Shown here: one piece after another, positions 1 to 64,000 of the stretch | Position numbering within the stretch: the first letter of the stretch is position 1 | Layout: the number at the start of each line of letters is the position of its first letter | Assembly: GCA_008632985.1 (NCBI GenBank) | Contig: QPGO01000037.1 | Span: 434,001 to 498,000, forward strand | DNA from: Psammoneis japonica | Taxonomy: Eukaryota | Direction: 5' to 3' | DNA length: 64,000 nucleotides | Program-made: the position numbers and the translations under genes | The notes under the pieces: generated by a model | Databases searched by the model: none | The model's input: the letters and a program-made list of their open reading frames with translations, nothing else | Told to the model about the DNA's origin: nothing

Positions 1-3000
1 GATTTTCGAAGATCTTTCATCTCCTGGCGCTCTTTTCGTCTAACTTTGTCTGCCACTTTAAATGTGACCCGTTTCATATCCCCGCCTCCGTCCGCGCTTT
101 CTCCTTGCATTTCAAGCATAACGACAAGGTCTGCTTTCAGGCGATTGACCTCTTTTTCAGCAGCTTCTCGCGCAATCTTCTCGGCAGTGAATGCCTCACG
201 GTCGGCCTCGACTTGTGACCTCATCTCATCGATCTGGTCACGGAGAGCCAAAGTCGCCATCTCCGCCGCTTTCTCCGATACTTCATCGGTCACCATGGAC
301 TGCAACATTCCGTTCGCTTCCTTCAATTCTACCTCGAGTTCTCCTGCGAGATTCCTTAACGATATCTCCTGTTGCTCGAAGATCTTTCGTTCTTGCTCCC
401 ATCTGCGTTCTTGCTCGCCCAGCTGGAGTCGAATTGCTTCGAGAGCGTCTTCGGCGTCGGACTTCGCAAATAAGGCACTTTGGAGATCAGCGTTGAGTTG
501 GGAGCTATCCACCAAGTTCTCTTGGTTCAACCGAAGATTCCTTTCCAGCGTTTCAATGTGCTCCGCTTGAGAAGCGAGGCGAGATTCAGCTTCTGCTTTG
601 GCAGCTTTCTCCGACGTCAGTTCTGACTTCAACACCTTGATACGTTGATCGACAACGTTTTTGGCGTGCTCCCTTTCTTCTGAGATACTGCTGTGTAAAT
701 CCTCACACTGTTGACGCGCCTCGTCCAATTCAGCTTGGATCGATGAGACAGTTCGTCTTGAATCTTCGATATCCGACTGCAACTCCGCAATGCGAGAACT
801 CGCGGAGGCCTTTTCGGCTTCTATTCGTCGCGTTTGACTCGCCATGATTCACGTTCCTTTTCGAGGCTGTCTGCCGAAAGCGCAGCCATTGCTTGGCTAT
901 CTTCAAGTTCAGCCATGATTGATGTAAGAGCATCTGCAGTGTTTACTTCCATATCGTTCTCCAATCTCGCCGCTCTCTCTTCCAAGGAAGAACAGCGTGA
1001 TTCCCACTGCGAGATGGCCTCTGTTGCTTCCATCTCTTGCTGTCCAAGCTGCTCCTCGAGATCCTCGGAGCGCTCTTCCGTTCAAGTGTTTGTTTTAAGT
1101 TGTCGTGCAAGAAAAATGATGTGAGTGAACTACGCACAAATTTCAACAATACACCATTGCGCTTCACAGACTTACTCTTCCACTGATTGACCACGTCCTC
1201 AGATTGCCGTTGGATTTCAATTAGATCTGCGTTGATCGTTTCGAGCTCGTCCTCGGCTGAAGATCGAGCAACGCTCTGTTCCTTAAGCTGGCGTTGCAAC
1301 GACCCCTTCTCCTCCTCGGACGAGAGCAGCAGAGACTCTTTCGCGTCAAGCGCCGACTGCAATACTAGTAACTTACTCCGTTTCTCTTCGACTTCGTCTT
1401 TGATCTCGTTGAGTTCCTTTAAGACGTTGCCACCTTCTTCAGACATCGATTCCATCTCATTTTCCAGCTTCTCGCATCGCTCAGAGAGTTGATTACACCG
1501 TTCCTCCCATTGAGCAATAGCCACTATGCTCTCATTTTGCTGTTGTTCTAGCGACTTCGCTAGATCCGTAGCAGTGGTCTCAAGATCACTGGCTCGTTCT
1601 GGAATGTTGCAGAACACAGCGAAAAAATGTTACACAGCGCGAGCAGAAAATAACAATAGTGCTACTGTAGAATCCAATACTTACCTTGCCACTGGCGAAT
1701 AGCGTCCGATGCGTCCTCTTCTGCATCCTCTAACTCCTTGCGAAGCTCTAAAATAATACGCTGCGCGTCTTCGAGGTCATTATCTTTCTCTCGCATTCTC
1801 ATTTGAAGATCTTCCAATTCTTTTACCGGCATTGAAGCTTCCGATAATCGTGTCTCGAGCTGCTTACACTGTTCTTCGAAGCTTGAGCATCGAGTTTCCC
1901 ATTGTTCAATCGTATCTGCTGCCTCCTGCTGTTGATTTTCCAGTTCAGCTTCAAGTTCCGTGACCGTTGAGTCGAGTTCTTCCCGGTGTCTGTTCGACGT
2001 TGCAAGCTCCTGCTCCAAGACGGAATGACGCTCCTCCCATTTTGAAACGACATCCGTTGCCTCTCGTTCCTGACTCTCAAGCGCGATTTCGAGCTCGTTT
2101 GCAGTTTCTTCTAATTCTCGGCATCGCTCTACCGTTTTGTTTTGAGCAAAAAAAGTGAGTGACAACTCAACACATGCCAGGCTGTATCGTGACACTGGGA
2201 TACCTCACCTTTCCATTTAGCGATCGAATCGTCGTACTGTTCCTGGTCTTCCTGCTGTTCCTTTTGCAACTGACTTATTTCTTGCTTGGCTTCAGTAAGG
2301 GCCTTTTCAATAGATTGGCTCTTTTCCGCGTTCTTTTCATATTTTGCCACCTGATTCTCCAGTACTTTCAAGTCTTGCTGCAAAGACATACATCTTCCAT
2401 TCCAATTTCCGTTCTCGGTCTCTAGATGCTCAACTTGCGACTTCAGATTGCTCTTTTCCTTCAGCAGTTCATCTTTTTGGCTTTGAAGACTCGTTATTTC
2501 AGCAGTGCTGGCATCGAGCTTGGAGCGTAAGGACAAAACTTCTTCTGAGTCATCTGCTTGAGCTTGGAGCTCGGCGATACGCTTCTGTGCCGTGTCTGCC
2601 CACGCTTTAAACTCATCCAGGTTCGCCTGAAGCTCCCCTTCGTTGCGAACATGACCTTCGATTTTCTCAACAAGCGAGGCGTTCTCCATCTTCAACGAAC
2701 TTACTTTCGTTTTAGCTCTTCAAACATGGATTTCTCTCTTTCAAAAGCTTCCCTCAGTTTCAATTCGGCCTGTCGCAGGTCTTGGCTTTGTTTCTCGAGT
2801 CTTTCATTTTTCTGCTCGAGCTCAGCTACTTTAGATTTAAACGCCTCTACTTCCGAAGTTATGCCCCCAGTCGACTTTCAAGTTCATCCGCTTTCGACTG
2901 CGCAGTATTTGTCGATACAAGCTCTGTCCTGATCGCTTCAATCTGTTCATCTCGTTCGCGAAGATCGTTCTTCAAAGACTGTATTTCCTGCTGAACCACT

Positions 3001-6000
3001 TGATCCTTTGCTGAGGCGGATACTTCTCGATTTCGGATTTCGGTCTCCATTTCTTCTTTCTGCCGACGAACAGCCTGGAGTTCCTGGCTCATGATCTGCA
3101 CTTCCTTCTCTCGTTCCGCGCGAAGTCTCTCTAGCTCACTAATCTTCTTTAGAGCAGCCTCTTTGTCAGCCTCGCTTTCAGAAAGCTGGCGAAGTCGTTC
3201 CTCGTTGGCATTTTGTACCTCTCGAAGTCTCGAAGACTCTGATTTCGCGTTCTGCAACTGTTCACGCAGTTGCAGAGCCTCTTCGGTAGACATGACTGGG
3301 TCGGCAGTACGAGAGAGAGTACTTAGCTGCGCCTCTTGAGCTTCTCTCTCCTTCAGTGCTGATTCGAGGTTCTGTTCTGCCATCGAAAGGGCGCCACGAA
3401 GCCGTTCTACTTCCATGTTCAGGGCAGTCTTGTCTTGCTTAAGCGCTGATACCTGCCCTGATAATCCGGAGTGGTGTTCAACTGCCTTTGCCATCCATTC
3501 CTGAGCCGCTTCGTTTGAAGCTTTCAGTTCAGAGATTTCTTCCGAATCTTTCTGAGCTTGGGCGAGCTTACTCTCTAAGTCAAGTATAGTGCTGTCTCGA
3601 CGACGAATTTCTTCGCTTTCCCGTTTCACCGCATCCGTGAGCTGCTGGTGCGCAACTCGAGCTTCATCTTCGAGACGAGAGACAGTATCTCTCAATGGTT
3701 GCAGTTCTTGGCTGTTTTTCGCCTCCGTCACGATCCTTTGTTGCAAGGACTCGACCTCTCTCTGGAGCATTGCAACTCTTCGTTTTTGAGGCGGCGAGGG
3801 CGTCCCTCTCTAGGCGAAGTTGTGAAAGGGCAGCGACATTCGCGTCACTAACGCTGGATTTGTTGTCGCGTAGGGACTTATTCTCCATCCGGGTACTGTC
3901 TAAGCCCCCTTGCAAGGCATCGACGGTTCGTTCTAGCTCTTCGCGCTCAGTCTTGGATTTTGCCAGAGAGTCCATCGCCGAAGCAACGTCTTTTTGGCAA
4001 CTCGCCAATTCCGCCTCTAGCTGCTGAGTGCGAGCGAGATCATGGCGCGTCTCATGGCCAGTGACTCCGGCCAACTGCTGTTTCAAGGCCTCATTTTCTT
4101 GATGCATGGATGCATTCTGGCCACCAATTTCTTCCATTCGCTGCATGGCCATTTTCATCCAGTTATCCGCAGCGACAGCTTCAGAGCGAAGACGTGCATT
4201 TTCATCGCGTAGCGTGGCAACATCCGATTCAACACGAGAAGATGTCTGCTGTTGCGACACTTCTCCCTCGGGCTGGTGCCCGGGTGCAGGAGGCATGGAA
4301 GACTCGGACCTTTCGCCTGTTGGAGCTGCCGTTGCCGTTGAAGGGGCGCCAACGCGGCTGTTATACTCGGCTTCCAGAGTGTTGTACGCACCACTCAACG
4401 CTACCATCTCTTCTCGAAGAGAATCGCGTTCTTCCCTGGCTTCCCTTTCCCGATTTTTCCATTCCGTCAACTCGCGATGAACGGCCTCCAGCTGTTCATC
4501 CTTCGCCTTGATCCGCGACTGCTCTTGCTCCTCCTTTTGGCGAGATCGTCCTTGAGAGTATTCACAGTCGCGTTTAATTCTTCGTTCTTGGAGGTAAATT
4601 CAGTTAGCATTTCGTCTAACTGTGTTGGATTGCTTGCAACTCTTCGCCTCCAAGTATTGAGTTGCTCTTCTTGAGACTTTATCGTGGCTTGTGCAGCTGC
4701 TAGAGACTCCTGCAATCCCATCAACTCAGCAGACTGCTGGACATGAGTCGGCGCAGCGACTTCACTCCTCCTTCAACAAAGACATCACCTTCTCCTTCCT
4801 CGTCATCATCATCTTCCGTAGACTTTCCACCCGAAGTGAGTTCATGGACAACTCGCTTTCGACCGTGTGGACTTGCGCCTTGTACCATGTCTGAAAGATC
4901 TCTTCTTCAAGCTTACAGGCCGACCACGGGAGAGATGACTTATCTTCTCGCTTTAGCGACTCGAGTGCGGCGGTGTATCCACTATACCTTTCTTTCGATT
5001 TGAAATCATGGAAAGAATTCCCTGCTTGGTCCATCCGCCATACTCGTCCTCGGATCCTTCCGTGGCAATACCATCCATGGCCAAGCCCAACAAGAGACCG
5101 GCAAGAGTGGAGACCTTGGCCTTGTCGGCACTAGTTTTCTGAAACAAGACACCCAAAGATGTAATGTAGGTGGAAAGCAAGACCGCCTTGACAACCGCAG
5201 GAGTGTCTTGCATCCATTCGCAAACAAAACGAAGCAAAGCCAGAGCAATAATGTCATCTTGATTTTCCAGCGACTGGAAAATAGCATCCAACAGATTCAG
5301 TGGCGCCGTGATGCGAAGAAGCATTTCACGTGTCGTGTCTCCGGCGACAGTAAAGAACAGACCGAGCGCGCCAAGGCTGCCCAAGAGATTGATTCGTCTT
5401 CGTTCCAGCATGGCATTGCCTTCTTCGGGAGGCGCCTCGAGGTTCTCCGCCACGGTATTCAAAAGTTTCTGAACAACTGTAGGAGGTTCGTCTTCACTTG
5501 GTGGAGTCATTGTGTGACCCACCAAGAGACAGGCCTTTTCCGCAGTCAGGGTGTTGCGAAGGACGTGAAGAGCCGATTGAGAGACGGCGAGCTTTTCGTC
5601 CCACGTGGTGGCGGTAGCTCCGCCGCCGGTGCAAACCAGATAAAGCAGTCGATCCAGGCCGTTGTGGCGTGCCATCGTTTCCTCGTCATGAAAGCGTGTA
5701 GCCACAACCTGGAGTGCACGTTGTTGCAAAGCCGCAGAAGGCATGGCACATGCTGGGTCGGCGGCAGGTGGCGGTGGGGAGACAAGTGCAAACTCCCATA
5801 CCAACGAAGACAATGCCGGATGCTGTTTCCAAATAGTGCGTTGATGGTCTGAAGTCGAAAGCAGCAAGTCTAAAACATCAAAGACATGCTCCAAGACTTT
5901 TTCCTCCTTGTCGGTGAGTCGTGGAGTAGGAGGTTTCGAAGACGCAGCTGAATCACCACCCTTGAGGATATCATCCAGATCATCCTTCACTTGCACAACC

Positions 6001-6806
6001 GGCTTGGGAGGATTCCGGAATTCCGTACCACCTCGCAGATCCAACAGAGCGCTCAACTTTTGAGGAAACGTTGCAGCGCTGCTGCTCAAGACCAAATCGA
6101 CCGAGGACGCCGGATCGTGCTTGAGGAGCAACCGACACAGCTCCAAACAATCTTGTACTACAACATTGCCTCCCGTCAAACCACCTTCAGACAAAGCTAA
6201 TCCCAGTGCCACATCACACACTTCACAGAACACCCAAACTTTGGCACAGCTCGGCCACGTGGCAATCGTCAATCCCACCAGCAAGGCTTCGTTGCGAACT
6301 TGCTCGTCTGAATCCGACAGCAGATCCGCAAGTCTGTGCAAGCCATTGGGGGTTTCCAACAATTGCTGCTGCGCCAAGGTTGGAGACGACTTTGAAATTT
6401 GTTCCAACACTTGCAACGCCAAGACGCGGGCATAGGAATTTCCAGAAGACGACGAGGAAGAATGATCGGTGGGAGTCACGACATCTAGCAGCGTCTGTAC
6501 AAGTTTACCTGGAGGAGACGGTTGGTTCAATAGTACTTGACGTGCGTCACGCGACGCTGACGCAAACAGCTTGAGATAGACACGACATGCTAGCGCCGGA
6601 CCCTCTTCGACATCAAAGCCGTTTAATTTTCCTTCCAATACGTGCAAGAGCGCTGTAAGGAGTCGGTCATCGTCCTCGTGTTGTCGCGTGATTTGATCTG
6701 AAAGCTGCTCCGATTCTAACAGCGCTTTGAGCGAGTCGACTGCGTCAGCAGCGCTGCTGGCTGATACGAAACGATCTATAAGAATATCGGCGGATGCTTC
6801 TGCCAT
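1..6806 (-). CDS. USO1: Uso1/p115-like vesicle tethering protein (armadillo head + very long coiled coil); 3' end runs off the window
   Basis: ORF 4953-6806 has the p115-head-like motif 'QQQLLETPNGLHRLADLLSDSDEQVRNEALL'. Downstream minus-strand ORFs (4762-5034, 4467-4724, 3664-4470, 2859-3770, 2129-2695, 1662-2195, 943-1617, 821-1033) are continuous E/Q/K/L heptad coiled coil. They are joined by GT-AG introns at 2129-2208, 1599-1684 and 1075-1175 plus several 1-nt frameshifts. Confidence 0.8.
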
Positions 6807-7130
6807 GTTTATTGTGTTTTAGTTTTGTATCAACGCGACGACGATGGCCTTTTTAGCACCGGCACACCGTCATTTGCAGATGCCAGAGGCGACTGCAAAA
6901 TTTTGAGTCTTTGGACAAGCTTTGGATAATGCCAGTACTGAATAACGTAGAATTCTACGGTACGTCACAGTGTGCCTCGATGGTGGCAAGATCGCGGGGC
7001 GAAGGACAAACCATCACTCTCAAGCAACAGCTCGATCGCGCGTGCGCGCTCGGCCGGCTTGGTCTCGCCGTCATCTCGTCTGACATCATCTTGAGACAGA
7101 AGATGCATGATGGGATGATGGGCGACCACA

Positions 7131-8119
7131 ATGAGAGGCGCTTGTCTGAAGGCGTTGGTAGACCTTGAGAACATTCGAGAGGAAGGCAGAGTGAGAATGA
7201 AGACAAACAGCATTCCACCGCCAGCTGACAACAACGTCCTTCTTGCTGTGGCAAGGGTGCGAAACGTCTTCACAACCAGAAGAAAGTGCGCGTGCAATCA
7301 AAGTCGACTGAACAAAGGTGGGTGGGTGACCATTTCCATCGGCGTTGCTCAAGAGGAAGTCAAATGGAGAAATGTTGTGTGGGTGCAACAAGATCAGGCC
7401 CATGCCATTCTTCAGTTGGGGGTGACGACATTTTGTGCTGATTCGCACACTTGCACACCTGGGAGCTGGGGAGGAGCTTGTTGATCCCACAGAGCCCCCA
7501 GCAGACGTCCAAGATCTTTCCTCATGGAAGCCAGTTGCTCCTGAAACTCTCAACACCCAGCTCTCCTTGCGCGATGCAGCTCAGCTGCATGCTTGCCTGT
7601 CTCAGGTTTGCAAGCGCTTCAAGAACCTTTGCGACAAAAATTTGGCTGGGACTCCAGGTCCTGGATGCCAACCTGCACGTTTTTTCTTGGTGCAAATGCT
7701 TTCCTTGGCTGACTCGCCATTGCTTGTTGCTGTGGAGCATCAACTTCCATCATGGGGTTCTCCATGACAACATGATCTTGGCCCACGTTCTTGAACAATG
7801 TGGTGTGTCAAAGCCAGCAACCTTTGCAACTTTGCCCAAATCCAGCCCTGGAGACTTTGACTGCAACTTTTCCTTCACTTCAAGCTGGCGCCACGCTTCC
7901 TTGTTCTGTCAGAATCCCTGTGTTCCAGGATCTGGCATGATGGCATCAGATCCAACAATGTTTGACTTGCTTTCTGTTGAAGATCAAAGACCCCCAGCTT
8001 TGCTTTTACAAATGGCACAGCAGTGGTGTGGGTTTGCTGGTCATGTTCTCAACAACTGCAACATTGAATCAAGAGGACAACTGCATGACATTGTTTGTGG
8101 AATGTGCCCTGAAGGTTGA
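7131..8119 (+). pseudogene. Decayed protein-coding remnant of unknown family, followed by the piggyBac-like MITE
   Basis: Frameshifted, protein-like segments such as 'LIRTLAHLGAGEELVDPTEPPADVQDLSSWKPVAPETLNTQLSLRDAAQLHACLSQVCKRFKNLCDKNL'. His/Cys occur where Tyr would be plausible (TAY->CAY/TGY). Confidence 0.4.
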
Positions 8120-8178
8120 CACCCCTGTTGTGGGGGGAGACACAGGCAGTTGCTGGTGCAGAAAAGAGACAATCTTAA

Positions 8179-8657
8179 CCCTTTAACCACCGGACTTGAG
8201 CAAATCTCCGTGGGTGGAGATTTGCTTGCTAACATCACAAACACAAAAAAAAAAAAAACATTCTCAGATGTGCACAACAAAGAATTTGCACAATTTTGTT
8301 TTGGAACGTGCACTCTCACCGAAAGCTCCATGGGGCCATTCTTGCAATTTAGAAAGTTCAATGTTGACTTTTAACACCGGGTTTTTGCATGCTTCATCTG
8401 TGGACAGAGAGGAGCTAAATCATGATGAGTTGCCATCACAACAGAGCACTGAATGCAACACCCTTGGAGCACATCTCCAAAGGTGGAGATTTGCTTGCAA
8501 TGAGTGAATGCATGTGGTGTGTTTTACATGGATTGCACATGATGTGACATTTTCATGCTGCGCACATTGTGCCAACATGCGAAAGCATGACACGTCACAA
8601 TTCCTCAAGTGGGGCAAATCTCCACCCATGGAGATTTGCTCTGTGGTGGTTGAAGGG
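8179..8657. mobile_element. piggyBac-like non-autonomous element (MITE, 479 bp), decayed
   Basis: TTAA (8175-8178) is followed by left TIR CCCTTTAACCACC. The right TIR GGTGGTTGAAGGG (8645-8657) matches 12/13. A 28-bp subterminal inverted repeat (8198-8225 vs 8614-8641) matches 27/28, with a third partial copy near 8467-8498. The right flank reads TCAC rather than TTAA. Confidence 0.75.
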
Positions 8658-11600
8658 TCACATGTTTGCCTGGTTTGGCAGGAGGTCAACGGAAGAAAGC
8701 CTCTTTGGCTCAGCGGCATTGTCTGCTCCTTCCCACTGATTTGGTTGCTCTTTACGACAACTGGAAGTTCACTCACATGTGTGAGCTTCAAGTGGAATCT
8801 GAAAGCTTGCAGCACATTGACGTGGGTCATTCCAAGTTTGTGTGGCTAACTCACTGTCAGTGTCCAAGGCTTTGACAACTTGTCTGTGTCGGCGGCCATT
8901 GTGGAAATGGGGTGCGACCATCACTTGAGAATGGTGATCTGGACACAGACGCATTTGGAGAATTCTGAGCTGGAAGCACTCATTTTAATGGAGATTTGGT
9001 CATGTGATTTAGGAGTGATTCATCCCTCCATTTTCCAGGGTTGTTTGTCCCTGATTCCTGTTTTGCACTTTCATGCTGAAGAAGAACTGGCTTTGTCAAG
9101 AGCAGCGCAACAGTGCTCTGACCAAATCACTGCATTTTGGATGAGTTGAAACAGAACAGTGCCCTCATGCAACACATGATTAGATGCAGTCAAACAGCTG
9201 AAAATGATGAAAATTGTTCATTCTGGGGAAATTTTGGTCAGTCTGGGGTGTTTCACATGGAACAGCAACAGAGCTGCAAACAAGAAAGGATTTGACTCAA
9301 TGAAAAAACAAAAACCCACGTGCATCATTTGGTGGTTGCTTCTGGAGTCTGCTCTCTCCTGAGACTCATGTGAAAATCCCAAGCCCCAGTCATTTTTTTC
9401 ATGCCCTGCTCCTCACAACATGGGCTGGTCTGTTGACTTTGCCGCCACCCACCTGAGCATGCAAAAAGGGCAGGTCATCAAATGTCTAACATGCAAAAAA
9501 GACTGGTCAACAAATGTTTTGACAATTGCGTCCTTGCTTCTTGAAATGGAAGCAGGATGTGCCACATTGAGAGGCACATCACAGCCCTTGCTGCTGCCCA
9601 TGCTGGTGGTGTGACATGGCACGCCAATTGAGGCCAGTGCCCCCAGATGATTTGTGGGGCAGAAATCGAGCACAAGACACTCCACAGCAGCACCAACAAG
9701 AATGGTGGTTGAATTGGGGGGGGGGGCTCATGCTGGGCTTCGGTGACTTGGATCACTTGGAGGAACCATCGCTGAGTTGGTTGAAACAAAGAGGATGAAG
9801 ATGAGTTGAAAACAACAAAAGGGAGAAATGAGAGAAGTGCCATGAGACAGGCCACCCTGAGGACAAAGGAGGAAGAGGGAGGTGAGTTCAGCCCTCAAGC
9901 AAAAGCAGAAAGAAGTTGGCTTTCCATGTCAGGATCTAGCAGCCAGAAGACAACAACTGCAGCCTGCAAACAGCTGCAAGCACAGCCATGACAAGCTCTT
10001 TCCATCTGCCATTGGCATTTCTAAGAAAAAGAAGCTGGCAATGCTGTTGCACTGGTGCTGAAACAAGGTGGCAGAAAGGAGTGGAGGACCCAGATTGTCT
10101 GGGTCAGGGACAGCACTGAGGTTGACTTGAGGTGTGCCCTTCACACTGCAGGACATGGTGCCAACCAGCAAGCAAGTGGCTGCATTTGTCACCAAAGCAC
10201 AGCTTGAAGATTTTGCTGTTGCCTCAACAGTGCCCTTGGATGCCAGCAAGGCTAAAGAGGAGACACTGTGGCAACAGCAAGTGGGCAGTGGCTTTGGGCA
10301 CATGGCAGCAGCAAATCTGGGCATGTGAACCTTGCTGCTGTCCATTGCTTGAAACATGCCCAAGACACCACACCAACTGCCTTTGACAGGAAGCATGTTG
10401 GCCATCCCATGGCATCTTCCAGGAGCACCAGCTGATGCAAAATGGGCTGTTTCATCAACTCATGTGTTGAAATGACACCATCACTGACCTGCCACATCTA
10501 AATCAGTTCACACATTTGTTTCTGTGTTGCACAGATTTGCTTCCTCAGCAACCTTGCATGTTGAGTTTCTGTGGGGCATCAAAGCCCTTCGAATGCAACC
10601 AATTCATTTTAGAAGAAATGTGCCACAGCTGTTCAATTCCTTTGTTGCTGCACATGTGTCATTTTCACTTCACATTGTTGATTGGCTCCACTTCCACTGT
10701 CACAACATCAATGGGTGGAAAGCACTCTTTGTGTGATCCAAAAATTTCACTGTCAAAGTTTGTCAAGTTGCAGATTCCCAATGAACAGTTGCTTGCACAA
10801 CTGGAAGTTTTTGTTGACACTCACAAGGACAACCATTTGTGTTGCAATGCAATTGGACCAATGAGAATGGGAAATGAAGAACAGCCACTTGTTTGGGCAC
10901 ACTGTGGCAGGTCTTTTCAGTGTGCCAAAACATGTGCAACAAACAAAAGCAAAATTGTTTTGGTTTCACATGTTTGTTCCCAAGTTGGGTGACAGCCGCG
11001 CTGCGCTGTGCCATTGGTGGAGATGGAGATGTGCCAGTGACACCTGCAGCATGGGCAACAAGTGCAGCAATGGCCAGCTGAAACTCAGCACAGTCAATGA
11101 TGCAATGGGCACCATGACATCACAACTCAGCATTGCTGAAGTTGTTTGGGCTTGAGCAGCTCATCTTGCAAAATGATGTCTTGCAGCATCAAAGAAAAAT
11201 TCCTGGCAGACTGGAAGTTCTGGGCATGCATCAAAGTGCTCATCTTTGTCACCTTTGGCAACCAACTTGTGGACCTTGAAAGGTGGCATGGTCTTGTCAT
11301 TTGCAGCTCCCTCTGAATCTAACACCTTGCACTTGTTCAATTGCTTGATCTTCAAATGATGACACTGTGGCAAGGTGCAGGGTGTCAAATTGACACAGCC
11401 ATGCATTGAGCACACTTGGGCCACCTCATGGGTTTGGGAACAAAGACATCCCAGGGGAGTTCAGGGGTGAATCTGGAGAGCTTGTTCAAGGTGGACAGAG
11501 AGCCATCACAGTGTGCACCAATTGCACAGGCAATGGCACCCCAATGACACAGACAGCTGAGTGGGGCAGCTTGCACTTGAGATGGCAGCAGCAATGCAGT

Positions 11601-13673
11601 GGTGACAGAGGATTGCCACCAGCGCCAACTGGCCATGGGATGCCTTCCCAAAGCATGGCAGAGAGCAAAAAAATGGGACTTGAGTGGGGGGCAGAAGCAA
11701 CTGCAAAGAGGCTGAGAGGCACCAGTTCAAGGACATTTGGAGCAGGCTCAGAGGTTGCATCAAAGAACTCACCATCAGAGTTTGCGGACTTGTTGGGCAG
11801 TGATGGATCATCCAAAACATCATTGGAGCCCTCAGGAAGCATGGAGGACAGAAAGAGAATGATGGGTGGATTGTCTCAATCCAGGTTGTTGCAAGCATTG
11901 AAGCAGTCACTGCAATCCCCAGCATCCTCAGGCAAGTTCCACCACCTCAGACACAAAATTGCATTGCTCCCTCTGGGATGGCAGGACCAGCACAAATGAA
12001 AACACACATCTCAAAAGATCAGTGGCACTGGCACTGTCTCTCCACAATTGGGCAACAATGGAGCCCTGTCCAAACTGGCCCCTCCTTCGACAGCAGAGAA
12101 TCAAGGGATCACACACTGACCCCTTGAGAGAATCACCATCCTTGGACTTGGCATCAGGCTTGACAGCAGACATGGGGTTGGCATTGGTCTGAGCTGGAAG
12201 TTCAGCTTGCATGCCAGAGTTGAGATCAGCTGTGGAGGTGATGTTTGCACCCAGCAGCTGCTCCTTTTTTGGTGACTTGTTGGCACAGCCAGGATTGCTG
12301 TTGTGATCCCAGCAAGATCTGCCAGCTGGGTGTGTCAAGGAGGCTTGCCAGCCAACAACTGTTTTTGAGTGGGCAGCTTGTAGAACTGCACACCAAGTGA
12401 AGCTTGAGGACAGTCAATGGCAAATGTGCAGAAGACTTGTGACATTGTCATTTGAGAGGTGCAGCCCTTGATGGATGGGAGAGGCACAAAGAAAAGTCAA
12501 AGAAACTTGACCCAGGTTTGGAGTTGAAAAACAGTCTGACAATGGCAGGTCAAAACAATGAAACAATGCTCTTCCAGGACCATGCAGATCAACTCAGTGG
12601 TGGCACACAACAAACAAACACAGGGCTGAGGATTCTTGTTTTGACAATCACAGGAAATGCAGCAGCTCAACCACACGTGACATCGTCTGTTGTTGTGACT
12701 GGAGATTGATGCAGATTGAGAGACAATGAGACCAATCAAAAATGATGAATGAATTGCTCATTGGAGACTCCTTGAAAGGCGCTTCTGGTGGCGGGGTGGA
12801 ATGTGCACACTCCTTTGTTGTGAGGAAGCCGGGGCTCCCAGGAAGACACAGTGGTGTTGCTTTGCAATGCAACAGCAGGTTGCTCAAGGTTGCAACAGTG
12901 GTTGACATGAATGCAAAAGTTCTTGCTGGAGAAATCAAGTTGCTGCAAACTGAGCAGAGACCAGGCAATCATCATTTTTCTTGTCACAATTTTTGCAAGG
13001 AGAAAAAATGGATTTGATGCCAATCACATCAGACACCTGTTTGTGGCCCACATGTGGGCCGCAAATTTTTTTCAAATCTTCAATGACAGAGACAATTGAT
13101 GAACAGACCCTGCAGTTCAATTCTCCATGCCCGAAAACACAGGAATCAACACTTCATCTGTTGAGAAAGGCCCGCTGGTTGTTGTTGTGGCCTCTAAAGT
13201 GTGCTTGTGTTTTTGCCCAATTTTTTGCCATTTTCTCTCTCTGCCATGGCGGACCCTGCAACTGGCCCCACTGGGGAAGGATGTTCACTCCAACAACCTC
13301 AGATGCCTGACAACATTGTTGGGGAAATGCTCTCCATGTGTCAGAATTGCTTGCAGCAGGAACAGACATGACTTTTTTGCCTGTTCAAGACATGCCATGA
13401 AATAATTTGTTGCAGTCTGCTGCCAAAGCACCATCTGTTCCTGCACATGCCCCCCCCAAGTCTTCCTGTGGAGGCACCAGTGGCCAAGAGAGCTTGAGCA
13501 TGATTCAGCACTGCCAAACAAAAGTTGATTGTTTCTGATGTGAAGCACGCACATCCTCAACACCATCTTTTGATCACACTCTTGAGGCAATGTCAACCTG
13601 CATGCCACAACTGATTCAATGGCTGCTTTTGACATTGGCAAGTTTCAATTTTTAAGAAACATTCTTTGGACCT

Positions 13674-13791
13674 CCTTCACAACAGAAGCAGAAATGCCAG
13701 AGGTGTGACACAGCAATCTTCGTTGGCATGCCTTCACAACAGAACAAGCAGAAATGCCAAAAGTGAGACATGGCAATCTTCATTCTGCATG
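13674..13791 (+). repeat. Two-copy ~57-61 bp tandem duplication
   Basis: CCTTCACAACAGAAGCAGAAATGCCAGAGGTGTGACACAGCAATCTTCGTTGGCATG is followed at 13731 by CCTTCACAACAGAACAAGCAGAAATGCCAAAAGTGAGACATGGCAATCTTCATTCTGCATG. Confidence 0.85.
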
Positions 13792-16700
13792 CACACAATT
13801 GGACCACTGCATGATGATGGTTGCAGTGCTTGTGATGTTGTTTCACACTTCCTTGCCTGGGGTCCAAGCCGAGTTGTTCGTTGTGGCATGCCTGCCCATT
13901 GTTGACATGTGCTGGGCCATTTCGGTGCTTGGTGCCTGCTTGCCACAATGTTCAATGACTTGAACAGAACAGCAGCAAAAGATGACAACTGCAAAGGATG
14001 CATCATTTCATCATTGAGAAGGGTGTCGCTTGTTTTGAATCTCTGTTCTTTCATCATGCCAGCAGAGCTTTCAAGGTGATGCAGGCATGACACCAAAATG
14101 ACTGTGACTTTGATGCAATGACTCCCAATGCACATGTGTGGGCTTGAGGGTTTGGGGGGGAGCTGGGGCTCCCCAGTTTATTTCGTCTGGCAAGATGGGT
14201 CATGAGCCAATGCCATGGAGGATGATGTGCCTGTTGCGGATGACTCATCTGGCGAAAGCAACCGCCACTGGTTTTAGGCTGTGTGCCTCTTGCCTTGGTT
14301 CAGCTGTCTTCTGGTGAAGCCGGGCAGAGTCTTTTCTCTGCTGAGGAACTTGCTCAATGAGAATCAAGAGTTCTCTTGGACAAGATCATGCTCTCTCTCT
14401 CTTTCTTGCATGCTCAAAGCAGCTCAACACTTTCAAAACAGCCCAGTTTGTGTGATGACTTTCTCCAAAAACTGGGCCCCTGCTTTTTTTGTCAGGGGGA
14501 TTCCCCTTTTCACTGCAAAGTGCTCCACAATTTGCTCTTAAAAAGAAACAGTGAGAACAAAATCATTGTTCTTGTGACATCACACACTGGAAGCTGTGTG
14601 GAATGTGTGCATGACTCCTCAATGCACAACAGCTCAGGATTGTCATGCAGCACAGTGGTGTTGATTGTGTGCTGCCAGTCACAGCAACCAGCTCACACTC
14701 ACTTCCACCACACTTGTGCCCCCCCCCCCCTCTCAAGCAAATCTGCAATCTGCAAGTGCATGAATGGCTCAGTGCTGGAGACTGTGAGATGAATGAATTT
14801 TGTCCAGCACATTTCCATCTGAGAACTTCAGCTCTGAAGCTGGCAGCACCAGATGCACCCCAGTGCTCTGCCCACTTTCATGGGTGACCACATGTCAGCC
14901 AGAGGCTCCAACCTTCCATTCTTTGTTGGCATCACTTTGTTTGCATTGTTGGCTTTGTGCCATCAAGTGTTGGGTCTCTTGCCAGAAAGACATGAAAAGT
15001 GCTGGTGATGAAAGGATGAGATCTCCATCATTGCAAGTCCAGAGTCAATGATCTGAGTGCCAAAAGCTTTGGCCACTGCAGTTGCCATTGTTTTGTTCAG
15101 CCTGCTGTGCTTGTCACAATGACACATCACACATGTGCATTGTCTGCTGGCAGCAAACCAAACATTGTCAATGTGACACTTCCATCACAGAATGAGCACA
15201 CATGGTGCCAGTCTCTGAGAGTTGGTTTGATGACATTCACTGCCAGACACAGTGCATCTTCCATTGAGTTGGGTGTCACCACAAGTGTGAAAAAGAAATG
15301 GAGGATCTCTCTCAGAGCACACAACAAAACAGCTTTTCAGCCTCCTGACAGCTTGCAATGACACAAAGTTTGCCATGGACACAATGTTTTGAGACAAGAG
15401 GGAGCCAAAAGGAGAGTGTGTTGGCAGAGATCAACAAAGATGCCTTCGCAACTGTGGCAGGCCATGAAATGTCTTTTGACAAATGATGTCTGGAATGGGA
15501 CAGGGAACATCAAGATGCAGTTGAGAAATTAACTGTTGAAGGTGGGGACAAACGCCAACAAAAATGTGCATGAGGGCAAAAGCTGCATGCAGCACATCAT
15601 TCTGGCAAGAAACAACAAACAAAACATTCAATGGCATTGCCTTCAGATTCTCTTTGCCATGAGGAGCCATCTTCATTTCCTTTGAAAAGCAGCATTTGAT
15701 CTGCTGTGGAGTGCAAAAGCACTGCTCAAGGGAGAGCAGACAAAATTGTCATGTGCTTCTCACCTTTCAAAGGTCAAGGCACAGTCAGCAGCGTCGCACC
15801 CATCTTCTCCTGCACTTTCATCTTGAACAGGAGCGCCTTGGCCAGCTTCGTGGGAAACACATCAAGGGCTCAGCATGTGTGAGGGTTGGGGTTTCCTTGG
15901 ACAAAAATGAAAAATGTCTGCAAGGACAAACTCAAACTGTTTTTTTGGGTGCACTTTAAACTTGACTTGGAAACACCCCCAGTCTCAACTCAAGAGCTGA
16001 CTCCAACAACATTGTGGTCGACTTTTCCACCAGAGTGATTTTTTCATTGCCACACAGAGTCACAAAGGATTTCCTCATGTTGGTTTGAAATGAAACAGAT
16101 TTTTCATCATCTTTGATGGATTGTAGACAAGGCATCTTGTTCTGACAGGCTTTGACTGCAGGAACACAGAAAATGTTTGCTGTTTCTCTCTGTCTCCCGT
16201 GAAACTCAAGTTCTCTGAGTTCCAGCAACCTCTCAGCAGCTTTGCTTTTGAGCAAAAACTGTGATGAGGTTGGGTGTGGCTTTTCCAAGCTTGATGAGCA
16301 GTGATGTTGCCAATGTGACTCTGGCTGCTGGTGAGCTGCTCCAACACACAGTCGTGTTAACAGAGTTGTTGTTTTTTTCATCATCGCTTTTTTGTTTTGG
16401 TTTCTCCTTTGCAGGGGCCCCACACTTCTGCCTCAAAATGAGCAACTGGTGCCATGTCACACTCATTTGGGGACAGAAGATGGGAGCATCACATTGACAG
16501 CACTTGCTGCACACAGGCATTTCATCATCCTCAACCCCGGCATCACCTTGCCTTGAGGAGAGCGATGCACTGCCCTGAGAACAGCAGCAGCTCCATGATC
16601 TCTGTGTGGCTGCTCAATCTCAGCACCCACAGATTGGACTTGTTCAGACATCTGAGATGCTGTTGCAATAAGTGCTGTTGACTGACAAAAAGAGTGGCAG

Positions 16701-17412
16701 CAGCAGTGATCAAAGCCAGCACTTTGTTGTGCCCTTGCTTTGTCGTGTGCAGCACGTGTGCTGTTGAGATGCACCAGCACGTCTTTGTTTTCAGTTTGTG
16801 CCAGTGTTTCACACAGAATCCTCTCATCTTTTGACTGGATGATTTTTGGAGCAAGGCATGTTCAGAGTTGTGCTTTGGGACTTGGGCAAAGTGGATGATT
16901 CTTGGGGTGTGCATCATGCAATTTTCGGCAGATGGTGAGAAGAGCGACAGTTAAGAGACCAGCGGGAGGGGGTCGATTGCCTTTTGTTGCTCTCTGATGA
17001 CTCTTCTTCCTCCAGTGTCTGATGCACTCTTGGGTGAGCTCTCTGGTTGGTTGTGGCGTACAGCACAACGTTGATGAAAGAAAGGAATGAGCTTGTTTTG
17101 CGGCTCTGTCACATGGGGCGAGGTGCTCCTCATGCGGCAGATGACGACGAGACTGCTCACTCTCCTCGAGCGAGCGCGCCGAAAACAACGTGAAACAACC
17201 AGCCACGCACCTCGCGCAGGGGGGGGGGGGCACAGGGCACAGGGCACAGACCAAGTACTTACTTCTACCAGGTGCTGTACATAGACTACCGTACCGTACA
17301 GTACAGCGCATACATCGTCCGTTGAAACTGATCCGTTCAACGCTCGCTCTGCACAGTCGTTGGAAATCCCTCATCCCTCCAAACCTCACTCACAATTCTG
17401 TGAATCCTTCAC

Positions 17413-18016
17413 TAGGGTTTTCGATCGTAGGGAATTCCTTATTCGACCCTGAATTTCCTTAGATGAGGAAAGATGAGGAAACCAGATAAGGAAAAGTTAA
17501 TTATCGTGATTTACCACGTAGTTACAACTAACATGATCCTTTCATCTACTCTAGCGGTCGACGACTTGTCTCTAGAGTAGAGCCTGTAACTACTAATACA
17601 CTTCAACACACTACTGTACATTCAACGAGTAAGGTAGACGCCATTGGGCACCACAATCTTGGGTCCAAAGAGACAACATGCTTCCATGTTATCTTCCAGC
17701 CTGTTCTTTCCAATCGAGTCCACAACAAGCTCAAGCTGGGAGAAGAGACTTTCAACAGATGCACTTGTCAATAAGGAGCTCCTTGTGCTTTCTCTGGCTA
17801 TCCATACCCTCATTGTCCATCGTCGACAACGGCTCATCACGCACGACGAGTTCGTTCCGTGTGCTTTTTCGCTCATGGTAGCGCGCAGAAAACACGCGCA
17901 GCGTCACAGCTGACGTCATAATCTACGTAGGATTCTACGTGAATCTTAGTACAAAGATTTTTCCTTATCTTCTTCCTTGGGCTGACCACTTCCTTACCGT
18001 ACGATCGAAAACCCTA
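17413..18016. mobile_element. Non-autonomous hAT-superfamily DNA transposon (604 bp), recent insertion
   Basis: Perfect 17-bp TIRs TAGGGTTTTCGATCGTA (17413-17429) / TACGATCGAAAACCCTA (18000-18016). Perfect 8-bp TSD TCCTTCAC (17405-17412, 18017-18024). Subterminal TTCCTT(A)/AGGAAA repeats are present. Confidence 0.92.
17667..17768 (-). pseudogene. Remnant of a hAT transposase C-terminal dimerisation domain
   Basis: 'TSASVESLFSQLELVVDSIGKNRLEDNMEACCLF' resembles the hATC motif S-S-A-x-V-E-R-x-F-S and lies inside the hAT TIRs. Confidence 0.6.
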
Positions 18017-18308
18017 TCCTTCACTGTAACAGCTAAACTCTTTATCAGTCCAAATGCCCATGTAATGGTTGTCAACTAGTTCTGGCTGCTACTAGCCCGG
18101 TATGTCAACACACTCTCTCGCCTTCCCGCCTTCCCGCCTTTTGATGTTCCGCCAACAACACAAAAAATTTGGCCGAATGCGTGAAGCGTGCCGCGTGCCG
18201 CCCTCACAAATCAGTTTGTCTGCATTCACTCCATGCCTGTAGCTGGATTGTTGCTGTTGTTTGGCGAAGATTTGAGACTTTCACTACATTTCAAATCGGG
18301 AGAACATC

Positions 18309-20117
18309 ATGTTCATTGAGAAAGCCGAGGCGCTGAAGCAGGAAGGCAATGAGCTTTTTCGCTCAGAAAAATATGCGGCTGCTCTGAAGAAGTACAAGCA
18401 AGCGATCAAGCTTGACCCTTCCCGCGCCATCTACTGGAGCAATGCTGCATTCTGCCACGAGAAGATGCGGGAGCTTTCAGATTGGAAAGATGCTGCATCT
18501 CGATGCATAGAACTTGATCCGAGCTTCATCAAGGGATATTATAGATTGGCATCTGCTAAACATTTTCTACGTGAATTCGAAGACGAATTTGATGTTATCG
18601 AAAGAGGTCTTGCGATTGAACCAGAACATCCTGAACTCCTCCGGCTAAAGGAAAGAGTACAAGCCTGTCTCGAAGAACGAAAGCTGTACAAGAAAAAGAG
18701 AATTGTAGTTCCAGAGTCAGATCTCCCATTCCTCGTGGGGATACGAGAGGGTTGTCAGCCCTGCATACCATCGGGCACGGCGTACGCGCAATATCGTCGA
18801 CCCCGACTCCCGCCACCTGCTTCCAAGAAGGACTTGAAAGTTTCCAATGGTGAGAGAGCCAAAAAGGCATTTCAAACTTTTTACGACGGAGAGTTTGAAG
18901 TGGCATGGCTCGAAAATGAGGATTCTTTTGAATACGAGGCAGTTTTGCCTAACGATCCTGATCCTCACCCCGTCATTATATGGGAAATTTACGTAAGAAA
19001 AAAAACTCGACTTATATCGAGGCTCACCACAATGACAAATCAAACTTATCAAAGACTTCTAACTGGAGATCAGAAGAAAAGTCTCGCCTATCGCATCGCT
19101 CATCGAATTTTACGACAATATGGAGCTCATCTGCAATCGGAAACGGTGCGACGTGTCGTTGACTGCCTCGATGGCTTCTATCTCGAGAATCACTTATTCA
19201 AGGATAGCCTTGATCTTAAGTTGATCGCATCAGATATAGCTTGCAATAATCGCAGGTCAAATGCTCCACTCAAGGTTGTTTTCTTTGCCGAAGCTGTGGA
19301 GGCAGCCAAAAATTTCGAGAAAGCGGCACACATTTACCTCGATCTCGCGAACGGGAAGTTCGCAGCCTATCCTTCTGTCTTTGAAGAAAGAACACATGGA
19401 TATGCAGCATTGGCCTTTAAGCGTGCTGGAGATTACGTCAATGCGGAAGAACAGTATGTTGCATCCTTGCGGGCAGCTGGCAGCTGGCAACTGGATAGGA
19501 AATCAGAAGCTTACAAAAACCTGCAAAATATGATGATATTTTATGAGATTGCTCATCGTGCTGTATACTTCAAACTGAAACACGATTCTGCGCACCAAGC
19601 TATGCAGAATTCATGCTTTTTGTTGATCGGATTATTGTCTATTGCCGGGTTTGAGGGAAATGGTTGTACGCTGTTTGAAGACCCCGGGTGTTATCAAGAC
19701 CTCTTGAAACCTCGGTACAAGTGTCAACGAGAAGCTCTTCGAGCTGTAGTAGCTGCGACGCAAACTCCCAGCCTCCAGGAATATCACAGAATGCTTTTCA
19801 GCTATAAAGACAAGAGGATTGAATTATTTTTCATGCCGAGTGATAAACAGATCTGTATAGAAGATGAGCAACGGGAGTTTCGACGAGAACAAAAGGAGAA
19901 ATCAAAAGGAGGCGCGAGAGATCAACGATTTTCTTATGCGTATGTGCAACGAAGTCAAGACGTGCAACACTGTACCTTGTGCAGCACAACTGCTTCAGAT
20001 CAAGATGGTTCTCTAATGTTTTGTCCATGCCACACCGTTAGATATTGTTGCAAGGTGTGTCAAGTGAAAGATTGGCCACAACACAAAAGAGTTTGCCCCC
20101 ACCACAAGAAGAAGTAA
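18309..20117 (+). CDS. TPR-repeat + MYND zinc-finger protein (602 aa)
   Basis: N-terminal STI1-type TPRs ('AEALKQEGNELF...YKQAIKLDP...YWSNAA...GYYRLA') and a C-terminal MYND finger ('CTLC...CPCHTVRYCCKVCQVKDWPQHKRVC'). Uninterrupted ORF. Confidence 0.88.
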   Translation: MFIEKAEALKQEGNELFRSEKYAAALKKYKQAIKLDPSRAIYWSNAAFCHEKMRELSDWKDAASRCIELDPSFIKGYYRLASAKHFLREFEDEFDVIERGLAIEPEHPELLRLKERVQACLEERKLYKKKRIVVPESDLPFLVGIREGCQPCIPSGTAYAQYRRPRLPPPASKKDLKVSNGERAKKAFQTFYDGEFEVAWLENEDSFEYEAVLPNDPDPHPVIIWEIYVRKKTRLISRLTTMTNQTYQRLLTGDQKKSLAYRIAHRILRQYGAHLQSETVRRVVDCLDGFYLENHLFKDSLDLKLIASDIACNNRRSNAPLKVVFFAEAVEAAKNFEKAAHIYLDLANGKFAAYPSVFEERTHGYAALAFKRAGDYVNAEEQYVASLRAAGSWQLDRKSEAYKNLQNMMIFYEIAHRAVYFKLKHDSAHQAMQNSCFLLIGLLSIAGFEGNGCTLFEDPGCYQDLLKPRYKCQREALRAVVAATQTPSLQEYHRMLFSYKDKRIELFFMPSDKQICIEDEQREFRREQKEKSKGGARDQRFSYAYVQRSQDVQHCTLCSTTASDQDGSLMFCPCHTVRYCCKVCQVKDWPQHKRVCPHHKKK

Positions 20118-20247
20118 TCAAATTTTAGGTTTGGTTGCTCGTGAGAACAGCCCATCCCGAGAAAATGATAGTGTATTTCGCACAAGTCGAATAAAACATG
20201 GACACATTGTAAAACATTAAATCCGTCATGCAAAACATTTCTATAAT

Positions 20248-20457
20248 TTAGATTGTCTTGCGGTCAAGTCCCGGAGGCAAACTCTGAGTCAACTTATCGG
20301 CCTTTTCTGAATCCGTGACAACCAAAGTGTACAAATGGCGAGAGCATCGAATCTTGAATTTCGTTTGAGAATCACGCTTGCGGATCTTGACAAGCTTGGC
20401 ATCCTTACGGCGAGCCTTTTGCAAAAAGTCGCGAATGTCGGTAATTTGTTTCGGCAT
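20248..20457 (-). CDS. RPL38: 60S ribosomal protein L38 (eL38)
   Basis: '[21 protein letters not shown]...[33 protein letters not shown]' is the canonical eL38 sequence. A probable 5'-UTR intron lies at 20468-20745 (GTATGT...CACAG). Confidence 0.98.
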
Positions 20458-21082
20458 GATGTGTGGACTGTGAAAGGGAAAAAGACAAGAAAAGGTTCGT
20501 TTCGATTTTGTGAGACAACAGGTCGTAAGCCTAAATCACATAGACGCCAGAGTGCACGTCACGCGCGAGAAACAGGAAGTTGCTTCCGACAAGCGGCAAT
20601 GGCGTCGTTTCTGCTCCATGCACACCCGTTCGACCCTTTTCCAGTCATATGATCGGCTTCACTTATCAACCTTGAATACATTTCACATATCGTATAGTCA
20701 AATCACTGATTTCCAAACGCTCGTTCCCGCTGTCGATGAACATACCTTGACGTCTCCTTGCGTGAGAGATGTGCGAGGCGAAAGGCACAGATAATCGGTG
20801 AGACCCGTAGAACGTAGTATTCGATCTACGGCCACAGATTTTAGTAAGTGCTAATTGGCGGTAAAACACCCGGATTTTGCCCATCCTCACTCACCGCTCT
20901 CCACACTCTCCAGACGCTCACGTTTTCATGGAACAACAAAATAATCCGAGCGGAGCAACAGCTGAACTATAGAACACTCAGCATGATGCAATGACACCTG
21001 AAGAATTCCTATACGAAGCCTGATACAAGCGACAGTGCATTTCAAGACTCGCCAGTGGCGGGAACAAAAGCAGTGAGTCGTC

Positions 21083-24061
21083 ATGACTCCACAGGAACTG
21101 GAACAATGGGTTTTGGCTGCATCCGACATGAGTTTAGATCAACAGAAACGGTGGGAGGCTACCAATTTGTTAAATACATGGGTTGCACAGCATGACTCAG
21201 ATGGCGTTGTCGCACGATCATTTCTAGATCTTGTTGCAGTGACTCGAAACGAAACGGTGCTTTTCTACGCTCTGACGACCTTGCAACGATTATCTCTGTC
21301 GCCGGCGGAACGGTCGGAGCTACGAAATCTGTTCTTTTTGCACCACCAAAACTACAGTCAGGCTTCCACCTTTCTCAAAACTAAAATGGCAGTTGTTCTG
21401 GCGTTATTGGTCAAGAAGGACTATCCAACAGTCTGGCCTCAGGCCTTAGAAGACGTTCTGACCAAGTTGAATACTGAAATGTCGCTACGATCCATGCTGG
21501 CGCTACTCGATGATCTAGTTTCCCATGGGGATGATGATTCGACCAGAGTGAAGGATGCAATGCGAGGATATAATGGCAGTAACCGGGGCAATGTACAGGG
21601 AGCTTCAACACCCACCGCTAGCTTGATGGAATGGCTTGTAGGGATGTTGACTGGTGCCCTGCAGCAACTCATTGCCGCATCTACCAATAGCAACAGCGAA
21701 GCGACTACTTGTGCTTCGTTGGGCTTTCAAGTTTTGAAACGTCTCGTTGGGTGGGTTGATATATCTCTCGTCCTCGAGGACACGGTATTGAATCTTGTCT
21801 TTGGTGGCTTGGAGATCGAGGAAAGCACCATCTCACTTGCTGCCGCAGAGTCATTGCGAGAGTTGGTGGGACGGGGAATGCCTGAAGAAAGAAAAATCGA
21901 GATGCTTGTGCACATCAACCTTTTTCAGAGAATTCACAACAGCAAGTTGAATATTGAAACTGTCGATGTCTCCCCTATTGAAGTTGTCATTGAAATTGCC
22001 AAGCTCATCAACATGATTGGACTAGAGCTCTTGCCTCTATGGGAAGGCCAAGAATGTCAAGATCCTTCGTCGACTCCCCTCAATACTCTTTTACAACAAT
22101 TGTTGGAACTCTTCTTCCAGTGCTTTGCGTACGATGACATTGACGTTTCTGGTGCAGTGATTGCCCTGGCATCACGCTTGACGACGACTATCGACAAGGA
22201 GAAAGGCACACTGAGTAACAATGCCAACAACGAACAAGTCTTTTTCGTGACTCGGCGTTTACCGCAGCTCCTGGCCATAATGTTCCGTCAAATGCGATAT
22301 CCAGCTGATTTTGAGTTTGATTTTGAAAATGAGGAAGAGGCTGAGGAAGAAGTGTATCGGGCAGATTTGCGTAAATTCAACCAGAACGTGGTACGGATCT
22401 GTCCCGACGTGTGCCTGCAATTTCTTTGCGAGGCTCTGGCCAGCTTGCCGGTTCCCATTTCATCGTGTCCTACGCCTGACCTGGAAGTGGCGCTACGATT
22501 GGTTTATCACTATTGTGAGGGTATCCGTCCTCCACCTGGTATGAAGCGTGTGATGAAGAATGAAACATTCTGCGCGGTACTGGTTGCGCTGCATCAAAGC
22601 GATATCACGTCGCATGCACATCGTGAAGTACTCCTTTTGTACTATGACATATGTGTCCGATATCATCCTGTTTTTAACAACCACCCGGAGCTTCTGCCGA
22701 ATGTATTAGAATCTATCAGTGGGGCACGTGGACTGCAACACTCGAATGCACGAGTTCGAAGTCGCTCTTGCTACATGCTCTTGAGAATTGTCAAATCAAT
22801 TGCACCAGTGCTAAGACCGTACGTGGAGACTGCTGTGTCTGGTATACTGCAGCTACTATCCAATCCCAATACCTATCCACTACGGCCAGATGACACCCTC
22901 TATCTCTTTGAAACAATTGGATTGCTTCTCGGAAAGACAGGCCTGGAACCGGCCGAACAGCAAAGACACCTCACTGAAGTTATGACTCCACATGTAAATT
23001 CGATTACAACTGAACTGAACAACCCTGACTTGAGTCGAGACCCGGACTATTATGGTACACTTTTGTCGGGATCAATTGCGGCTATAGCCTTTCTTAGCAA
23101 AGGCTTCAGTCAGCCTCCCCCAGAGGTCCAAGCTGTTCTCGTCGAAACCGTCTCCATCAACCTGGGAGTGCTTGAAGCGCTCCCTGGCAACAAAGAAGTC
23201 CGAAACAAGACGTTTGTTTTGTTACAACGGATGATTCAATGTATCGGAAACAGAGTGTTGTCGTCTATTCCTCGATTCCTTCATCTTTTGATCGAGCATT
23301 GCACGAGTGATGATATACTGGATGTCGCTCAACTTTTGAATCAACTTTGTCTCAAGTTTAAGGAAGAGTCTGTACCTGCCATTGATGCTGCTATGTTGCC
23401 GTTCCTTCGAAAGTGTCATAGCCTGATGCCTGCTACAGGCGACGTCGTTGCCGACAGTACGGGGAACGTCCCACCCCATTTGCTTGTAGAGCAGCTATCT
23501 ATCAAGAAACTCACTTTTGCCTTTCTGCAGTACGTGGTGACATACAATGCTACTGGAGTCCTCACAACTGCAACTAATGTGAGCGCTCTTGAGAGTGTGC
23601 TTCAAACGATGAACGAGGGGGCTTCGGTGGTGGAGGACCCCGGGATGAAAAGAACCTGCATTACCTTCTTTCGCGAACTTGTTGACCAGTGGGGCGAGGC
23701 GAGAGCGAGCAGCTCTGTGGGGGGTGAATCATTCTTGGTCGTCCAGCAAGGATTTTTTAAGTTTGTTTTCGAAACGTTCGTCCCCGGAATGATCAAATGT
23801 ATGCTAAGCCCAGGCTTTAACGAAAAGGATGCAATGCAAGCTAGAAATGTTTCTGAAATGGGAAACGTATTGTTTTCATTGAGAACCAAACGAAGCGACG
23901 AGTTCGAACGCCATTTCCTATCTGTTACTTTGGGACAGGTGGGCTGCCCGGTCAATGTCGTCAACGGATTTCGCACAGCCTCGAATGCCAAGGAAATGAA
24001 GGTGTGTTTAAACGAGATGATGAAGTGTTTAAAACTACAAAACGCCCCGTTGGACAAATAA
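21083..24061 (+). CDS. XPOT: Exportin-T (Los1/PAUSED) tRNA export receptor (992 aa)
   Basis: Importin-beta-like helical protein with 'LVKKDYPTVWP', 'RVKDAMR', 'LVGWVDISLV', an acidic loop 'FENEEEAEEEVYRADLRK' and 'RVRSRSCYMLLR'. Single long ORF. Confidence 0.85.
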   Translation: MTPQELEQWVLAASDMSLDQQKRWEATNLLNTWVAQHDSDGVVARSFLDLVAVTRNETVLFYALTTLQRLSLSPAERSELRNLFFLHHQNYSQASTFLKTKMAVVLALLVKKDYPTVWPQALEDVLTKLNTEMSLRSMLALLDDLVSHGDDDSTRVKDAMRGYNGSNRGNVQGASTPTASLMEWLVGMLTGALQQLIAASTNSNSEATTCASLGFQVLKRLVGWVDISLVLEDTVLNLVFGGLEIEESTISLAAAESLRELVGRGMPEERKIEMLVHINLFQRIHNSKLNIETVDVSPIEVVIEIAKLINMIGLELLPLWEGQECQDPSSTPLNTLLQQLLELFFQCFAYDDIDVSGAVIALASRLTTTIDKEKGTLSNNANNEQVFFVTRRLPQLLAIMFRQMRYPADFEFDFENEEEAEEEVYRADLRKFNQNVVRICPDVCLQFLCEALASLPVPISSCPTPDLEVALRLVYHYCEGIRPPPGMKRVMKNETFCAVLVALHQSDITSHAHREVLLLYYDICVRYHPVFNNHPELLPNVLESISGARGLQHSNARVRSRSCYMLLRIVKSIAPVLRPYVETAVSGILQLLSNPNTYPLRPDDTLYLFETIGLLLGKTGLEPAEQQRHLTEVMTPHVNSITTELNNPDLSRDPDYYGTLLSGSIAAIAFLSKGFSQPPPEVQAVLVETVSINLGVLEALPGNKEVRNKTFVLLQRMIQCIGNRVLSSIPRFLHLLIEHCTSDDILDVAQLLNQLCLKFKEESVPAIDAAMLPFLRKCHSLMPATGDVVADSTGNVPPHLLVEQLSIKKLTFAFLQYVVTYNATGVLTTATNVSALESVLQTMNEGASVVEDPGMKRTCITFFRELVDQWGEARASSSVGGESFLVVQQGFFKFVFETFVPGMIKCMLSPGFNEKDAMQARNVSEMGNVLFSLRTKRSDEFERHFLSVTLGQVGCPVNVVNGFRTASNAKEMKVCLNEMMKCLKLQNAPLDK

Positions 24062-24384
24062 TGATCCCTGATGCGTGAGCTAGTAGAGGACTATAAGAAT
24101 GCACTACCATATTATTCATCTTGGTTTGTCAAAACTTGCATCTTTTGTCAAAAATGTGCACCACTCGGCTGATTCAATTAAATAATATACACTGTGAACC
24201 GAAAAGGATGTAGATGTGCAACATATCAATGCGGCGGCGAAGGAACTGAGACGATGATTTGACGAAAGGGATTGTGCGGGAGGATCCAAAAACACGCATT
24301 GCAAATCGCCCGCCAAAGCCACCTCTCTAGTGTACTTCAAAATGTAATAAAAATGTTGTATTCGGTGCGTGACGAGGAAGCGCG

Positions 24385-26302
24385 TTAGTCTTCAAGCGGA
24401 TCCCGCCACCGCACCCCTCCGGATACTCGGACCTTTGCATTGTAGGTGGGAATTGGGCTTTTCGTGGCCTCTGTAGTAAAGCTGAGCGATCCGTACCCAA
24501 GGCTGTCTCTCCTCAGCAGCACTTTCTCCTCTTCTCCGGCACTTTGTCGCTTTCTTTTCCACAACAAAAGTGTGGTGAAACACATAATCACAATGGTAGC
24601 AACGACTACAAAGATGTATTCGTCTCGGAGCATGCGCATTTTTCTCCCCCTGATTCTTGGTTGCGTCAGACCTCTGTCGGATTCAAATGATACCGCACGA
24701 AATTCACCATGTGCATTTCTCCCACATTCTACAAGTGACCCTGATTTGAGAAACCTTCGTGGTCCGCCTAAAACTTTTCTTCTCCACTTCTTCATAACCC
24801 TTGCAGAGACAGATAGTCTCGTGTCTCCAAACCCACTATTGTGCCACATCGGCTGAGACCTCCAATCACAATTTATATACGACCACATGGATATATCATA
24901 TCGATTAATCAAGTCAAGGGTGGGTTGGAACCACCGATCCCACGGATCCGTCAGATTGTAATCCTTCATTTTCTCTGTATTCATGTCAATTCCACCAAAC
25001 GGTGTGGACTCCGCGATCATTGTCGGCTGCATTGCAATCACCCGCAGGGTTAGATTAGCAATCCAATCATAACCTTGATGGCTCAAAATGCTCATACAAA
25101 GAACGACGTACCTTGTTGTGTTGCTCGGCAAAGTCCAAAACGCGTTCAATGTCGCCGACTTGTCCATCCACCGTTGACCACGGATAAAACTGCTGAAATA
25201 TCGACACACCAATCCAATCCACCACATCATCCCCAGGATAAAAGTCATCAAGGTCAACTCCATCTTTTTGGGACGCTGCCCAAGAGTGCCAAACTAATAA
25301 AATCTTTTTGTTCAAACTGTGACGACATGTCGTAGCTATTCTTCGAAAAGCCTCCACATAGGCTTGCGGGTCGTCCGAATACCCAAACGATGGATTATCA
25401 AACTCTAATAAGATGCAAAAGAGACATTCGGGACACGGGGATAAGAATAATGTTGTTCCAAAAGCATGGTATCAAGCATCAGAATGTGTTCTTGTACCCA
25501 CCGTATCCTATTCGGAGAAACACCTTCATGGCGCTGCATCCTTTCAAGTACTTTACCAACTTGGCGATATTGTGATCCAGTAACCCCTGATTAATCTCCT
25601 GACAACCACTTGTACCGTTCAACCAGAGTCCGAGCTGTACACAAACACACGTATGATAGATTCGTTAGTGTTCATCCAAGAAAAGAATCAGACCATAAGA
25701 ACGTAAGATCGACTCCTTCTTGTAACCTGTAATATCGGTACGCACCTGAAGCCCCACTTGCTCGCCAGGAAAAAGAGAATTCAAAACGCCGTCTGCATAT
25801 TCGACACCAGATCCATAATCTGCTGGTTCATCTAAACCTCGAAGAGTTTGGATATCGGTGTAGGACATGACGGCAGCCGGGGTAAACTCGGCTAGCGGTA
25901 CGTTGCTGCAAACGAAAAGCAGAAGTAAAACATGTTTGATGAAACAGCATACAAAGAACAATCTTTACCAGAAAAGATACCACACATCGCGTACCTTCCA
26001 TCATGGAGACTAAGATTGTATTGGGATACAGCGTATTCGCTAATCGAGAAGACGTCCTGACCGATCGTCAGGTAAGTGCTGTTTGGTGGTGGTCGGCAAG
26101 ATGGGTGTGCGCCCATGACAAGCGAGCTTTGATTTCGTTTGCAATAGCCAATTTCCAAAGCACAAGCGCTGATGCTTTTCCAGATTACAATCAAGAGAAG
26201 GATAAACAAGTTGTAACAGAGGTAGGCGTTCTCTTTTACAAACAAACGACAAAAGAGAAAAGTGGAATGTTCCTGATGAGAATGTTGAATGTGCAACAAC
26301 AA
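24385..26302 (-). CDS. GH26-like glycoside hydrolase with C-terminal transmembrane anchor (multi-exon; start uncertain)
   Basis: Motifs 'YLTIGQD', 'VFLRIGY', 'FYPGDDVVDWIGVSIF', 'PTMIAESTP', 'WSYINCDW', 'GFGDTRL' are spread over exons. TM segment 'YIFVVVATIVIMCFTTLLLWKRKR'. Confidence 0.75.
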
Positions 26303-26641
26303 CGACAGCGACAGGCGGAGTAGTACTGCGACAGTGCGTGGACACTTTTTGAGCGAAAGTGCATTTTAAATAAGCTTCATATATGTAGGTTATTATATTC
26401 GAATCCTGATGCAGTACAGACGATAATCAGAAGGAGTTATGCATGTAATATATATTCACTATAATATTATATTTGTAAAACGATCGAGCCGTTGCGATCG
26501 ATTTTTCGCGCACTTTTTTCGCTTTGCCACCGAAAATGAAGACGATCCAACTTCCAAACTGAAGCCCCCAAAAAGCAAAAAGATCTCACTGCAGCATTGC
26601 AGCGCAAAAACATAAAAACAGCAAGCAATCCAATCTTCAGA

Positions 26642-27433
26642 ATGACATCCACACCCTCTACTACAAATACTAGTAACGATTCCCATGGCCTTCCTCGCTC
26701 ACCCGATCACAAGGGCCCAACTTTGCTTGCCGGTCCAAAAATATGTAGTGCGATGGGTCACTTTTTCGCCGCACCGTTTCTCGTTTATTGCATCAAGAAC
26801 AATGTCGGACGATCCATACTGAAAGCTGTGTTGGGTGAGGAGAGTACCGTCATTGCCTCAGCTGCCAGCAGTCAAGGCCCCCGTCTCGGCTTTTATACCC
26901 TTTTGCTGTACTTGTAGTATGCCTCTCGTTGGGTGGCGGGATCCTTTACCTTGAATGGAGGTGGAGCCCTACCCTGGGACACGGCAATTATTACCGTCGC
27001 GGTTCATTTCGTGGTACAGTTTTTCCCCTACGTCTTGTGGACCGCCTGTGGAGAAGGACTTTCTTTGGAACTGACTGCCTTGGATTACCTGGCTGGAACG
27101 GCGGCCATGATTGCAGCCATTTTTCAACACGGATCCGAATTGCAGCGTCTTGTGTTTAAGCTTGATGCTCACAACAAGGGCAAGCTTCACATGGGTGGTT
27201 TGTTTCGTTATGCCCGTCACATTAATCATTTTGGTCATTGTCTCAATGAAGTGGCCGTCATGTTGGCCACCCGCACCTTTGTGGCGCACCTGCCGTGGGT
27301 GCTCATTTGCTTTTACGGATTGGGCGAAAAAGTTATTCCCGAAACGGAACAACATTTAAAAACCAAATACAAGGATCAATACATAAAGTACATGGAACAA
27401 GTACCTTATCGAATGGTACCCTTTGTGTATTGA
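26642..27433 (+). CDS. DUF1295 / steroid 5-alpha-reductase-like membrane protein (one frameshift near 26915)
   Basis: 'GSELQRLVFKLDAHNKGKLHMGGLFRYARHINHFG...E...YIKYMEQVPYRMVPFVY' with several TM helices. Confidence 0.8.
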
Positions 27434-28043
27434 ATGATGCAGTGTTCTCGGTTGATATTGTGCTTGCTGCACCTTCGCAAATTCAAGAATGCGATTTCAG
27501 ACGGCAGCCTGAAATACAGGCAGAAAGGAGGGACATTGGTTTCACCTTTCTGTTGCATACAAAGGTATCGTAAGATTATGTCTATCTAATTCGATTTCTC
27601 CGAAGTCTGTTTCTGTGAGACTAGTGTCAACGCAGTGTATGTTTCTTCTACACGCGGGAAAAAAAAGGAAGAACAAGGCTCTCTTCTAAGAACAACGAGT
27701 CCGGTAGCTAGAAGTAAAGGGAGTTTGCTACACTCCTAAGACCCTAATATCTAGAGTCACACCAGTTTCCCGGATCGATGTTGCTTTGAGATGTGATCTT
27801 GTCAAACTACATCTGTTGACCTTCATACATATATTAGAACAAAGCGCAAATAAGCATGGCATACACAAACAAAGTATTTATCATTATGAGTTTGCGCAGC
27901 CATTAGAATTAGTGGTGCTTGCTGCAGCTAGCTTTTCAGTACCAAAGCGATCTCACAAGTTGTCCGCGTGTTGCTGTCTTAGCTTGTTGGCCCCATTACG
28001 ATATCCCATGGTGCAATCTTTTCTGATCTTGTACGCTCCCAAA

Positions 28044-29282
28044 CTACGACAACGATTGCGTAGCTTCTGATATTAGTGTCGTGACGATTCGAAATCCGTC
28101 AGAGGGTGGGACAGGAAATGTATTAAAGACACCAAGGTTGATGCTGAGAGTCGCGGCATACTTGAGGATTGTATTCACATCTCGAGTCGACACAACTTCC
28201 GAGGCGCGTTCCACAACGCCCATGGGGCCTCGGACACGGTATTCCGAGGACTCGGTCTTGCCTAGAAAGAAATCCTTGGCAAAGGTAACGAGGCCTCCGG
28301 CCGTGGCTGTGGTGATGGTTGTGACGGTTGTCAATGCCAGCATGGCTGCCTCTGGAACCGAATCGGTCTTTAGCAGGTCGACGCCAGCAAAGTTTGGTTG
28401 GAGAAAGACGCCCATGGTTGGAGGTGAAGACTCCTCGACACGAGTCGGAGTGACAGTGATTTCCAGAGACTTGTTGCCTCGCACAATGGAGAGTGGCAGC
28501 GATTCACCATCTGGTATAGCTTGGGTGGTGGTAATGAGCTTGGTGATCGTACGTTGCACCTCTGCTTCCGAAGGAGAGGACGACATTTTGAGCTCTTTTC
28601 CCTTGATCCCCACAATGACATCACCGGGTTTCAAAAGTTTCACTGCGGGTCCATCAGGACTAACTCCACTAATGATAATACCCTGCTCATAGACGGGTTT
28701 TGGCAAGCCGGGTCCAACTGTAATTTGTCCAAGATATATAGAGAAAGCCAAGATTAGATTGAACAAGACTCCAGCAGACAAGATCATGATTTGCTGCACC
28801 ACCGGCAAGGTCTCGAGTTTGTCAATGGGAAGGCTGACATATCCACCGAGTGGCAAAAGTCTCAAACTGAATTTGTCTCCGCCAAAAGCTTGAAAACCGA
28901 ATAGCTTGGGACCAAAGCCAACACTGAATTCGTCGGCACGCAAACCAAAAGCACGAGCTGTCAAAAAGTGACCACTCTCATGCACGAGAACAATACTGGC
29001 CAATACCACGAGAGCTCCAATTGGAGAAAAGGCCAATTTAACAAAGGGTGAAGGTTGCTTCTCTGGTGGTGTCTCTTGCTGTGAAATGATTTCGGTGGAC
29101 AAAGGTTGTTCCTCTTCTGTTGTTTGAGATTGCCACGGAAAGAATCCTTTTCCCAAACACAAACTTGATGGCGCGTTCCTACACGAGACTCCAGGCAACG
29201 GCTGCGGAGGACAAAACGCTGCAACGTTGGAGGCAAACGTAGCAATCAAAACAACTACAAGAAACTGCTGTATGGACTTCAT
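28044..29282 (-). CDS. Plastid-targeted M50 (RseP/ARASP-like) intramembrane zinc metalloprotease with PDZ domain
   Basis: HExxH 'VHESGHF', 'EFSVGFGPKL', 'LPLGGYV', 'AGVLFN', PDZ 'GPAVKLLKPGDVIVGI' and 'NTFPVPPSDG'. The signal peptide ends '...VAA-F', like a diatom bipartite plastid presequence. Confidence 0.9.
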   Translation of the reverse strand: MKSIQQFLVVVLIATFASNVAAFCPPQPLPGVSCRNAPSSLCLGKGFFPWQSQTTEEEQPLSTEIISQQETPPEKQPSPFVKLAFSPIGALVVLASIVLVHESGHFLTARAFGLRADEFSVGFGPKLFGFQAFGGDKFSLRLLPLGGYVSLPIDKLETLPVVQQIMILSAGVLFNLILAFSIYLGQITVGPGLPKPVYEQGIIISGVSPDGPAVKLLKPGDVIVGIKGKELKMSSSPSEAEVQRTITKLITTTQAIPDGESLPLSIVRGNKSLEITVTPTRVEESSPPTMGVFLQPNFAGVDLLKTDSVPEAAMLALTTVTTITTATAGGLVTFAKDFFLGKTESSEYRVRGPMGVVERASEVVSTRDVNTILKYAATLSINLGVFNTFPVPPSDGFRIVTTLISEATQSLS

Positions 29283-29630
29283 GGTCGATTTCGATTCTCA
29301 AACTTGACATTGACAACCTTTTTGACATGCGAACCCAAAGTCGGTCGCGAGTCGCGAGTTAGTCTCGCGTCGTCTCGCGAAGGTCAAATTTTCAAAAATC
29401 CTGCCATATCGCGCGATTCACGCATAACGATGACTTACGTAGGCTCCAGTAGGTATTGTACGCACTTCGCATGGAACACAGCTATTATTTTCAAAGTTGG
29501 CACACACCTCACTTCTGCTTTTCACAGAATTCCGTCGGCACGACGTTGAGATTATTTCGAGATCTTTGGCACGTTGAAGCGTCGTTTTGCTGGTTGCGTT
29601 GCTTCTCTCTTGTACCCTGGAAGAAACATA

Positions 29631-30255
29631 ATGTCGAATGCTTGTGTGAGCCATGTGGAGGCGAAAACTCCGAGATTGGATTCGGATTCGGTGACCGAGT
29701 CATTCAACGACGACTCGCCTGGAAGCACGACCGCACTGGTACGTGCTGAGATCGACGCTTGCAACTACAATAATACGTCCTGATATTGTGAACCTGATGT
29801 GGGAATTTATGTGTACAGTGTCTCTCATGAGCTCACTTTGTTTGGCATTCTGATCACTTCAGGTCATCTACCGGCCCATGCTGAAACTGCTCTTGACGAC
29901 TGATAATAGGGCAGCAATCAAGAATAATCTTGTTCCAAACATGATTTTGGACGTCGTTCCAGCAATTCTGTCGTTTTGTGATGCCCCGACCGTGTCTCGA
30001 GCATCGTGTGTATGTCGGGAATGGCACTCCATCGCCTTGAACAATGACTTGTGGGAGAATTTATGCAGAAGCTGCTTTGGCGTGTCTGCACAAGAAATCA
30101 AGCCCTCGCCCGATCCAACAAAACAGTTATATGTGCTCACCCACCGCCGGTTGCGACAATTGTGTCGTCAAGTTGCAAGGTCGCCTGGTGCAAATCCCTT
30201 TTCGCCGCAGCCAGGTTCTCTGCCGTCCATCCCAGTTGCTGCCCTGCGACCTTAG
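29631..30255 (+). CDS. Small F-box protein (2 exons; intron 29739-29862)
   Basis: F-box 'VVPAILSFCDAPTVSRASCVCREWHSIALNNDLWENLC'. Exon 1 (29631-29738) splices in frame via GTACGT...TTCAG. Confidence 0.8.
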
Positions 30256-30850
30256 CCTTGTAGGACGACTCTTTAGGTTTTGTAAATATCATGCTCAGAG
30301 ACGCAAGAGTACAGCAGAAATTCTGTATATGCAACTAAGAGCATCAGCAGGAATAAACGAGTGAAGTAGTGCTTGATTAGAGAACTGAGAAAGTCATCTT
30401 GTAGTTTCATCCCCGCTGGAGCTGCGCACTGTTGTTCGAGTGCGCGATTAACATCCCACCCTATGCTAAACCTAAACTCTAGATTGAAAGCCATCATTTC
30501 ATTTTCTACCTATTTGAATCTACGCATCTTCTTAGTTCATTTCCATTCATTTCCAATGTAGAGTTGAGGACACGATCACAAAATAAGAGCGCTTAACTTG
30601 ATGCGCCATCACGCCAATTTGAAATTGTGGTATCTCCCAGCTCAGAACCTCTATCGCTACCAAAAGGGATCTAGTTCCTATCTCTAGAGAGGTGCTCCTA
30701 GTGAACATAGATCTACCGCAAAGGACTATCTTTGTGCTAAACAAGCTTCTGCACAACTAGCACGCGGTACCGGTTCTTCCCCGAAACGACGCCCTTTCTA
30801 CGGTGTTTGGAAGGAGCGAGCGACAAGACCGCCTATCAAACCTGAAACGA

Positions 30851-31848
30851 TCATTGACCCAAATGTAGACCCCGCGATGACACCTTGACAACCTGTTTCT
30901 CTTCGTCTTCCTCCTCCATGAGATTCTTGGCGATATCCAGGACGGTCTCGAGAGAGTGTCCTTCGGTGGTGAGCATTCGCCGAAACTTATCTTCGTTCAA
31001 GTCCTCAATTCCCCTTGAATTCTTAAGCCTGAAAATGAGAGCATCGATTTCCTCAGGATCAATCTGAAAGTCTCCGTCTCGATCCGATTCAACACAACTG
31101 TAATAATGCTTGCAAGAGCTTCATCAATCAAGAGAGTCTTGATTTCCTTTTGAATTTTCCCATTCTCCCTGACCAAGTCGACAAACTGATCAACGTGACC
31201 ACCCTGTTTTGTCACTATTGTTTCCAAACCCTCTTGTGCTTGTTCTAACCTTGATACTTTTTCACGCAATCTGTCGTTCTTGAATGCTAGTTCGTTGTTG
31301 ACGTTGGACAACTCATTGACTTCCAGTCGAATGGCATTGTGAATGATTCGAAGTCCTTGTTTATGGTATGTGCAATGAAAATGTGAGATGCTTCTTTGTA
31401 CGTTCCTTAAGAAAAATCGAATGGAGAATCGTCTCACGTACCATCGTGTTTGACGAGAATCGATCGCTGAACTAAAACAATAGGAGCAACGGCAATGGCA
31501 ATTCCCATGGCAACATACACGATTGTAGCCCGTTCAATCACGATGGAGGCGATTGAAAAGAACACTGTTTGTACGAAATAAAAAAAGAGCATTGAGCCTC
31601 AATCAATTCATATAGTCTAGCTATCTTCGTCGACGAAACTCACAAGATCCACATGCTAAAACAAACGCAAAGTATTGAATCAGGAATCCAAGACAGGATC
31701 TTTGTCTCGTCCGCTTTTGCCCGATCGCCGTCATATCGACATCGGCCATGGACATGGACACCTCTGCCGCCACTAGCGCATTCTGCATATTGTCCATGGT
31801 CGCTGCTTTCTTGTATTTTTGAGTGTCGATCCATCTGCCAGCATCCAT
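30851..31848 (-). CDS. Conserved hypothetical protein (2 TM + coiled coil + EF-hand-like loop), paralog of 51352-52374
   Basis: Three exons: TM helices, coiled coil 'IRLEVNELSNVNNELAFKNDRL', then 'DRDGDFQIDPEEIDALIFRLKNSRGIEDLNEDKFRRML'. Confidence 0.65.
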
Positions 31849-32094
31849 CAGTCCAAACGTGGAACGGTTTCTGACTTCAGCGAATATATTGAAATTATTC
31901 AGAATTGAATTAAATGAGATAGAAGTGCCCGAATAGAAACCTTCAACAACTTATATACATACTATATTTTATAATGTTTAGGCGGTAAAGCTTCTTATGA
32001 ATTTTTGCATGTGTTTTTGCACAATGGCACAAGGCACCATGGTGGTGCAGCAGTGGTCGTAGGCTGCCTCCTTTGCGCTTGCATAATTCATAAA

Positions 32095-33517
32095 ATGTCA
32101 GAACAAGAAACAACACCGCTGGTGAACCGCGGTGCTGGTTCACGTCGTCGTGGTGCTGGTCCTCAGGTACGTGTATGAGATCTAAACGAACTTGTATTGT
32201 GTCTTGAGCATCGTTGAGAATGTGTACACAGTTGCTCACACTGCGCTTGTGTTTTGTTTTTGCACCAGCTGGTCGAAAAATTTTCGTCGGTTGCGCAAGA
32301 AAATGACAAGCAAGATCGGAGGTCTTCATGGGAGCGAACAAAAGCAGCTTGGAAGACATTTTTCGCGTTTCGAGGAGGCTTCGAGCCACCCGACAAGGAG
32401 TTGTACTATGAGGAGGACTACAATGATTTCAGTTGGACGTGTTCCTTTGGAACTCGAGAAGACGATGGGATATGGATGAATCGAACCGATCAAGCTGGTA
32501 TTATCATGTCAATGTTGGTTTGGGTATTGATCAGTAAGTCTCAATACGGAAGCTCGTTTATCGTTTGTTCACCGTTCACGCGGCGTTCAACGTTCAACGC
32601 AACACTTAACGTTCTTGCTTTTTTTCTTTGTTTCAAGTCTACTCCAGTGTCACCATTGCCCTTCTGGCACAGGATAACAGTTTGCCATATTCCATAGCGA
32701 TGATTCATGCCACGTTTTGCGCATTGGCTCTTGCTAGTCACGCCAAGACCATGTTTACGGACCCCGGGAGCGTCCCTCAGTCGGCTGTGCCAATAGCAAA
32801 CCAGCCCAATGAAAAACATCCCATGTGCAGTCACTGTAAAACGTACAAGCCTGCGTGTTCTCATCATTGCCGAATTTGCAATCGGTGTATATCCCGTATG
32901 GATCATCACTGTCCGTGGATGAACAATTGCATTGGGGCTGGGAACATTAGTAAGTCGCAGTTGAACGATTCATGAATTCACGTACCTCTATATACTCATG
33001 CCTCCCTTATGCTTTGCTTTATATTATGTTAGAGTTCTTTATGTTGTTCTTGATTTACATTTGGGTTGGGTCAGCATTTTCATTGCTCATTTTCGCGTGG
33101 AATTACTTTTTGTGCAACGACGACTCTTGCACTTTTTCTGTCGTGTTGGTTCAGCTAGTGCGTGTCATGACACTCATTTGCATCGGTTCGCTTCTCTTTA
33201 CAAGCTCAATGCTGATGAGTGTCATGTACGCAATTATTACGGGGATTGGTACCATTGACAGGATGAAAAAGAAGATCAAAAAGACATCGTCGTTGAGTGA
33301 CGAAGAACCAATTGATCTGGAAGACATTTTTGGGATTCAGGGATATTACACGTGGCCGATACCGATCGATCCATTGTTTGAGGACTTTGATCGTGTCATG
33401 GGATTCAGCACGACACAGAGGCTATTGCGGGAAAGCAACAGTGGGACGAATAATGGATCCGTGGCGTCGGCACAGCCTAGTACCATGGGGAGAAACAGTG
33501 GACTGTATTCTGTGTAA
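32095..33517 (+). CDS. DHHC-type protein S-palmitoyltransferase (multi-exon)
   Basis: 'TDPGSVP' and '[40 protein letters not shown]' with flanking TM helices. GT-AG introns are present (first 32167-32268). Confidence 0.93.
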
Positions 33518-33592
33518 AGGGGTGGGGTAAACGAAGGGATGACGTGGGGGTTTTGGGGAAATATGGAATTGGCTCTAGAGAGGGAGGTTATG

Positions 33593-36500
33593 TTATGAAA
33601 AACTTATATCGTTTTCGTGTGAAACTGCATTAGCAGCCGCGTCCAAACTCCATCGTGATTTTGATGGTTTCTGCTTCCGCTTCTTTCTCCTTGTAATCCC
33701 GTTTGGCAGAGATCTGCGCCGCTCTAAAACTGATTCCTCGTTAGACTTGACAAACGAATCGTTTTCGTCGGCTCGTGGCCTTTTTCCGAGAGAAGATGTC
33801 TTCTGTCGGGATCCCTCTAGCAGCTGCATTCTGAATGTGACTCGTTCCCGGTGCGCCTTCTCCTTCGCCGAATCTGTCTCTTGATCAAATATGCTGTCCG
33901 CCTTACCACGATCACCCATGATATCTTCGTCAAACGTTGAGTTGCACCGAGGATCGAGTCCCTCGTGCTCTTGGGTGCCTCTCTTCGTCTTTTCATGACG
34001 ACGGTGCTTCGGCTCTTGTATATTTTCACTATATCGACGTAACGGCTTTCGCTTCTGGCTGTCACCAGTAGGTTCAGAAGATGCGTGTTGTCGCCGCCGC
34101 GGGTCGAAGCTGCTTTCTGAGGTCTTGCTCACCTTTTGGTCCCTGCTTTGCGCGTGCGAGTTACGCTTCTTGGAATCACCCGGTCGTGGTATAGAGGACG
34201 AGTCCTTCAAATCTCGTCGACGACTCGTATATCCCTTCTCACGACGATTCTCCAACTCCAATCCGTTCATGCTCCGTCGACGTGGTTTTCGAGCCCTGTT
34301 TTCGTCCGCAGGAGCAAGTTGCTCTCTCCCTTCTACGATGCTTTCAGACTTTCTCCTTACCTTTGGCTTTTGGTTTCGTGCATGCGGCTCTTGTCTAGTC
34401 GATCCACTCGTTCGTTGCGAAACAGATGTAGATTCCCTCTTTTTGATTCTTTCATCATGGCCGTGTTCTCGATTCCATGGACGAGATGGCATACTCGCCG
34501 TATTGGCTCTAACTGAGGAACCATAAATGCGCTTTCTATCTAGATCGCCTTCAGATTTTCGTCTCGCTTTGGGTTTCGTACCTTTCTCTATGCCAGGACC
34601 AAGCGTTCCTGACCGTGAACACGTCGCGTTGAAGTTTCCTTCAAACTTTCCGGATACGAGCTATGTCTCCGTCCGTTTACACCCCTATGTACCCATGGCA
34701 GCGGAATTTTGTCCACCGATTCAACAATCTCAACTTTACAACCACGAAAAGCCTGGCTCGGCGGACGCGTTTGGTCAGCGACAAGGGCCCTCGCTTCGCT
34801 CCGAGTATCAACCAAGCGATTCGCTGCACCAGAGTCCTTCGCTTCAACTTGTTCACATCCGCTCCTCTTCGACTTTTTAGTTCCTTGACTGCTCTGTGAT
34901 GCTGGAGCAACAGAGGCGTCTGATAATTGCTCAAGAGAGTCTCGCGTACTATCTGGTTTGCGATTAGGTAGAAGGCGAGAAGATGTCGCGCTGCTGACTT
35001 GTCGGTCATGTTGAGCGTCAAGATTCAACCGCCCCTCGGCCACCACCGTGATATTGCCATTCAATTCATGGTTTGCTGGCTCCAGTGGGTCGTCTTCCGT
35101 TCTCTTCTGTAATGTATGGCTATGCTTACGATTTTTCTTGCTGCTTGAGACACCTAGTTGTTGGTCCTGCTTCTTCGTTGTTGTAATAGGCCGTTCATCA
35201 GCTTCTGCGCTAGACATCGGGTCGTTACTGCCGTTTGGAACCGAATTCAACGATCGCTCGGATGCCTTCTTCTGGTCTTGTTCAGTTTTTGGTTCTTTGC
35301 GTTTTCGAGATGGTCTTTTACTTCTGCCCCGTGCAGTGTCGACTGGCGGCGACAGGGACGATTGCCCCATATCTTGCGCGATCGCCTCCTTTGATGGCTG
35401 CACGTCGCGACCAGGCTCCGACCTTGTTACCGGCTCGTTGTCTCTGCCAGATGCATCCTTTTGTCGCTGCGCCCTGGCTGACGCACTCGTGTTTTCCACT
35501 TGTGCTTGCCCTCGAACACGCTTCCTGCTCGAGTATGGCTCTTTGACTTTTGAGACGATATCGTCCACGGAACGATTGGAGTCAGCTTGAGTAAGATTGC
35601 AGGCCGGACCCTCCCCTGATTTCTCACTAGGGGCCCTATGGCGTTTAGCATGCGAGGGTTGATGCGACGCCTGTACCAGAGTCCCCGCAGCTGTATGCAT
35701 TGCTTCTGACGGGTTTCCACAATGCTCCTTACTTTCCTTGGTCGAGCTGGTTTCATCATTATCAATAGCAGATCCCCGCTGGCGTCCAAGTAACGCCGTC
35801 TTTGACTGCGAAAATGATGCTGCCGTTGGTAGTGATCGGCGAGTGCGACTTCTGGACCGCGGTATCAGCCTGAAATGGTGGACTCGAGGCTGCACCCTTA
35901 CAGTCTCCTGTCTTGGATATCGTTCAGGTGAATGTCGGTTCCTTAAGGGTCTCTCTCTTAGATTTTCAGTCGTATTGTGACGGTCGACTGGTGCTGGAGC
36001 AGTAGCTCGAGAGGAAACTTGAGGACCATTAGGATCTCGATCATCTCTAGACTGTGACTTTGAGCTTTCCGTGTAGACTCGACGTGGCGCTGCCATGCCT
36101 CTCGCTGTGCCACCTGGATCGTCATTGCTAGACTGTGGACAGTCAAGCGCTGCTTCGTTGGAGGTGCGGGTAGTCTCTACCACTGCGGGAATCACCGGCT
36201 CGCTGGTCATTGGATCCTTTCGCGATCCATCCCTCGCTTGCGGTGACGCCTGAAAATCAACATCTTCTTGAGTTTGTTCGGGCTCCACATTATCTCGTAC
36301 TTGTTCTTGGGTCAACGGCATTTGAATTCCCTCACTTTCTGCCGACAATGGCTCGCATGACGACGAATGCTCGTAAGAATCCTGCACGTCTTGATGCTCC
36401 TCCAAAGGTCTATTTCGAGAACCGAAAGCCGTCAAAGAGAGGTTCTGTGCTTGTTGTGGTTGGTGTTTTGTGCGACTACGTTCGACTGGACGAGATGCTA

Positions 36501-37188
36501 AAGCTGAATGTCTTGCCAATTCTCGGTCACACCACTCGGTGCAATCTTCATCGTCACTGGAATCTTCTGTAAAGTAAACCGGCAGATTACCCTCGTACCT
36601 TTTGGCGGAAGAGCGTATAAATCGAACACGCTTTGCTTGAAAATTACGATTCCATTCGTTTGGTAGATGCTTTTCCAATAGCTCTTTCGGTTCACTCTCC
36701 ATCAGGGAATGTTGTTGTTGATTGAGCTCTCTTGTACCACCTCCAACGACCATGACTCGATCGACAGATATTTGGCCGCTCAAATTCACAATCTGCATAG
36801 ACCCCGCTTCTCCCAACCAAAACGGCAAAGCATCAATGTGACCACAGTCTTTCCACTTGTTGGTGTTGCAGAGAATCAACTCGTTGCTCCAATTGATTTG
36901 TTTCAGCGGCGCTACCAAAATGTACGCGTGTCCCTGTTTTTGTATTTCCTTTTTCGATTGCATCCAATGACCGACAAAGGACTTTGTAGCTTGAAAGGCT
37001 GCCACGATTCGAAAGACGTCGTTGTCCCAACGACAAACGTCTCCGACAGAAAACAGAGTTCCACCAAGCCAGAACTGATCAAAGTACAATCGACCCAAGT
37101 CTTTGGAGTATCCCAGAGTAGTGACGCTGTTCCATCTTACCGAAGTCAAGTGTAAGCGAACGCCTTTTGGAAGAGGTTCGTTTGGCAT
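33593..37188 (-). CDS. Large hypothetical protein: globular (possibly BAH-like) N-terminus + long S/R/K/E-rich disordered region; frameshift near 34.6 kb
   Basis: ORF 34588-37188 (866 aa) and ORF 33593-34492 have the same composition and lie in series. N-terminus 'YFDQFWLGGTLFSVGDVCRW...FRIVAAFQ'; basic NLS-like clusters. Confidence 0.6.
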
Positions 37189-37488
37189 GTTGGTTTTATA
37201 ATAGAATTGCTTTCATTAGCCTCTCGAATCGCAATCTGAAACATCAAAACTTGAAAACAACGCCATGGCCGAAAATTGGTTAGTGTTTTCCAGCATCAGT
37301 GCATCATGCGAAGCCGACGCACAGACGTTGTTGGAGGGAGAAAAATTGGCGCGGCGTCGCAAGGGTTTTAGAGATCATGGAGCTCGAATAGCTTTATTCA
37401 GAGAGATAAAAAAATTGTTTCGACCATACGAGCTACTTCCAACAGTATCATTCCGAACGTGACTTCGCCTCACTTCTTCTGTTCCACC

Positions 37489-39360
37489 ATGACATCAACA
37501 GCGCCGCCGCCGTCAGACCATTCGTACGACATTGTCATTGTGGGTGGCGGTCCTTCGGCTCTGGGACTTTTGCGAGGCTTATTAGAACGTATTCCCGTGG
37601 GTAGTACGGAGGAGAGTGAAGCACCCAATTATACAATCGCCGTAATTGACCGTGGCAAGGCAACGCCATCACTCAATAGAAGAAATGTCAAGACTGGTAT
37701 GCTCTGGCACACTCGAACGAAAATGTACTCGAGTCTGTTCCCCAAGTTGCACTTTGAATCGCATAATTGATGTACCGGTTGGCTCATCGTTGGGAGGAGG
37801 AACAAATATCAATGCATGCTTGTCACGAAACCAAGCATGGATGATTTTGAGAATTGGTCTGGTCGTTGGAAAGGCGGACACCTCTTGATGGACGCGTGCA
37901 ATACATGGTTGGTTGCTTGGAAAAGGCGGGCTGTTGTGTTGTAAAATGGATCAAGAATTCAAGAGACAGTGTTGTTGCAAAACGATTGGAACTGAAGAAC
38001 CGCAAACATTCCGGGAAGCTGTCGACACTACGAACTGCTTCCCTCGCCTCGTCTCGTCTGTTCCAATGGCTATGCGCAAAACCGATTCTGGAGAGTATCG
38101 TCGGATAAGCTATTATGAAGCATTATCCAAATCTATTGCAAGAAAGACCTGAACTACGAAAATCGTTACATTCTACACGAACGTTCAAGCTCAATTGATT
38201 CTATTCAACAACACTCGAGCTACAGGCGTCCGGTGCACAGTTTCTGACACGAGTTTTGAAATTGTTGCACGAAAACAAGTCATTCTGTCTTGTGGTGCAA
38301 TCTACACTCCGGCGCTGCTCATGGCTTCGGGAATTGGTGATTTGAGACGGTTGGAATCGTTGGGAATCGCGCCCGTACAAGAAAACAAGGGCGTTGGAGG
38401 CAATTTGCGGGATCATGTGCTCGTGCCACGCCTCTTCTTGTCGTGGCAGAGGCCGGGCGTAAACTCCAAAAGTGCTATTCGGGTATTTACAATCTCAATG
38501 TTGCGTCCAATCATGACAAGTCGAAAGGAGCTGAAGCCGAATCATCGCATCGATTTCAATTTCACATTCTCGACGGATCCATCCTTTGCCAGATATTTCC
38601 ATTTGTTTGTGCGTCTGTTTTCCGAGTGGATTGTGCATCACACGACAAGCGGTGGTTGGTCTCATTGAAAAGGGCCATATCCAATTCCATGGCTACTGTC
38701 GTCAAGGCAGCGGTTACAGTTCTTGCAAGGTACACTCCAATTGGATACATGCTACGCTATCATGCATTTGGTTACACCGCATGCCTTCTCAATCCAGTTT
38801 CGACAGGAACAGTGTCTCTGCAAAGAAAAGACAACACCCCAAGCACGGAGCGGCCGTCCATGTTGAGTGACTTTGATGTGCTGGTGGATCCAGGCTATCT
38901 CTCCAACCAAGAGGATGTCAAAGCTCTTGAATCAGGCTTTGAAGCTACCAACACGTTAGACTGGTTTCGTCGAGAAGACGGTTTCATTGAGCTATGTCCG
39001 GGCTGGCTCTTTCGAACGCTGTTTCCGTTTCTCTTTGGGTACACAGGCTGGCTCCGTCAGTATATTGCTGCCTGTTCGTGTCCTTATTTTCATTGGTGTG
39101 GCACGTGTGCCATTGGAGACGTGGTCAATGACGAGCTGCAAGTCCGAGGAGTTGACGGATTGCGAGTGTGCGACGCATCCGTCTTTTTGAATTGCCTATC
39201 CTGTCCCACGTCCTTGACTTGTGCTGCTCTTGGATACGCCACAGCTCCTCTTGTAATCAAAGACTGTGCATACAAGGGCAATGATACAAAACAGCGAGAG
39301 AGATACGAGAACCGCATGGACGATGAAAAATCTATATTTATGGAATTGACGATGAATTGA
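37489..39360 (+). CDS. GMC family FAD oxidoreductase (several frameshifts)
   Basis: 'YDIVIVGGGPSALG', 'GSSLGGGTNINA', 'KQVILSCGAIYTPALLMASGIG', 'VGGNLRDH', 'YFHWCGTC', 'VDGLRVCDAS'. Confidence 0.88.
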
Positions 39361-39390
39361 GCTTCAAATACCATTACCGAATCAGCCACG

Positions 39391-42300
39391 TCAAGATCTA
39401 TCAAACCCAAAGATGTTGTCTTCGTTTGCATGGTACTTGATATCCAACCTCTGTCCAGCAAACGAGTAACCGTCCGTTCTGGTAATATCATATATGAACC
39501 CCGGATGTTGGAACGAGACATACATGTGCCGTGCATCTGGACTGAATGCTAGTCCCGTCGTTTCGCCATAGACGGAGCCGCTGCAGGTCAAAAATGAACC
39601 AAGCATGAGGAAATAGTGGCGGAGAGAAGGTACGGACAAAGGGGCTGTTTCTATCCTGCACTCACCCTGGGATGGAATCAAGAATGGTGTAAAAGTTGCC
39701 GGACGAATCACGGCCGTGAACGCCACACACATCACCTATATAAATGGTAAAAAAACGATTGTGAGCACGAGATGCTACGCGATCGGTTTACGAGGGACTC
39801 TTTTGAGTTCTCTGCCGACCTACCTCCGTCTTCGCAAAAATAAAGAATGCCCTCGTCACCGCCCAAAATGCGAGCAACTTGGTCAGGGCTCTTGTCAAAA
39901 GCACCCGACCTAGTCGATTGTCTTTCGTACGTGAAATTGTCCAAATCAAAGATAAAGAGGTGCTTGTACCTTTTGCAGGTCACAAACATAGTTCCGTCAC
40001 GTATATCTATGCCCTCTGACTTGGGATAGTACTGGAAAGCATTTTCTCGAGCCAACGACAAGTCTCCTGTCCAGGTGAAGGTTCCTGACGTATTTGAAGG
40101 ATCGGGCGACAGGAGAAGATACTCAATCATGGCTGTTCCGGTTGAGTTGTCGTGAAGCAGATTGGAATAGTCTGGAGGATCTTCAAGAATACCAGAGGCA
40201 GCATCAGGAGTGAACTTCCGCAGAGGACCATAAGACTTGTCCGTCGTAACGTAGAACGTCGGATTGGTTTCATTGCGACTGTCGTAGGCAGCACTCTCAT
40301 ACTTGTCGCCGAGACCGCCCATTATGGTACGCCTTCCAGCAGTGTTGCCCCAAGGATCGACTTCCCAAACTTGTCCACCTGGATTGGAAATACGGTAAGT
40401 CGCAACACGTGTGAGACAATCGGTCGTTCCACGCACCAATTTTATGCCAGCTTGCTTCTTACCTTCGACCTCTTCGCAAGTAAGCCAGGTGTTGTACCAC
40501 GTTTTGCCACCTCCACAGTTCCGGCGCGTATTGTTAAGAAGTCTCTTGTAACCGACGACCTCGCCTTCTGAATCGAATGTGATTGCTCCTACTCCACCTT
40601 CGCTGTTACTTTCCGAATTCGAAACGTAAATCCACCCTCCAGTCTCAGAGTCAGCAAAGACTGCCCCGCCATCTGGTAGACGATGAAAAGGTTCGTCAGA
40701 CTCAGATCCGTCAGCGTACTCGACCTTTTCTCCAGCGATAGCAATGCGACGAGCTGTGAGTCCAGTTGAAAGGAGTAGCTCGTTTTCAATTACTGATGCT
40801 TGACCAGGTACATATGTCACCGGCCCATTCACCGGAGGCCGATGACAATAGGAAGCACCGTAGACATCTCCCATCCCACCTGTAACACATCCAACGACGG
40901 GTTCATCGCCAGACCTAGAAAGGCAAACGAGGTCTTCTTGGCAATTGTCATCTTCGCTATAGCAATCACCTTCACATTTGCCGCACTTGGAGGTTGGGCT
41001 GCAGGCGTTTGTAAAACGAAGGGAGTTGGGGAACTCAGGCTCTGTAATGAATGGAGCTTGTGAAGGAGGGGGGCTGGGCGAGTCAGTCTCGGGAGTTGTG
41101 GGAGACAGTGTTGGAGAAGGGGAGGGAGGAGATGTAAAGTCATCGCACGTGATTGTTTGTCCAGCGTTGACAGTACCCTTCGTTTCGCTCCTTGAGTCTT
41201 GCCACACAAAGTCGCTGTAAATACATCCAACACCTCCAAGTTGAAGCGACGTTCCCACCGGAGCTCCATTTTCATTCACGCCGACGTCCGCCGACGTCAT
41301 GTTGACTGCAGCACCATTTTTTGCTAGAAAGGAACCCTCGTACGAAATAAACTGCACAGCTTGGCCATAGGGATCCACAAGCGCGATCCCGTCGCCTTTG
41401 CCGCCTCCTCCACCTTGCTGCATGGGTGTTGCATCCACATGCCAGAACGATACACCATCGGTGGTACTTCCAAATGTCGCGTTTTCAAGGCTTATAGTGC
41501 GCAAGACTCTCCCGATATCTCCGTTATAGAGCTGGATGCTGTAGGCAGAGACAGCTGTTCCAGCAGGGAAGGCAAGCTCCAAAAATTCGCCGACATCAAT
41601 TCCGCTATTCTCGTAGTGCATCTCATTTATGAATGTGCGCAACCCCAGACTCCGAGGCGGAGGCGGCAACACACCAACGGTAGGCACGGGTGTCGGCTGA
41701 GGCGGCAACACGTCCACAGAAGGTACGGGTGTTGGTGGAGGCGAAGACGGCGTACTAGTCTGACACGAGATTATCTGACCCGCGTTGACAGAGCCAAAAG
41801 TCTCTTGCCGGGGGTCTTGCCAGGCAAAATCCTCGTAGACGCATCCGGTTCCTCCAAGCTGTAGTGAATGTGCAACTGGATTCCCGACTTGCACAACCCC
41901 AATATTTGTTGAGGTCATTCCGGCAGCAGCACCATTTGCAGCTGTAACAGTTCCCTCGTAGGACAAGAACTGCACAACCTGACCAGCGCCATCCACCAAT
42001 GCAAGTCCATCGCCCTCCAACCCCCCGTTCTGAAGGGGAAAGACATTCATATGGCAAAATGACAACCTATTTTGTGGAGTTCCCTCCGTGCAACTCGTGA
42101 GGGAAACCGACTTGTACATGTTACCATTGCCCCCGTTGTAGAACTCGAGGCTATATTCTAGAATGTTCACATTGCTAGGATGCACAATCTCAACACCCTC
42201 CCCGACATCATCGCCCTTGTTGGCATAGTGAAACTCGTTCACAAACACTGGCGTGGTGGACTAGAGTAGATGATTCAGCAGATACGAAACACGAAAGTTG

Positions 42301-42455
42301 TCAGCGAAAGAATGACTCGTGCGATGTCTGCCATGATCTTCGAATAAGCAATTTTCACTTACTGAGACGTTTCGCTCACCAGCTCTGGAACCAACATGTC
42401 TAGTCGCAAAACAAAAAGGCAAGAGCAGATGCAAGAGACAGTAACGGAGTTTCAT
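39391..42455 (-). CDS. Secreted PhoX/DUF839-type alkaline phosphatase fused to two LTD-like domains and a Cys-rich domain (multi-exon)
   Basis: Signal peptide 'MKLRYCLLHLLLPFCFA'. Two repeats 'FVNEFHYANKGDDVGEGVEI' / 'FINEMHYENSGIDVGEFLEL', Pro-rich linkers, then 'CGKCEGDCYSEDDNCQEDLVC'. PhoX motifs: 'PDGGAVF', 'YVSNSE', 'RNCGGGKTWYNTWLTCEE', 'FCEDGG', 'GETTGLAFSPD'. Confidence 0.85.
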
Positions 42456-42792
42456 TTTCGTGTTGTGATCGAATTGTGAGCAGCGTAAAGAAAACAAGTC
42501 TTTTGGACCGCTGACTCATGACTACCACAAAAGGTCATCTTAGTCGTGTGGCTAGACTTTAATTTTTTTCGTTTCGATCTTGCGGGAAAGAAAGGAGTGC
42601 ATCACGCTGATCAAACACGTTCACACATGCATCTTGAGATATAGCACTGGGAGAGAAGATGTCCAAATATTTACGCCCTCGTGGGATCAAAATGGTCATG
42701 GTATCTTCACGCATGCATCATGTACATCTTCGGAGAGTCGTCAGTGCTCAACGGTCGCGACTCACTCAGCGTTCATCATGGTGCAAACTTGC

Positions 42793-43131
42793 TCTAGACA
42801 CCACTTAGTGCTACTCTCTAGTAGAGGTAGCTCCACTCTCGTTAGTACTAGAGGGTACTGTACCGGTACCGGTAGGGCCCTTACAGCAGCAGTAGCTAGC
42901 TAGCTAGCTACTACAGTAGCTGCCATGCTCTCTACTCTACCAGCTCTTGCTCTAGCTACTAGTAGTAGCTAAAGTACTCTACTCTCTATGACAAGAGAGT
43001 TAGTCGAGTACCGGTAGGTACCGGTAGGGCCCTCTACTACTAGTAGAGCTACTAGAGTAGAGAGTACCGGCAGATACCCTACTACTGTAGTAGCTACTCT
43101 CTAAGAGTACATAGGTAGGAGCAGGTAGCTA
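42793..43131. repeat. TA-hyper-rich low-complexity tract built from CTAG/GTAG/CTAC/GTAC words
   Basis: Examples: 'AGTAGCTAGCTAGCTAGCTACTACAGTAGC', 'CTACTCTCTAGTAGAG', and 'TACCGGTA(GGTA)CCGGTAGGGCCC' twice (42861, 43009). Confidence 0.8.
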
Positions 43132-43644
43132 CCAACAACTGGAAACGTGCCTTGCGAGCTCCATGCAACGGTAAAAAATCTTTTGAGTCGAAATGGAGTG
43201 TAAGATTTTAAGTACTTTAAAATAATTATTCAAATAAAAGAATTATTTTATTCTGAATACGAACATTTATGAAATTATTTAGAGGGGGGCCGTTGAGAAT
43301 TTTTTCAGAAAATTTGATTGACAGGATCGATAAGTATTTTTATCTTTGTGAATATAGATAACTATTAAAGATTCTTGGTATTAGAAAGATGTTTGTCCCA
43401 CATACGTTCCCCTCATTCGTTGCGTAAAAGTGTACCATACCAACGTAACGGCAATATTTTGGATGTGTTCACGAAACTTTGACACAACACAAAATTTCGT
43501 AATCCCGCGGGTGTTGACACAAGACAGAGGATCTGTTCGTTCATGTCAACGTGAAGGGAGTTGACACCTTCAACAATTTTTCGAAAGCTTGTCAATTCAC
43601 ACAAATTCGTTTCATCAATAAAATCAATTTATTCACGTACAACC

Positions 43645-45069
43645 ATGAACGCATCAGGCCAAACGGAGACCATTGAAAAGACTATGAAGGGCTCACCTTT
43701 TGCCACGCGGTTGGCTTTTGAAAATGCTGAATCGCCGGCACTTCCCGACCTTGCCAAGTCCTACGTCGATACCGAGTCCTCTACCTCAAATGACTCGATG
43801 GAAATCATGGGAGCACCGTTGGACGACTCTGCTGTCGTCACGAGCGAGAATTGCATCTGTCGTTTAGAATGTACCGCGCAACAGTATGCATGGGGCAAGA
43901 TGGATCATCCGCTCTCGTGGCTCGTATGAAGGCCTCTCAGAGTCCTGGATTTTCGATCCAAGAAGAAGGGCCCTACGCAGAGCTGTGGTTGGGAACCCAT
44001 CCCAATGGCATGTCTGAAGTTGTCTTTTCGAATGGGGAAAAGTTGCCTCTCCTAGACTACGTCCGCAAGGCACCCGTTCTTCACTGTGGCGTCGGTGACA
44101 ATGCTTGCGACTTGTCGTTTCTCTTCAAGGTGTTGTCGATTCGAAAGGTGCTTTCTATCCAGGCTCATCCTGATCGGGCCTTGGCAGAACAGCTTCATGC
44201 CGAAAGACCCACGGTTTACAAGGACCCGAACCATAAGCCGGAAATGGCCGTGGCACTATCGGACGACTTTGAAGCCATGTCTGGCTTTCGTTCAGTCAAG
44301 GAGATTGCACACATGTGCAAGAATATGCTGAGTTTGCCGCTTTGATCGAAGACGATGCCAAGCGGGTCTGTTTCAGGCGGATGCCGAGCCTCGTGAAGTA
44401 CTAAAGCGTGTCTTTCGCAGTTACATGGAAGCCGATGATAACGTGATTCAGCGAGAGCTCAAGACTATGCTTGCTCGCCTTGGAGCTAAGGAAGGCCTGA
44501 ACGATTGTGATGAGTTGATTTTACGACTTGCTGATCAGTTCCCTGGAGACTGTGGCATTTTTGCGCCGCTCCTTTTCAACCACCTCAAGTTAAAAAAGGG
44601 AGAAGCGTTTTATATTGGCGCCAACGAGCCTCATGCCTATATTCAGGGAGAGATTCTAGAATGTATGGCTTGCTCTGACAATGTCGTACGCGCCGGGTTG
44701 ACGCCCAAGCTTAAGGACGTCGACACTTTGGTGAATATGTTAACGTACGAAACGTCGGTCCCATCGATTACTCGAGGAGAGAAGTTGAAAGACGGCTCGC
44801 GCTTGTACAAGCCGCCAGAGGGAGTTGATGACTTTTGCATGGAAATTGTAAACATTCGCCCGGGGAAATCCTTTGAGTTTAGTCATGTTGCTTCTCCCTC
44901 TGTCATTCTCGCGCTGGAGGGGTCGGGCACCTTGGAACAAGGCACAGTCCAAAGCCTCGATGTGGACTTTGGTAAGGCTGCCTTTATGAGCTCTGATACG
45001 AGAGCTACAGCTGTCGCCGGTAATCAAGGATTGCGTCTTGTCCGAGCACGTTCCAATGTCTCTTACTAG
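43645..45069 (+). CDS. MPI: Mannose-6-phosphate isomerase, type I (frameshifts near 43900 and 44320-44400)
   Basis: 'QQYAWGK', 'PYAELWLGTHP', 'FLFKVLSIRKVLSIQAHPD', 'YKDPNHKPEMA', 'NEPHAYIQGEILECMACSDNVVRAGLTPK'. Confidence 0.93.
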
Positions 45070-45468
45070 GTAGACGAATGGCTGGGGGGCGTATGGGAAC
45101 AAGACCTGTCGTGAATAATCACAGACACGATGTCCCACGTGCGAGAAATGTAAAGGCTCTCTTGTACGTTAAGGCGGGAAACAATGTAGAGTTTCTTATT
45201 GAATCACAATAGTACTCTTCCTAGAAATCGTTGCGTTATACAATCGCTTCTTTAAATTGTCTTGCCGCGACTCCCTCTGGTCTCTCTCGCCGCGCTGGAT
45301 GCGCCAGAGAGAAGATGGATTTGAATGTCAAATGACTGATTTGAGGCAAGGTACTCCCGGCATGGGAAGTCTGTCGGTTGTAGATGCGCACTACAAATGA
45401 ACAGCATGAGGCGATTTGTCGACTACGGTAAAACACTTCTCAGCATACATTCTCTCTAGAGATTATCG

Positions 45469-46318
45469 TTACTCACTACCCTCGTAAACCATGCAATTAT
45501 ACGAATACGCCAGGGTGCTCGTATTCGCCTTGTCTTCTTTGACATCAAACTTGTATTGTTTTGCATGAGTATATCCCATCTTTTTGTAATACGCCACATT
45601 GTCATTGTGGCACTCCAAATAGAGTGGCTTGTTACCAGCAAAGGCCTTGGCAGTCTGTAACAATTTCGTCCCTACACCCTTGCCTTGTGTGTCCTTGAAC
45701 ACACCCAAAGTGAGAACATACCAATGCGGAGTATTACACATGACTTGATGATGCTTTTCTGGTACTTGACTGGTGAAGGCATCAAAGCGCTCCTGCGCAC
45801 CACCTCCCATTGAGTTGGTCACGGGCATTCCAAGGGGAATGACAGCCCGGAAGAAATGCAATGTGCATAAACGTTGGCTTCTATAAGGAGGAACCAATGC
45901 CAATACTCCGAGAATCTTTCCAGGATTCGCTTCGTGGGTTCTCGGTTACAACAAGAATGTGAGCGTACAACTCGGCAAATCGAATGACACACTCCAGCAT
46001 GTAGTCCGTCACGGCCTTGTGTTTTGCTTGAGCTACTTTTTGCTCATCGGAAGCATTGACATCCTTGTTTTCAAAGTCAATTTTCGTCAATTCGTCTCCG
46101 GCGACAATCCATTGAAAGTCGTTTCCCTTGAGAAAGGCCTCCTTGACACCCTGATGTTCCTTGTTGCCCAAAGTCTGCACAATGCGAACATTGGATGGAA
46201 TGCCGGGAATGTCATCCAAATCCTTGTCAGTCAGTCTTGGTGCTGGTCGACGAAACAGCTTGTAGAGTCCAGCGGCAACCACAAGGCTTGTTCCTGCAAT
46301 GACAATGGAAGATGGCAT
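45469..46318 (-). CDS. GNAT family N-acetyltransferase with N-terminal membrane anchor (frameshift near 45920)
   Basis: 'WYVLTLGVFKDTQGKGVGTKLL', 'PLYLECHNDNVAYYKKMGY', N-terminal 'SSIVIAGTSLVVAAGLYKLF'. Confidence 0.82.
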
Positions 46319-46748
46319 GTTGTTCTTGTTCTCGTAGTAGTGAACAGAAAAAAATGAGAAGCAAAATGTGAGCGCGGAACCCACCTTTGGAATACCTACT
46401 GTGGAATTCATCGGACAAATGAATCCTTCGACTAAGATTAATCAAGAGTCGACTTCATCGACTCAATCATTTCCGCACTGCCTGTTGGTTTCGATTGAAT
46501 GGTCCAACTGGGCCAACCGCCACACCACCCCAAAAATGACTTTGCGGTGACTTGTGCAAAGAAGGCAAAACGCATATGCATAACGCCAAACACTGCAGTG
46601 CATTTGTCGTTGTCATTGTATGCAAGAGGTGATTGAGTGTAGAGACAGCCACATTTGAAAGTATCGAAAGGTCTTGGAAGAGTATTGAATCATAGAATAT
46701 TCTGAAAGTTCTTTCAGGTATTTTCTTCTACTGTAGTTTCAAAACAGA

Positions 46749-49243
46749 ATGTGGCCCTTTCGACGAAAACCCGAGGACGACGAGTCGTCGTATGAATCGT
46801 ACAGTAGTTACGAGGAATACACAGATGACGAATTTGAAGAGGACCACGGGCAGCAAAAGAAGGTTGTAATTGATGGAGTGAAAGACGCAGTCGAGCCTAC
46901 GAAAGACGAACCAGTTAAAAGTGTCGAGGAAAAAGACACTGATGAACCGAACGAACCAGTCACGAAGGAAGAGGAGGAAGCTACCGAACTTAGTACAAAA
47001 GAGGAAGCAAGCGACTCTTCTGACGAAGACTCGGACGATGACTTGGTCATGGTAGAACCCGAACAGGAGGATGAAGAGTCGGTCGAACCCGAAGCTGCTC
47101 TATCCTACAGCACTGAAGCGTCTGTCGCTACAACCGACGATGAGGATGAAGATGATGATAATACAGCCTCTGATACAGGTGAGGAAGGTCAGTTAGATGT
47201 TTCTGATGATGAAGAGGATGAAGACGACGAAGAAGAGCCGTCGTCCTTGGCGGAAAAACATTCTCTCTTGGCCTTGGCTGCCGAACACGATCGGGTCGAT
47301 ATTCTCAAGGCAATCTTGACCGAAAACGCACAGGATCAAAGCCTCTTGTTGAATGCCCCCATTCCACCACTCCACGTCGCAGTCTGTTATGGCAGCACGC
47401 ATGCCACATCATGTCTTTTGCGCATGGGTGCGAATCCAGCAATTCGTCCCAATGTCGCTGAGATTCAAAAGGGAGGAGAGAAACACCTACTAGAAATGGC
47501 CCATTTGGCGCGCTATGACGATGTGTCTGCATGGGAACTGGCGTTTGGACGGACTGCTAAAGAGACAGTCGGGGAAGGTAGCGAAGAAGCGGACAAGAAA
47601 GTCTCGGACGAAGCCGCGGCTGCAGAAGAATCAACGGAAGAGAGAAAGGGTTGGTTTGGCGTCTTTCGTGGTTCTTCCAGCAAGATGCAGACGACGAGCA
47701 AGAGCCACCCAAAGACGTCAAAGAAGAAGAGGACGAGACAACCAAGTTTCGTCGTTCAACGGTGAAACCTGTTGACATGGCGCCTTCCAAGCGTGAAGGT
47801 ATTCGACACGCATTCATGGCGGAAGCTCTGCGATGCATCGGGGCTGATGAGGTACATCGTTTGCAACAGCTTTTGGATGCGGTATGCCCTCGGATGTGGA
47901 TGTTGGAGGAAAACCCTGCATGCATGGTGTGTTGAAATGGAAGCTTCTCAGTGCGAAGAACTGATTCGACCGCCTGCAACAGGCGAGAAGACGATGAGAA
48001 CGCAGACGAGGACGAAAAGCAGCAAAAGGAAGAGAACGAGGAGGAAAAGCCAGATTCTGGAGATTCACCATCAAAACCTTCAGACTCGGGATCGACTGCT
48101 ACCATCCGCGACAAGGAGTCGCTGGCTAGTCTTACCAACCACCTTGAGGAACTGGAATCCTTATCTACGGCCTTGTCGACTTGCTTGGACAATTTGGCAG
48201 AGGAAGTTTCTGTTTGCCATGGATTGCTCCTGTCGGGAGGAGGTGCTGCTGCGTTGGCGTCGCATGTGCGCAGTCTCAAGAATCTGCGTGAACGCCGCCA
48301 AGACGAACTGGTGGATTGGAATGAGAAATGGGAAAAGAGCGACAAGGAACTTGCGCACTGGATTCAACAATACGGCGGTATCGAGAAGTATTCAGACGAT
48401 TTCCCTTCTCCCAGTTTGACAAACTTGGACACGACCGTCACAGCAAGTTCCCGAAACCAAAAACGAAAGAGGAGGAGGAATCACAACGTAGGCAACTCTT
48501 GGCGCAGTTGGCGGCTAGCGAAAACAAGGTTCGAAAGCTCCGTGCGTCCATTACAGACTTGTCGGAGGAGAACACGAGGGATTTGGAAGAAGTCGAGCGT
48601 CGTAATCTGACGGGTGGTGTCAAGTTGGTACGATCACTGAGGGATGAATTGCGCGAGGTTGAGTTTAAACTATCTCAAGCCAAGAGTGGTGAAGCAGCAT
48701 GCCGAGCTCACGTTAGCATGATTCAGTCTCGACTGGAAACGAGAAAGAAGATGGAAGGACCTGCTGTGGAGACCGTTGACGATAAGGAAGAGACCGCTAT
48801 GGCGGTGGCCGACAAAGTCAGCACAGATGAGGCACCCGCACACACATCGGCGGTCAACAACGCCAGCGAGGCCAAGCAAGAGGCTGCTGAAGAACAAGCA
48901 CCAGCAGAAACCAACAAGAGTAGAGGGCTACCTACTAGTTCGCAAGAAATTCCGAAAAAGAGGCAGTCCGAAGTAATTGCGACAGGAGACTCCACTGCTA
49001 TTACAGTTCAGTAAGTGAACTCACTCATCCTTTTTCTGCACTTGACGTTCTTTCATCAGAGTTGCACATTTTTCTAACTTGTTATTGTCTCCTCTTTTTT
49101 TCTACAGCCAACCACATGGACATGGATACTTACCAATTGACTTGTGGGATATCCTTCTTCGCATCATTGGAATGGGTAGAGATGCTGTAAGGAGGAGTGC
49201 GGAAAGCATGAGAGGACAGTCGTCCAATGTAATGATTGTCTAA
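46749..49243 (+). CDS. Acidic ankyrin-repeat / coiled-coil protein (frameshifts; last intron ~49010-49107)
   Basis: D/E-rich N-terminus, ankyrin repeats 'SLLALAAEHDRVDILKAIL...PPLHVAVCYGSTHATSCLLRMGANP', coiled-coil segments in 47951-49014, terminal exon ending ...NVMIV*. Confidence 0.7.
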
Positions 49244-49361
49244 ACGCTAGAGTGTACCGCATAGATTGAAACAGTGCATTCTCTCTCGTCTCATCTGGTT
49301 TCAAGATTAAAATGGACCACATAATCCAACTTGCTTGGCACAAGATGTTGCTGCTTTTTAC

Positions 49362-49600
49362 GAGCTACAAGTAGACTCTCTAGAGTGTAGCTACGGCAGT
49401 GCTGTAGAGAGAGAGCGGCGTGACCGGGTTTGACTGCTCTCTACTCTAGTAGCTAGACTATTGTTGCTACTACTTGTAGAATAGAGAGTGTATGATACAT
49501 CTCAATCCGGCCGACGAAGAGCGAGATAGCTAGAGCTAGCTCTACTCTCTAGAAGTAGCTACTCTCTAAGTAGAGAGCGAGATAGCGAGCGAGCGAGAGA
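49362..49600. repeat. Second TA-hyper-rich CTAG/GTAG/GAGA tract
   Basis: 'CTCTCTAGAGTGTAGCTAC', 'CTACTCTAGTAGCTAGACTA', 'TAGAGCTAGCTCTACTCTCTAGAAGTAGCTACTCTCTAAGTAGAG'. Confidence 0.75.
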
Positions 49601-49685
49601 GTGGGTGGGGAGTGTCTGGCCGCCTGCGCCTGCGCCTGAAATTGTTCAACGTCGTCCGTTTATCACTACGTGAATCTTTCTCCAG

Positions 49686-51038
49686 ATGACGATGATGAGA
49701 ATGGGTCGCTCTGTTGTGCAGCTATGTAGGCTGGTAGCTAAAAGTGGGAAGCGATGCGTTACTGTTCAACAAAGCCCATGCAGAGTAGCATTGCGTGAGC
49801 AAAGTGTCGGTTCTCAATCGCCGCTACTGTTTTTTCAAAGTCGATGGGTATCAGGCAACCCCAGCACGAGTCGCGGCACCTTGGTAGAGGGAGAAATTGT
49901 GGAAAAGACATCTCTCGAAACTCCAAATGATGATGACACGTATGTGATAGAGCAAGAGCTAAAACAAGCACTCCAAAATCACCAATCACTCGTAGACAGC
50001 GCCGATCATGACAGAATTGTTGAGTCTCTCCATGGTATTCGAGATTTGTACGAGCAGTTGAATTGGTGGGACGATGCGCTGCAAACCGAATCGACCTGCT
50101 TGGACTATGTACAAGACGATGAAGAAGCCAGTGCCGATTGCTTTGGTCGAATGGGACGGTATTATTTGGAAATGAACAAGCTACGGCAGGCTCGACGTTG
50201 CTTTCAGACTTGTTTGGATCTCTTGACGAAAATACATCCCGACCAGTTTCATCACGACTTGGGACGTGCCTACAATGACTTGGCACGAGTAGAATTAGAA
50301 CAAGGAAATTTGTCTCTGGAAGAATCCATGCCGTTTTTAGAACAAGCTGAGAACCACTACAGATATCATGGCAAGACGGCTTCTGAATTCGACATTTTGG
50401 ATGAGGAGATTGACGAGAATGCACCAAAACAAGAGGAACGTAAGCCTCACGAGGGCGAGTTGCCCAAGATTCTAAAGAATCAGGCGCTGCTATATCGTGT
50501 GAATGATCGTCATGACTTGGCAAAGGGCAAGTATGAAGAAGCATTGGAATTAGTATTGGAAGAGGAACAACGAGTCGAGATCAGAGTTAGTATTGCGGAT
50601 TGCCTCCTGAGCTTGGAGGAAATCGATGATGCATTAGAGAGATACCAAGATCTCTTAAGCAGCATGAAAGGCAAGGACGAGACCCCCCTTGAAGGCGTCT
50701 TGCGTCACAATGTAGGAATCATTTGTTCAAAGCAAGGTCGGAACGACGATGCTTTGATGGAATTCCAGAAAGCCTATGATATCAAACGCCGGACCTTTGG
50801 CGAATCTCATATCGAGGTGGCAACAACACTGAATGGTTTGGGTGCCGTCCATGCTACGAAAAACAACATGGGCGAAGCATTATCCTATTTTCGGGAAGCA
50901 CTCTTGATTGCTCGTGTGAATGCTCAGGACGATCTCGGCGATAATGATCCACAGGTTCAGCATGCGTTGCGAAACATTGCACTTGTCCAAGGGGACATGC
51001 CTGCGGGAGGACATAAGCCAGATCCTCTTGCGTACTGA
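49686..51038 (+). CDS. TPR-repeat protein (kinesin-light-chain-like TPRs), probable mitochondrial presequence
   Basis: 'LRHNVGIICSKQGRNDDALMEFQKAYDIKRRTFGESHIEVATTLNGLGAVH'. Arg/Ser-rich, acid-poor N-terminus. Confidence 0.82.
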   Translation: MTMMRMGRSVVQLCRLVAKSGKRCVTVQQSPCRVALREQSVGSQSPLLFFQSRWVSGNPSTSRGTLVEGEIVEKTSLETPNDDDTYVIEQELKQALQNHQSLVDSADHDRIVESLHGIRDLYEQLNWWDDALQTESTCLDYVQDDEEASADCFGRMGRYYLEMNKLRQARRCFQTCLDLLTKIHPDQFHHDLGRAYNDLARVELEQGNLSLEESMPFLEQAENHYRYHGKTASEFDILDEEIDENAPKQEERKPHEGELPKILKNQALLYRVNDRHDLAKGKYEEALELVLEEEQRVEIRVSIADCLLSLEEIDDALERYQDLLSSMKGKDETPLEGVLRHNVGIICSKQGRNDDALMEFQKAYDIKRRTFGESHIEVATTLNGLGAVHATKNNMGEALSYFREALLIARVNAQDDLGDNDPQVQHALRNIALVQGDMPAGGHKPDPLAY

Positions 51039-51351
51039 GAAAATCCAGATCGCAGAAGAATGCGTCGACAGTCTGCAGACGAAATTAAAATAAAGCTTCG
51101 ATAAGAATCTTCAGCTTGCTAGCTTGTCATCACCATGATGCGTACTGTGCACACGAGACAGACGTCCATACAGAAAAGGAATGCCGATCAGATCCTGTTA
51201 CTCTCGGCTCTCGCATCTCTGTTTCTGATGCGATTACATTGAAGTCTAATACCTATTCTGTCACCTGCTTTTTACAATAGGAACTGTACCTATTAAGCTT
51301 CTCTCTAGTGGCCGCTGTACTAAAAATGCGACACTAAGATTCTCTCGCATC

Positions 51352-52374
51352 TTACTTTGTTTCGATAATTTGCTTCGGCTTCATGTGAAAGATATTGTCT
51401 TCTTCTGGGACCGAATCGTCATTCAAGTTACGAATGATAACCATGATTTCATGCAGACCCACAGTCGTTCGTCCACCAATGGCAGCCCTGAAATTCTTCT
51501 CATCAAAGTCAAATCCCGGCATGGCGTTCATCCTCAAGACAATCATGTCCAGTTCCTTGGGTCCGATCGCATTGTCCTCATTGTTGTCTGCCTTGAAGAC
51601 GATTTCGATCAAGTCTTGAACAATCTGTGCGGATAGATTCTTTTTGATCTCTGCCAGAATGCGCTTGTTTTCTTGGACAATGAACTGCAGCTGCGAAACC
51701 TGCGTCCGAGACTTTACCGCAATCTCCTCCAACTTGCCCTCGACACCTTGCAGATCCATGACGGACGATTCCAATTGATCCTTCAAAGGTAGTTGATGAG
51801 GCACCAGAAGCAGAAAGTAAGGAATTGGTTAGTTGAGAGGGCTTGACGCACATTTACGTGGCTTCTAAGGATGAACTAACTGCCTCTAACATACTTACCA
51901 GACTGGAATGCAAAACGTTGTTTTCGCTCTGCAATTCATTGACGTGTCCACGCAGTATGTTTTGCTGACCACGAAACCCACCCAAAGATGCGAGCTTGTG
52001 TTTTTGGTAACGAGCGTAGGGTGCAAAAAAGAGCGTCGCAAAGGAAGCGATATCGACCAAGTGCCCGGTAGTAAACACCATGGTTGCAACGCTTGCTCCA
52101 ACTACGAGTCAATGAAAAGATACAGGAGTTAGATACGGTACTGCGCCCGCTCCGGCAACCCAAAAAGATTGCAACAACAACGACGACGACAGCAAAACAA
52201 CTTACTTCCGGCAAGAGCGACTGTATCGATAAAGTATTTATGGACAGCCGTAATCCCAGAGTCGGTATCTTCTCCCTCTATGGATCCATCTCGTTTCTGT
52301 GGGTTTGCCCCGATCTTTTCATTGAAACTGCGAACGCGACGCACACAGCCAAAAACGCATCCTAGCATAGACAT
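51352..52374 (-). CDS. Conserved hypothetical protein (2 TM + coiled coil + EF-hand-like loop), paralog of 30851-31848
   Basis: Three exons: 'FATLFFAPYARYQKHKL', 'LRGHVNELQSENNVL', 'VFKADNNEDNAIGPKELDMIVLRMNAMPGFDFDEKNFRAAI'. Confidence 0.7.
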
Positions 52375-52857
52375 ATTGCCGTTTCTTTTGAGAGGATATG
52401 TAATCAAGAGAGCCGCCGAGAGACGATGAGGGGGGTATCCACCACAGTCAAAGCCAACAGGAACAGCAACTACGGTACTTGGCACTGTTGTTTCTTCTGC
52501 TGTTGTTTTGGTGTTGGATGATGGATGATGGGCTGATAATGGAAAATCTTTGGCGAATGCGACGAAAAACGGTAAAAAAGTCTGAAACGATCTCGGAAAA
52601 ATGGCAAAAACAAGAGAAAATGAACAAAAATGAAGATATCAACGTATGAGCAAGGTATGAGGAGTCTACGGTAGGCCTTTAGCTTGATGGTTGCTGTGCT
52701 CATGACTAACTAAACTCTTTTGCAAATTATGCAATGCGATCCAACAGGGCAGCTACTGTACTTTAGCGGAATTGCAGGTGAGTTCAATGACGGACTGATT
52801 GATCAGCTGACGGAAAAGTTTTTTTCCCAACACGCTGATTTCATCCATAGCACAACT

Positions 52858-53853
52858 TTAAAACAGCTTACACTGCCTTCTACGGGCAATTCTGGAGCCA
52901 ATTAAAGGAATTGGCCAACGCTTGATTTTCAGAGCCCGCAGAAAGTCGATCAGTCGCTTCTTTCTTTTCTTCTTATCAGCGGCCACTGCGCTTTTCTTTT
53001 TGTCGGCCGCTGCATTGAAATTGAAAAGATCCGGTTTTTCACGGAGAATGGAGTAGAACAGATCCGCTCTTGACGATCCAGTGTTACGGTTCACATTGGC
53101 CAAGACGTGGGCCCACAGAGTAGGATGCATGTTGTCGTGTGCCAAGAGTTGCTGGCTACGAAACTCCAAAAACACTGCAGTCACGGCATGATGACCTCTA
53201 AAGATAGAAACGTCAAGCGGCGTCGATCCACCTTCATCTTTGAAGTTCAGATCGGCACCGTATTCCAGGAGCAGTCTCGCCATACCTTCATAATCACTAC
53301 TTAAAAGATGCAAAGGCGTTGACCCGTATTCCTCGGAAGTCGTCACATTTGCAGATGCCCCGTTCTCCAACAATACTCGTGCAAAGTCCACGTGTCCTTG
53401 AAAGGCAGCATAATGAAGAGCTGTGTATTGCCCAATCGTTGTCTTCAAATCTATCTCAGCGCCATTCTGTAACAGAAACAAGCAGACATCGTCGTATCCT
53501 GCCATCGCGGCAGCATGCAACGCCGTCCAACCGCTCTCGTGTCTTCTGGCATCAATCAACGCTCCATACTCCAAAAGAATTCGTGCCGTGGGCAAATTCC
53601 TCAAGGCACACGCATATTGAAAGGGTGTGCGATTCTCTGGACCATCCTCCCGGACCGCTACATGTGCACCAGCATCCAACAGGGCTCGCAACTTGCTTTC
53701 GCGGTCTTCCAACGGAATGGCACGGACGACATAAAATACAGTGTTGACTCCATAAAATCTGTGGTTTGGGTCGGCTCCGATTTGGAGAACATGACGAACA
53801 TCACCAGCTGTGCCATGAATAAGCGCCGTTTGGAGGTCAAGGTTCACGTCCAT
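52858..53853 (-). CDS. Ankyrin-repeat protein (331 aa) with a helical C-terminal cap
   Basis: About 7 ANK repeats ('GWTALHAAAMAGYDDVCLFLLQNGAEID', 'YTALHYAAFQGHVDFARVLLENGASAN'). C-terminus 'LWAHVLANVNRN...ADLFYSILREKPDLF'. Confidence 0.9.
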   Translation of the reverse strand: MDVNLDLQTALIHGTAGDVRHVLQIGADPNHRFYGVNTVFYVVRAIPLEDRESKLRALLDAGAHVAVREDGPENRTPFQYACALRNLPTARILLEYGALIDARRHESGWTALHAAAMAGYDDVCLFLLQNGAEIDLKTTIGQYTALHYAAFQGHVDFARVLLENGASANVTTSEEYGSTPLHLLSSDYEGMARLLLEYGADLNFKDEGGSTPLDVSIFRGHHAVTAVFLEFRSQQLLAHDNMHPTLWAHVLANVNRNTGSSRADLFYSILREKPDLFNFNAAADKKKSAVAADKKKRKKRLIDFLRALKIKRWPIPLIGSRIARRRQCKLF

Positions 53854-54156
53854 CTCTTCTTCCTTCTTTCACTAAAAAATATATGTAGTAAGGAACGCCA
53901 CACCGCAGCGCTCCGTGGCAGCTACGTACTTCGCTTACCGTGTTTTTGGATATTTTATATTTTCGATGACTTTGAAATGGGGCGACGTCTTGCGGGCATT
54001 GGATTTCTTGACAGCCGAACCTATTTAGTGCATGCCTACTAGACTACATGTCTGTAGAACGCATTAAAATAGCAACGGTCCAAATCAAATCGTGTTTAGC
54101 ATCTAGGCTACTGTAGACTACTCGAATCGAGTAAAACGTTTCGGTTCAAAGAAATA

Positions 54157-57100
54157 CAGCATGCAAAATTTCAACTCATCATTGAGACATTTCAACAACA
54201 CGGTGTTTCCATACGAAGTCATTGCTGACCGCGCGCCGACGCGACCAATGACGCGACCAATGACGCGACGGGCATCGGCGTCAACCAATTATCATCGCAT
54301 CTCTTTGCTTCACGCATTAATTGCGCGCTTCTTTCCGGCCCTGCTTCGTGCTTCCACGTGTGCGCAAAAAGAAGACCCCCGTTTTCAACTCCCGAGGAAA
54401 TTCGGGCTGTCAACGTGGTTGCAGGTTAAAGCGTGGTCCCTGCTGCTGCTGCTGCTGCAGGATGTCACAGATCAGGAGAGGGTGTCAGCATGCTGACCCT
54501 GTGGGTGAAAGTGGGGCTCATGTCTGCCTCTTTTCGTTCTTTCTTGCTGGCACACACACGCTGCTGGTGGCGGCGGTTTTTGGCGGGGACGAGAGCCCTT
54601 GTGCTTGAAGGGTCGTGGTGTCAGTGGGCTTGTCAAGCAGCAGCTGGAAAAGAGCTGTTGTTGCTTGTTGCCAACCCAATGAAGAAACAACAGCCGCTGC
54701 TCACCTTGGGCTCTGGCGCCAGCATTTGCAAACAACTTGACAGCTCTGCCAGCAAACTCAGCCAGCGTGCCCGTGGAGCTCTTTCAGCTCAAGCAAGGAA
54801 CAGCCATGGATGGATTTTTGGAACCCCCCTGGGGTTTCAACAACACAGCGCTGACAAGCTCATGTTGGAGCTGACTGGTCATGGAGACTTGCCTCTGAAT
54901 GACTGCCTGTGACAAAAAAAAAAGCTTCACTGCGGTGCCGCAGTTGTCAAAAAATCTGCGCTGAGACTTTGCAAGTTTTGTGCAAGTCAATCTCTGGCAG
55001 TTGAGCACACCCAGCACACGTTTTGTCAGCACGAGAGAACCTTTCCAAGAGAAGGGTGGCAAACCAGCAGATGACACTGTGGCCAGGTCAACAAATGAAG
55101 AAACTGCACAGGGCAACAATGCCTCACACTCCCAAGAAACTCCAATGGCAGCAGGGTGCATGTGCTGGTCCCATCAAAGTTTTCAACAAAAAAGTCAACG
55201 GCAGTTTTCAACAAAAATCTTGCAGATCAATTGAGCCATGAACCAAAGAACAACTCTGTCAATTGACAAACAAAAAAACAAAGTCAATCAAGGGGACATT
55301 CTGGCAAGCCACAATGTCGCCAAATCTCATTGAGAAAAATGGAGCTGTGTGGTGTGGCAAAAATGAAGCAACAACAGCTGTCTCGCTGGACAAAGCACCT
55401 CTGCCACATTTTGCTTCATCTCTGAAAAACACAGTGGACAAAAAGAAAGCATCGCACAACAGCACTCAAGATTGCTGGAAAAACATGGGTGCATGGCAGG
55501 CAACTGTTGACAAGGATGCTCAAATCTTGGTTGCCAAATGAGGCATCTTGATCAAATCTCAGGGGCTTGACAGCACTCTTTGTTGACCCCCCCCCCCCCC
55601 CCCAGTCAGAAACTGCAGAGTCACTGTTGACAATGGCTGGGGGGGGGAGGTGAGAAGTGAAACATGACACACCTTGCAGCCTGCCAGAAACAACAGAGGG
55701 GGGACAGGCTGTGCAGTGGAAGGCAACAATGCTTGGCAGCCCTTTGTGGCACCAGCCACTGCAGATGGCTTGCTTGCAGGCACCACAACAGACACAGCGG
55801 ACTTGACATCCAGGGAAGCAGCACTCTCACAAGAGATCCATTTGAGTGTCCTCAACAAATGATGAATCTTCAATTTGAGGTGCAGCAACAGCAAAAAAAA
55901 ACTCAAGCCGCGCCTCATGGAACCTTTTTTGCACACATTTTCAAATGTTCAGAGTTGTGCCATCTGATTGCACCATCACAGCAGCACTTTTAATGTGAGC
56001 ACAATGGTCCAATTGACAACTTCATGCTCTGAGTGCAGTGCTTTGAATCATTTTCATAAGCTCCGAATGACAAAATTTGCTCCAATTGTGCTCTGCACAG
56101 GTGCCGCCACATCAAATGACTCTCTTTTGCTCTGCATGTCTTGCAGTGTAAAAAAGTGATTTTTGAATGAGTCTTTGCTCAGAATGAAACATTGAGAGCC
56201 GACCACAAGTGAAGCGTGTCTCATGTGCAGTGCAAACTGTCGCTGATGGGCAATGACTGTCATGGCAACAACTCATCATCTTTCATCTCTTCTTGCTTCG
56301 TGCGCTGCACTTGCTTTGTGGCCCACCTTTGTGCTTCCACATGCAAAAGGAAAGACCCCGTTTCAACTGTGCCAAGGAAATTTGGGGTGCAAAAAGAAGG
56401 CTGTCAATTGGGGTGCAAAAAGAAGGCTGTCAATGAGGTCACAGGGCAGCCCCTGGGGTTCGTCCCTCATGCTTGCTCGCACAACAAAGACACTCCATGA
56501 AAAAGTCAGAATTGCGCTCCAGTGTCCAGCGCCCCATGAGCAACACCTGCCTGCTGCCTGCTGCACTGAGGATTGTTGCACAGAAAATCTGTGCCAAAGC
56601 AAAAGTCTGTGCTTGTGTTTTGCAGCTTTTGACGCCACCCTCCTTCTTGTCATGCAGATCCTGGGCAAAAAGCAGAAAAGCACATTTGGCATGCAAAACC
56701 ATGGAGTGAGAGCACTGGTGGACAAAACACACATTGGATGTGCTCAGCTGCCACAGAGATTGATTTGCATGACTTGCAAAGCCACCATGGAATTTTTGAC
56801 AACCACGATGCCACAGTGAAGCCTTTGTCAAAGGCAGCTGTTTTCTGAGGTGGGTCTCCATGATCAATCAGCTCCAAACATGAATTTGAGAGCATTGCCT
56901 TGTTCCATCCATGGCTTGCTTGAGCTGAGAAGGTTCTAAGGGCACATTGGCTGAATTTTTGGCAGAATTGTCAAGCTGTTTGCAAATGCTGACAAAGACC
57001 AAAATGAGTGGCAAATGATTGTTGTTTCTTCATTGGGCTGGCAACAAGCAATGGCGCTTCTTTTCCAACTGCTTGACAAGCCCACTCATGCTCTTCAAGC

Positions 57101-59610
57101 ACAAGACGTGGGTGCTTTCCCACAAACCAGCGCCCTTGTTGCACATCTGTGCAGATCTCTTGTTGAGTTGGCTCTGCTGCAAATGATCTCTCTTGTGCTG
57201 CATCTTGCTTGAAACAGACACACATGCGCGGCTGTCAATCTTGAGGAAATGCCGACAAAAACACCCAACATTCAGTGCTGTTGAGCCATCACCTGGCATT
57301 TCTGGCACAGGCTGGCCCATGCTTCTAGCACACCAGCTGGCATGGGGCAGAAGGAGCAAGGGATCCGCTGGTGGTCAAGGCCTCACCCAGTCATGGCACC
57401 ACCTTGCAAAAAAAAAAATGAAATCCATTTTACCGCTGCCTCGCTGCCGCCCACACCAACACTGACCACAGCAGACCCACATTCCCCAGCACCCACAAAG
57501 GGTGGCAGGGACAATTTGAACACTGTCAAACGTTGTCAGAAAGACAAAGCCATCAACATGTTGTCCAAAGGCAACGCCGTTGGTGCATCATCAGAAAGAG
57601 GCTGTTTGTTTTGAGTCAGAATGGCACCAGCCGGATGCTTGCTGCATGGCAACACAGTTGCTGTGCCTCAAAGAATGGACAAGCCCAGCTGCACCGCTTC
57701 GGAGACACCAAAATGAACACTGCAGAAAACTAAAACTTGTGTCCATCTCCGAAGATGATTTGCTTGAAGAAAATGTGAATGAAATTCCTGGCATGAAACC
57801 ATCCAGGAAGCCCAACATGGACCCCAACGATGAAAGGAAATGATGATCACGGAAAATGCCATCATGCGCAGAATTGCACAGGAATTGTTGTGCACTGAAG
57901 CTGCAGCATTGAAGTGCAAAAAGAGTGCAAACACTCGGACCTGGAAATGCTGGCCACTTGAAAGACTTGTGAAGACCCACTTTGAAGCGCTGTGAAGTGT
58001 TGATCATGACATTGAATTGCACTGCAAAGAAAACTTGGAGGAAGAATGTTGGCAAGAAAAACAAAGGATGAAACTTGAAACAGTCTTGACTTGAAATTCT
58101 GGCCAAACACGCAGAATTGCACATTGAATTTGTGCTGAAATGGCTGACTTGGAAATTGCTGAATCACGCAGAAATTAACGTAGAAAACATGCTGACATGA
58201 GGAAAGAAAATGCAAAGAGATGCAACACCATGGCGGCGCCACTCCCCCAGATGCAGACACAACAGAGTGTCCCCTCCAACACCTTTTGGTTTCTCTGTCA
58301 TTGGCGCAACTGCCTGACATCCCAAAGTGCCCGAAGAGGTTGGCATGCCACCACCACACTCTCGCATGGGACAATCCTCCTGCAGGAGCTTGCACAGAAT
58401 TGCGGCACCACCTTGCAGTGACACTGCCCACCAGAGACTGCTGGCTGAAATGAGACAACACAGGAAAGAGGTCATTGCTTTCTTTTCAGCTGAGTGCAAA
58501 ATGTCCACACTGAAACAGCAAAAGATGGTTGCACTCAGAAGAGGGAGCAAAAACAGCACAAGATCTGGGAGAGAAATGTTGCTTCCAAGGACAAAGGTCT
58601 TGTCTTCACCAAAAACAGACTGGACTTCACACATTTGTTGGGTGCTAGAACAAAGGCAGCAAAGAGCTTGCCATGTGGAACAACATGACCTGGACAAGCG
58701 TGCATGCAAGAAAAAGGAGGATGTTCAGGACTTGCAGGTGCAAAATGGAGAGCCTTGGTGTGACGTGAAGAGACAGGCACCAAAGAAATGTTTTTTGCAA
58801 GTGGAGATGGATGACACCAGAGCTGTGCAGAAATGCTAATCTGCACAGCAGATGGATGACAACTGTCAATCAGCGATGCCAAAGGTTGACTCAGGTGCAC
58901 ACTCACCAGCGCCACAACAGAGGAGACAGGCCAGCTGAACTTGTGCCTGGTCCTGTGTGGAAAGTTGCAGAGTCAGCAGGAAATCATCAGGGTGCTGGCT
59001 TGTCATGGTTGGCTGCATCATGCTCATGCAAATCTTGCCCATGGGAGGGACAGAAGAAAGAAGTCCATTGTCCCTGGGCAACAAATGCAAGTCAAGACAA
59101 GCAGGGACAAAAACAACCTCTGTGCTTCCACTCAGTTCAGCGTGCATCAAATCCTGTGGAGCAAACTGAAGAGACTTGTTGTGCAGCAATGCCCTTTTGT
59201 GTGAGGTTGGCGCCGCTGCAAAAAATGATTTCTTCCACTGCATCTTGATTGAAACAGACATGCACACACACACATGGCTGATGATCTTGAGAAAATGTCC
59301 ATGAAAAACAAATGTTCAACCTTGAGTGCTTGTGCAATGTCCTGTGTGTAAAGTTTGCAGAGTTGGTGGGAAATCACCAGACAATGCAGCAAGCATGATG
59401 AGGGCCACAAGGCATCACAAAGCCCATTGTTTTCCAATGATGATTGGTGGTTGTCACACTGAAACAAGGGTGCACATTGGCAGAAATGGCCAGGGTGGCC
59501 TTGGGGGACCCAGCAAAAGATGATCATCTGAGAAGGGAAACATCAGCTTGAGAAGGAGGTGCACAGAAACACATGAACACAGCAGGGTCATTCCTGCAGT
59601 GCCACCCTTA
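54157..59610. mobile_element. Decayed nested DNA-transposon block (possibly Tc1/mariner/IS630-like), TpA- and CpG-depleted
   Basis: Begins TA|CAG at 54155-54159, with a 12-bp tandem GACGCGACCAAT at 54238-54269. Diverged internal direct repeats (54280-54415 ~ 56270-56410; 57160-57260 ~ 59205-59300) and an inverted repeat (54598-54813 ~ 56904-57104). 'NPVEQ'/'WSKLKRLV' near 59150 resembles the IS630/Tc1 'NPIExxWxxLK' motif. Confidence 0.6.
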
Positions 59611-59838
59611 GGTCATCTAGGGACCGTGGGCATCTTCAGTCGAATGTCAATGTGTCAACCGTGACTAATTCGTCTGTCGTGAATTGAAACCCTGGGCCGT
59701 CGGTCTGGACGTGATGGCTGAGATATCTCGATCAAACGGCGTTGCGCCGGGTCACGCGACGCCCTCCCGGATGCAATCCAAGGCTGGCAGGAAATCGGTT
59801 GTATAGAGCAAAAAAATCATTAGTGGTTATATGACACG

Positions 59839-61395
59839 TCATTGGCTAGCCGGCGCTGTATAGTTGAAACTTTCCTTAACACAAGTCAATAGAAGGTGTA
59901 GCTCGGAATCTCTACTCATTTGCCCGCATACAAAAGAAGTGGCAGCAAAATCAATCCAGTGAGGCCTGCCATCTACGCACACGACATTTTCTAGGCGTGC
60001 GTCGCCATGCAAGATGCCGCTACTGTGCAGGGCATTCAAAGAGTCAACGATGTCTTGCGGCACAAGCTTCGAATAGTGCTCTCCAACACTCGACAAAAGC
60101 AAAACAGCACCATCCGTGAACGCTTGAAATCCGTCCTCCTCCACACCCACAACATGACTTGGGCATTTTTCTTTTGCCGCAATCATTTTTTCTTTTTCGG
60201 ATTCCAGTCGCTCCACGACATCATTCCCTCCTCGCTTCACCGTAACTTTGAGAGCAATTTCCTTGCCGTCTGTCTCACGCTGTGCACGGAATACATACCC
60301 AAATGCACCGGCACCTAAAAAGGAATCTGTCCCAACATTCAGGTTAAAATACTGGCAAGCCTCGCACAAAACTCTTACCAACGGGGGTTGGCGAACAAAA
60401 TCCCGCAACAGCGTCCTGGATCCCTCTACAGTCCACCCACAGGTCTGAACACTTGAAACTGTTCCTCTTACAGTGTCGACTAGCCAGAACTTCTTTTTGT
60501 CAAAGAGGATCAGCCTTGTTGTCACAGCGCCATGTTTTCCGAAGCAAATGTGTTTTCCATAATTTATCACCTCGCCAAAACCTTCATTGCCAACATATTT
60601 CTTGGCCTCACAAGTCAGACCGATGAAATCACGAAGTCTCCATTGGGAAAGGACGCCAAATTTGTCTCCGCTTCTTCGCATTTCTTTCAACTTTGTGTCT
60701 TTCCCGCACTTGAATGGCGGTCTGGAATTGGCGATTGCAGGGTGACAGATAATCAAGTCTGGCCATTCGTTGTAAACGGTGGTTTCGGAACTGGTCTCAA
60801 TCCATTTGTACTCTTCTGAATTGAAAATGGCGTCGCTGGCTGTGCCTTTGGCAACATCTTCGAGATATGGCGTCAGGTAGGCGACGAGTTGATGCTCGTT
60901 GTCTGTCATAGATAGTTCGTTTTGCTGCTCTTCGGTGAGCACCCTTGCCTCGCCAGCATGTCCCTGAAAATCCTGAAAGCGATTCTCTTTTGTCAATCTG
61001 TCCTTTTCCAAATTTCCCACATGTGCCGGCGAGTACTGTGGCGTTGCTCTATCAGTTTTTACCGTTGCGTGATGTATTTCCTTCATCATCAGCTCCATCG
61101 AAGGTGTTGGGCTAGTAGCGGAGTTAGGGTGAAGCGACGGGCGCCCCCCGGTTCCCATTTGACGCCGGTCAACACCAGATTCTTGCGTGAATCTGTCTCT
61201 CTGCTGTTGCGGATCAAATGTGTACTTGCCGCCATCCTCAAGAGACTCGAAGCCCGATATTTCGTATCCGTCACCGTTGATCAAGCAACGAACCCCGCGC
61301 CCGTGAATCCACGTGCGGAACTCTCCATCATTGCTTAACATTGCTTTGATCTCTTCATCACTCGCATCTACTACTGTAATCCTCTTTGGCGCCAT
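59839..61395 (-). CDS. Crinkler (CRN/CR)-like protein: small N-terminal header + PD-(D/E)xK nuclease-like domain + protein kinase domain (518 aa, intronless)
   Basis: Header ends '...FESLEDGGKYTF' followed by a Q/P/S linker. 'WPDLIICHP...LTCEAKK' gives PD...ExK. Kinase motifs: 'FLGAGAFGYVF', 'IALKV', 'ILHGDARLENVV', 'WIDFA'. Confidence 0.8.
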   Translation of the reverse strand: MAPKRITVVDASDEEIKAMLSNDGEFRTWIHGRGVRCLINGDGYEISGFESLEDGGKYTFDPQQQRDRFTQESGVDRRQMGTGGRPSLHPNSATSPTPSMELMMKEIHHATVKTDRATPQYSPAHVGNLEKDRLTKENRFQDFQGHAGEARVLTEEQQNELSMTDNEHQLVAYLTPYLEDVAKGTASDAIFNSEEYKWIETSSETTVYNEWPDLIICHPAIANSRPPFKCGKDTKLKEMRRSGDKFGVLSQWRLRDFIGLTCEAKKYVGNEGFGEVINYGKHICFGKHGAVTTRLILFDKKKFWLVDTVRGTVSSVQTCGWTVEGSRTLLRDFVRQPPLVRVLCEACQYFNLNVGTDSFLGAGAFGYVFRAQRETDGKEIALKVTVKRGGNDVVERLESEKEKMIAAKEKCPSHVVGVEEDGFQAFTDGAVLLLSSVGEHYSKLVPQDIVDSLNALHSSGILHGDARLENVVCVDGRPHWIDFAATSFVCGQMSRDSELHLLLTCVKESFNYTAPASQ

Positions 61396-61749
61396 TGTAA
61401 ATACCGGTAGAAAGCAATTTCAACAGTAGAAAACGACAGCAGCAACAGTCGTGACATCTGACATCTTCTACCGGGAGTTGCATGAAATGTCGAAATTTTC
61501 GTTTTTCTTGGTTTTTCCCTATTTTTCGCGATTTTTCGTGACGAGAATTCATTTTATTCATCCCCTTGAACGTTGCATTATTTAGTGCTACCGGCATGCG
61601 AACGAACACCGACTCCAGATGGGGTCGAACGGCGAACGCGGCGATGGTTCGTTGATGATGCGAAACGAAAATCAGTTCCGTCCACCGTCACCGTGCATGC
61701 CATTGTCATCCATAAATCTGTTTTACCAGTCAATCTAAGATGAGATGAT

Positions 61750-64000
61750 GGTGAAGCTAATGCCAGCACATTTATTTTCAAAAAGAGATTGGAGTGATGG
61801 CACGCAACAAGTCCAGATTTGCAGCCAACTCCGCTCCGACACAAAACCATTTTCTTGTCGTGTCTTCGTGTGCTCCACCACAGATTCCCGGCACAATGGT
61901 TTCAGAACAATGCAGATTCAGAAAACAAGGGCACACAACAAGTGAGTGGGCAGGAACCCATGAGAAATGTTGCCTTCATCTTGAAGAAGGCCCCACAACT
62001 CGCACACCATGTCTTGCAAAGTGCTCAAGTGTGGCGCGAACCTGTGGCTCCAAATCCACTCCAATCTTGTCGGCCTCTGAGTGACTGTCCTTGCAAGACA
62101 ATCTACTGTGGCTCTGGGCAGGAGAAGTTGTGTGGTGAGTGATGCAGTCGTGTGTTGCACATTTGACATTTTGTGCTGTCATGCTAAAATGATTGCCACC
62201 GCGCCAGTGCCGCGCACCGGTGTTTTTGTTGCCGCAGGTGGATTGATGGTTCCATGCATCGGGTGGGGTTCTCATTTGTTTCCAACATCTAAAAACAATG
62301 TTTTGATGTCAGGCCTTTTAGAGAGATTCCCTTCGGGAATGCTTTTGGAACGCTTTTGGTGTGGCTCCGGAATGGTGGAAACACGGGAATGACGAAATGC
62401 CCATTTCGTCGAACAGCATTTCCATGTTGGAGCTGTTGGCGGTTGTCACAGATGTGGTTTAGTGTCAAACAATGCCAGCAGTTACAACACATCCTTGCAG
62501 CTCAACTTGTGGCCACTGCAACTCCAAATCATTGAGACTTCTGACAGCCGCTCTTTTCTCAGAGAAAATGGAAACGTGTTTTGACGGGTGCACCTTTTGG
62601 CAATGAATCCATCTAATCTGTTAAACTTTTACACTGCTGTGCCACACTCAAATGGTTCTAACTGTGGTGCACTGACAACAGCGCATCACATGTCTCATTG
62701 GCGAATTGACCGGCTCCAAAGTTTGATTTCCGCGTGAATTGGTGCATTTGAGAACGTTCTTGGAACGGTTTTGGAACACTTTTGGAACGCTTTTGGAATG
62801 GCATGCAAGGGAATCTTGAACGACAATGATCCAAAACAGTCCAGCCCTGGTCCCCCCCAAGAGGCCTTTTTTGGTTTTGGCGTTTGGAGCCATTTGGCGG
62901 GATTTGAATTTGAGGTCTGCACTGTCGCACGAAGTGATGAGGTTGAGACAGTCGTGACTGATTCAAATTGGAGTTCGGGATCAAGAAGGGAACTCAACGG
63001 CATCTTGCTCTCCAGTCGCAACATGCCACAATGTGCAGAAATGCCTGGACAAATGCTGTGCTCATGGCAACTCCCATGACATGTGTGTCCAGACATTGGA
63101 ATGTGCGCACAGTCTAAAATGAGCTGACGGGCAGGCACCAACAGAAGGAAGGTGTCGTCATCGTCGATCATCGCGCCATTTTGTCGTTCATTCAGTGTGC
63201 TTGATGTCACCAGCACACCAACCCAATTGAGCAAGTGGAGGTCATTTTTCATGCACAACATTGTTTTGACATTCTCGCTCTGGTGGGCTGTCTTCTCAAT
63301 GAGAAATTTCGGTGGGGTCTGGTGAAGACAATCCGAGTGGTGCAACGCCCGCATTTCCAGGGGCATTTTGTCTCAGCACCGATTGGAAAAAAAGACAACT
63401 GAGAAACCTTCCATGGAATTTCGACGTTTTGTGAAATCAAACAGAGTCTCAAATGCACAGGATTTGTCCTGCAGCTGAGTGCTTCGAATGTTGTGCATCT
63501 GTGGTGTGTCCCCTGGCAAAAAGCACAAGGATGTGTTTTCATCCCAGGTGAGAAACTTTTGGACACATCACGAGGTTTTCTACGTGTTTCTACATGAGAC
63601 GTACATTTAGCACCAAAAATCTCAGTAAAAAACGAGCTCCATGACAGCAAAAACACATTTTTCCATGTCTCGAACCACAAACCACAATTCGCGCAAACCG
63701 AAAATGGCACCATGCCGTCGCCATGAACTCGTCCATTCTTGCACCAACGGATGTTGTGACTGAGAAGGTGAGAATGCCGAGACAGGTCAACAAGACAACG
63801 CTCAATTGCGATGATGTGGTTGAAAATTTGATCTTTGTTTTTTGTTGTGCCTCATGGATGGCCTTTTGACTCGTGACATTTTTGATGCCTCTTTCTCTCT
63901 TCCTCAGCTTGCGAAGCAGGATTCTCATCAACGCGCTGCTCCATCTGCTTGACACCGGACACTGACAATGAAGAATGTTTCTATGACACGTTGCTGTGAT
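61750..64000. mobile_element. Third TpA-depleted transposon-derived block (CpG only partly lost), runs off the window; possible Ulp1-like protease remnant on the minus strand
   Basis: TA is rare and ORFs are nearly Tyr-free. Contains 11-bp subterminal-type repeats. Fragments 'SFFPIG...W', 'HHSDCL', 'CPGISAHCGM' are weakly reminiscent of the Ulp1 proteases carried by Mutator-like elements. Confidence 0.5.
62747..62801 (+). repeat. 11-bp tandem repeat TTTTGGAACGC (~5 units; second cluster 62332-62359)
   Basis: TTTGAGAACGT TCTTGGAACGG TTTTGGAACAC TTTTGGAACGC TTTTGGAATGG. Confidence 0.85.

Follow-up and report, generated by a model that had tools for sequence, protein, structure and literature searches.

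Fungal RIP converts C to T mainly at CpA, which creates TpA and lowers G+C, and it needs duplicated sequence. The natural substrate of TadA/ADAT2 enzymes is an adenine that follows U (tRNA positions 33–34), a context that corresponds to TpA in DNA, and laboratory adenine base editors derive from TadA. TpA hypermutation has been described in mutation-accumulation lines of the chlorarachniophyte Bigelowiella natans, where it strikes integrated viral DNA (Mettrop et al. 2026, bioRxiv 10.64898/2026.01.13.699255). According to this preprint, two integrated viral regions accumulated 231 mutations, 230 of them A to G or T to C; the GC-biased mutations all fell on TpA, with a rate some 1000-fold that of the genome, and one region, the main target, is single-copy and transcriptionally silent. 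An ADAT2 homolog is proposed there as the candidate enzyme, and the preprint's Discussion also draws the comparison with RIP.

The window analyzed here, a 64,000-nucleotide stretch of diatom DNA, contains three blocks in which TA is nearly absent:

Domain A, 6962..17255, no strand assigned: TA-free, CG-poor, TG/CA-rich and non-coding, between two divergently oriented genes
Domain B, 54428..59608, no strand assigned: same dinucleotide signature, sequence unrelated to A
Domain C, 61774..64000, no strand assigned: intermediate stage with TA mostly and CG partly gone, cut by the window end
Core of A, 9500..12500, no strand assigned: TA and CG both almost extinct

Observed/expected (o/e) ratios were computed over the whole window in sliding 1-kb windows and in per-domain tables. 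Domain A (10,294 bp) contains 35 TA, whereas its base composition predicts 687 and the window background (o/e 0.55) predicts 381 (Poisson log10 P ~ −115). It also contains 127 CG where 601 are expected, while TG and CA reach o/e 1.74 and 1.83. In its core, these ratios are 0.04 for TA, 0.07 for CG, 1.83 for TG and 1.95 for CA. Domain B has 12 TA (186 expected) and 77 CG (308 expected). Domain C, with 17 TA (85 expected; o/e 0.12) and 84 CG (125 expected; o/e 0.67), is missing roughly 80% of its TA but only about one third of its CG, and its dose is about 60% of that in A+B. All of the ten longest TA-free gaps (466–1564 bp) lie within these three domains, which together make up 27.7% of the window; gaps elsewhere reach 235 bp at most. 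G+C is alike inside (0.48) and outside (0.47–0.50). The domains are mutually unrelated in sequence, and each is depleted to a different degree. The near-absence of TA from three blocks is thus confirmed as real and extreme. The original prediction, which had TA nearly absent over some 10 kb with CG scarce and TG/CA in excess, agrees with the counts for domain A, and its limits for A are exact to the base. The TA-free interval that it placed at 11322–12380 contains 0 TA on recount against 60 expected, and the recurrences that it saw at 54.4–59.6 kb and 61.75–64 kb are domains B and C.

The borders of domain A are sharp. The last TA on its left lies at 6961 and the first on its right at 17256; outside TAs are dense at both borders (o/e 0.73 in the 155 bp and 0.98 in the 445 bp directly outside), and each border is followed inward by about 197 bp of TA-free sequence. 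Two marginal strips separate the loss of TA from that of CG:

Left edge of A, 6962..7350, no strand assigned: TA gone, CpG intact
Right edge of A, 17057..17255, no strand assigned: TA gone, CpG retained, with a terminal G12 run and (CACAGGG)3

The left edge has one TA (o/e 0.05) and 29 CG (o/e 1.00), and the right edge one TA and 16 CG (o/e 0.89), so that TA o/e is 0.05–0.14 where CG o/e is 0.89–1.00. Because TA is gone from the left edge while CpG is intact, TA loss is independent of CpG loss, and the TA-free zone reaches beyond the CpG-poor zone. These observations support two separable processes. The slower and spatially narrower one would remove CpG from the domain interiors, most simply through deamination of 5-methylcytosine in methylated chromatin. 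Such decay would account for the change of CG to TG/CA, its interior location and its strand symmetry, but it cannot remove TpA, and the TA-free zone is the wider one. CpG survives better in G+C-rich contexts, with a rate, relative to an ancestor of background-like composition, of 0.51 for GCGC compared to 0.06 for TCGA. Fungal RIP likewise produces segment-confined transition hypermutation with a dinucleotide signature in sharply bounded, degraded, silent and often methylated DNA. However, the diatom domains lose TpA with G+C unchanged, and domain A is mostly single copy (at ≥80% identity), whereas RIP needs duplicates.

The TAs that survive are not a random sample. In A and B together they comprise 1 RTAY, 14 mixed and 32 YTAR sites, compared to 534, 894 and 305 in the background (chi-square p ~1e-17), and the bias remains when the insert at 8000–9000 is removed (p ~3e-13). 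The YTAR survivors are of the types TTAA and CTAA/TTAG. Domain C repeats the bias (1 RTAY, 7 mixed, 9 YTAR). TA is therefore lost when a purine precedes it or a pyrimidine follows it, while YTAR, above all TTAA, largely escapes. A four-parameter model, additive per strand, fits these data (deviance 4.9, 6 df, p=0.56), is better than a uniform rate (p ~1e-17), and gives 3.18 vs 3.07 in A+B and 1.88 vs 1.82 in C in its additive check. A multiplicative (structural) context model may be an alternative, each data set having one RTAY survivor. The bulk products gained in the cores (RCAR/YTGY 413 vs RTGR/YCAY 224) favor T-A-Y around the attacked A, a comparison confounded by CpG-derived products, and the CpG-retaining sub-regions have no product asymmetry (61 vs 50). 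Four RTAA-versus-RTGA differences between copies (8506, 16670, 17475 and 18064) oppose T-A-Y if TA is ancestral. No published description of this RTAY >> YTAR flanking-base rule was found.

It is likely, in our judgment, that the domains are silent, non-coding nuclear blocks in which a locally targeted mutator converted TpA to TpG/CpA near saturation, a mutator of the same kind as that in B. natans. Its A:T to G:C transitions affect both strands equally, site by site, and at the domain borders they cease over a few tens of bases. The process would be enzymatic, the candidates being an adenine deaminase acting on DNA with a three-base motif read on each strand, or a thymine-modifying enzyme with the equivalent effect. 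The U-A substrate context of the TadA/ADAT2 family matches TpA, with a role on double-stranded chromosomal DNA being hypothetical. TA reads the same on both strands, so sequence cannot tell whether A or T is the attacked base.

This palindromy also accommodates an unlikely alternative, namely that the thymine of TpA was oxidized by a TET/JBP-type hydroxylase to 5hmU and then to 5-formyl-U, which pairs with G, giving T to C without adenine deamination; a T to C change on one strand yields the A to G product on the other. Mispairing of 5-formyl-U with G is mutagenic. A dinoflagellate TET/JBP homolog is described as making 5hmU and silencing transposable elements (PMC11572971), and early work, as quoted in PMC11071213, placed 5hmU preferentially in TA and TC contexts. 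However, the latter source reports 5hmU without sequence preference in Breviolum, the literature search for 5hmU or TET/JBP in diatoms returned dinoflagellate papers only, and TC shows no more than a slight depletion (domain/background ratio 0.83).

If an ancestor of background-like composition is presupposed, as for the survival rates, A and B together lost about 537 TA and 681 CG (about 1218) and gained about 582 TG and 658 CA (about 1240). In domain A, TG (1145) and CA (1146) are equal in number and interleaved (runs test z=−1.4; bin heterogeneity p=0.87), which means that both strands were hit. Related copies within the domains carry the same kind of change:

Inverted duplicate copy 1 in B, 54598..55013, plus strand: 69% identity to 56735–57105 on the opposite strand
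Inverted duplicate copy 2 in B, 56735..57105, minus strand: partner of 54598..55013
Nested multi-copy element in A, 8162..8676, no strand assigned: inverted-repeat arms at 8162–8225 and 8614–8676, less depleted than its surroundings

Between the inverted duplicates, the adjacent double difference seen most often is CA<->TG, with 12 cases against 8 in the next class and 1–3 in most others, and the well-aligned stretch of the nested element's arms has three substitutions, TA/TG, TA/CA and CG/CA. The element itself (8178–8658) has TA o/e 0.16 and CG o/e 0.35, and its word depth rises to 3321 compared to about 65 for single copy. Related repeat copies differ by 217 transitions and 86 transversions, many of them outside TA or CG, which reflects an admixture of ordinary divergence. 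Moreover, six listed letters that differ between the assembly and the reads of one public DNA run (X1) on long pieces form five events, all of which belong to the CG/TA <-> TG/CA class or are TG<->CA doublets. As read from these comparisons, the change of TA to TG/CA occurred in place, after the DNA was resident; the signature is historical, and the evidence for its timing comes from a few polymorphic or duplicate sites. The predicted second process beside CpG decay is thus borne out by the mass balance, the duplicate, arm and read differences, and the separate extents. It is very unlikely that the blocks instead came from a virus or a foreign genome with TA and CG already absent, the host being inactive. 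The sharp borders do resemble insertion junctions and most sites have no homolog by which to polarize them, but such an import is at odds with three unrelated blocks at three degrees of depletion, with the differences among duplicates, arms and reads, and with a multi-copy insert less depleted than the DNA around it. To our knowledge, no genome has a TA o/e as low as 0.02–0.05.

Outside the domains the signature is not found. The background at 17300–54300 has o/e 0.58 for TA, 0.99 for CG, 1.19 for TG and 1.12 for CA, and its non-ORF part (20.5 kb) has TA 0.62, reaching 1.15 locally, and CG 1.02. Across all 14 flanking ORFs, codon-junction TA o/e is 0.38–0.77 and RTAY sites are at least as numerous as YTAR sites. 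Domain A lies between the following genes:

Left flanking gene, 4953..6806, minus strand: 617-aa ORF with no Pfam family, start codon 155 bp from the border of A
Right flanking gene, 18309..20117, plus strand: TPR plus zf-MYND

The left gene has a strong period-3 signal, TA o/e 0.40 and 14 RTAY, 20 mixed and 8 YTAR sites, so RTAY is not depleted; the right gene has TA o/e 0.55 and 27, 39 and 8 such sites. The signature is therefore not genome-wide, and neighboring genes and ordinary intergenic DNA are spared. It was also absent from 41 other diatom-like metagenome loci (320 kb in 1141 one-kb windows of short, gene-centered contigs; minimum TA o/e 0.30). TA is under-represented across the window (o/e 0.55–0.62), as would be expected if the blocks were old unconstrained DNA at the equilibrium of a genome-wide neutral bias, with selection keeping TA elsewhere. 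Such a bias is highly improbable given the TA retained in the non-ORF background, at codon junctions and directly outside A, the undepleted RTAY, and a transition that spans only tens of bases.

The TA-free sequence was compared with Logan contigs (a k=31 k-mer assembly) of run X1, a single sample that may be the source of the assembly or its polishing. Word depth is 64–67 over domain A, compared to 64.9 and 63.6 on the flanks, and the contigs differ from the assembly at 0 positions in 6000–8226, 3 in 8631–13093, 1 in 13341–14176 and 3 in 14464–17440. Because a k-mer assembly reproduces the TA-free sequence at flank-like depth, a base-calling artifact is highly improbable. Long-read base-callers do make systematic errors at methylated motifs. 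That modified bases were misread (5mC as T, modified A as G) while the true CG and TA persist is, even with reads that may share the assembly's sample, barely credible, as the same interleaved TG/CA mosaic recurs with 0–3 differences per 0.8–4.5 kb piece and misreading of palindromic sites would give all TG or all CA by strand rather than one fixed mosaic. ADAR is a metazoan family, and both ADAR editing and polymerase eta change A to G with a preference for 5′ T or A. ADAR-type editing of retroelement RNA before reverse transcription (a 5′ U preference is noted in the Discussion of bioRxiv 10.64898/2026.01.13.699255), or repair synthesis by polymerase eta (WA motif), is just as hard to credit, since changes that pass through RNA should be confined to one strand, AA should also be targeted and is unchanged (domain/background ratio 1.05), and Pfam finds no reverse transcriptase remnant in the read-through frames of any domain.

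Of the original reading, the second, TA to TG/CA process in bounded domains is supported, its targeting to transposons or repeats is not supported, and its novelty is out of date. Pfam finds 0 families in six read-through frames of each domain (18 frames), the domains have no 3-base coding periodicity, and no LTR or TIR pair spans domain A; no similarity was found among A, B and C, and 14 of 25 depth bins of A are single copy (at ≥80% identity). The claim that no such system had been described is superseded by the 2026 preprint on B. natans, an unrelated alga (a rhizarian, whereas the present host is a stramenopile). Both systems change TpA to TpG/CpA only, on both strands and in discrete regions of an otherwise normal genome, and leave a long-term signature of TpA depletion with CpA/TpG gain; in B. 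natans, too, many TpA-depleted sequences have no annotation. They differ in that the B. natans NCLDV region has Rho 0.45 and the virophage region is undepleted, whereas the diatom domains are near saturation (o/e 0.02–0.06); in that its targets are viral, whereas the diatom domains give no viral or transposon signal; and in that new mutations were measured there, compared to a historical signature here. CpG is also lost in the diatom domains and the RTAY >> YTAR rule applies to them; the preprint's main text does not describe this rule and nowhere uses the words “CpG”, “flanking”, “trinucleotide” and “diatom”. A TpA-specific mutator of this kind has thus already been reported, and the flanking-base rule seems new.

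The proposed mutator would be directed to silenced chromatin, as a genome-defense or heterochromatin-associated activity. “Defense” is borrowed from precedent, since the domains bear no sign of foreign, viral or transposon origin. The domains look like a saturated diatom counterpart of the B. natans hypermutation, with CpG decay added, and their signature would be the relic of a mutator that made A:T-to-G:C changes at targeted locations.

Three blocks of the window have lost nearly all of their TA dinucleotides, and they are referred to here as domains A (6962–17255), B (54428–59608) and C (61774 to the window end). It is confirmed that this loss goes far beyond chance and beyond the normal diatom range. 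Sliding-window dinucleotide ratios and per-domain counts give 35 TA in domain A, compared to 687 predicted from base composition and 381 predicted from the ratio of the window background (observed/expected ratio, o/e, 0.05). Domain B contains 12 TA compared to 186 expected, and domain C contains 17 compared to 85. In domain A, CG occurs 127 times compared to 601 expected (o/e 0.20–0.26 over A and B), while TG and CA reach 1.74 and 1.83 times expectation. The G+C content is no different inside (0.48) from outside (0.47–0.50). No TA-free gap outside A, B and C exceeds 235 bp, and the window's ten longest (466–1564 bp) all fall inside them. The original prediction had described this pattern, including its coordinates, the TA and CG scarcity, the TG/CA excess and the recurrence in B and C, and a recount found it exact to the base. 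As a baseline, diatom-like metagenome contigs around exportin-T relatives contain no TA-free window and have a minimum TA o/e of 0.30 (41 loci, 320 kb, 1141 one-kb windows), in a set too small and gene-centred to show absence elsewhere. The highest TA in the window is found in ordinary intergenic DNA at 42501–43500 (o/e 1.15, G+C 0.42), which provides an internal contrast to the TA-free blocks.

The TA loss is confined to these discrete regions, and their surroundings are normal. The non-ORF background has a TA o/e of 0.62 and a CG o/e of 1.02. Domain A has borders at 6961/6962 and 17255/17256, directly outside which TA o/e is 0.73 (155 bp) and 0.98 (445 bp). Codon-junction TA in 14 flanking ORFs is 0.38–0.77, and the genes retain TA sites preceded by a purine and followed by a pyrimidine (RTAY). 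The TA process is also separable from CpG loss. In the outer 200–400 bp of domain A, TA is gone and CpG is normal (o/e 0.89–1.00), and in block C the loss amounts to about 80% for TA and only about one third for CpG, while in the core of A both are lost (CG o/e 0.07). A signature of the 5-methylcytosine type, CpG depletion with TpG/CpA gain, is present, and deamination of 5-methylcytosine would explain the CG part of the pattern only. Among CpGs at 7900–17000 and 55000–59608, survival is highest in GCGC (0.51), CCGC/GCGG (0.33) and ACGT (0.27) and poorest in TCGA (0.06) and ACGA/TCGT (0.08), so that G/C-flanked CpG decays more slowly.

The window is diatom nuclear DNA. Its genes are long, mostly uninterrupted ORFs, and the blocks fill the intergenic space. 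A 992-aa exportin-T ORF has best matches at 40–52% identity, among them unnamed proteins and the diatoms Cylindrotheca, Pseudo-nitzschia, Nitzschia and Thalassiosira. The two genes beside domain A are divergently oriented, and 155 bp separate the left border of the domain from the start codon at 6806. Two ORFs have strong coding periodicity and no Pfam family:

4953–6806, minus strand: ORF of 617 aa, strong coding periodicity, no Pfam family at E ≤ 1e-5
34588–37188, minus strand: ORF of 866 aa, strong coding periodicity, no Pfam family at E ≤ 1e-5

No sign was found that the blocks encode anything, now or ever recognisably. Only 2 of the 62 stop-to-stop ORFs of at least 80 aa in the blocks have Pfam matches, both sub-threshold (Caskin1-CID and F-box), and all six frames of A, B and C read through stops (18 frames) yield no family. 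Three-base periodicity in the blocks is at shuffle level (median 1.2, compared to 1.0 in shuffles and 8.2 in genes). A search of the window for RNA genes returned no Rfam families and no tRNAs.

The process had been proposed to act on transposon DNA and to be repeat-targeted. Neither term is established. Copy number is mixed, with 14 of 25 depth bins in domain A at single copy and 8 plainly present in several copies. Besides the absence of Pfam families, no LTR or TIR pair spanning domain A was found, nor any motif or target-site duplication common to the domain borders. Domains A, B and C are mutually unrelated: even with the sequences reduced to purines and pyrimidines, 6 comparisons gave just 1 shared 28-mer. 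Past duplication of the single-copy DNA of domain A may, however, be hidden by heavy mutation. The repeated bins include an element nested in domain A:

8162–8676, no strand assigned: nested multi-copy element with inverted-repeat arms, with weaker depletion than the DNA around it (TA o/e 0.16, CG 0.35)

Within this element, a palindrome of about 26 nt (GCAAATCTCC..GGAGATTTGC) is repeated, at 8198–8229 and 8467–8498, and makes up the inner part of the arms. Domain A also contains a tandem repeat at 13679–13784 (two 46-nt copies, 60-nt spacing, 80% identity), at which joints and inserted letters occur in the read contigs. At the right border of A (17219–17311), a G12 run is followed by three CACAGGG units at the domain end, and directly outside lies a short period-5 GTAC-rich run with 10 TAs in 56 bp; this border motif has no counterpart at the other borders. 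The adjacent segment at 17259–18092 is multi-copy (word depth about 630–670 compared to about 64), yet its TA is normal (o/e 0.98 over 17256–17700), and its copies differ from the window by TA and TG/CA exchanges at 17475, 17635, 18056 and 18064. A (CTG)6 run occupies 54440–54457, directly inside the left border of domain B.

The sequence is taken as real because contigs assembled from k-mers of a public DNA run (X1) agree with it and because TG and CA form a fixed mosaic. Run X1, which may derive from the assembly's own sample and whose library type is not on record, contains 97% of the words sampled from 9000–15000. Its contigs have a word depth of 64–67 on domain A and of 64.9 and 63.6 on the flanking genes. 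They differ from the assembly at 0 positions in the piece 6000–8226, 3 in 8631–13093, 1 in 13341–14176 and 3 in 14464–17440. The TA-free sequence, for which confirmation in reads had been proposed, is therefore reproduced at flank depth. A second run from the same sample (X2) covers solely the flanks 6000–6886 and 18070–18500, with nothing between, and run X3 contributes no contig. A search for runs containing the stretch returned none from RNA. A sequencing artefact from base modification is rejected: at a palindromic dinucleotide it would give all TG from one strand and all CA from the other, not the single interleaved mosaic that the read contigs reproduce with 0–3 differences per piece at the depth of the flanks.

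Several lines of evidence point to mutation in place. In A and B together, the shortfall against background is about 537 TA and 681 CG and the surplus about 582 TG and 658 CA, so that 1218 lost dinucleotides compare with 1240 gained. Within an old inverted duplicate in domain B (69% identity), the adjacent double change between CA and TG is the commonest difference (12 cases, compared to 8 for the next class and 1–3 for most classes), as would be expected if each copy had resolved an ancestral CG or TA on its own. Where the arms of the nested repeat align well, they differ by 3 substitutions, TA/TG, TA/CA and CG/CA. Between assembly and read contigs, six listed single-copy letters amount to five events, a tally that takes in the following rows alone, with the single difference on the piece 13341–14176 outside them:

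9074: TG/CG difference
10410–10411: TG/CA doublet
15793: CG/CA difference
16670: TA/TG difference
16759: TG/CG difference

Repeated copies differ by 217 transitions and 86 transversions, a ratio indicating that ordinary divergence is also present. Judged by its signature, the DNA would have undergone TpA to TpG and CpA changes on both strands, as in TpA hypermutation. The core of the original prediction, a second, targeted process converting TA to TG or CA beside CpG decay, is supported by mass balance, duplicates, repeat arms and read differences.

The TA process reads the flanking bases: RTAY is lost and YTAR is spared. The 47 surviving TAs in A and B comprise 32 YTAR (mostly TTAA, CTAA and TTAG), 14 mixed and 1 RTAY, compared to 305, 894 and 534 in the background (p about 1e-17). 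This bias holds without the insert at 8000–9000 and is replicated in block C (9 YTAR, 7 mixed, 1 RTAY). New TAs arising from CA or TG would not carry it, since RTAY and YTAR each account for 23% of the contexts from which they would come. A model with independent hits on the two strands, whose rate depends on a single neighbouring base, agrees with the ten tetranucleotide classes (deviance 4.9, 6 df), with fitted per-strand intensities of 3.2, 2.2, 1.0 and 0.2, and the mixed class sits at the additive prediction both in A+B and in C. As there is just one RTAY survivor per data set, the context effect might still be purely structural and multiplicative instead.

Survival fits either T-A-Y, in which the base after the attacked A matters, or R-T-A, in which the base before the T matters. 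Bulk products in the cores (a gain of 413 RCAR/YTGY compared to 224 RTGR/YCAY) lean towards T-A-Y and are confounded by CpG-derived products. This asymmetry does not hold up as a pointer to strand context, as it is absent from CpG-retaining sub-regions (61 compared to 50) and is contradicted by four RTAA/RTGA copy differences, which oppose T-A-Y if TA is ancestral.

As for the chemistry, adenine deamination has an alternative in thymine modification, and the two are indistinguishable by sequence, since TA reads the same on both strands. In favour of thymine, a TET/JBP thymine hydroxylase is described as silencing transposable elements in dinoflagellates (PMC11572971), and older work quoted in PMC11071213 places 5hmU preferentially in TA and TC contexts. 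Mutagenesis by polymerase eta at WA motifs is rejected, since it would hit AA too and AA is unaffected (domain/background ratio 1.05). TG and CA are balanced (1145 and 1146 in A, 559 and 593 in B) and in domain A randomly interleaved (runs z = −1.4; heterogeneity over 20 bins p = 0.87), with no clustering. An RNA intermediate affecting one strand, and processive mutation in long single-strand tracts, are thereby excluded. Strand-clustered mutation is discarded accordingly, as is ADAR-type RNA hyperediting with later fixation by reverse transcription, which needs a sense-strand bias.

Fungal RIP converts C to T at CpA, makes TpA, lowers G+C and requires duplicates. The process seen here runs in the opposite direction, as the original prediction had stated: TpA is destroyed rather than produced, and G+C does not fall, so that RIP is rejected as its identity.

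The same prediction knew of no described system for such a change. TpA hypermutation has, however, been reported in mutation-accumulation lines of Bigelowiella natans. There, two integrated viral regions acquired 231 mutations, of which 230 are A to G or T to C, all of these on TpA according to the preprint, at about 1000 times the genome rate (bioRxiv 10.64898/2026.01.13.699255). Its authors describe further TpA-poor, CpA- and TpG-rich clusters in that genome, many of them unannotatable, and propose an ADAT2-like adenine deaminase. The preprint's main text nowhere mentions CpG, flanking context or diatoms. It is the sole description of the process found in the literature, and for diatoms and other stramenopiles the search returned no account of TpA erasure. 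By analogy, the P. japonica blocks are a close match and would belong to this recently described kind. They differ in that they occur in a second major lineage, that TA loss is at saturation, that CpG decay is superimposed and that a flanking-base rule, not found in print, applies. Moreover, new mutations were measured in B. natans, while here a historical signature is read from one sample's read contigs. The targets there are integrated viral DNA, and the blocks, which show no Pfam families and no period-3 signal, may be foreign or native.

The loss of RTAY and sparing of YTAR would offer a fingerprint for testing candidate deaminases, thymine oxidases and the Bigelowiella mutation list, and ongoing mutation could be sought at defined places, namely the remaining TAs and the nested insert with its weaker depletion. 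It is a tentative and rather doubtful suggestion that diatoms and chlorarachniophytes, possibly SAR protists widely, share a natural chromatin-directed DNA editor of A:T to G:C, which would recognise three bases per strand, TA and one neighbour, and would act on silenced or invading DNA until every accessible TA is gone. If so, the TA-free blocks would record its past activity like fossils, it would have made about a quarter of the window into unrecognisable “dark” DNA, and laboratory adenine base editors would have in the putative enzyme their first natural counterpart on chromosomal DNA.

If the reading of the blocks as TpA-hypermutated holds, TpA-directed hypermutation would not be limited to a single chlorarachniophyte. 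Beside fungal RIP it would represent another eukaryotic system, the second, of genome defence by mutation, in the reverse direction (A:T to G:C), and could account for unannotatable single-copy DNA in protist genomes. It would also operate in diatoms, major primary producers of the ocean, where it could reach saturation.

Follow-up and report, generated by a model that had tools for sequence, protein, structure and literature searches.

Context-dependent loss of TpA from sharply bounded non-coding domains of the diatom Psammoneis japonica points to a sequence-reading mutator

TA-depleted blocks in the window

The DNA analyzed here, called the window, is a stretch of 64,000 nt from Psammoneis japonica (GCA_008632985.1 QPGO01000037.1:434001-498000), read on one strand. 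It contains three domains that have lost most of their TA dinucleotides, blocks A, B and C, which are sharply bounded and adjoin normal genes (Table 1). In 1-kb intervals across 7001-17000 and 55001-59000, the observed/expected ratio (o/e) was 0.02-0.15 for TA, 0.05-0.54 for CG and 1.5-2.1 for TG/CA, while the remaining window outside the blocks showed 0.32-0.84 for TA and 0.78-1.27 for CG. The TA-free zone is wider than the CG-poor zone at three of the four complete edges, and in block C, where TA o/e is 0.12 and CG o/e is still 0.66, the TA loss is ahead of the CG loss. About one quarter of the window appears to have been shaped by the TpA process.

Table 1. Coordinates of the blocks, their shoulders and the associated repeats
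Feature	Coordinates	Strand	Basis or remark
Block A: TA-free, CG-poor, TG/CA-rich, non-coding	6962..17255	.	Composition and edges
Block B: second TA-free, CG-poor domain	54428..59608	.	Composition and edges
Block C: partly converted, continues past the window end	61774..64000	.	Composition
Shoulder, TA-free yet CG-dense	17057..17255	.	TA and CG positions at edges
Similar TA-free, CG-dense shoulders	6962-7100 and about 54155-54432		TA and CG positions at edges
MITE-like high-copy repeat in block A, partly converted	8178..8658	.	Inverted ends 8178-8225 and 8614-8658
Multi-copy repeat adjoining block A, unconverted, normal TA and CG	17256..18075	.	Depth 480-690 vs about 65
Old inverted duplication in block B, left arm	54598..55013	+	69% identity over 425 bp
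Old inverted duplication in block B, right arm	56735..57105	-	Self-comparison pair

Read in all six frames, blocks A and B matched no Pfam family, and the 62 ORFs of at least 90 aa gave just three weak matches below threshold (Caskin1-CID, F-box-like and F-box); thus, the blocks are not recognizable autonomous transposons. Searches for RNA genes returned no Rfam match and no tRNA. By a rough measure based on the contigs of one run, block A is single copy, with flank-like depth (about 64-72), in 12 of its 22 depth bins. The MITE-like repeat inside block A reaches a depth of about 1700-2200, compared with about 65 in its flanks, and the multi-copy repeat beyond the right edge retains 10-19 TAs per 200 bp.

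Context rule of the surviving TAs

We counted the surviving TAs in the cores of block A (7201-17000) and block B (54501-59500), together 14.8 kb; the sample amounts to 45 sites (62 including block C) from one window only. The earlier note had described the survivors as mostly YTAR, with RTAY gone, and the full count of NTAN tetramers in the blocks and in other DNA showed an unequal depletion that was stronger than it had looked by eye: the 45 sites comprise 32 YTAR and 13 RTAR or YTAY but no RTAY, so that GTAC, ATAT, GTAT and ATAC are all absent from these 45, as that note had stated. Every TA position that it cited as an example was located within 1 base. The TAs left in the blocks are almost all TTAA, CTAA or TTAG. 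Block A (7101-17100) holds 35 TAs (25 YTAR, 5 RTAR, 4 YTAY and 1 RTAY, the last being GTAC at the edge position 17059), and its core holds 33, with 25 YTAR; the YTAR share is 11/15 in repeat-depth DNA and 14/18 at single-copy depth. Block B (54451-59550) has 12 TAs (7 YTAR, 4 RTAR, 1 YTAY, 0 RTAY) and block C (61901-64000) has 17 (9 YTAR, 1 RTAR, 6 YTAY, 1 RTAY). In the intergenic DNA outside the blocks the trend is reversed: its 697 TAs comprise 143 YTAR, 364 mixed and 190 RTAY; YTAR is the rarest class in intergenic and coding DNA alike, and RTAY is the commonest in the window outside the blocks. The class distribution in the cores differs from that of non-block intergenic DNA (chi-square, p = 2.5e-14), from that of coding DNA (p = 7e-21) and from equal quarters (YTAR, p = 1e-10; RTAY, p = 2e-6).

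Relative to intergenic density, survival was 0 for RTAY, 0.034 for RTAR/YTAY and 0.21 for YTAR, values which presuppose that block DNA started out with the same NTAN composition as present intergenic DNA. This is the depletion order that had been predicted (RTAY > RTAR = YTAY > YTAR), including the equality of the two mixed classes within error (RTAR 8/181, YTAY 5/183). A strand-symmetric multiplicative model, in which each strand contributes separately, fits the counts (deviance 13.8 on 12 df) and fits similarly in the deep cores. Its per-strand survival of A depends on the 3' base: 0.81 for A, 0.26 for G, 0.08 for C and 0.04 for T. TAA is therefore near-immune and TAG mostly lost, and the overall TA loss of 94% comes with 20-fold differences between per-strand contexts. 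Because half-sites are strongly depleted, what counts is a motif of about 3 nt on each strand, as opposed to a palindromic 4-mer. A motif of this length had been proposed as a purine/pyrimidine preference; the length and the per-strand action hold, but the R/Y split is too coarse, since a four-letter model is better (likelihood ratio p = 5e-6) and the bases at +2 and +3 have an influence as well. Their effect is smaller: A makes up 50% and 47% at these positions among survivors, compared with 24% and 28% downstream of TG within the blocks.

Strand-symmetrized trinucleotide ratios between blocks and intergenic DNA gave the same ranking (TAT 0.01, TAC 0.02, TAG 0.07, TAA 0.17), and trinucleotides which contain neither TA nor CG and are not products lay at 0.76-1.3, the exceptions being GCC/GGC (1.5) and CCC/GGG (1.8). 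The earlier note had named the target as A in 5'-TAY-3'. Its context holds on both strands, but the same statement reads "T in RTA" on the opposite strand, so the rule suits A or T as the attacked base alike.

Conversion to TG/CA has also removed about 80-90% of the CG in the blocks. The context range of this loss is milder than and different from that of TA (per-strand survival 0.25-0.68), with TCG the most depleted CG trinucleotide (0.13). As the context rules differ and the TA loss outreaches the CG loss at three of four edges and in block C, we consider the TpA process to be separate from CpG decay. General TC-directed cytosine deamination was ruled out by TCC (0.95) and TCT (0.90). The motif of pol-eta-like mutagenesis is WA, and this candidate was ruled out too, since AA is not depleted.

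Products and copy comparison

The mass balance indicates where the lost dinucleotides went. TpA falls to 3.0/kb in the blocks vs 37.8/kb and CG to 11.3/kb vs 57.1/kb, CpA/TpG is raised, and the 80.6/kb of TA+CG lost equals the 82.0/kb of TG+CA gained. For mixed flanks, the products favored by the rule (YTGY+RCAR) rose by 29.9/kb vs 15.6/kb for the unfavored ones (YCAY+RTGR); this excess is not independent proof because the CG context rule predicts the same. Compared across the 16 flank contexts, the loss was not correlated with the gain (r = 0.07).

Comparison of repeat copies gave 318 variant places, of which 229 are transitions. Base-by-base reading of other copies covered 40 of the 323 variant rows, and among these the consensus of 10 other MITE-like copies after 8386 has CTAT and ATAG where the window has CTGT and ACAG, while at position 8365 the window has TG and the other copies CG. 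Among the same rows, at least two block TAs (8230 and 13403) are unlike the majority of other copies, so some of the "survivors" may be new TAs. All six TAs of the MITE-like repeat are YTAN, five of them YTAR. Self-comparison of the window gave four weak repeat pairs, and the sole usable one is short, with flanks that are themselves mutated; the inverted arms in block B differ by 62 transitions vs 13 transversions, with nine aligned CA/TG discordances.

Read-derived contigs of run X1 span both edges of block A and reproduce its sequence. Over 5914-8226, 8631-13093, 13341-14176 and 14464-17440, at a depth of about 65, they differ from the window by seven letters, a match that is not fully independent, as X1 may be the source sample of the assembly; run X2, from the same sample, gave cover on the flanks only, to 6886 and from 18070. 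All five single-contig differences within block A are interconversions among TA, CG, TG and CA. A TA/TG polymorphism was seen once (16670), and on that strand it lies in TAA, the supposedly slow context. Taken together, composition, mass balance and copy comparison make it very probable that the TAs were erased in situ by context-dependent mutation.

Possible mechanism and known systems

The explanation that we find fairly probable as a whole is that two distinct transition processes, CpG to TpG/CpA and TpA to TpG/CpA (A:T to G:C), have acted on silent, non-coding diatom DNA and would drive all its pyrimidine-purine steps into the sink state TG/CA, the second being a context-reading, protein-mediated erasure of TpA, putatively by adenine deamination. 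The TpA process would change DNA in place, without strand preference, and would read the neighbors of the changed base. For an adenine target, the motif would be 5'-T-A-N, changed fastest when N is T or C, at an intermediate rate when it is G and hardly at all when it is A; for a thymine target, the same rule would be 5'-N-T-A, changed fastest when N is A or G and not at all when it is T. Protection may be increased further where positions +2/+3 are rich in A. Each TA would be exposed twice, once per strand, so that RTAY would be lost first, then RTAR/YTAY, and last TTAA, CTAA and TTAG. Contexts differ 20-fold and a 5' T is strictly required, which suggests that an enzyme or other protein mediates the base change, limited to these chromatin domains, and we incline slightly to this view. 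The most likely chemistry, put forward tentatively, would be deamination of adenine to hypoxanthine, read as G.

Attack on thymine is a doubtful but serious alternative: T in 5'-R-T-A would be modified (for example, oxidized to a base of the 5-hydroxymethyl- or 5-formyl-uracil type) or mis-repaired, pair with G and change to C. The strict strand symmetry and the equal reading of the rule as R-T-A agree with it, CG and TA would both carry a 5-substituted pyrimidine if C is methylated, and TET/JBP thymine-modifying enzymes and hydroxymethyluracil at TpA occur in other protists. However, a literature search on such a base in diatoms yielded no evidence, and the differing CG and TA rules speak against a single pyrimidine-reading activity.

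It seems improbable that most block TAs are new, held in a balance of creation and destruction, with their context showing where TAs arise (T-rich/A-rich junctions) and not which ones resist. The sites 8230 and 13403, among the variant rows listed, and the A-rich +2/+3 flanks of survivors would suit this, but Y..R flanks occur in 406/1643 NTGN and 367/1677 NCAN, from which plain transitions of TG/CA, expected to be the main origin of new TA, would give about 23% YTAR and not 71%. The plentiful RTGY/RCAY would also give RTAY, yet there are 0 among 45, so context-dependent destruction would still be needed, and CTAT and ATAG were directly lost in the repeat copy.

We also think it unlikely that no dedicated enzyme is involved and that TA in alternating purine-pyrimidine runs (RTAY = RYRY), structurally the most open, suffers more spontaneous damage or more polymerase or repair error in late-replicating silent chromatin. 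Depletion is indeed stronger in longer alternating runs (RYRY > RYR or YRY > YYRR), and stiff A-tract flanks would be protective. Against this, the effect is restricted to sharp domains beside normal genes, the loss and its 20-fold context differences are large, and the abundance of RTAY in the rest of the window means that the genome has no general RTAY instability.

Miscalls at methylated bases are typically transitions, and two of the five assembly-vs-contig differences are TG in the window and CG in X1; nevertheless, a long-read basecaller that misread modified bases in DNA truly containing CG and TA is a very improbable source of the pattern, since the X1 contigs, even if from the source sample, match block A, the differences run both ways, and symmetric two-strand miscalls would give mixtures and not a clean absence of TA and CG. 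Background composition or selection alone deserves almost no credit as the origin of the YTAR excess: in the blocks T more often follows Y and A more often precedes R, but a first-order Markov model built on block dinucleotides predicts YTAR 33% and RTAY 18%, against the observed 71% (p = 2e-7) and 0 (p = 1.3e-4), and YTAR is the rarest class elsewhere, which rules out the composition-only alternative raised in the earlier note.

Protein-mediated TpA erasure can be compared with known systems. It resembles repeat-induced point mutation (RIP) of Neurospora and other ascomycetes in that regions of silenced DNA are hypermutated by transitions with a neighbor-base preference, skewed dinucleotides and dead sequence being left behind. 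However, RIP makes C:G to T:A transitions, mainly converting CpA to TpA, and so creates TA (PMC7296669), whereas the blocks destroy it through A:T to G:C. RIP also depends on a RID-type cytosine methyltransferase-like gene and on duplicated DNA, while much of block A is single copy and the adjacent multi-copy repeat is untouched. Decay of 5-methylcytosine in CpG would likewise leave CpG depletion with a matching TpG/CpA excess, but cytosine deamination cannot remove TA, for which A:T to G:C is needed, and the rule, strength and boundaries of the TA loss are unlike those of CG. Hyper-editing of double-stranded RNA by ADAR also makes clustered A to G changes, with 5' U or A and 3' G favored, and could become fixed in DNA solely by way of a retro-copy. 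In the blocks, by contrast, 5' T is strictly required and 3' Y outranks G, AA being undepleted and TAG lost less than TAT/TAC, and in place of RNA the converted material is non-coding DNA, both single-copy stretches and a DNA-type repeat bearing inverted ends, converted in place.

TadA/ADAT2 and the derived adenine base editors produce an A read as G, as the proposed deamination would, and share with the TpA process a T at -1. The native TadA substrate is U33-A34-C35-G36, that is, U/T at -1, C at +1 and a strict G at +2 (PMC10586758). As to -1, only TA-containing trinucleotides are lost in the blocks, with AAN, CAN and GAN at 0.76 or more, or raised. At +1, TAC and TAT are lost alike and TAG largely. 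The strict +2 G does not hold in the blocks, because TAC is lost whatever follows, C standing at +1 in 9 of 90 surviving half-sites vs 29-30% in the comparison sets, and the native enzymes act on tRNA loops. Amphioxus ADAT2/3 is reported to act on DNA, where it deaminates A as well as C in TCG (PMC10354150). Among the CG trinucleotides of the blocks, TCG is depleted most as well, but the A motif reported for the amphioxus enzyme is GAA and not TAY. Transposons of basidiomycetes such as Microbotryum undergo TpCpG hypermutation, which is also trinucleotide-specific and hits repeats, but it is C to T, confined to repeats and without TA loss (PMC3318451, PMC5381629).

A literature search found no description of such TpA erasure. 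To our knowledge, no natural domain-wide, motif-specific A:T to G:C hypermutation of DNA has been reported, and the survivor pattern points to a sequence-reading mutator of a hitherto undescribed kind. Among relatives, a metagenome scan with an Exportin-T alignment gave 36 kb of sequence in six short loci, most of it genic. No interval in these loci falls below a TA o/e of 0.2, but the sample is too small to judge other diatoms. More speculatively, and with considerable doubt, the diatom lineage might possess a putative chromatin-directed DNA adenine deaminase (TadA/ADAT2 fold or another clade) with the rule T-A-(T/C > G >> A), which may also remove (methyl)cytosine at T-C-G; it would serve a duplication-independent hypermutation genome defense, chemically the mirror image of RIP.

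The context rule is a fingerprint that separates the TpA process from CpG decay and RIP, and it gives a quantitative prediction for each further block and repeat family of the genome. The contrast of TAT or TAC with TAA could provide an assay read-out for the responsible protein. A DNA adenine deaminase, if true, would add a new chemistry to genome defense and offer base-editor development a natural starting point, and attack on thymine, if true, would mean a mutagenic T modification in diatoms; either agent would be relevant to repeat annotation and mutation models in diatom genomes.

Composition and setting of the blocks

Dinucleotide composition was counted in 1-kb windows and also in 200-bp bins. 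Across 7001-17000 and 55001-59000, which correspond to two TA-free non-coding domains (blocks A and B), the observed/expected ratios are 0.02-0.15 for TA, 0.05-0.54 for CG and 1.5-2.1 for TG/CA; in the partly converted block C (62001-64000) TA lies at 0.10-0.15 and CG is still about 0.7, and the rest of the window shows 0.32-0.84 for TA and 0.78-1.27 for CG. GC content does not change between the blocks and their surroundings. Per kilobase, the block cores hold 3.0 TA, 11.3 CG, 111.0 TG and 113.3 CA, against 37.8, 57.1, 72.4 and 69.9 outside the blocks. The resulting deficit of 80.6 TA+CG per kb and surplus of 82.0 TG+CA per kb agree with transitions at the two steps, in which CG would undergo C to T and TA either A to G or T to C. 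In three shoulders TA is already absent and CG is still dense, so that the two losses are separable in space. The tandem duplication in block B is a young event within old converted DNA.

Coordinates of features in the window (X1 and X2, sequencing runs)
Feature	Position	Observation
Block A	6962-17255 (core 7201-17000)	CG-poor, TG/CA-rich
Block B	54428-59608 (core 54501-59500)	CG-poor, TG/CA-rich
Block C	61774-64000	Runs off the window end
TA-free, CG-dense shoulders	6962-7100, 17057-17255, 54155-54432	Adjoin apparent gene starts
MITE-like element	8178-8658	Inverted ends; X1 depth ~30x flanks
Hairpin motif, three times	~8201, 8472, 8616	In the MITE-like element; 10-base arms, 6-base loop
14-base A run	8245-8258	Reported with the MITE-like element as following
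Unconverted multi-copy repeat	17256-18075	Separates block A from the gene that follows; depth 480-690 vs ~65; TA and CG normal
Tandem duplication	56382-56434	Perfect, 26-base unit, 2.0 copies, 100% match
Long ORF	4953-6806 (-)	617 aa; no Pfam family
Long ORF	34588-37188 (-)	866 aa; no Pfam family
Second, diverged gene-flank version	5234-5943	In X2, absent in X1; 5-7 other letters per 136-485-base contig

Outside the blocks, long intron-poor ORFs encode ordinary eukaryotic proteins with Exportin-T, M50 peptidase, TPR, ankyrin and kinase domains, and the Exportin-T is closest to diatom proteins, with identities of at most 52%; those that carry a name belong to Cylindrotheca, Pseudo-nitzschia, Nitzschia and Bacillariaceae. 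Therefore, the window is nuclear diatom DNA without a close relative in the protein collection. The 62 ORFs of at least 90 aa gave just three weak, sub-threshold domain matches, reading blocks A and B through in all six frames gave no family, and neither Rfam families nor tRNAs were found in the blocks. The diverged version of a gene flank seen in X2 could come from another haplotype or from a paralogue.

Sequence context of the surviving TAs

The cores of the two large blocks, A and B (14,800 bp), retain only 45 TAs. The earlier note had claimed, from the sequence alone, that the survivors are mostly YTAR and that RTAY is gone (R, purine; Y, pyrimidine). Counting confirmed both statements, with 32 of the 45 against none, and recovered all of its example positions; one GTAC, at 17059 on the edge of block A, enters with slightly wider bounds.

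TA dinucleotides by flanking class
Class	Cores of blocks A and B (n = 45)	Block C (n = 17)	Intergenic (n = 697)	Coding (n = 1033)
YTAR	32 (TTAA 12, CTAA 12, TTAG 5, CTAG 3)	9	143	162
RTAR	8 (ATAA 3, GTAA 2, GTAG 3)	1	181	247
YTAY	5 (TTAC 4, TTAT 1)	6	183	283
RTAY	None (ATAC, ATAT, GTAC, GTAT)	1	190	341

Outside the blocks, long ORFs (31,840 bp) were counted apart from a remainder taken as intergenic (14,007 bp). In both sets YTAR is the rarest and RTAY the commonest class, opposite to what the blocks show. Compared over three classes, the blocks depart from intergenic DNA (p = 2.5e-14) and from coding DNA (p = 7e-21). TA is under-represented outside the blocks too, with observed/expected ratios of 0.49 in ORFs and 0.68 between them; because YTAR is least frequent there, intergenic DNA included, this ordinary deficit has another cause than the block process. 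The YTAR excess also goes beyond background composition: a first-order Markov expectation from the blocks' own dinucleotides gives 33% YTAR and 18% RTAY, against the observed 32/45 (p = 2e-7) and 0/45 (p = 1.3e-4). Within block A, the YTAR share is alike at repeat depth (11/15) and at single-copy depth (14/18). The survivor counts come from a single window and comprise 45 sites, or 62 with block C included.

Measured against intergenic density, RTAY survives at 0, RTAR and YTAY together at 0.034 and YTAR at 0.21, values which presuppose that the blocks began with the present intergenic NTAN make-up; this is the depletion order that had been predicted, RTAR (8/181) and YTAY (5/183) surviving alike. 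The strong depletion of these half-sites indicates that the motif is read per strand and not as a palindromic tetramer. In a Poisson model, NTAN survival was obtained by multiplying one factor for each strand, which depends on the base 3' of the A on that strand; the fitted per-strand survival is 0.81 for A, 0.26 for G, 0.08 for C and 0.04 for T. This four-letter model fits (deviance 13.8 on 12 df), whereas the data reject a purine/pyrimidine-only model (likelihood ratio p = 5e-6; deviance 38.2 on 14 df). In the deep cores the context picture is unchanged. Strand-symmetrised block/intergenic ratios are 0.01 for TAT, 0.02 for TAC, 0.07 for TAG and 0.17 for TAA, and words without TA or CG stay at 0.76-1.3, except for the TG/CA products and for GCC/GGC (1.5) and CCC/GGG (1.8), these last two, raised in blocks A and B, being products of neither TA nor CG conversion.

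The context extends further downstream: among the 90 surviving half-sites A makes up 50% at +2 and 47% at +3, versus 24% and 28% after TG in the same blocks (p = 3e-7 and 5e-4), and position +4 is neutral. The earlier interpretation thus holds for the depletion order and the per-strand reading, but its purine/pyrimidine split was too coarse, and +2 and +3 count too. Across the 16 flank contexts, losses do not correlate with gains (r = 0.07); by R/Y flank class, losses and gains per kb are in rough balance (19.7/21.7, 16.8/14.7, 22.6/15.7 and 21.5/29.9). The favoured products, YTGY+RCAR, gained 29.9/kb versus 15.6/kb for YCAY+RTGR, an excess that the CG rule predicts as well.

Evidence for conversion in place

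Run X1, possibly the sample behind the assembly, contains 96% of the sampled words of 7300-16900. Its contigs (depth about 65) agree with the window across 5914-8226, 8631-13093, 13341-14176 and 14464-17440, bridge both edges of block A and show 7 letter differences in total. Because 12 of the 22 depth bins of block A are flank-like, 3 slightly raised and 7 high, the block is mostly single copy with embedded repeats.

By comparing the MITE-like element with the consensus of ten other copies, we found CTAT and ATAG after 8386 where the window has CTGT and ACAG, which gives a single change each of TA to TG and of TA to CA, both in fast contexts; position 8365 is CG in most other copies and TG in the window. 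Transitions account for 229 of the 318 variant places relative to other copies, and several are paired CA/TG differences. An old inverted duplication in block B shows 62 transitions, 13 transversions and 9 aligned CA/TG discordances. At the block TAs of 8230 and 13403 most other copies read differently, and these two TAs may have arisen newly. Inside block A, the single X1 contig and the assembly differ in five places (9074, 10410-10411, 15793, 16670 and 16759), all of them interconversions among TA, CG, TG and CA, including one double TG/CA; at 16670, the sole TA/TG polymorphism, the changed A belongs to TAA. These differences could be alleles or ongoing conversion, and therefore the process may still run.

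Candidate processes and enzymes

That TA loss is a by-product of CpG decay is ruled out by the CG context rule, the edges and block C. The CG rule is milder and different, with per-strand survival of 0.25-0.68; in the deep cores (8001-16800, 55101-59400) survival is best for GCGC (0.54), with CCGC/GCGG at 0.33 and ACGT at 0.26, and worst for ACGA/TCGA (0.04-0.05), so R..Y flanks protect CG yet doom TA. The TA-free zone outreaches the CG-poor zone by 150-300 bp at three of the four complete edges, and block C, depleted of TA, retains two thirds of its CG. RIP is excluded, since TA disappears where RIP would create it, single-copy DNA is hit, and the multi-copy repeat adjoining block A is untouched; that repeat either came in once the process had ended at this place or falls beyond the marked domain. 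General A to G change and general TC-directed cytosine deamination are dismissed, as AA, CA and GA words are not lost and TCC (0.95) and TCT (0.90) are kept.

The 20-fold per-strand range, the absolute need for a 5' T and the confinement to domains suggest that a protein reading T-A-N would carry out the conversion. Adenine deamination to hypoxanthine would be the simplest chemistry, and the strand-symmetric data fit A or T as the attacked base alike. The analogy with TadA drawn in the earlier note agrees with the block rule at -1 and partly at +1, but the G that native enzymes strictly demand at +2 (PMC10586758) disagrees with it. An amphioxus ADAT2/3 was reported (PMC10354150) to deaminate C at TCG and A in DNA, its A motif there being GAA, unlike the block rule. 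Because this enzyme acts on both bases and TCG is the most depleted CG word in the blocks (ratio 0.13), the idea of a single enzyme stays alive. Full-text literature searches outside the subscription journals brought up no account of TpA erasure, whether for diatoms or for other organisms, and a term look-up in PMC4504042 gave nothing relevant to it. The TA to TG/CA conversion shown here is strand-symmetric, context-dependent and in place, within bounded non-coding domains, and the process underlying it seems to belong to a type that has yet to be described.
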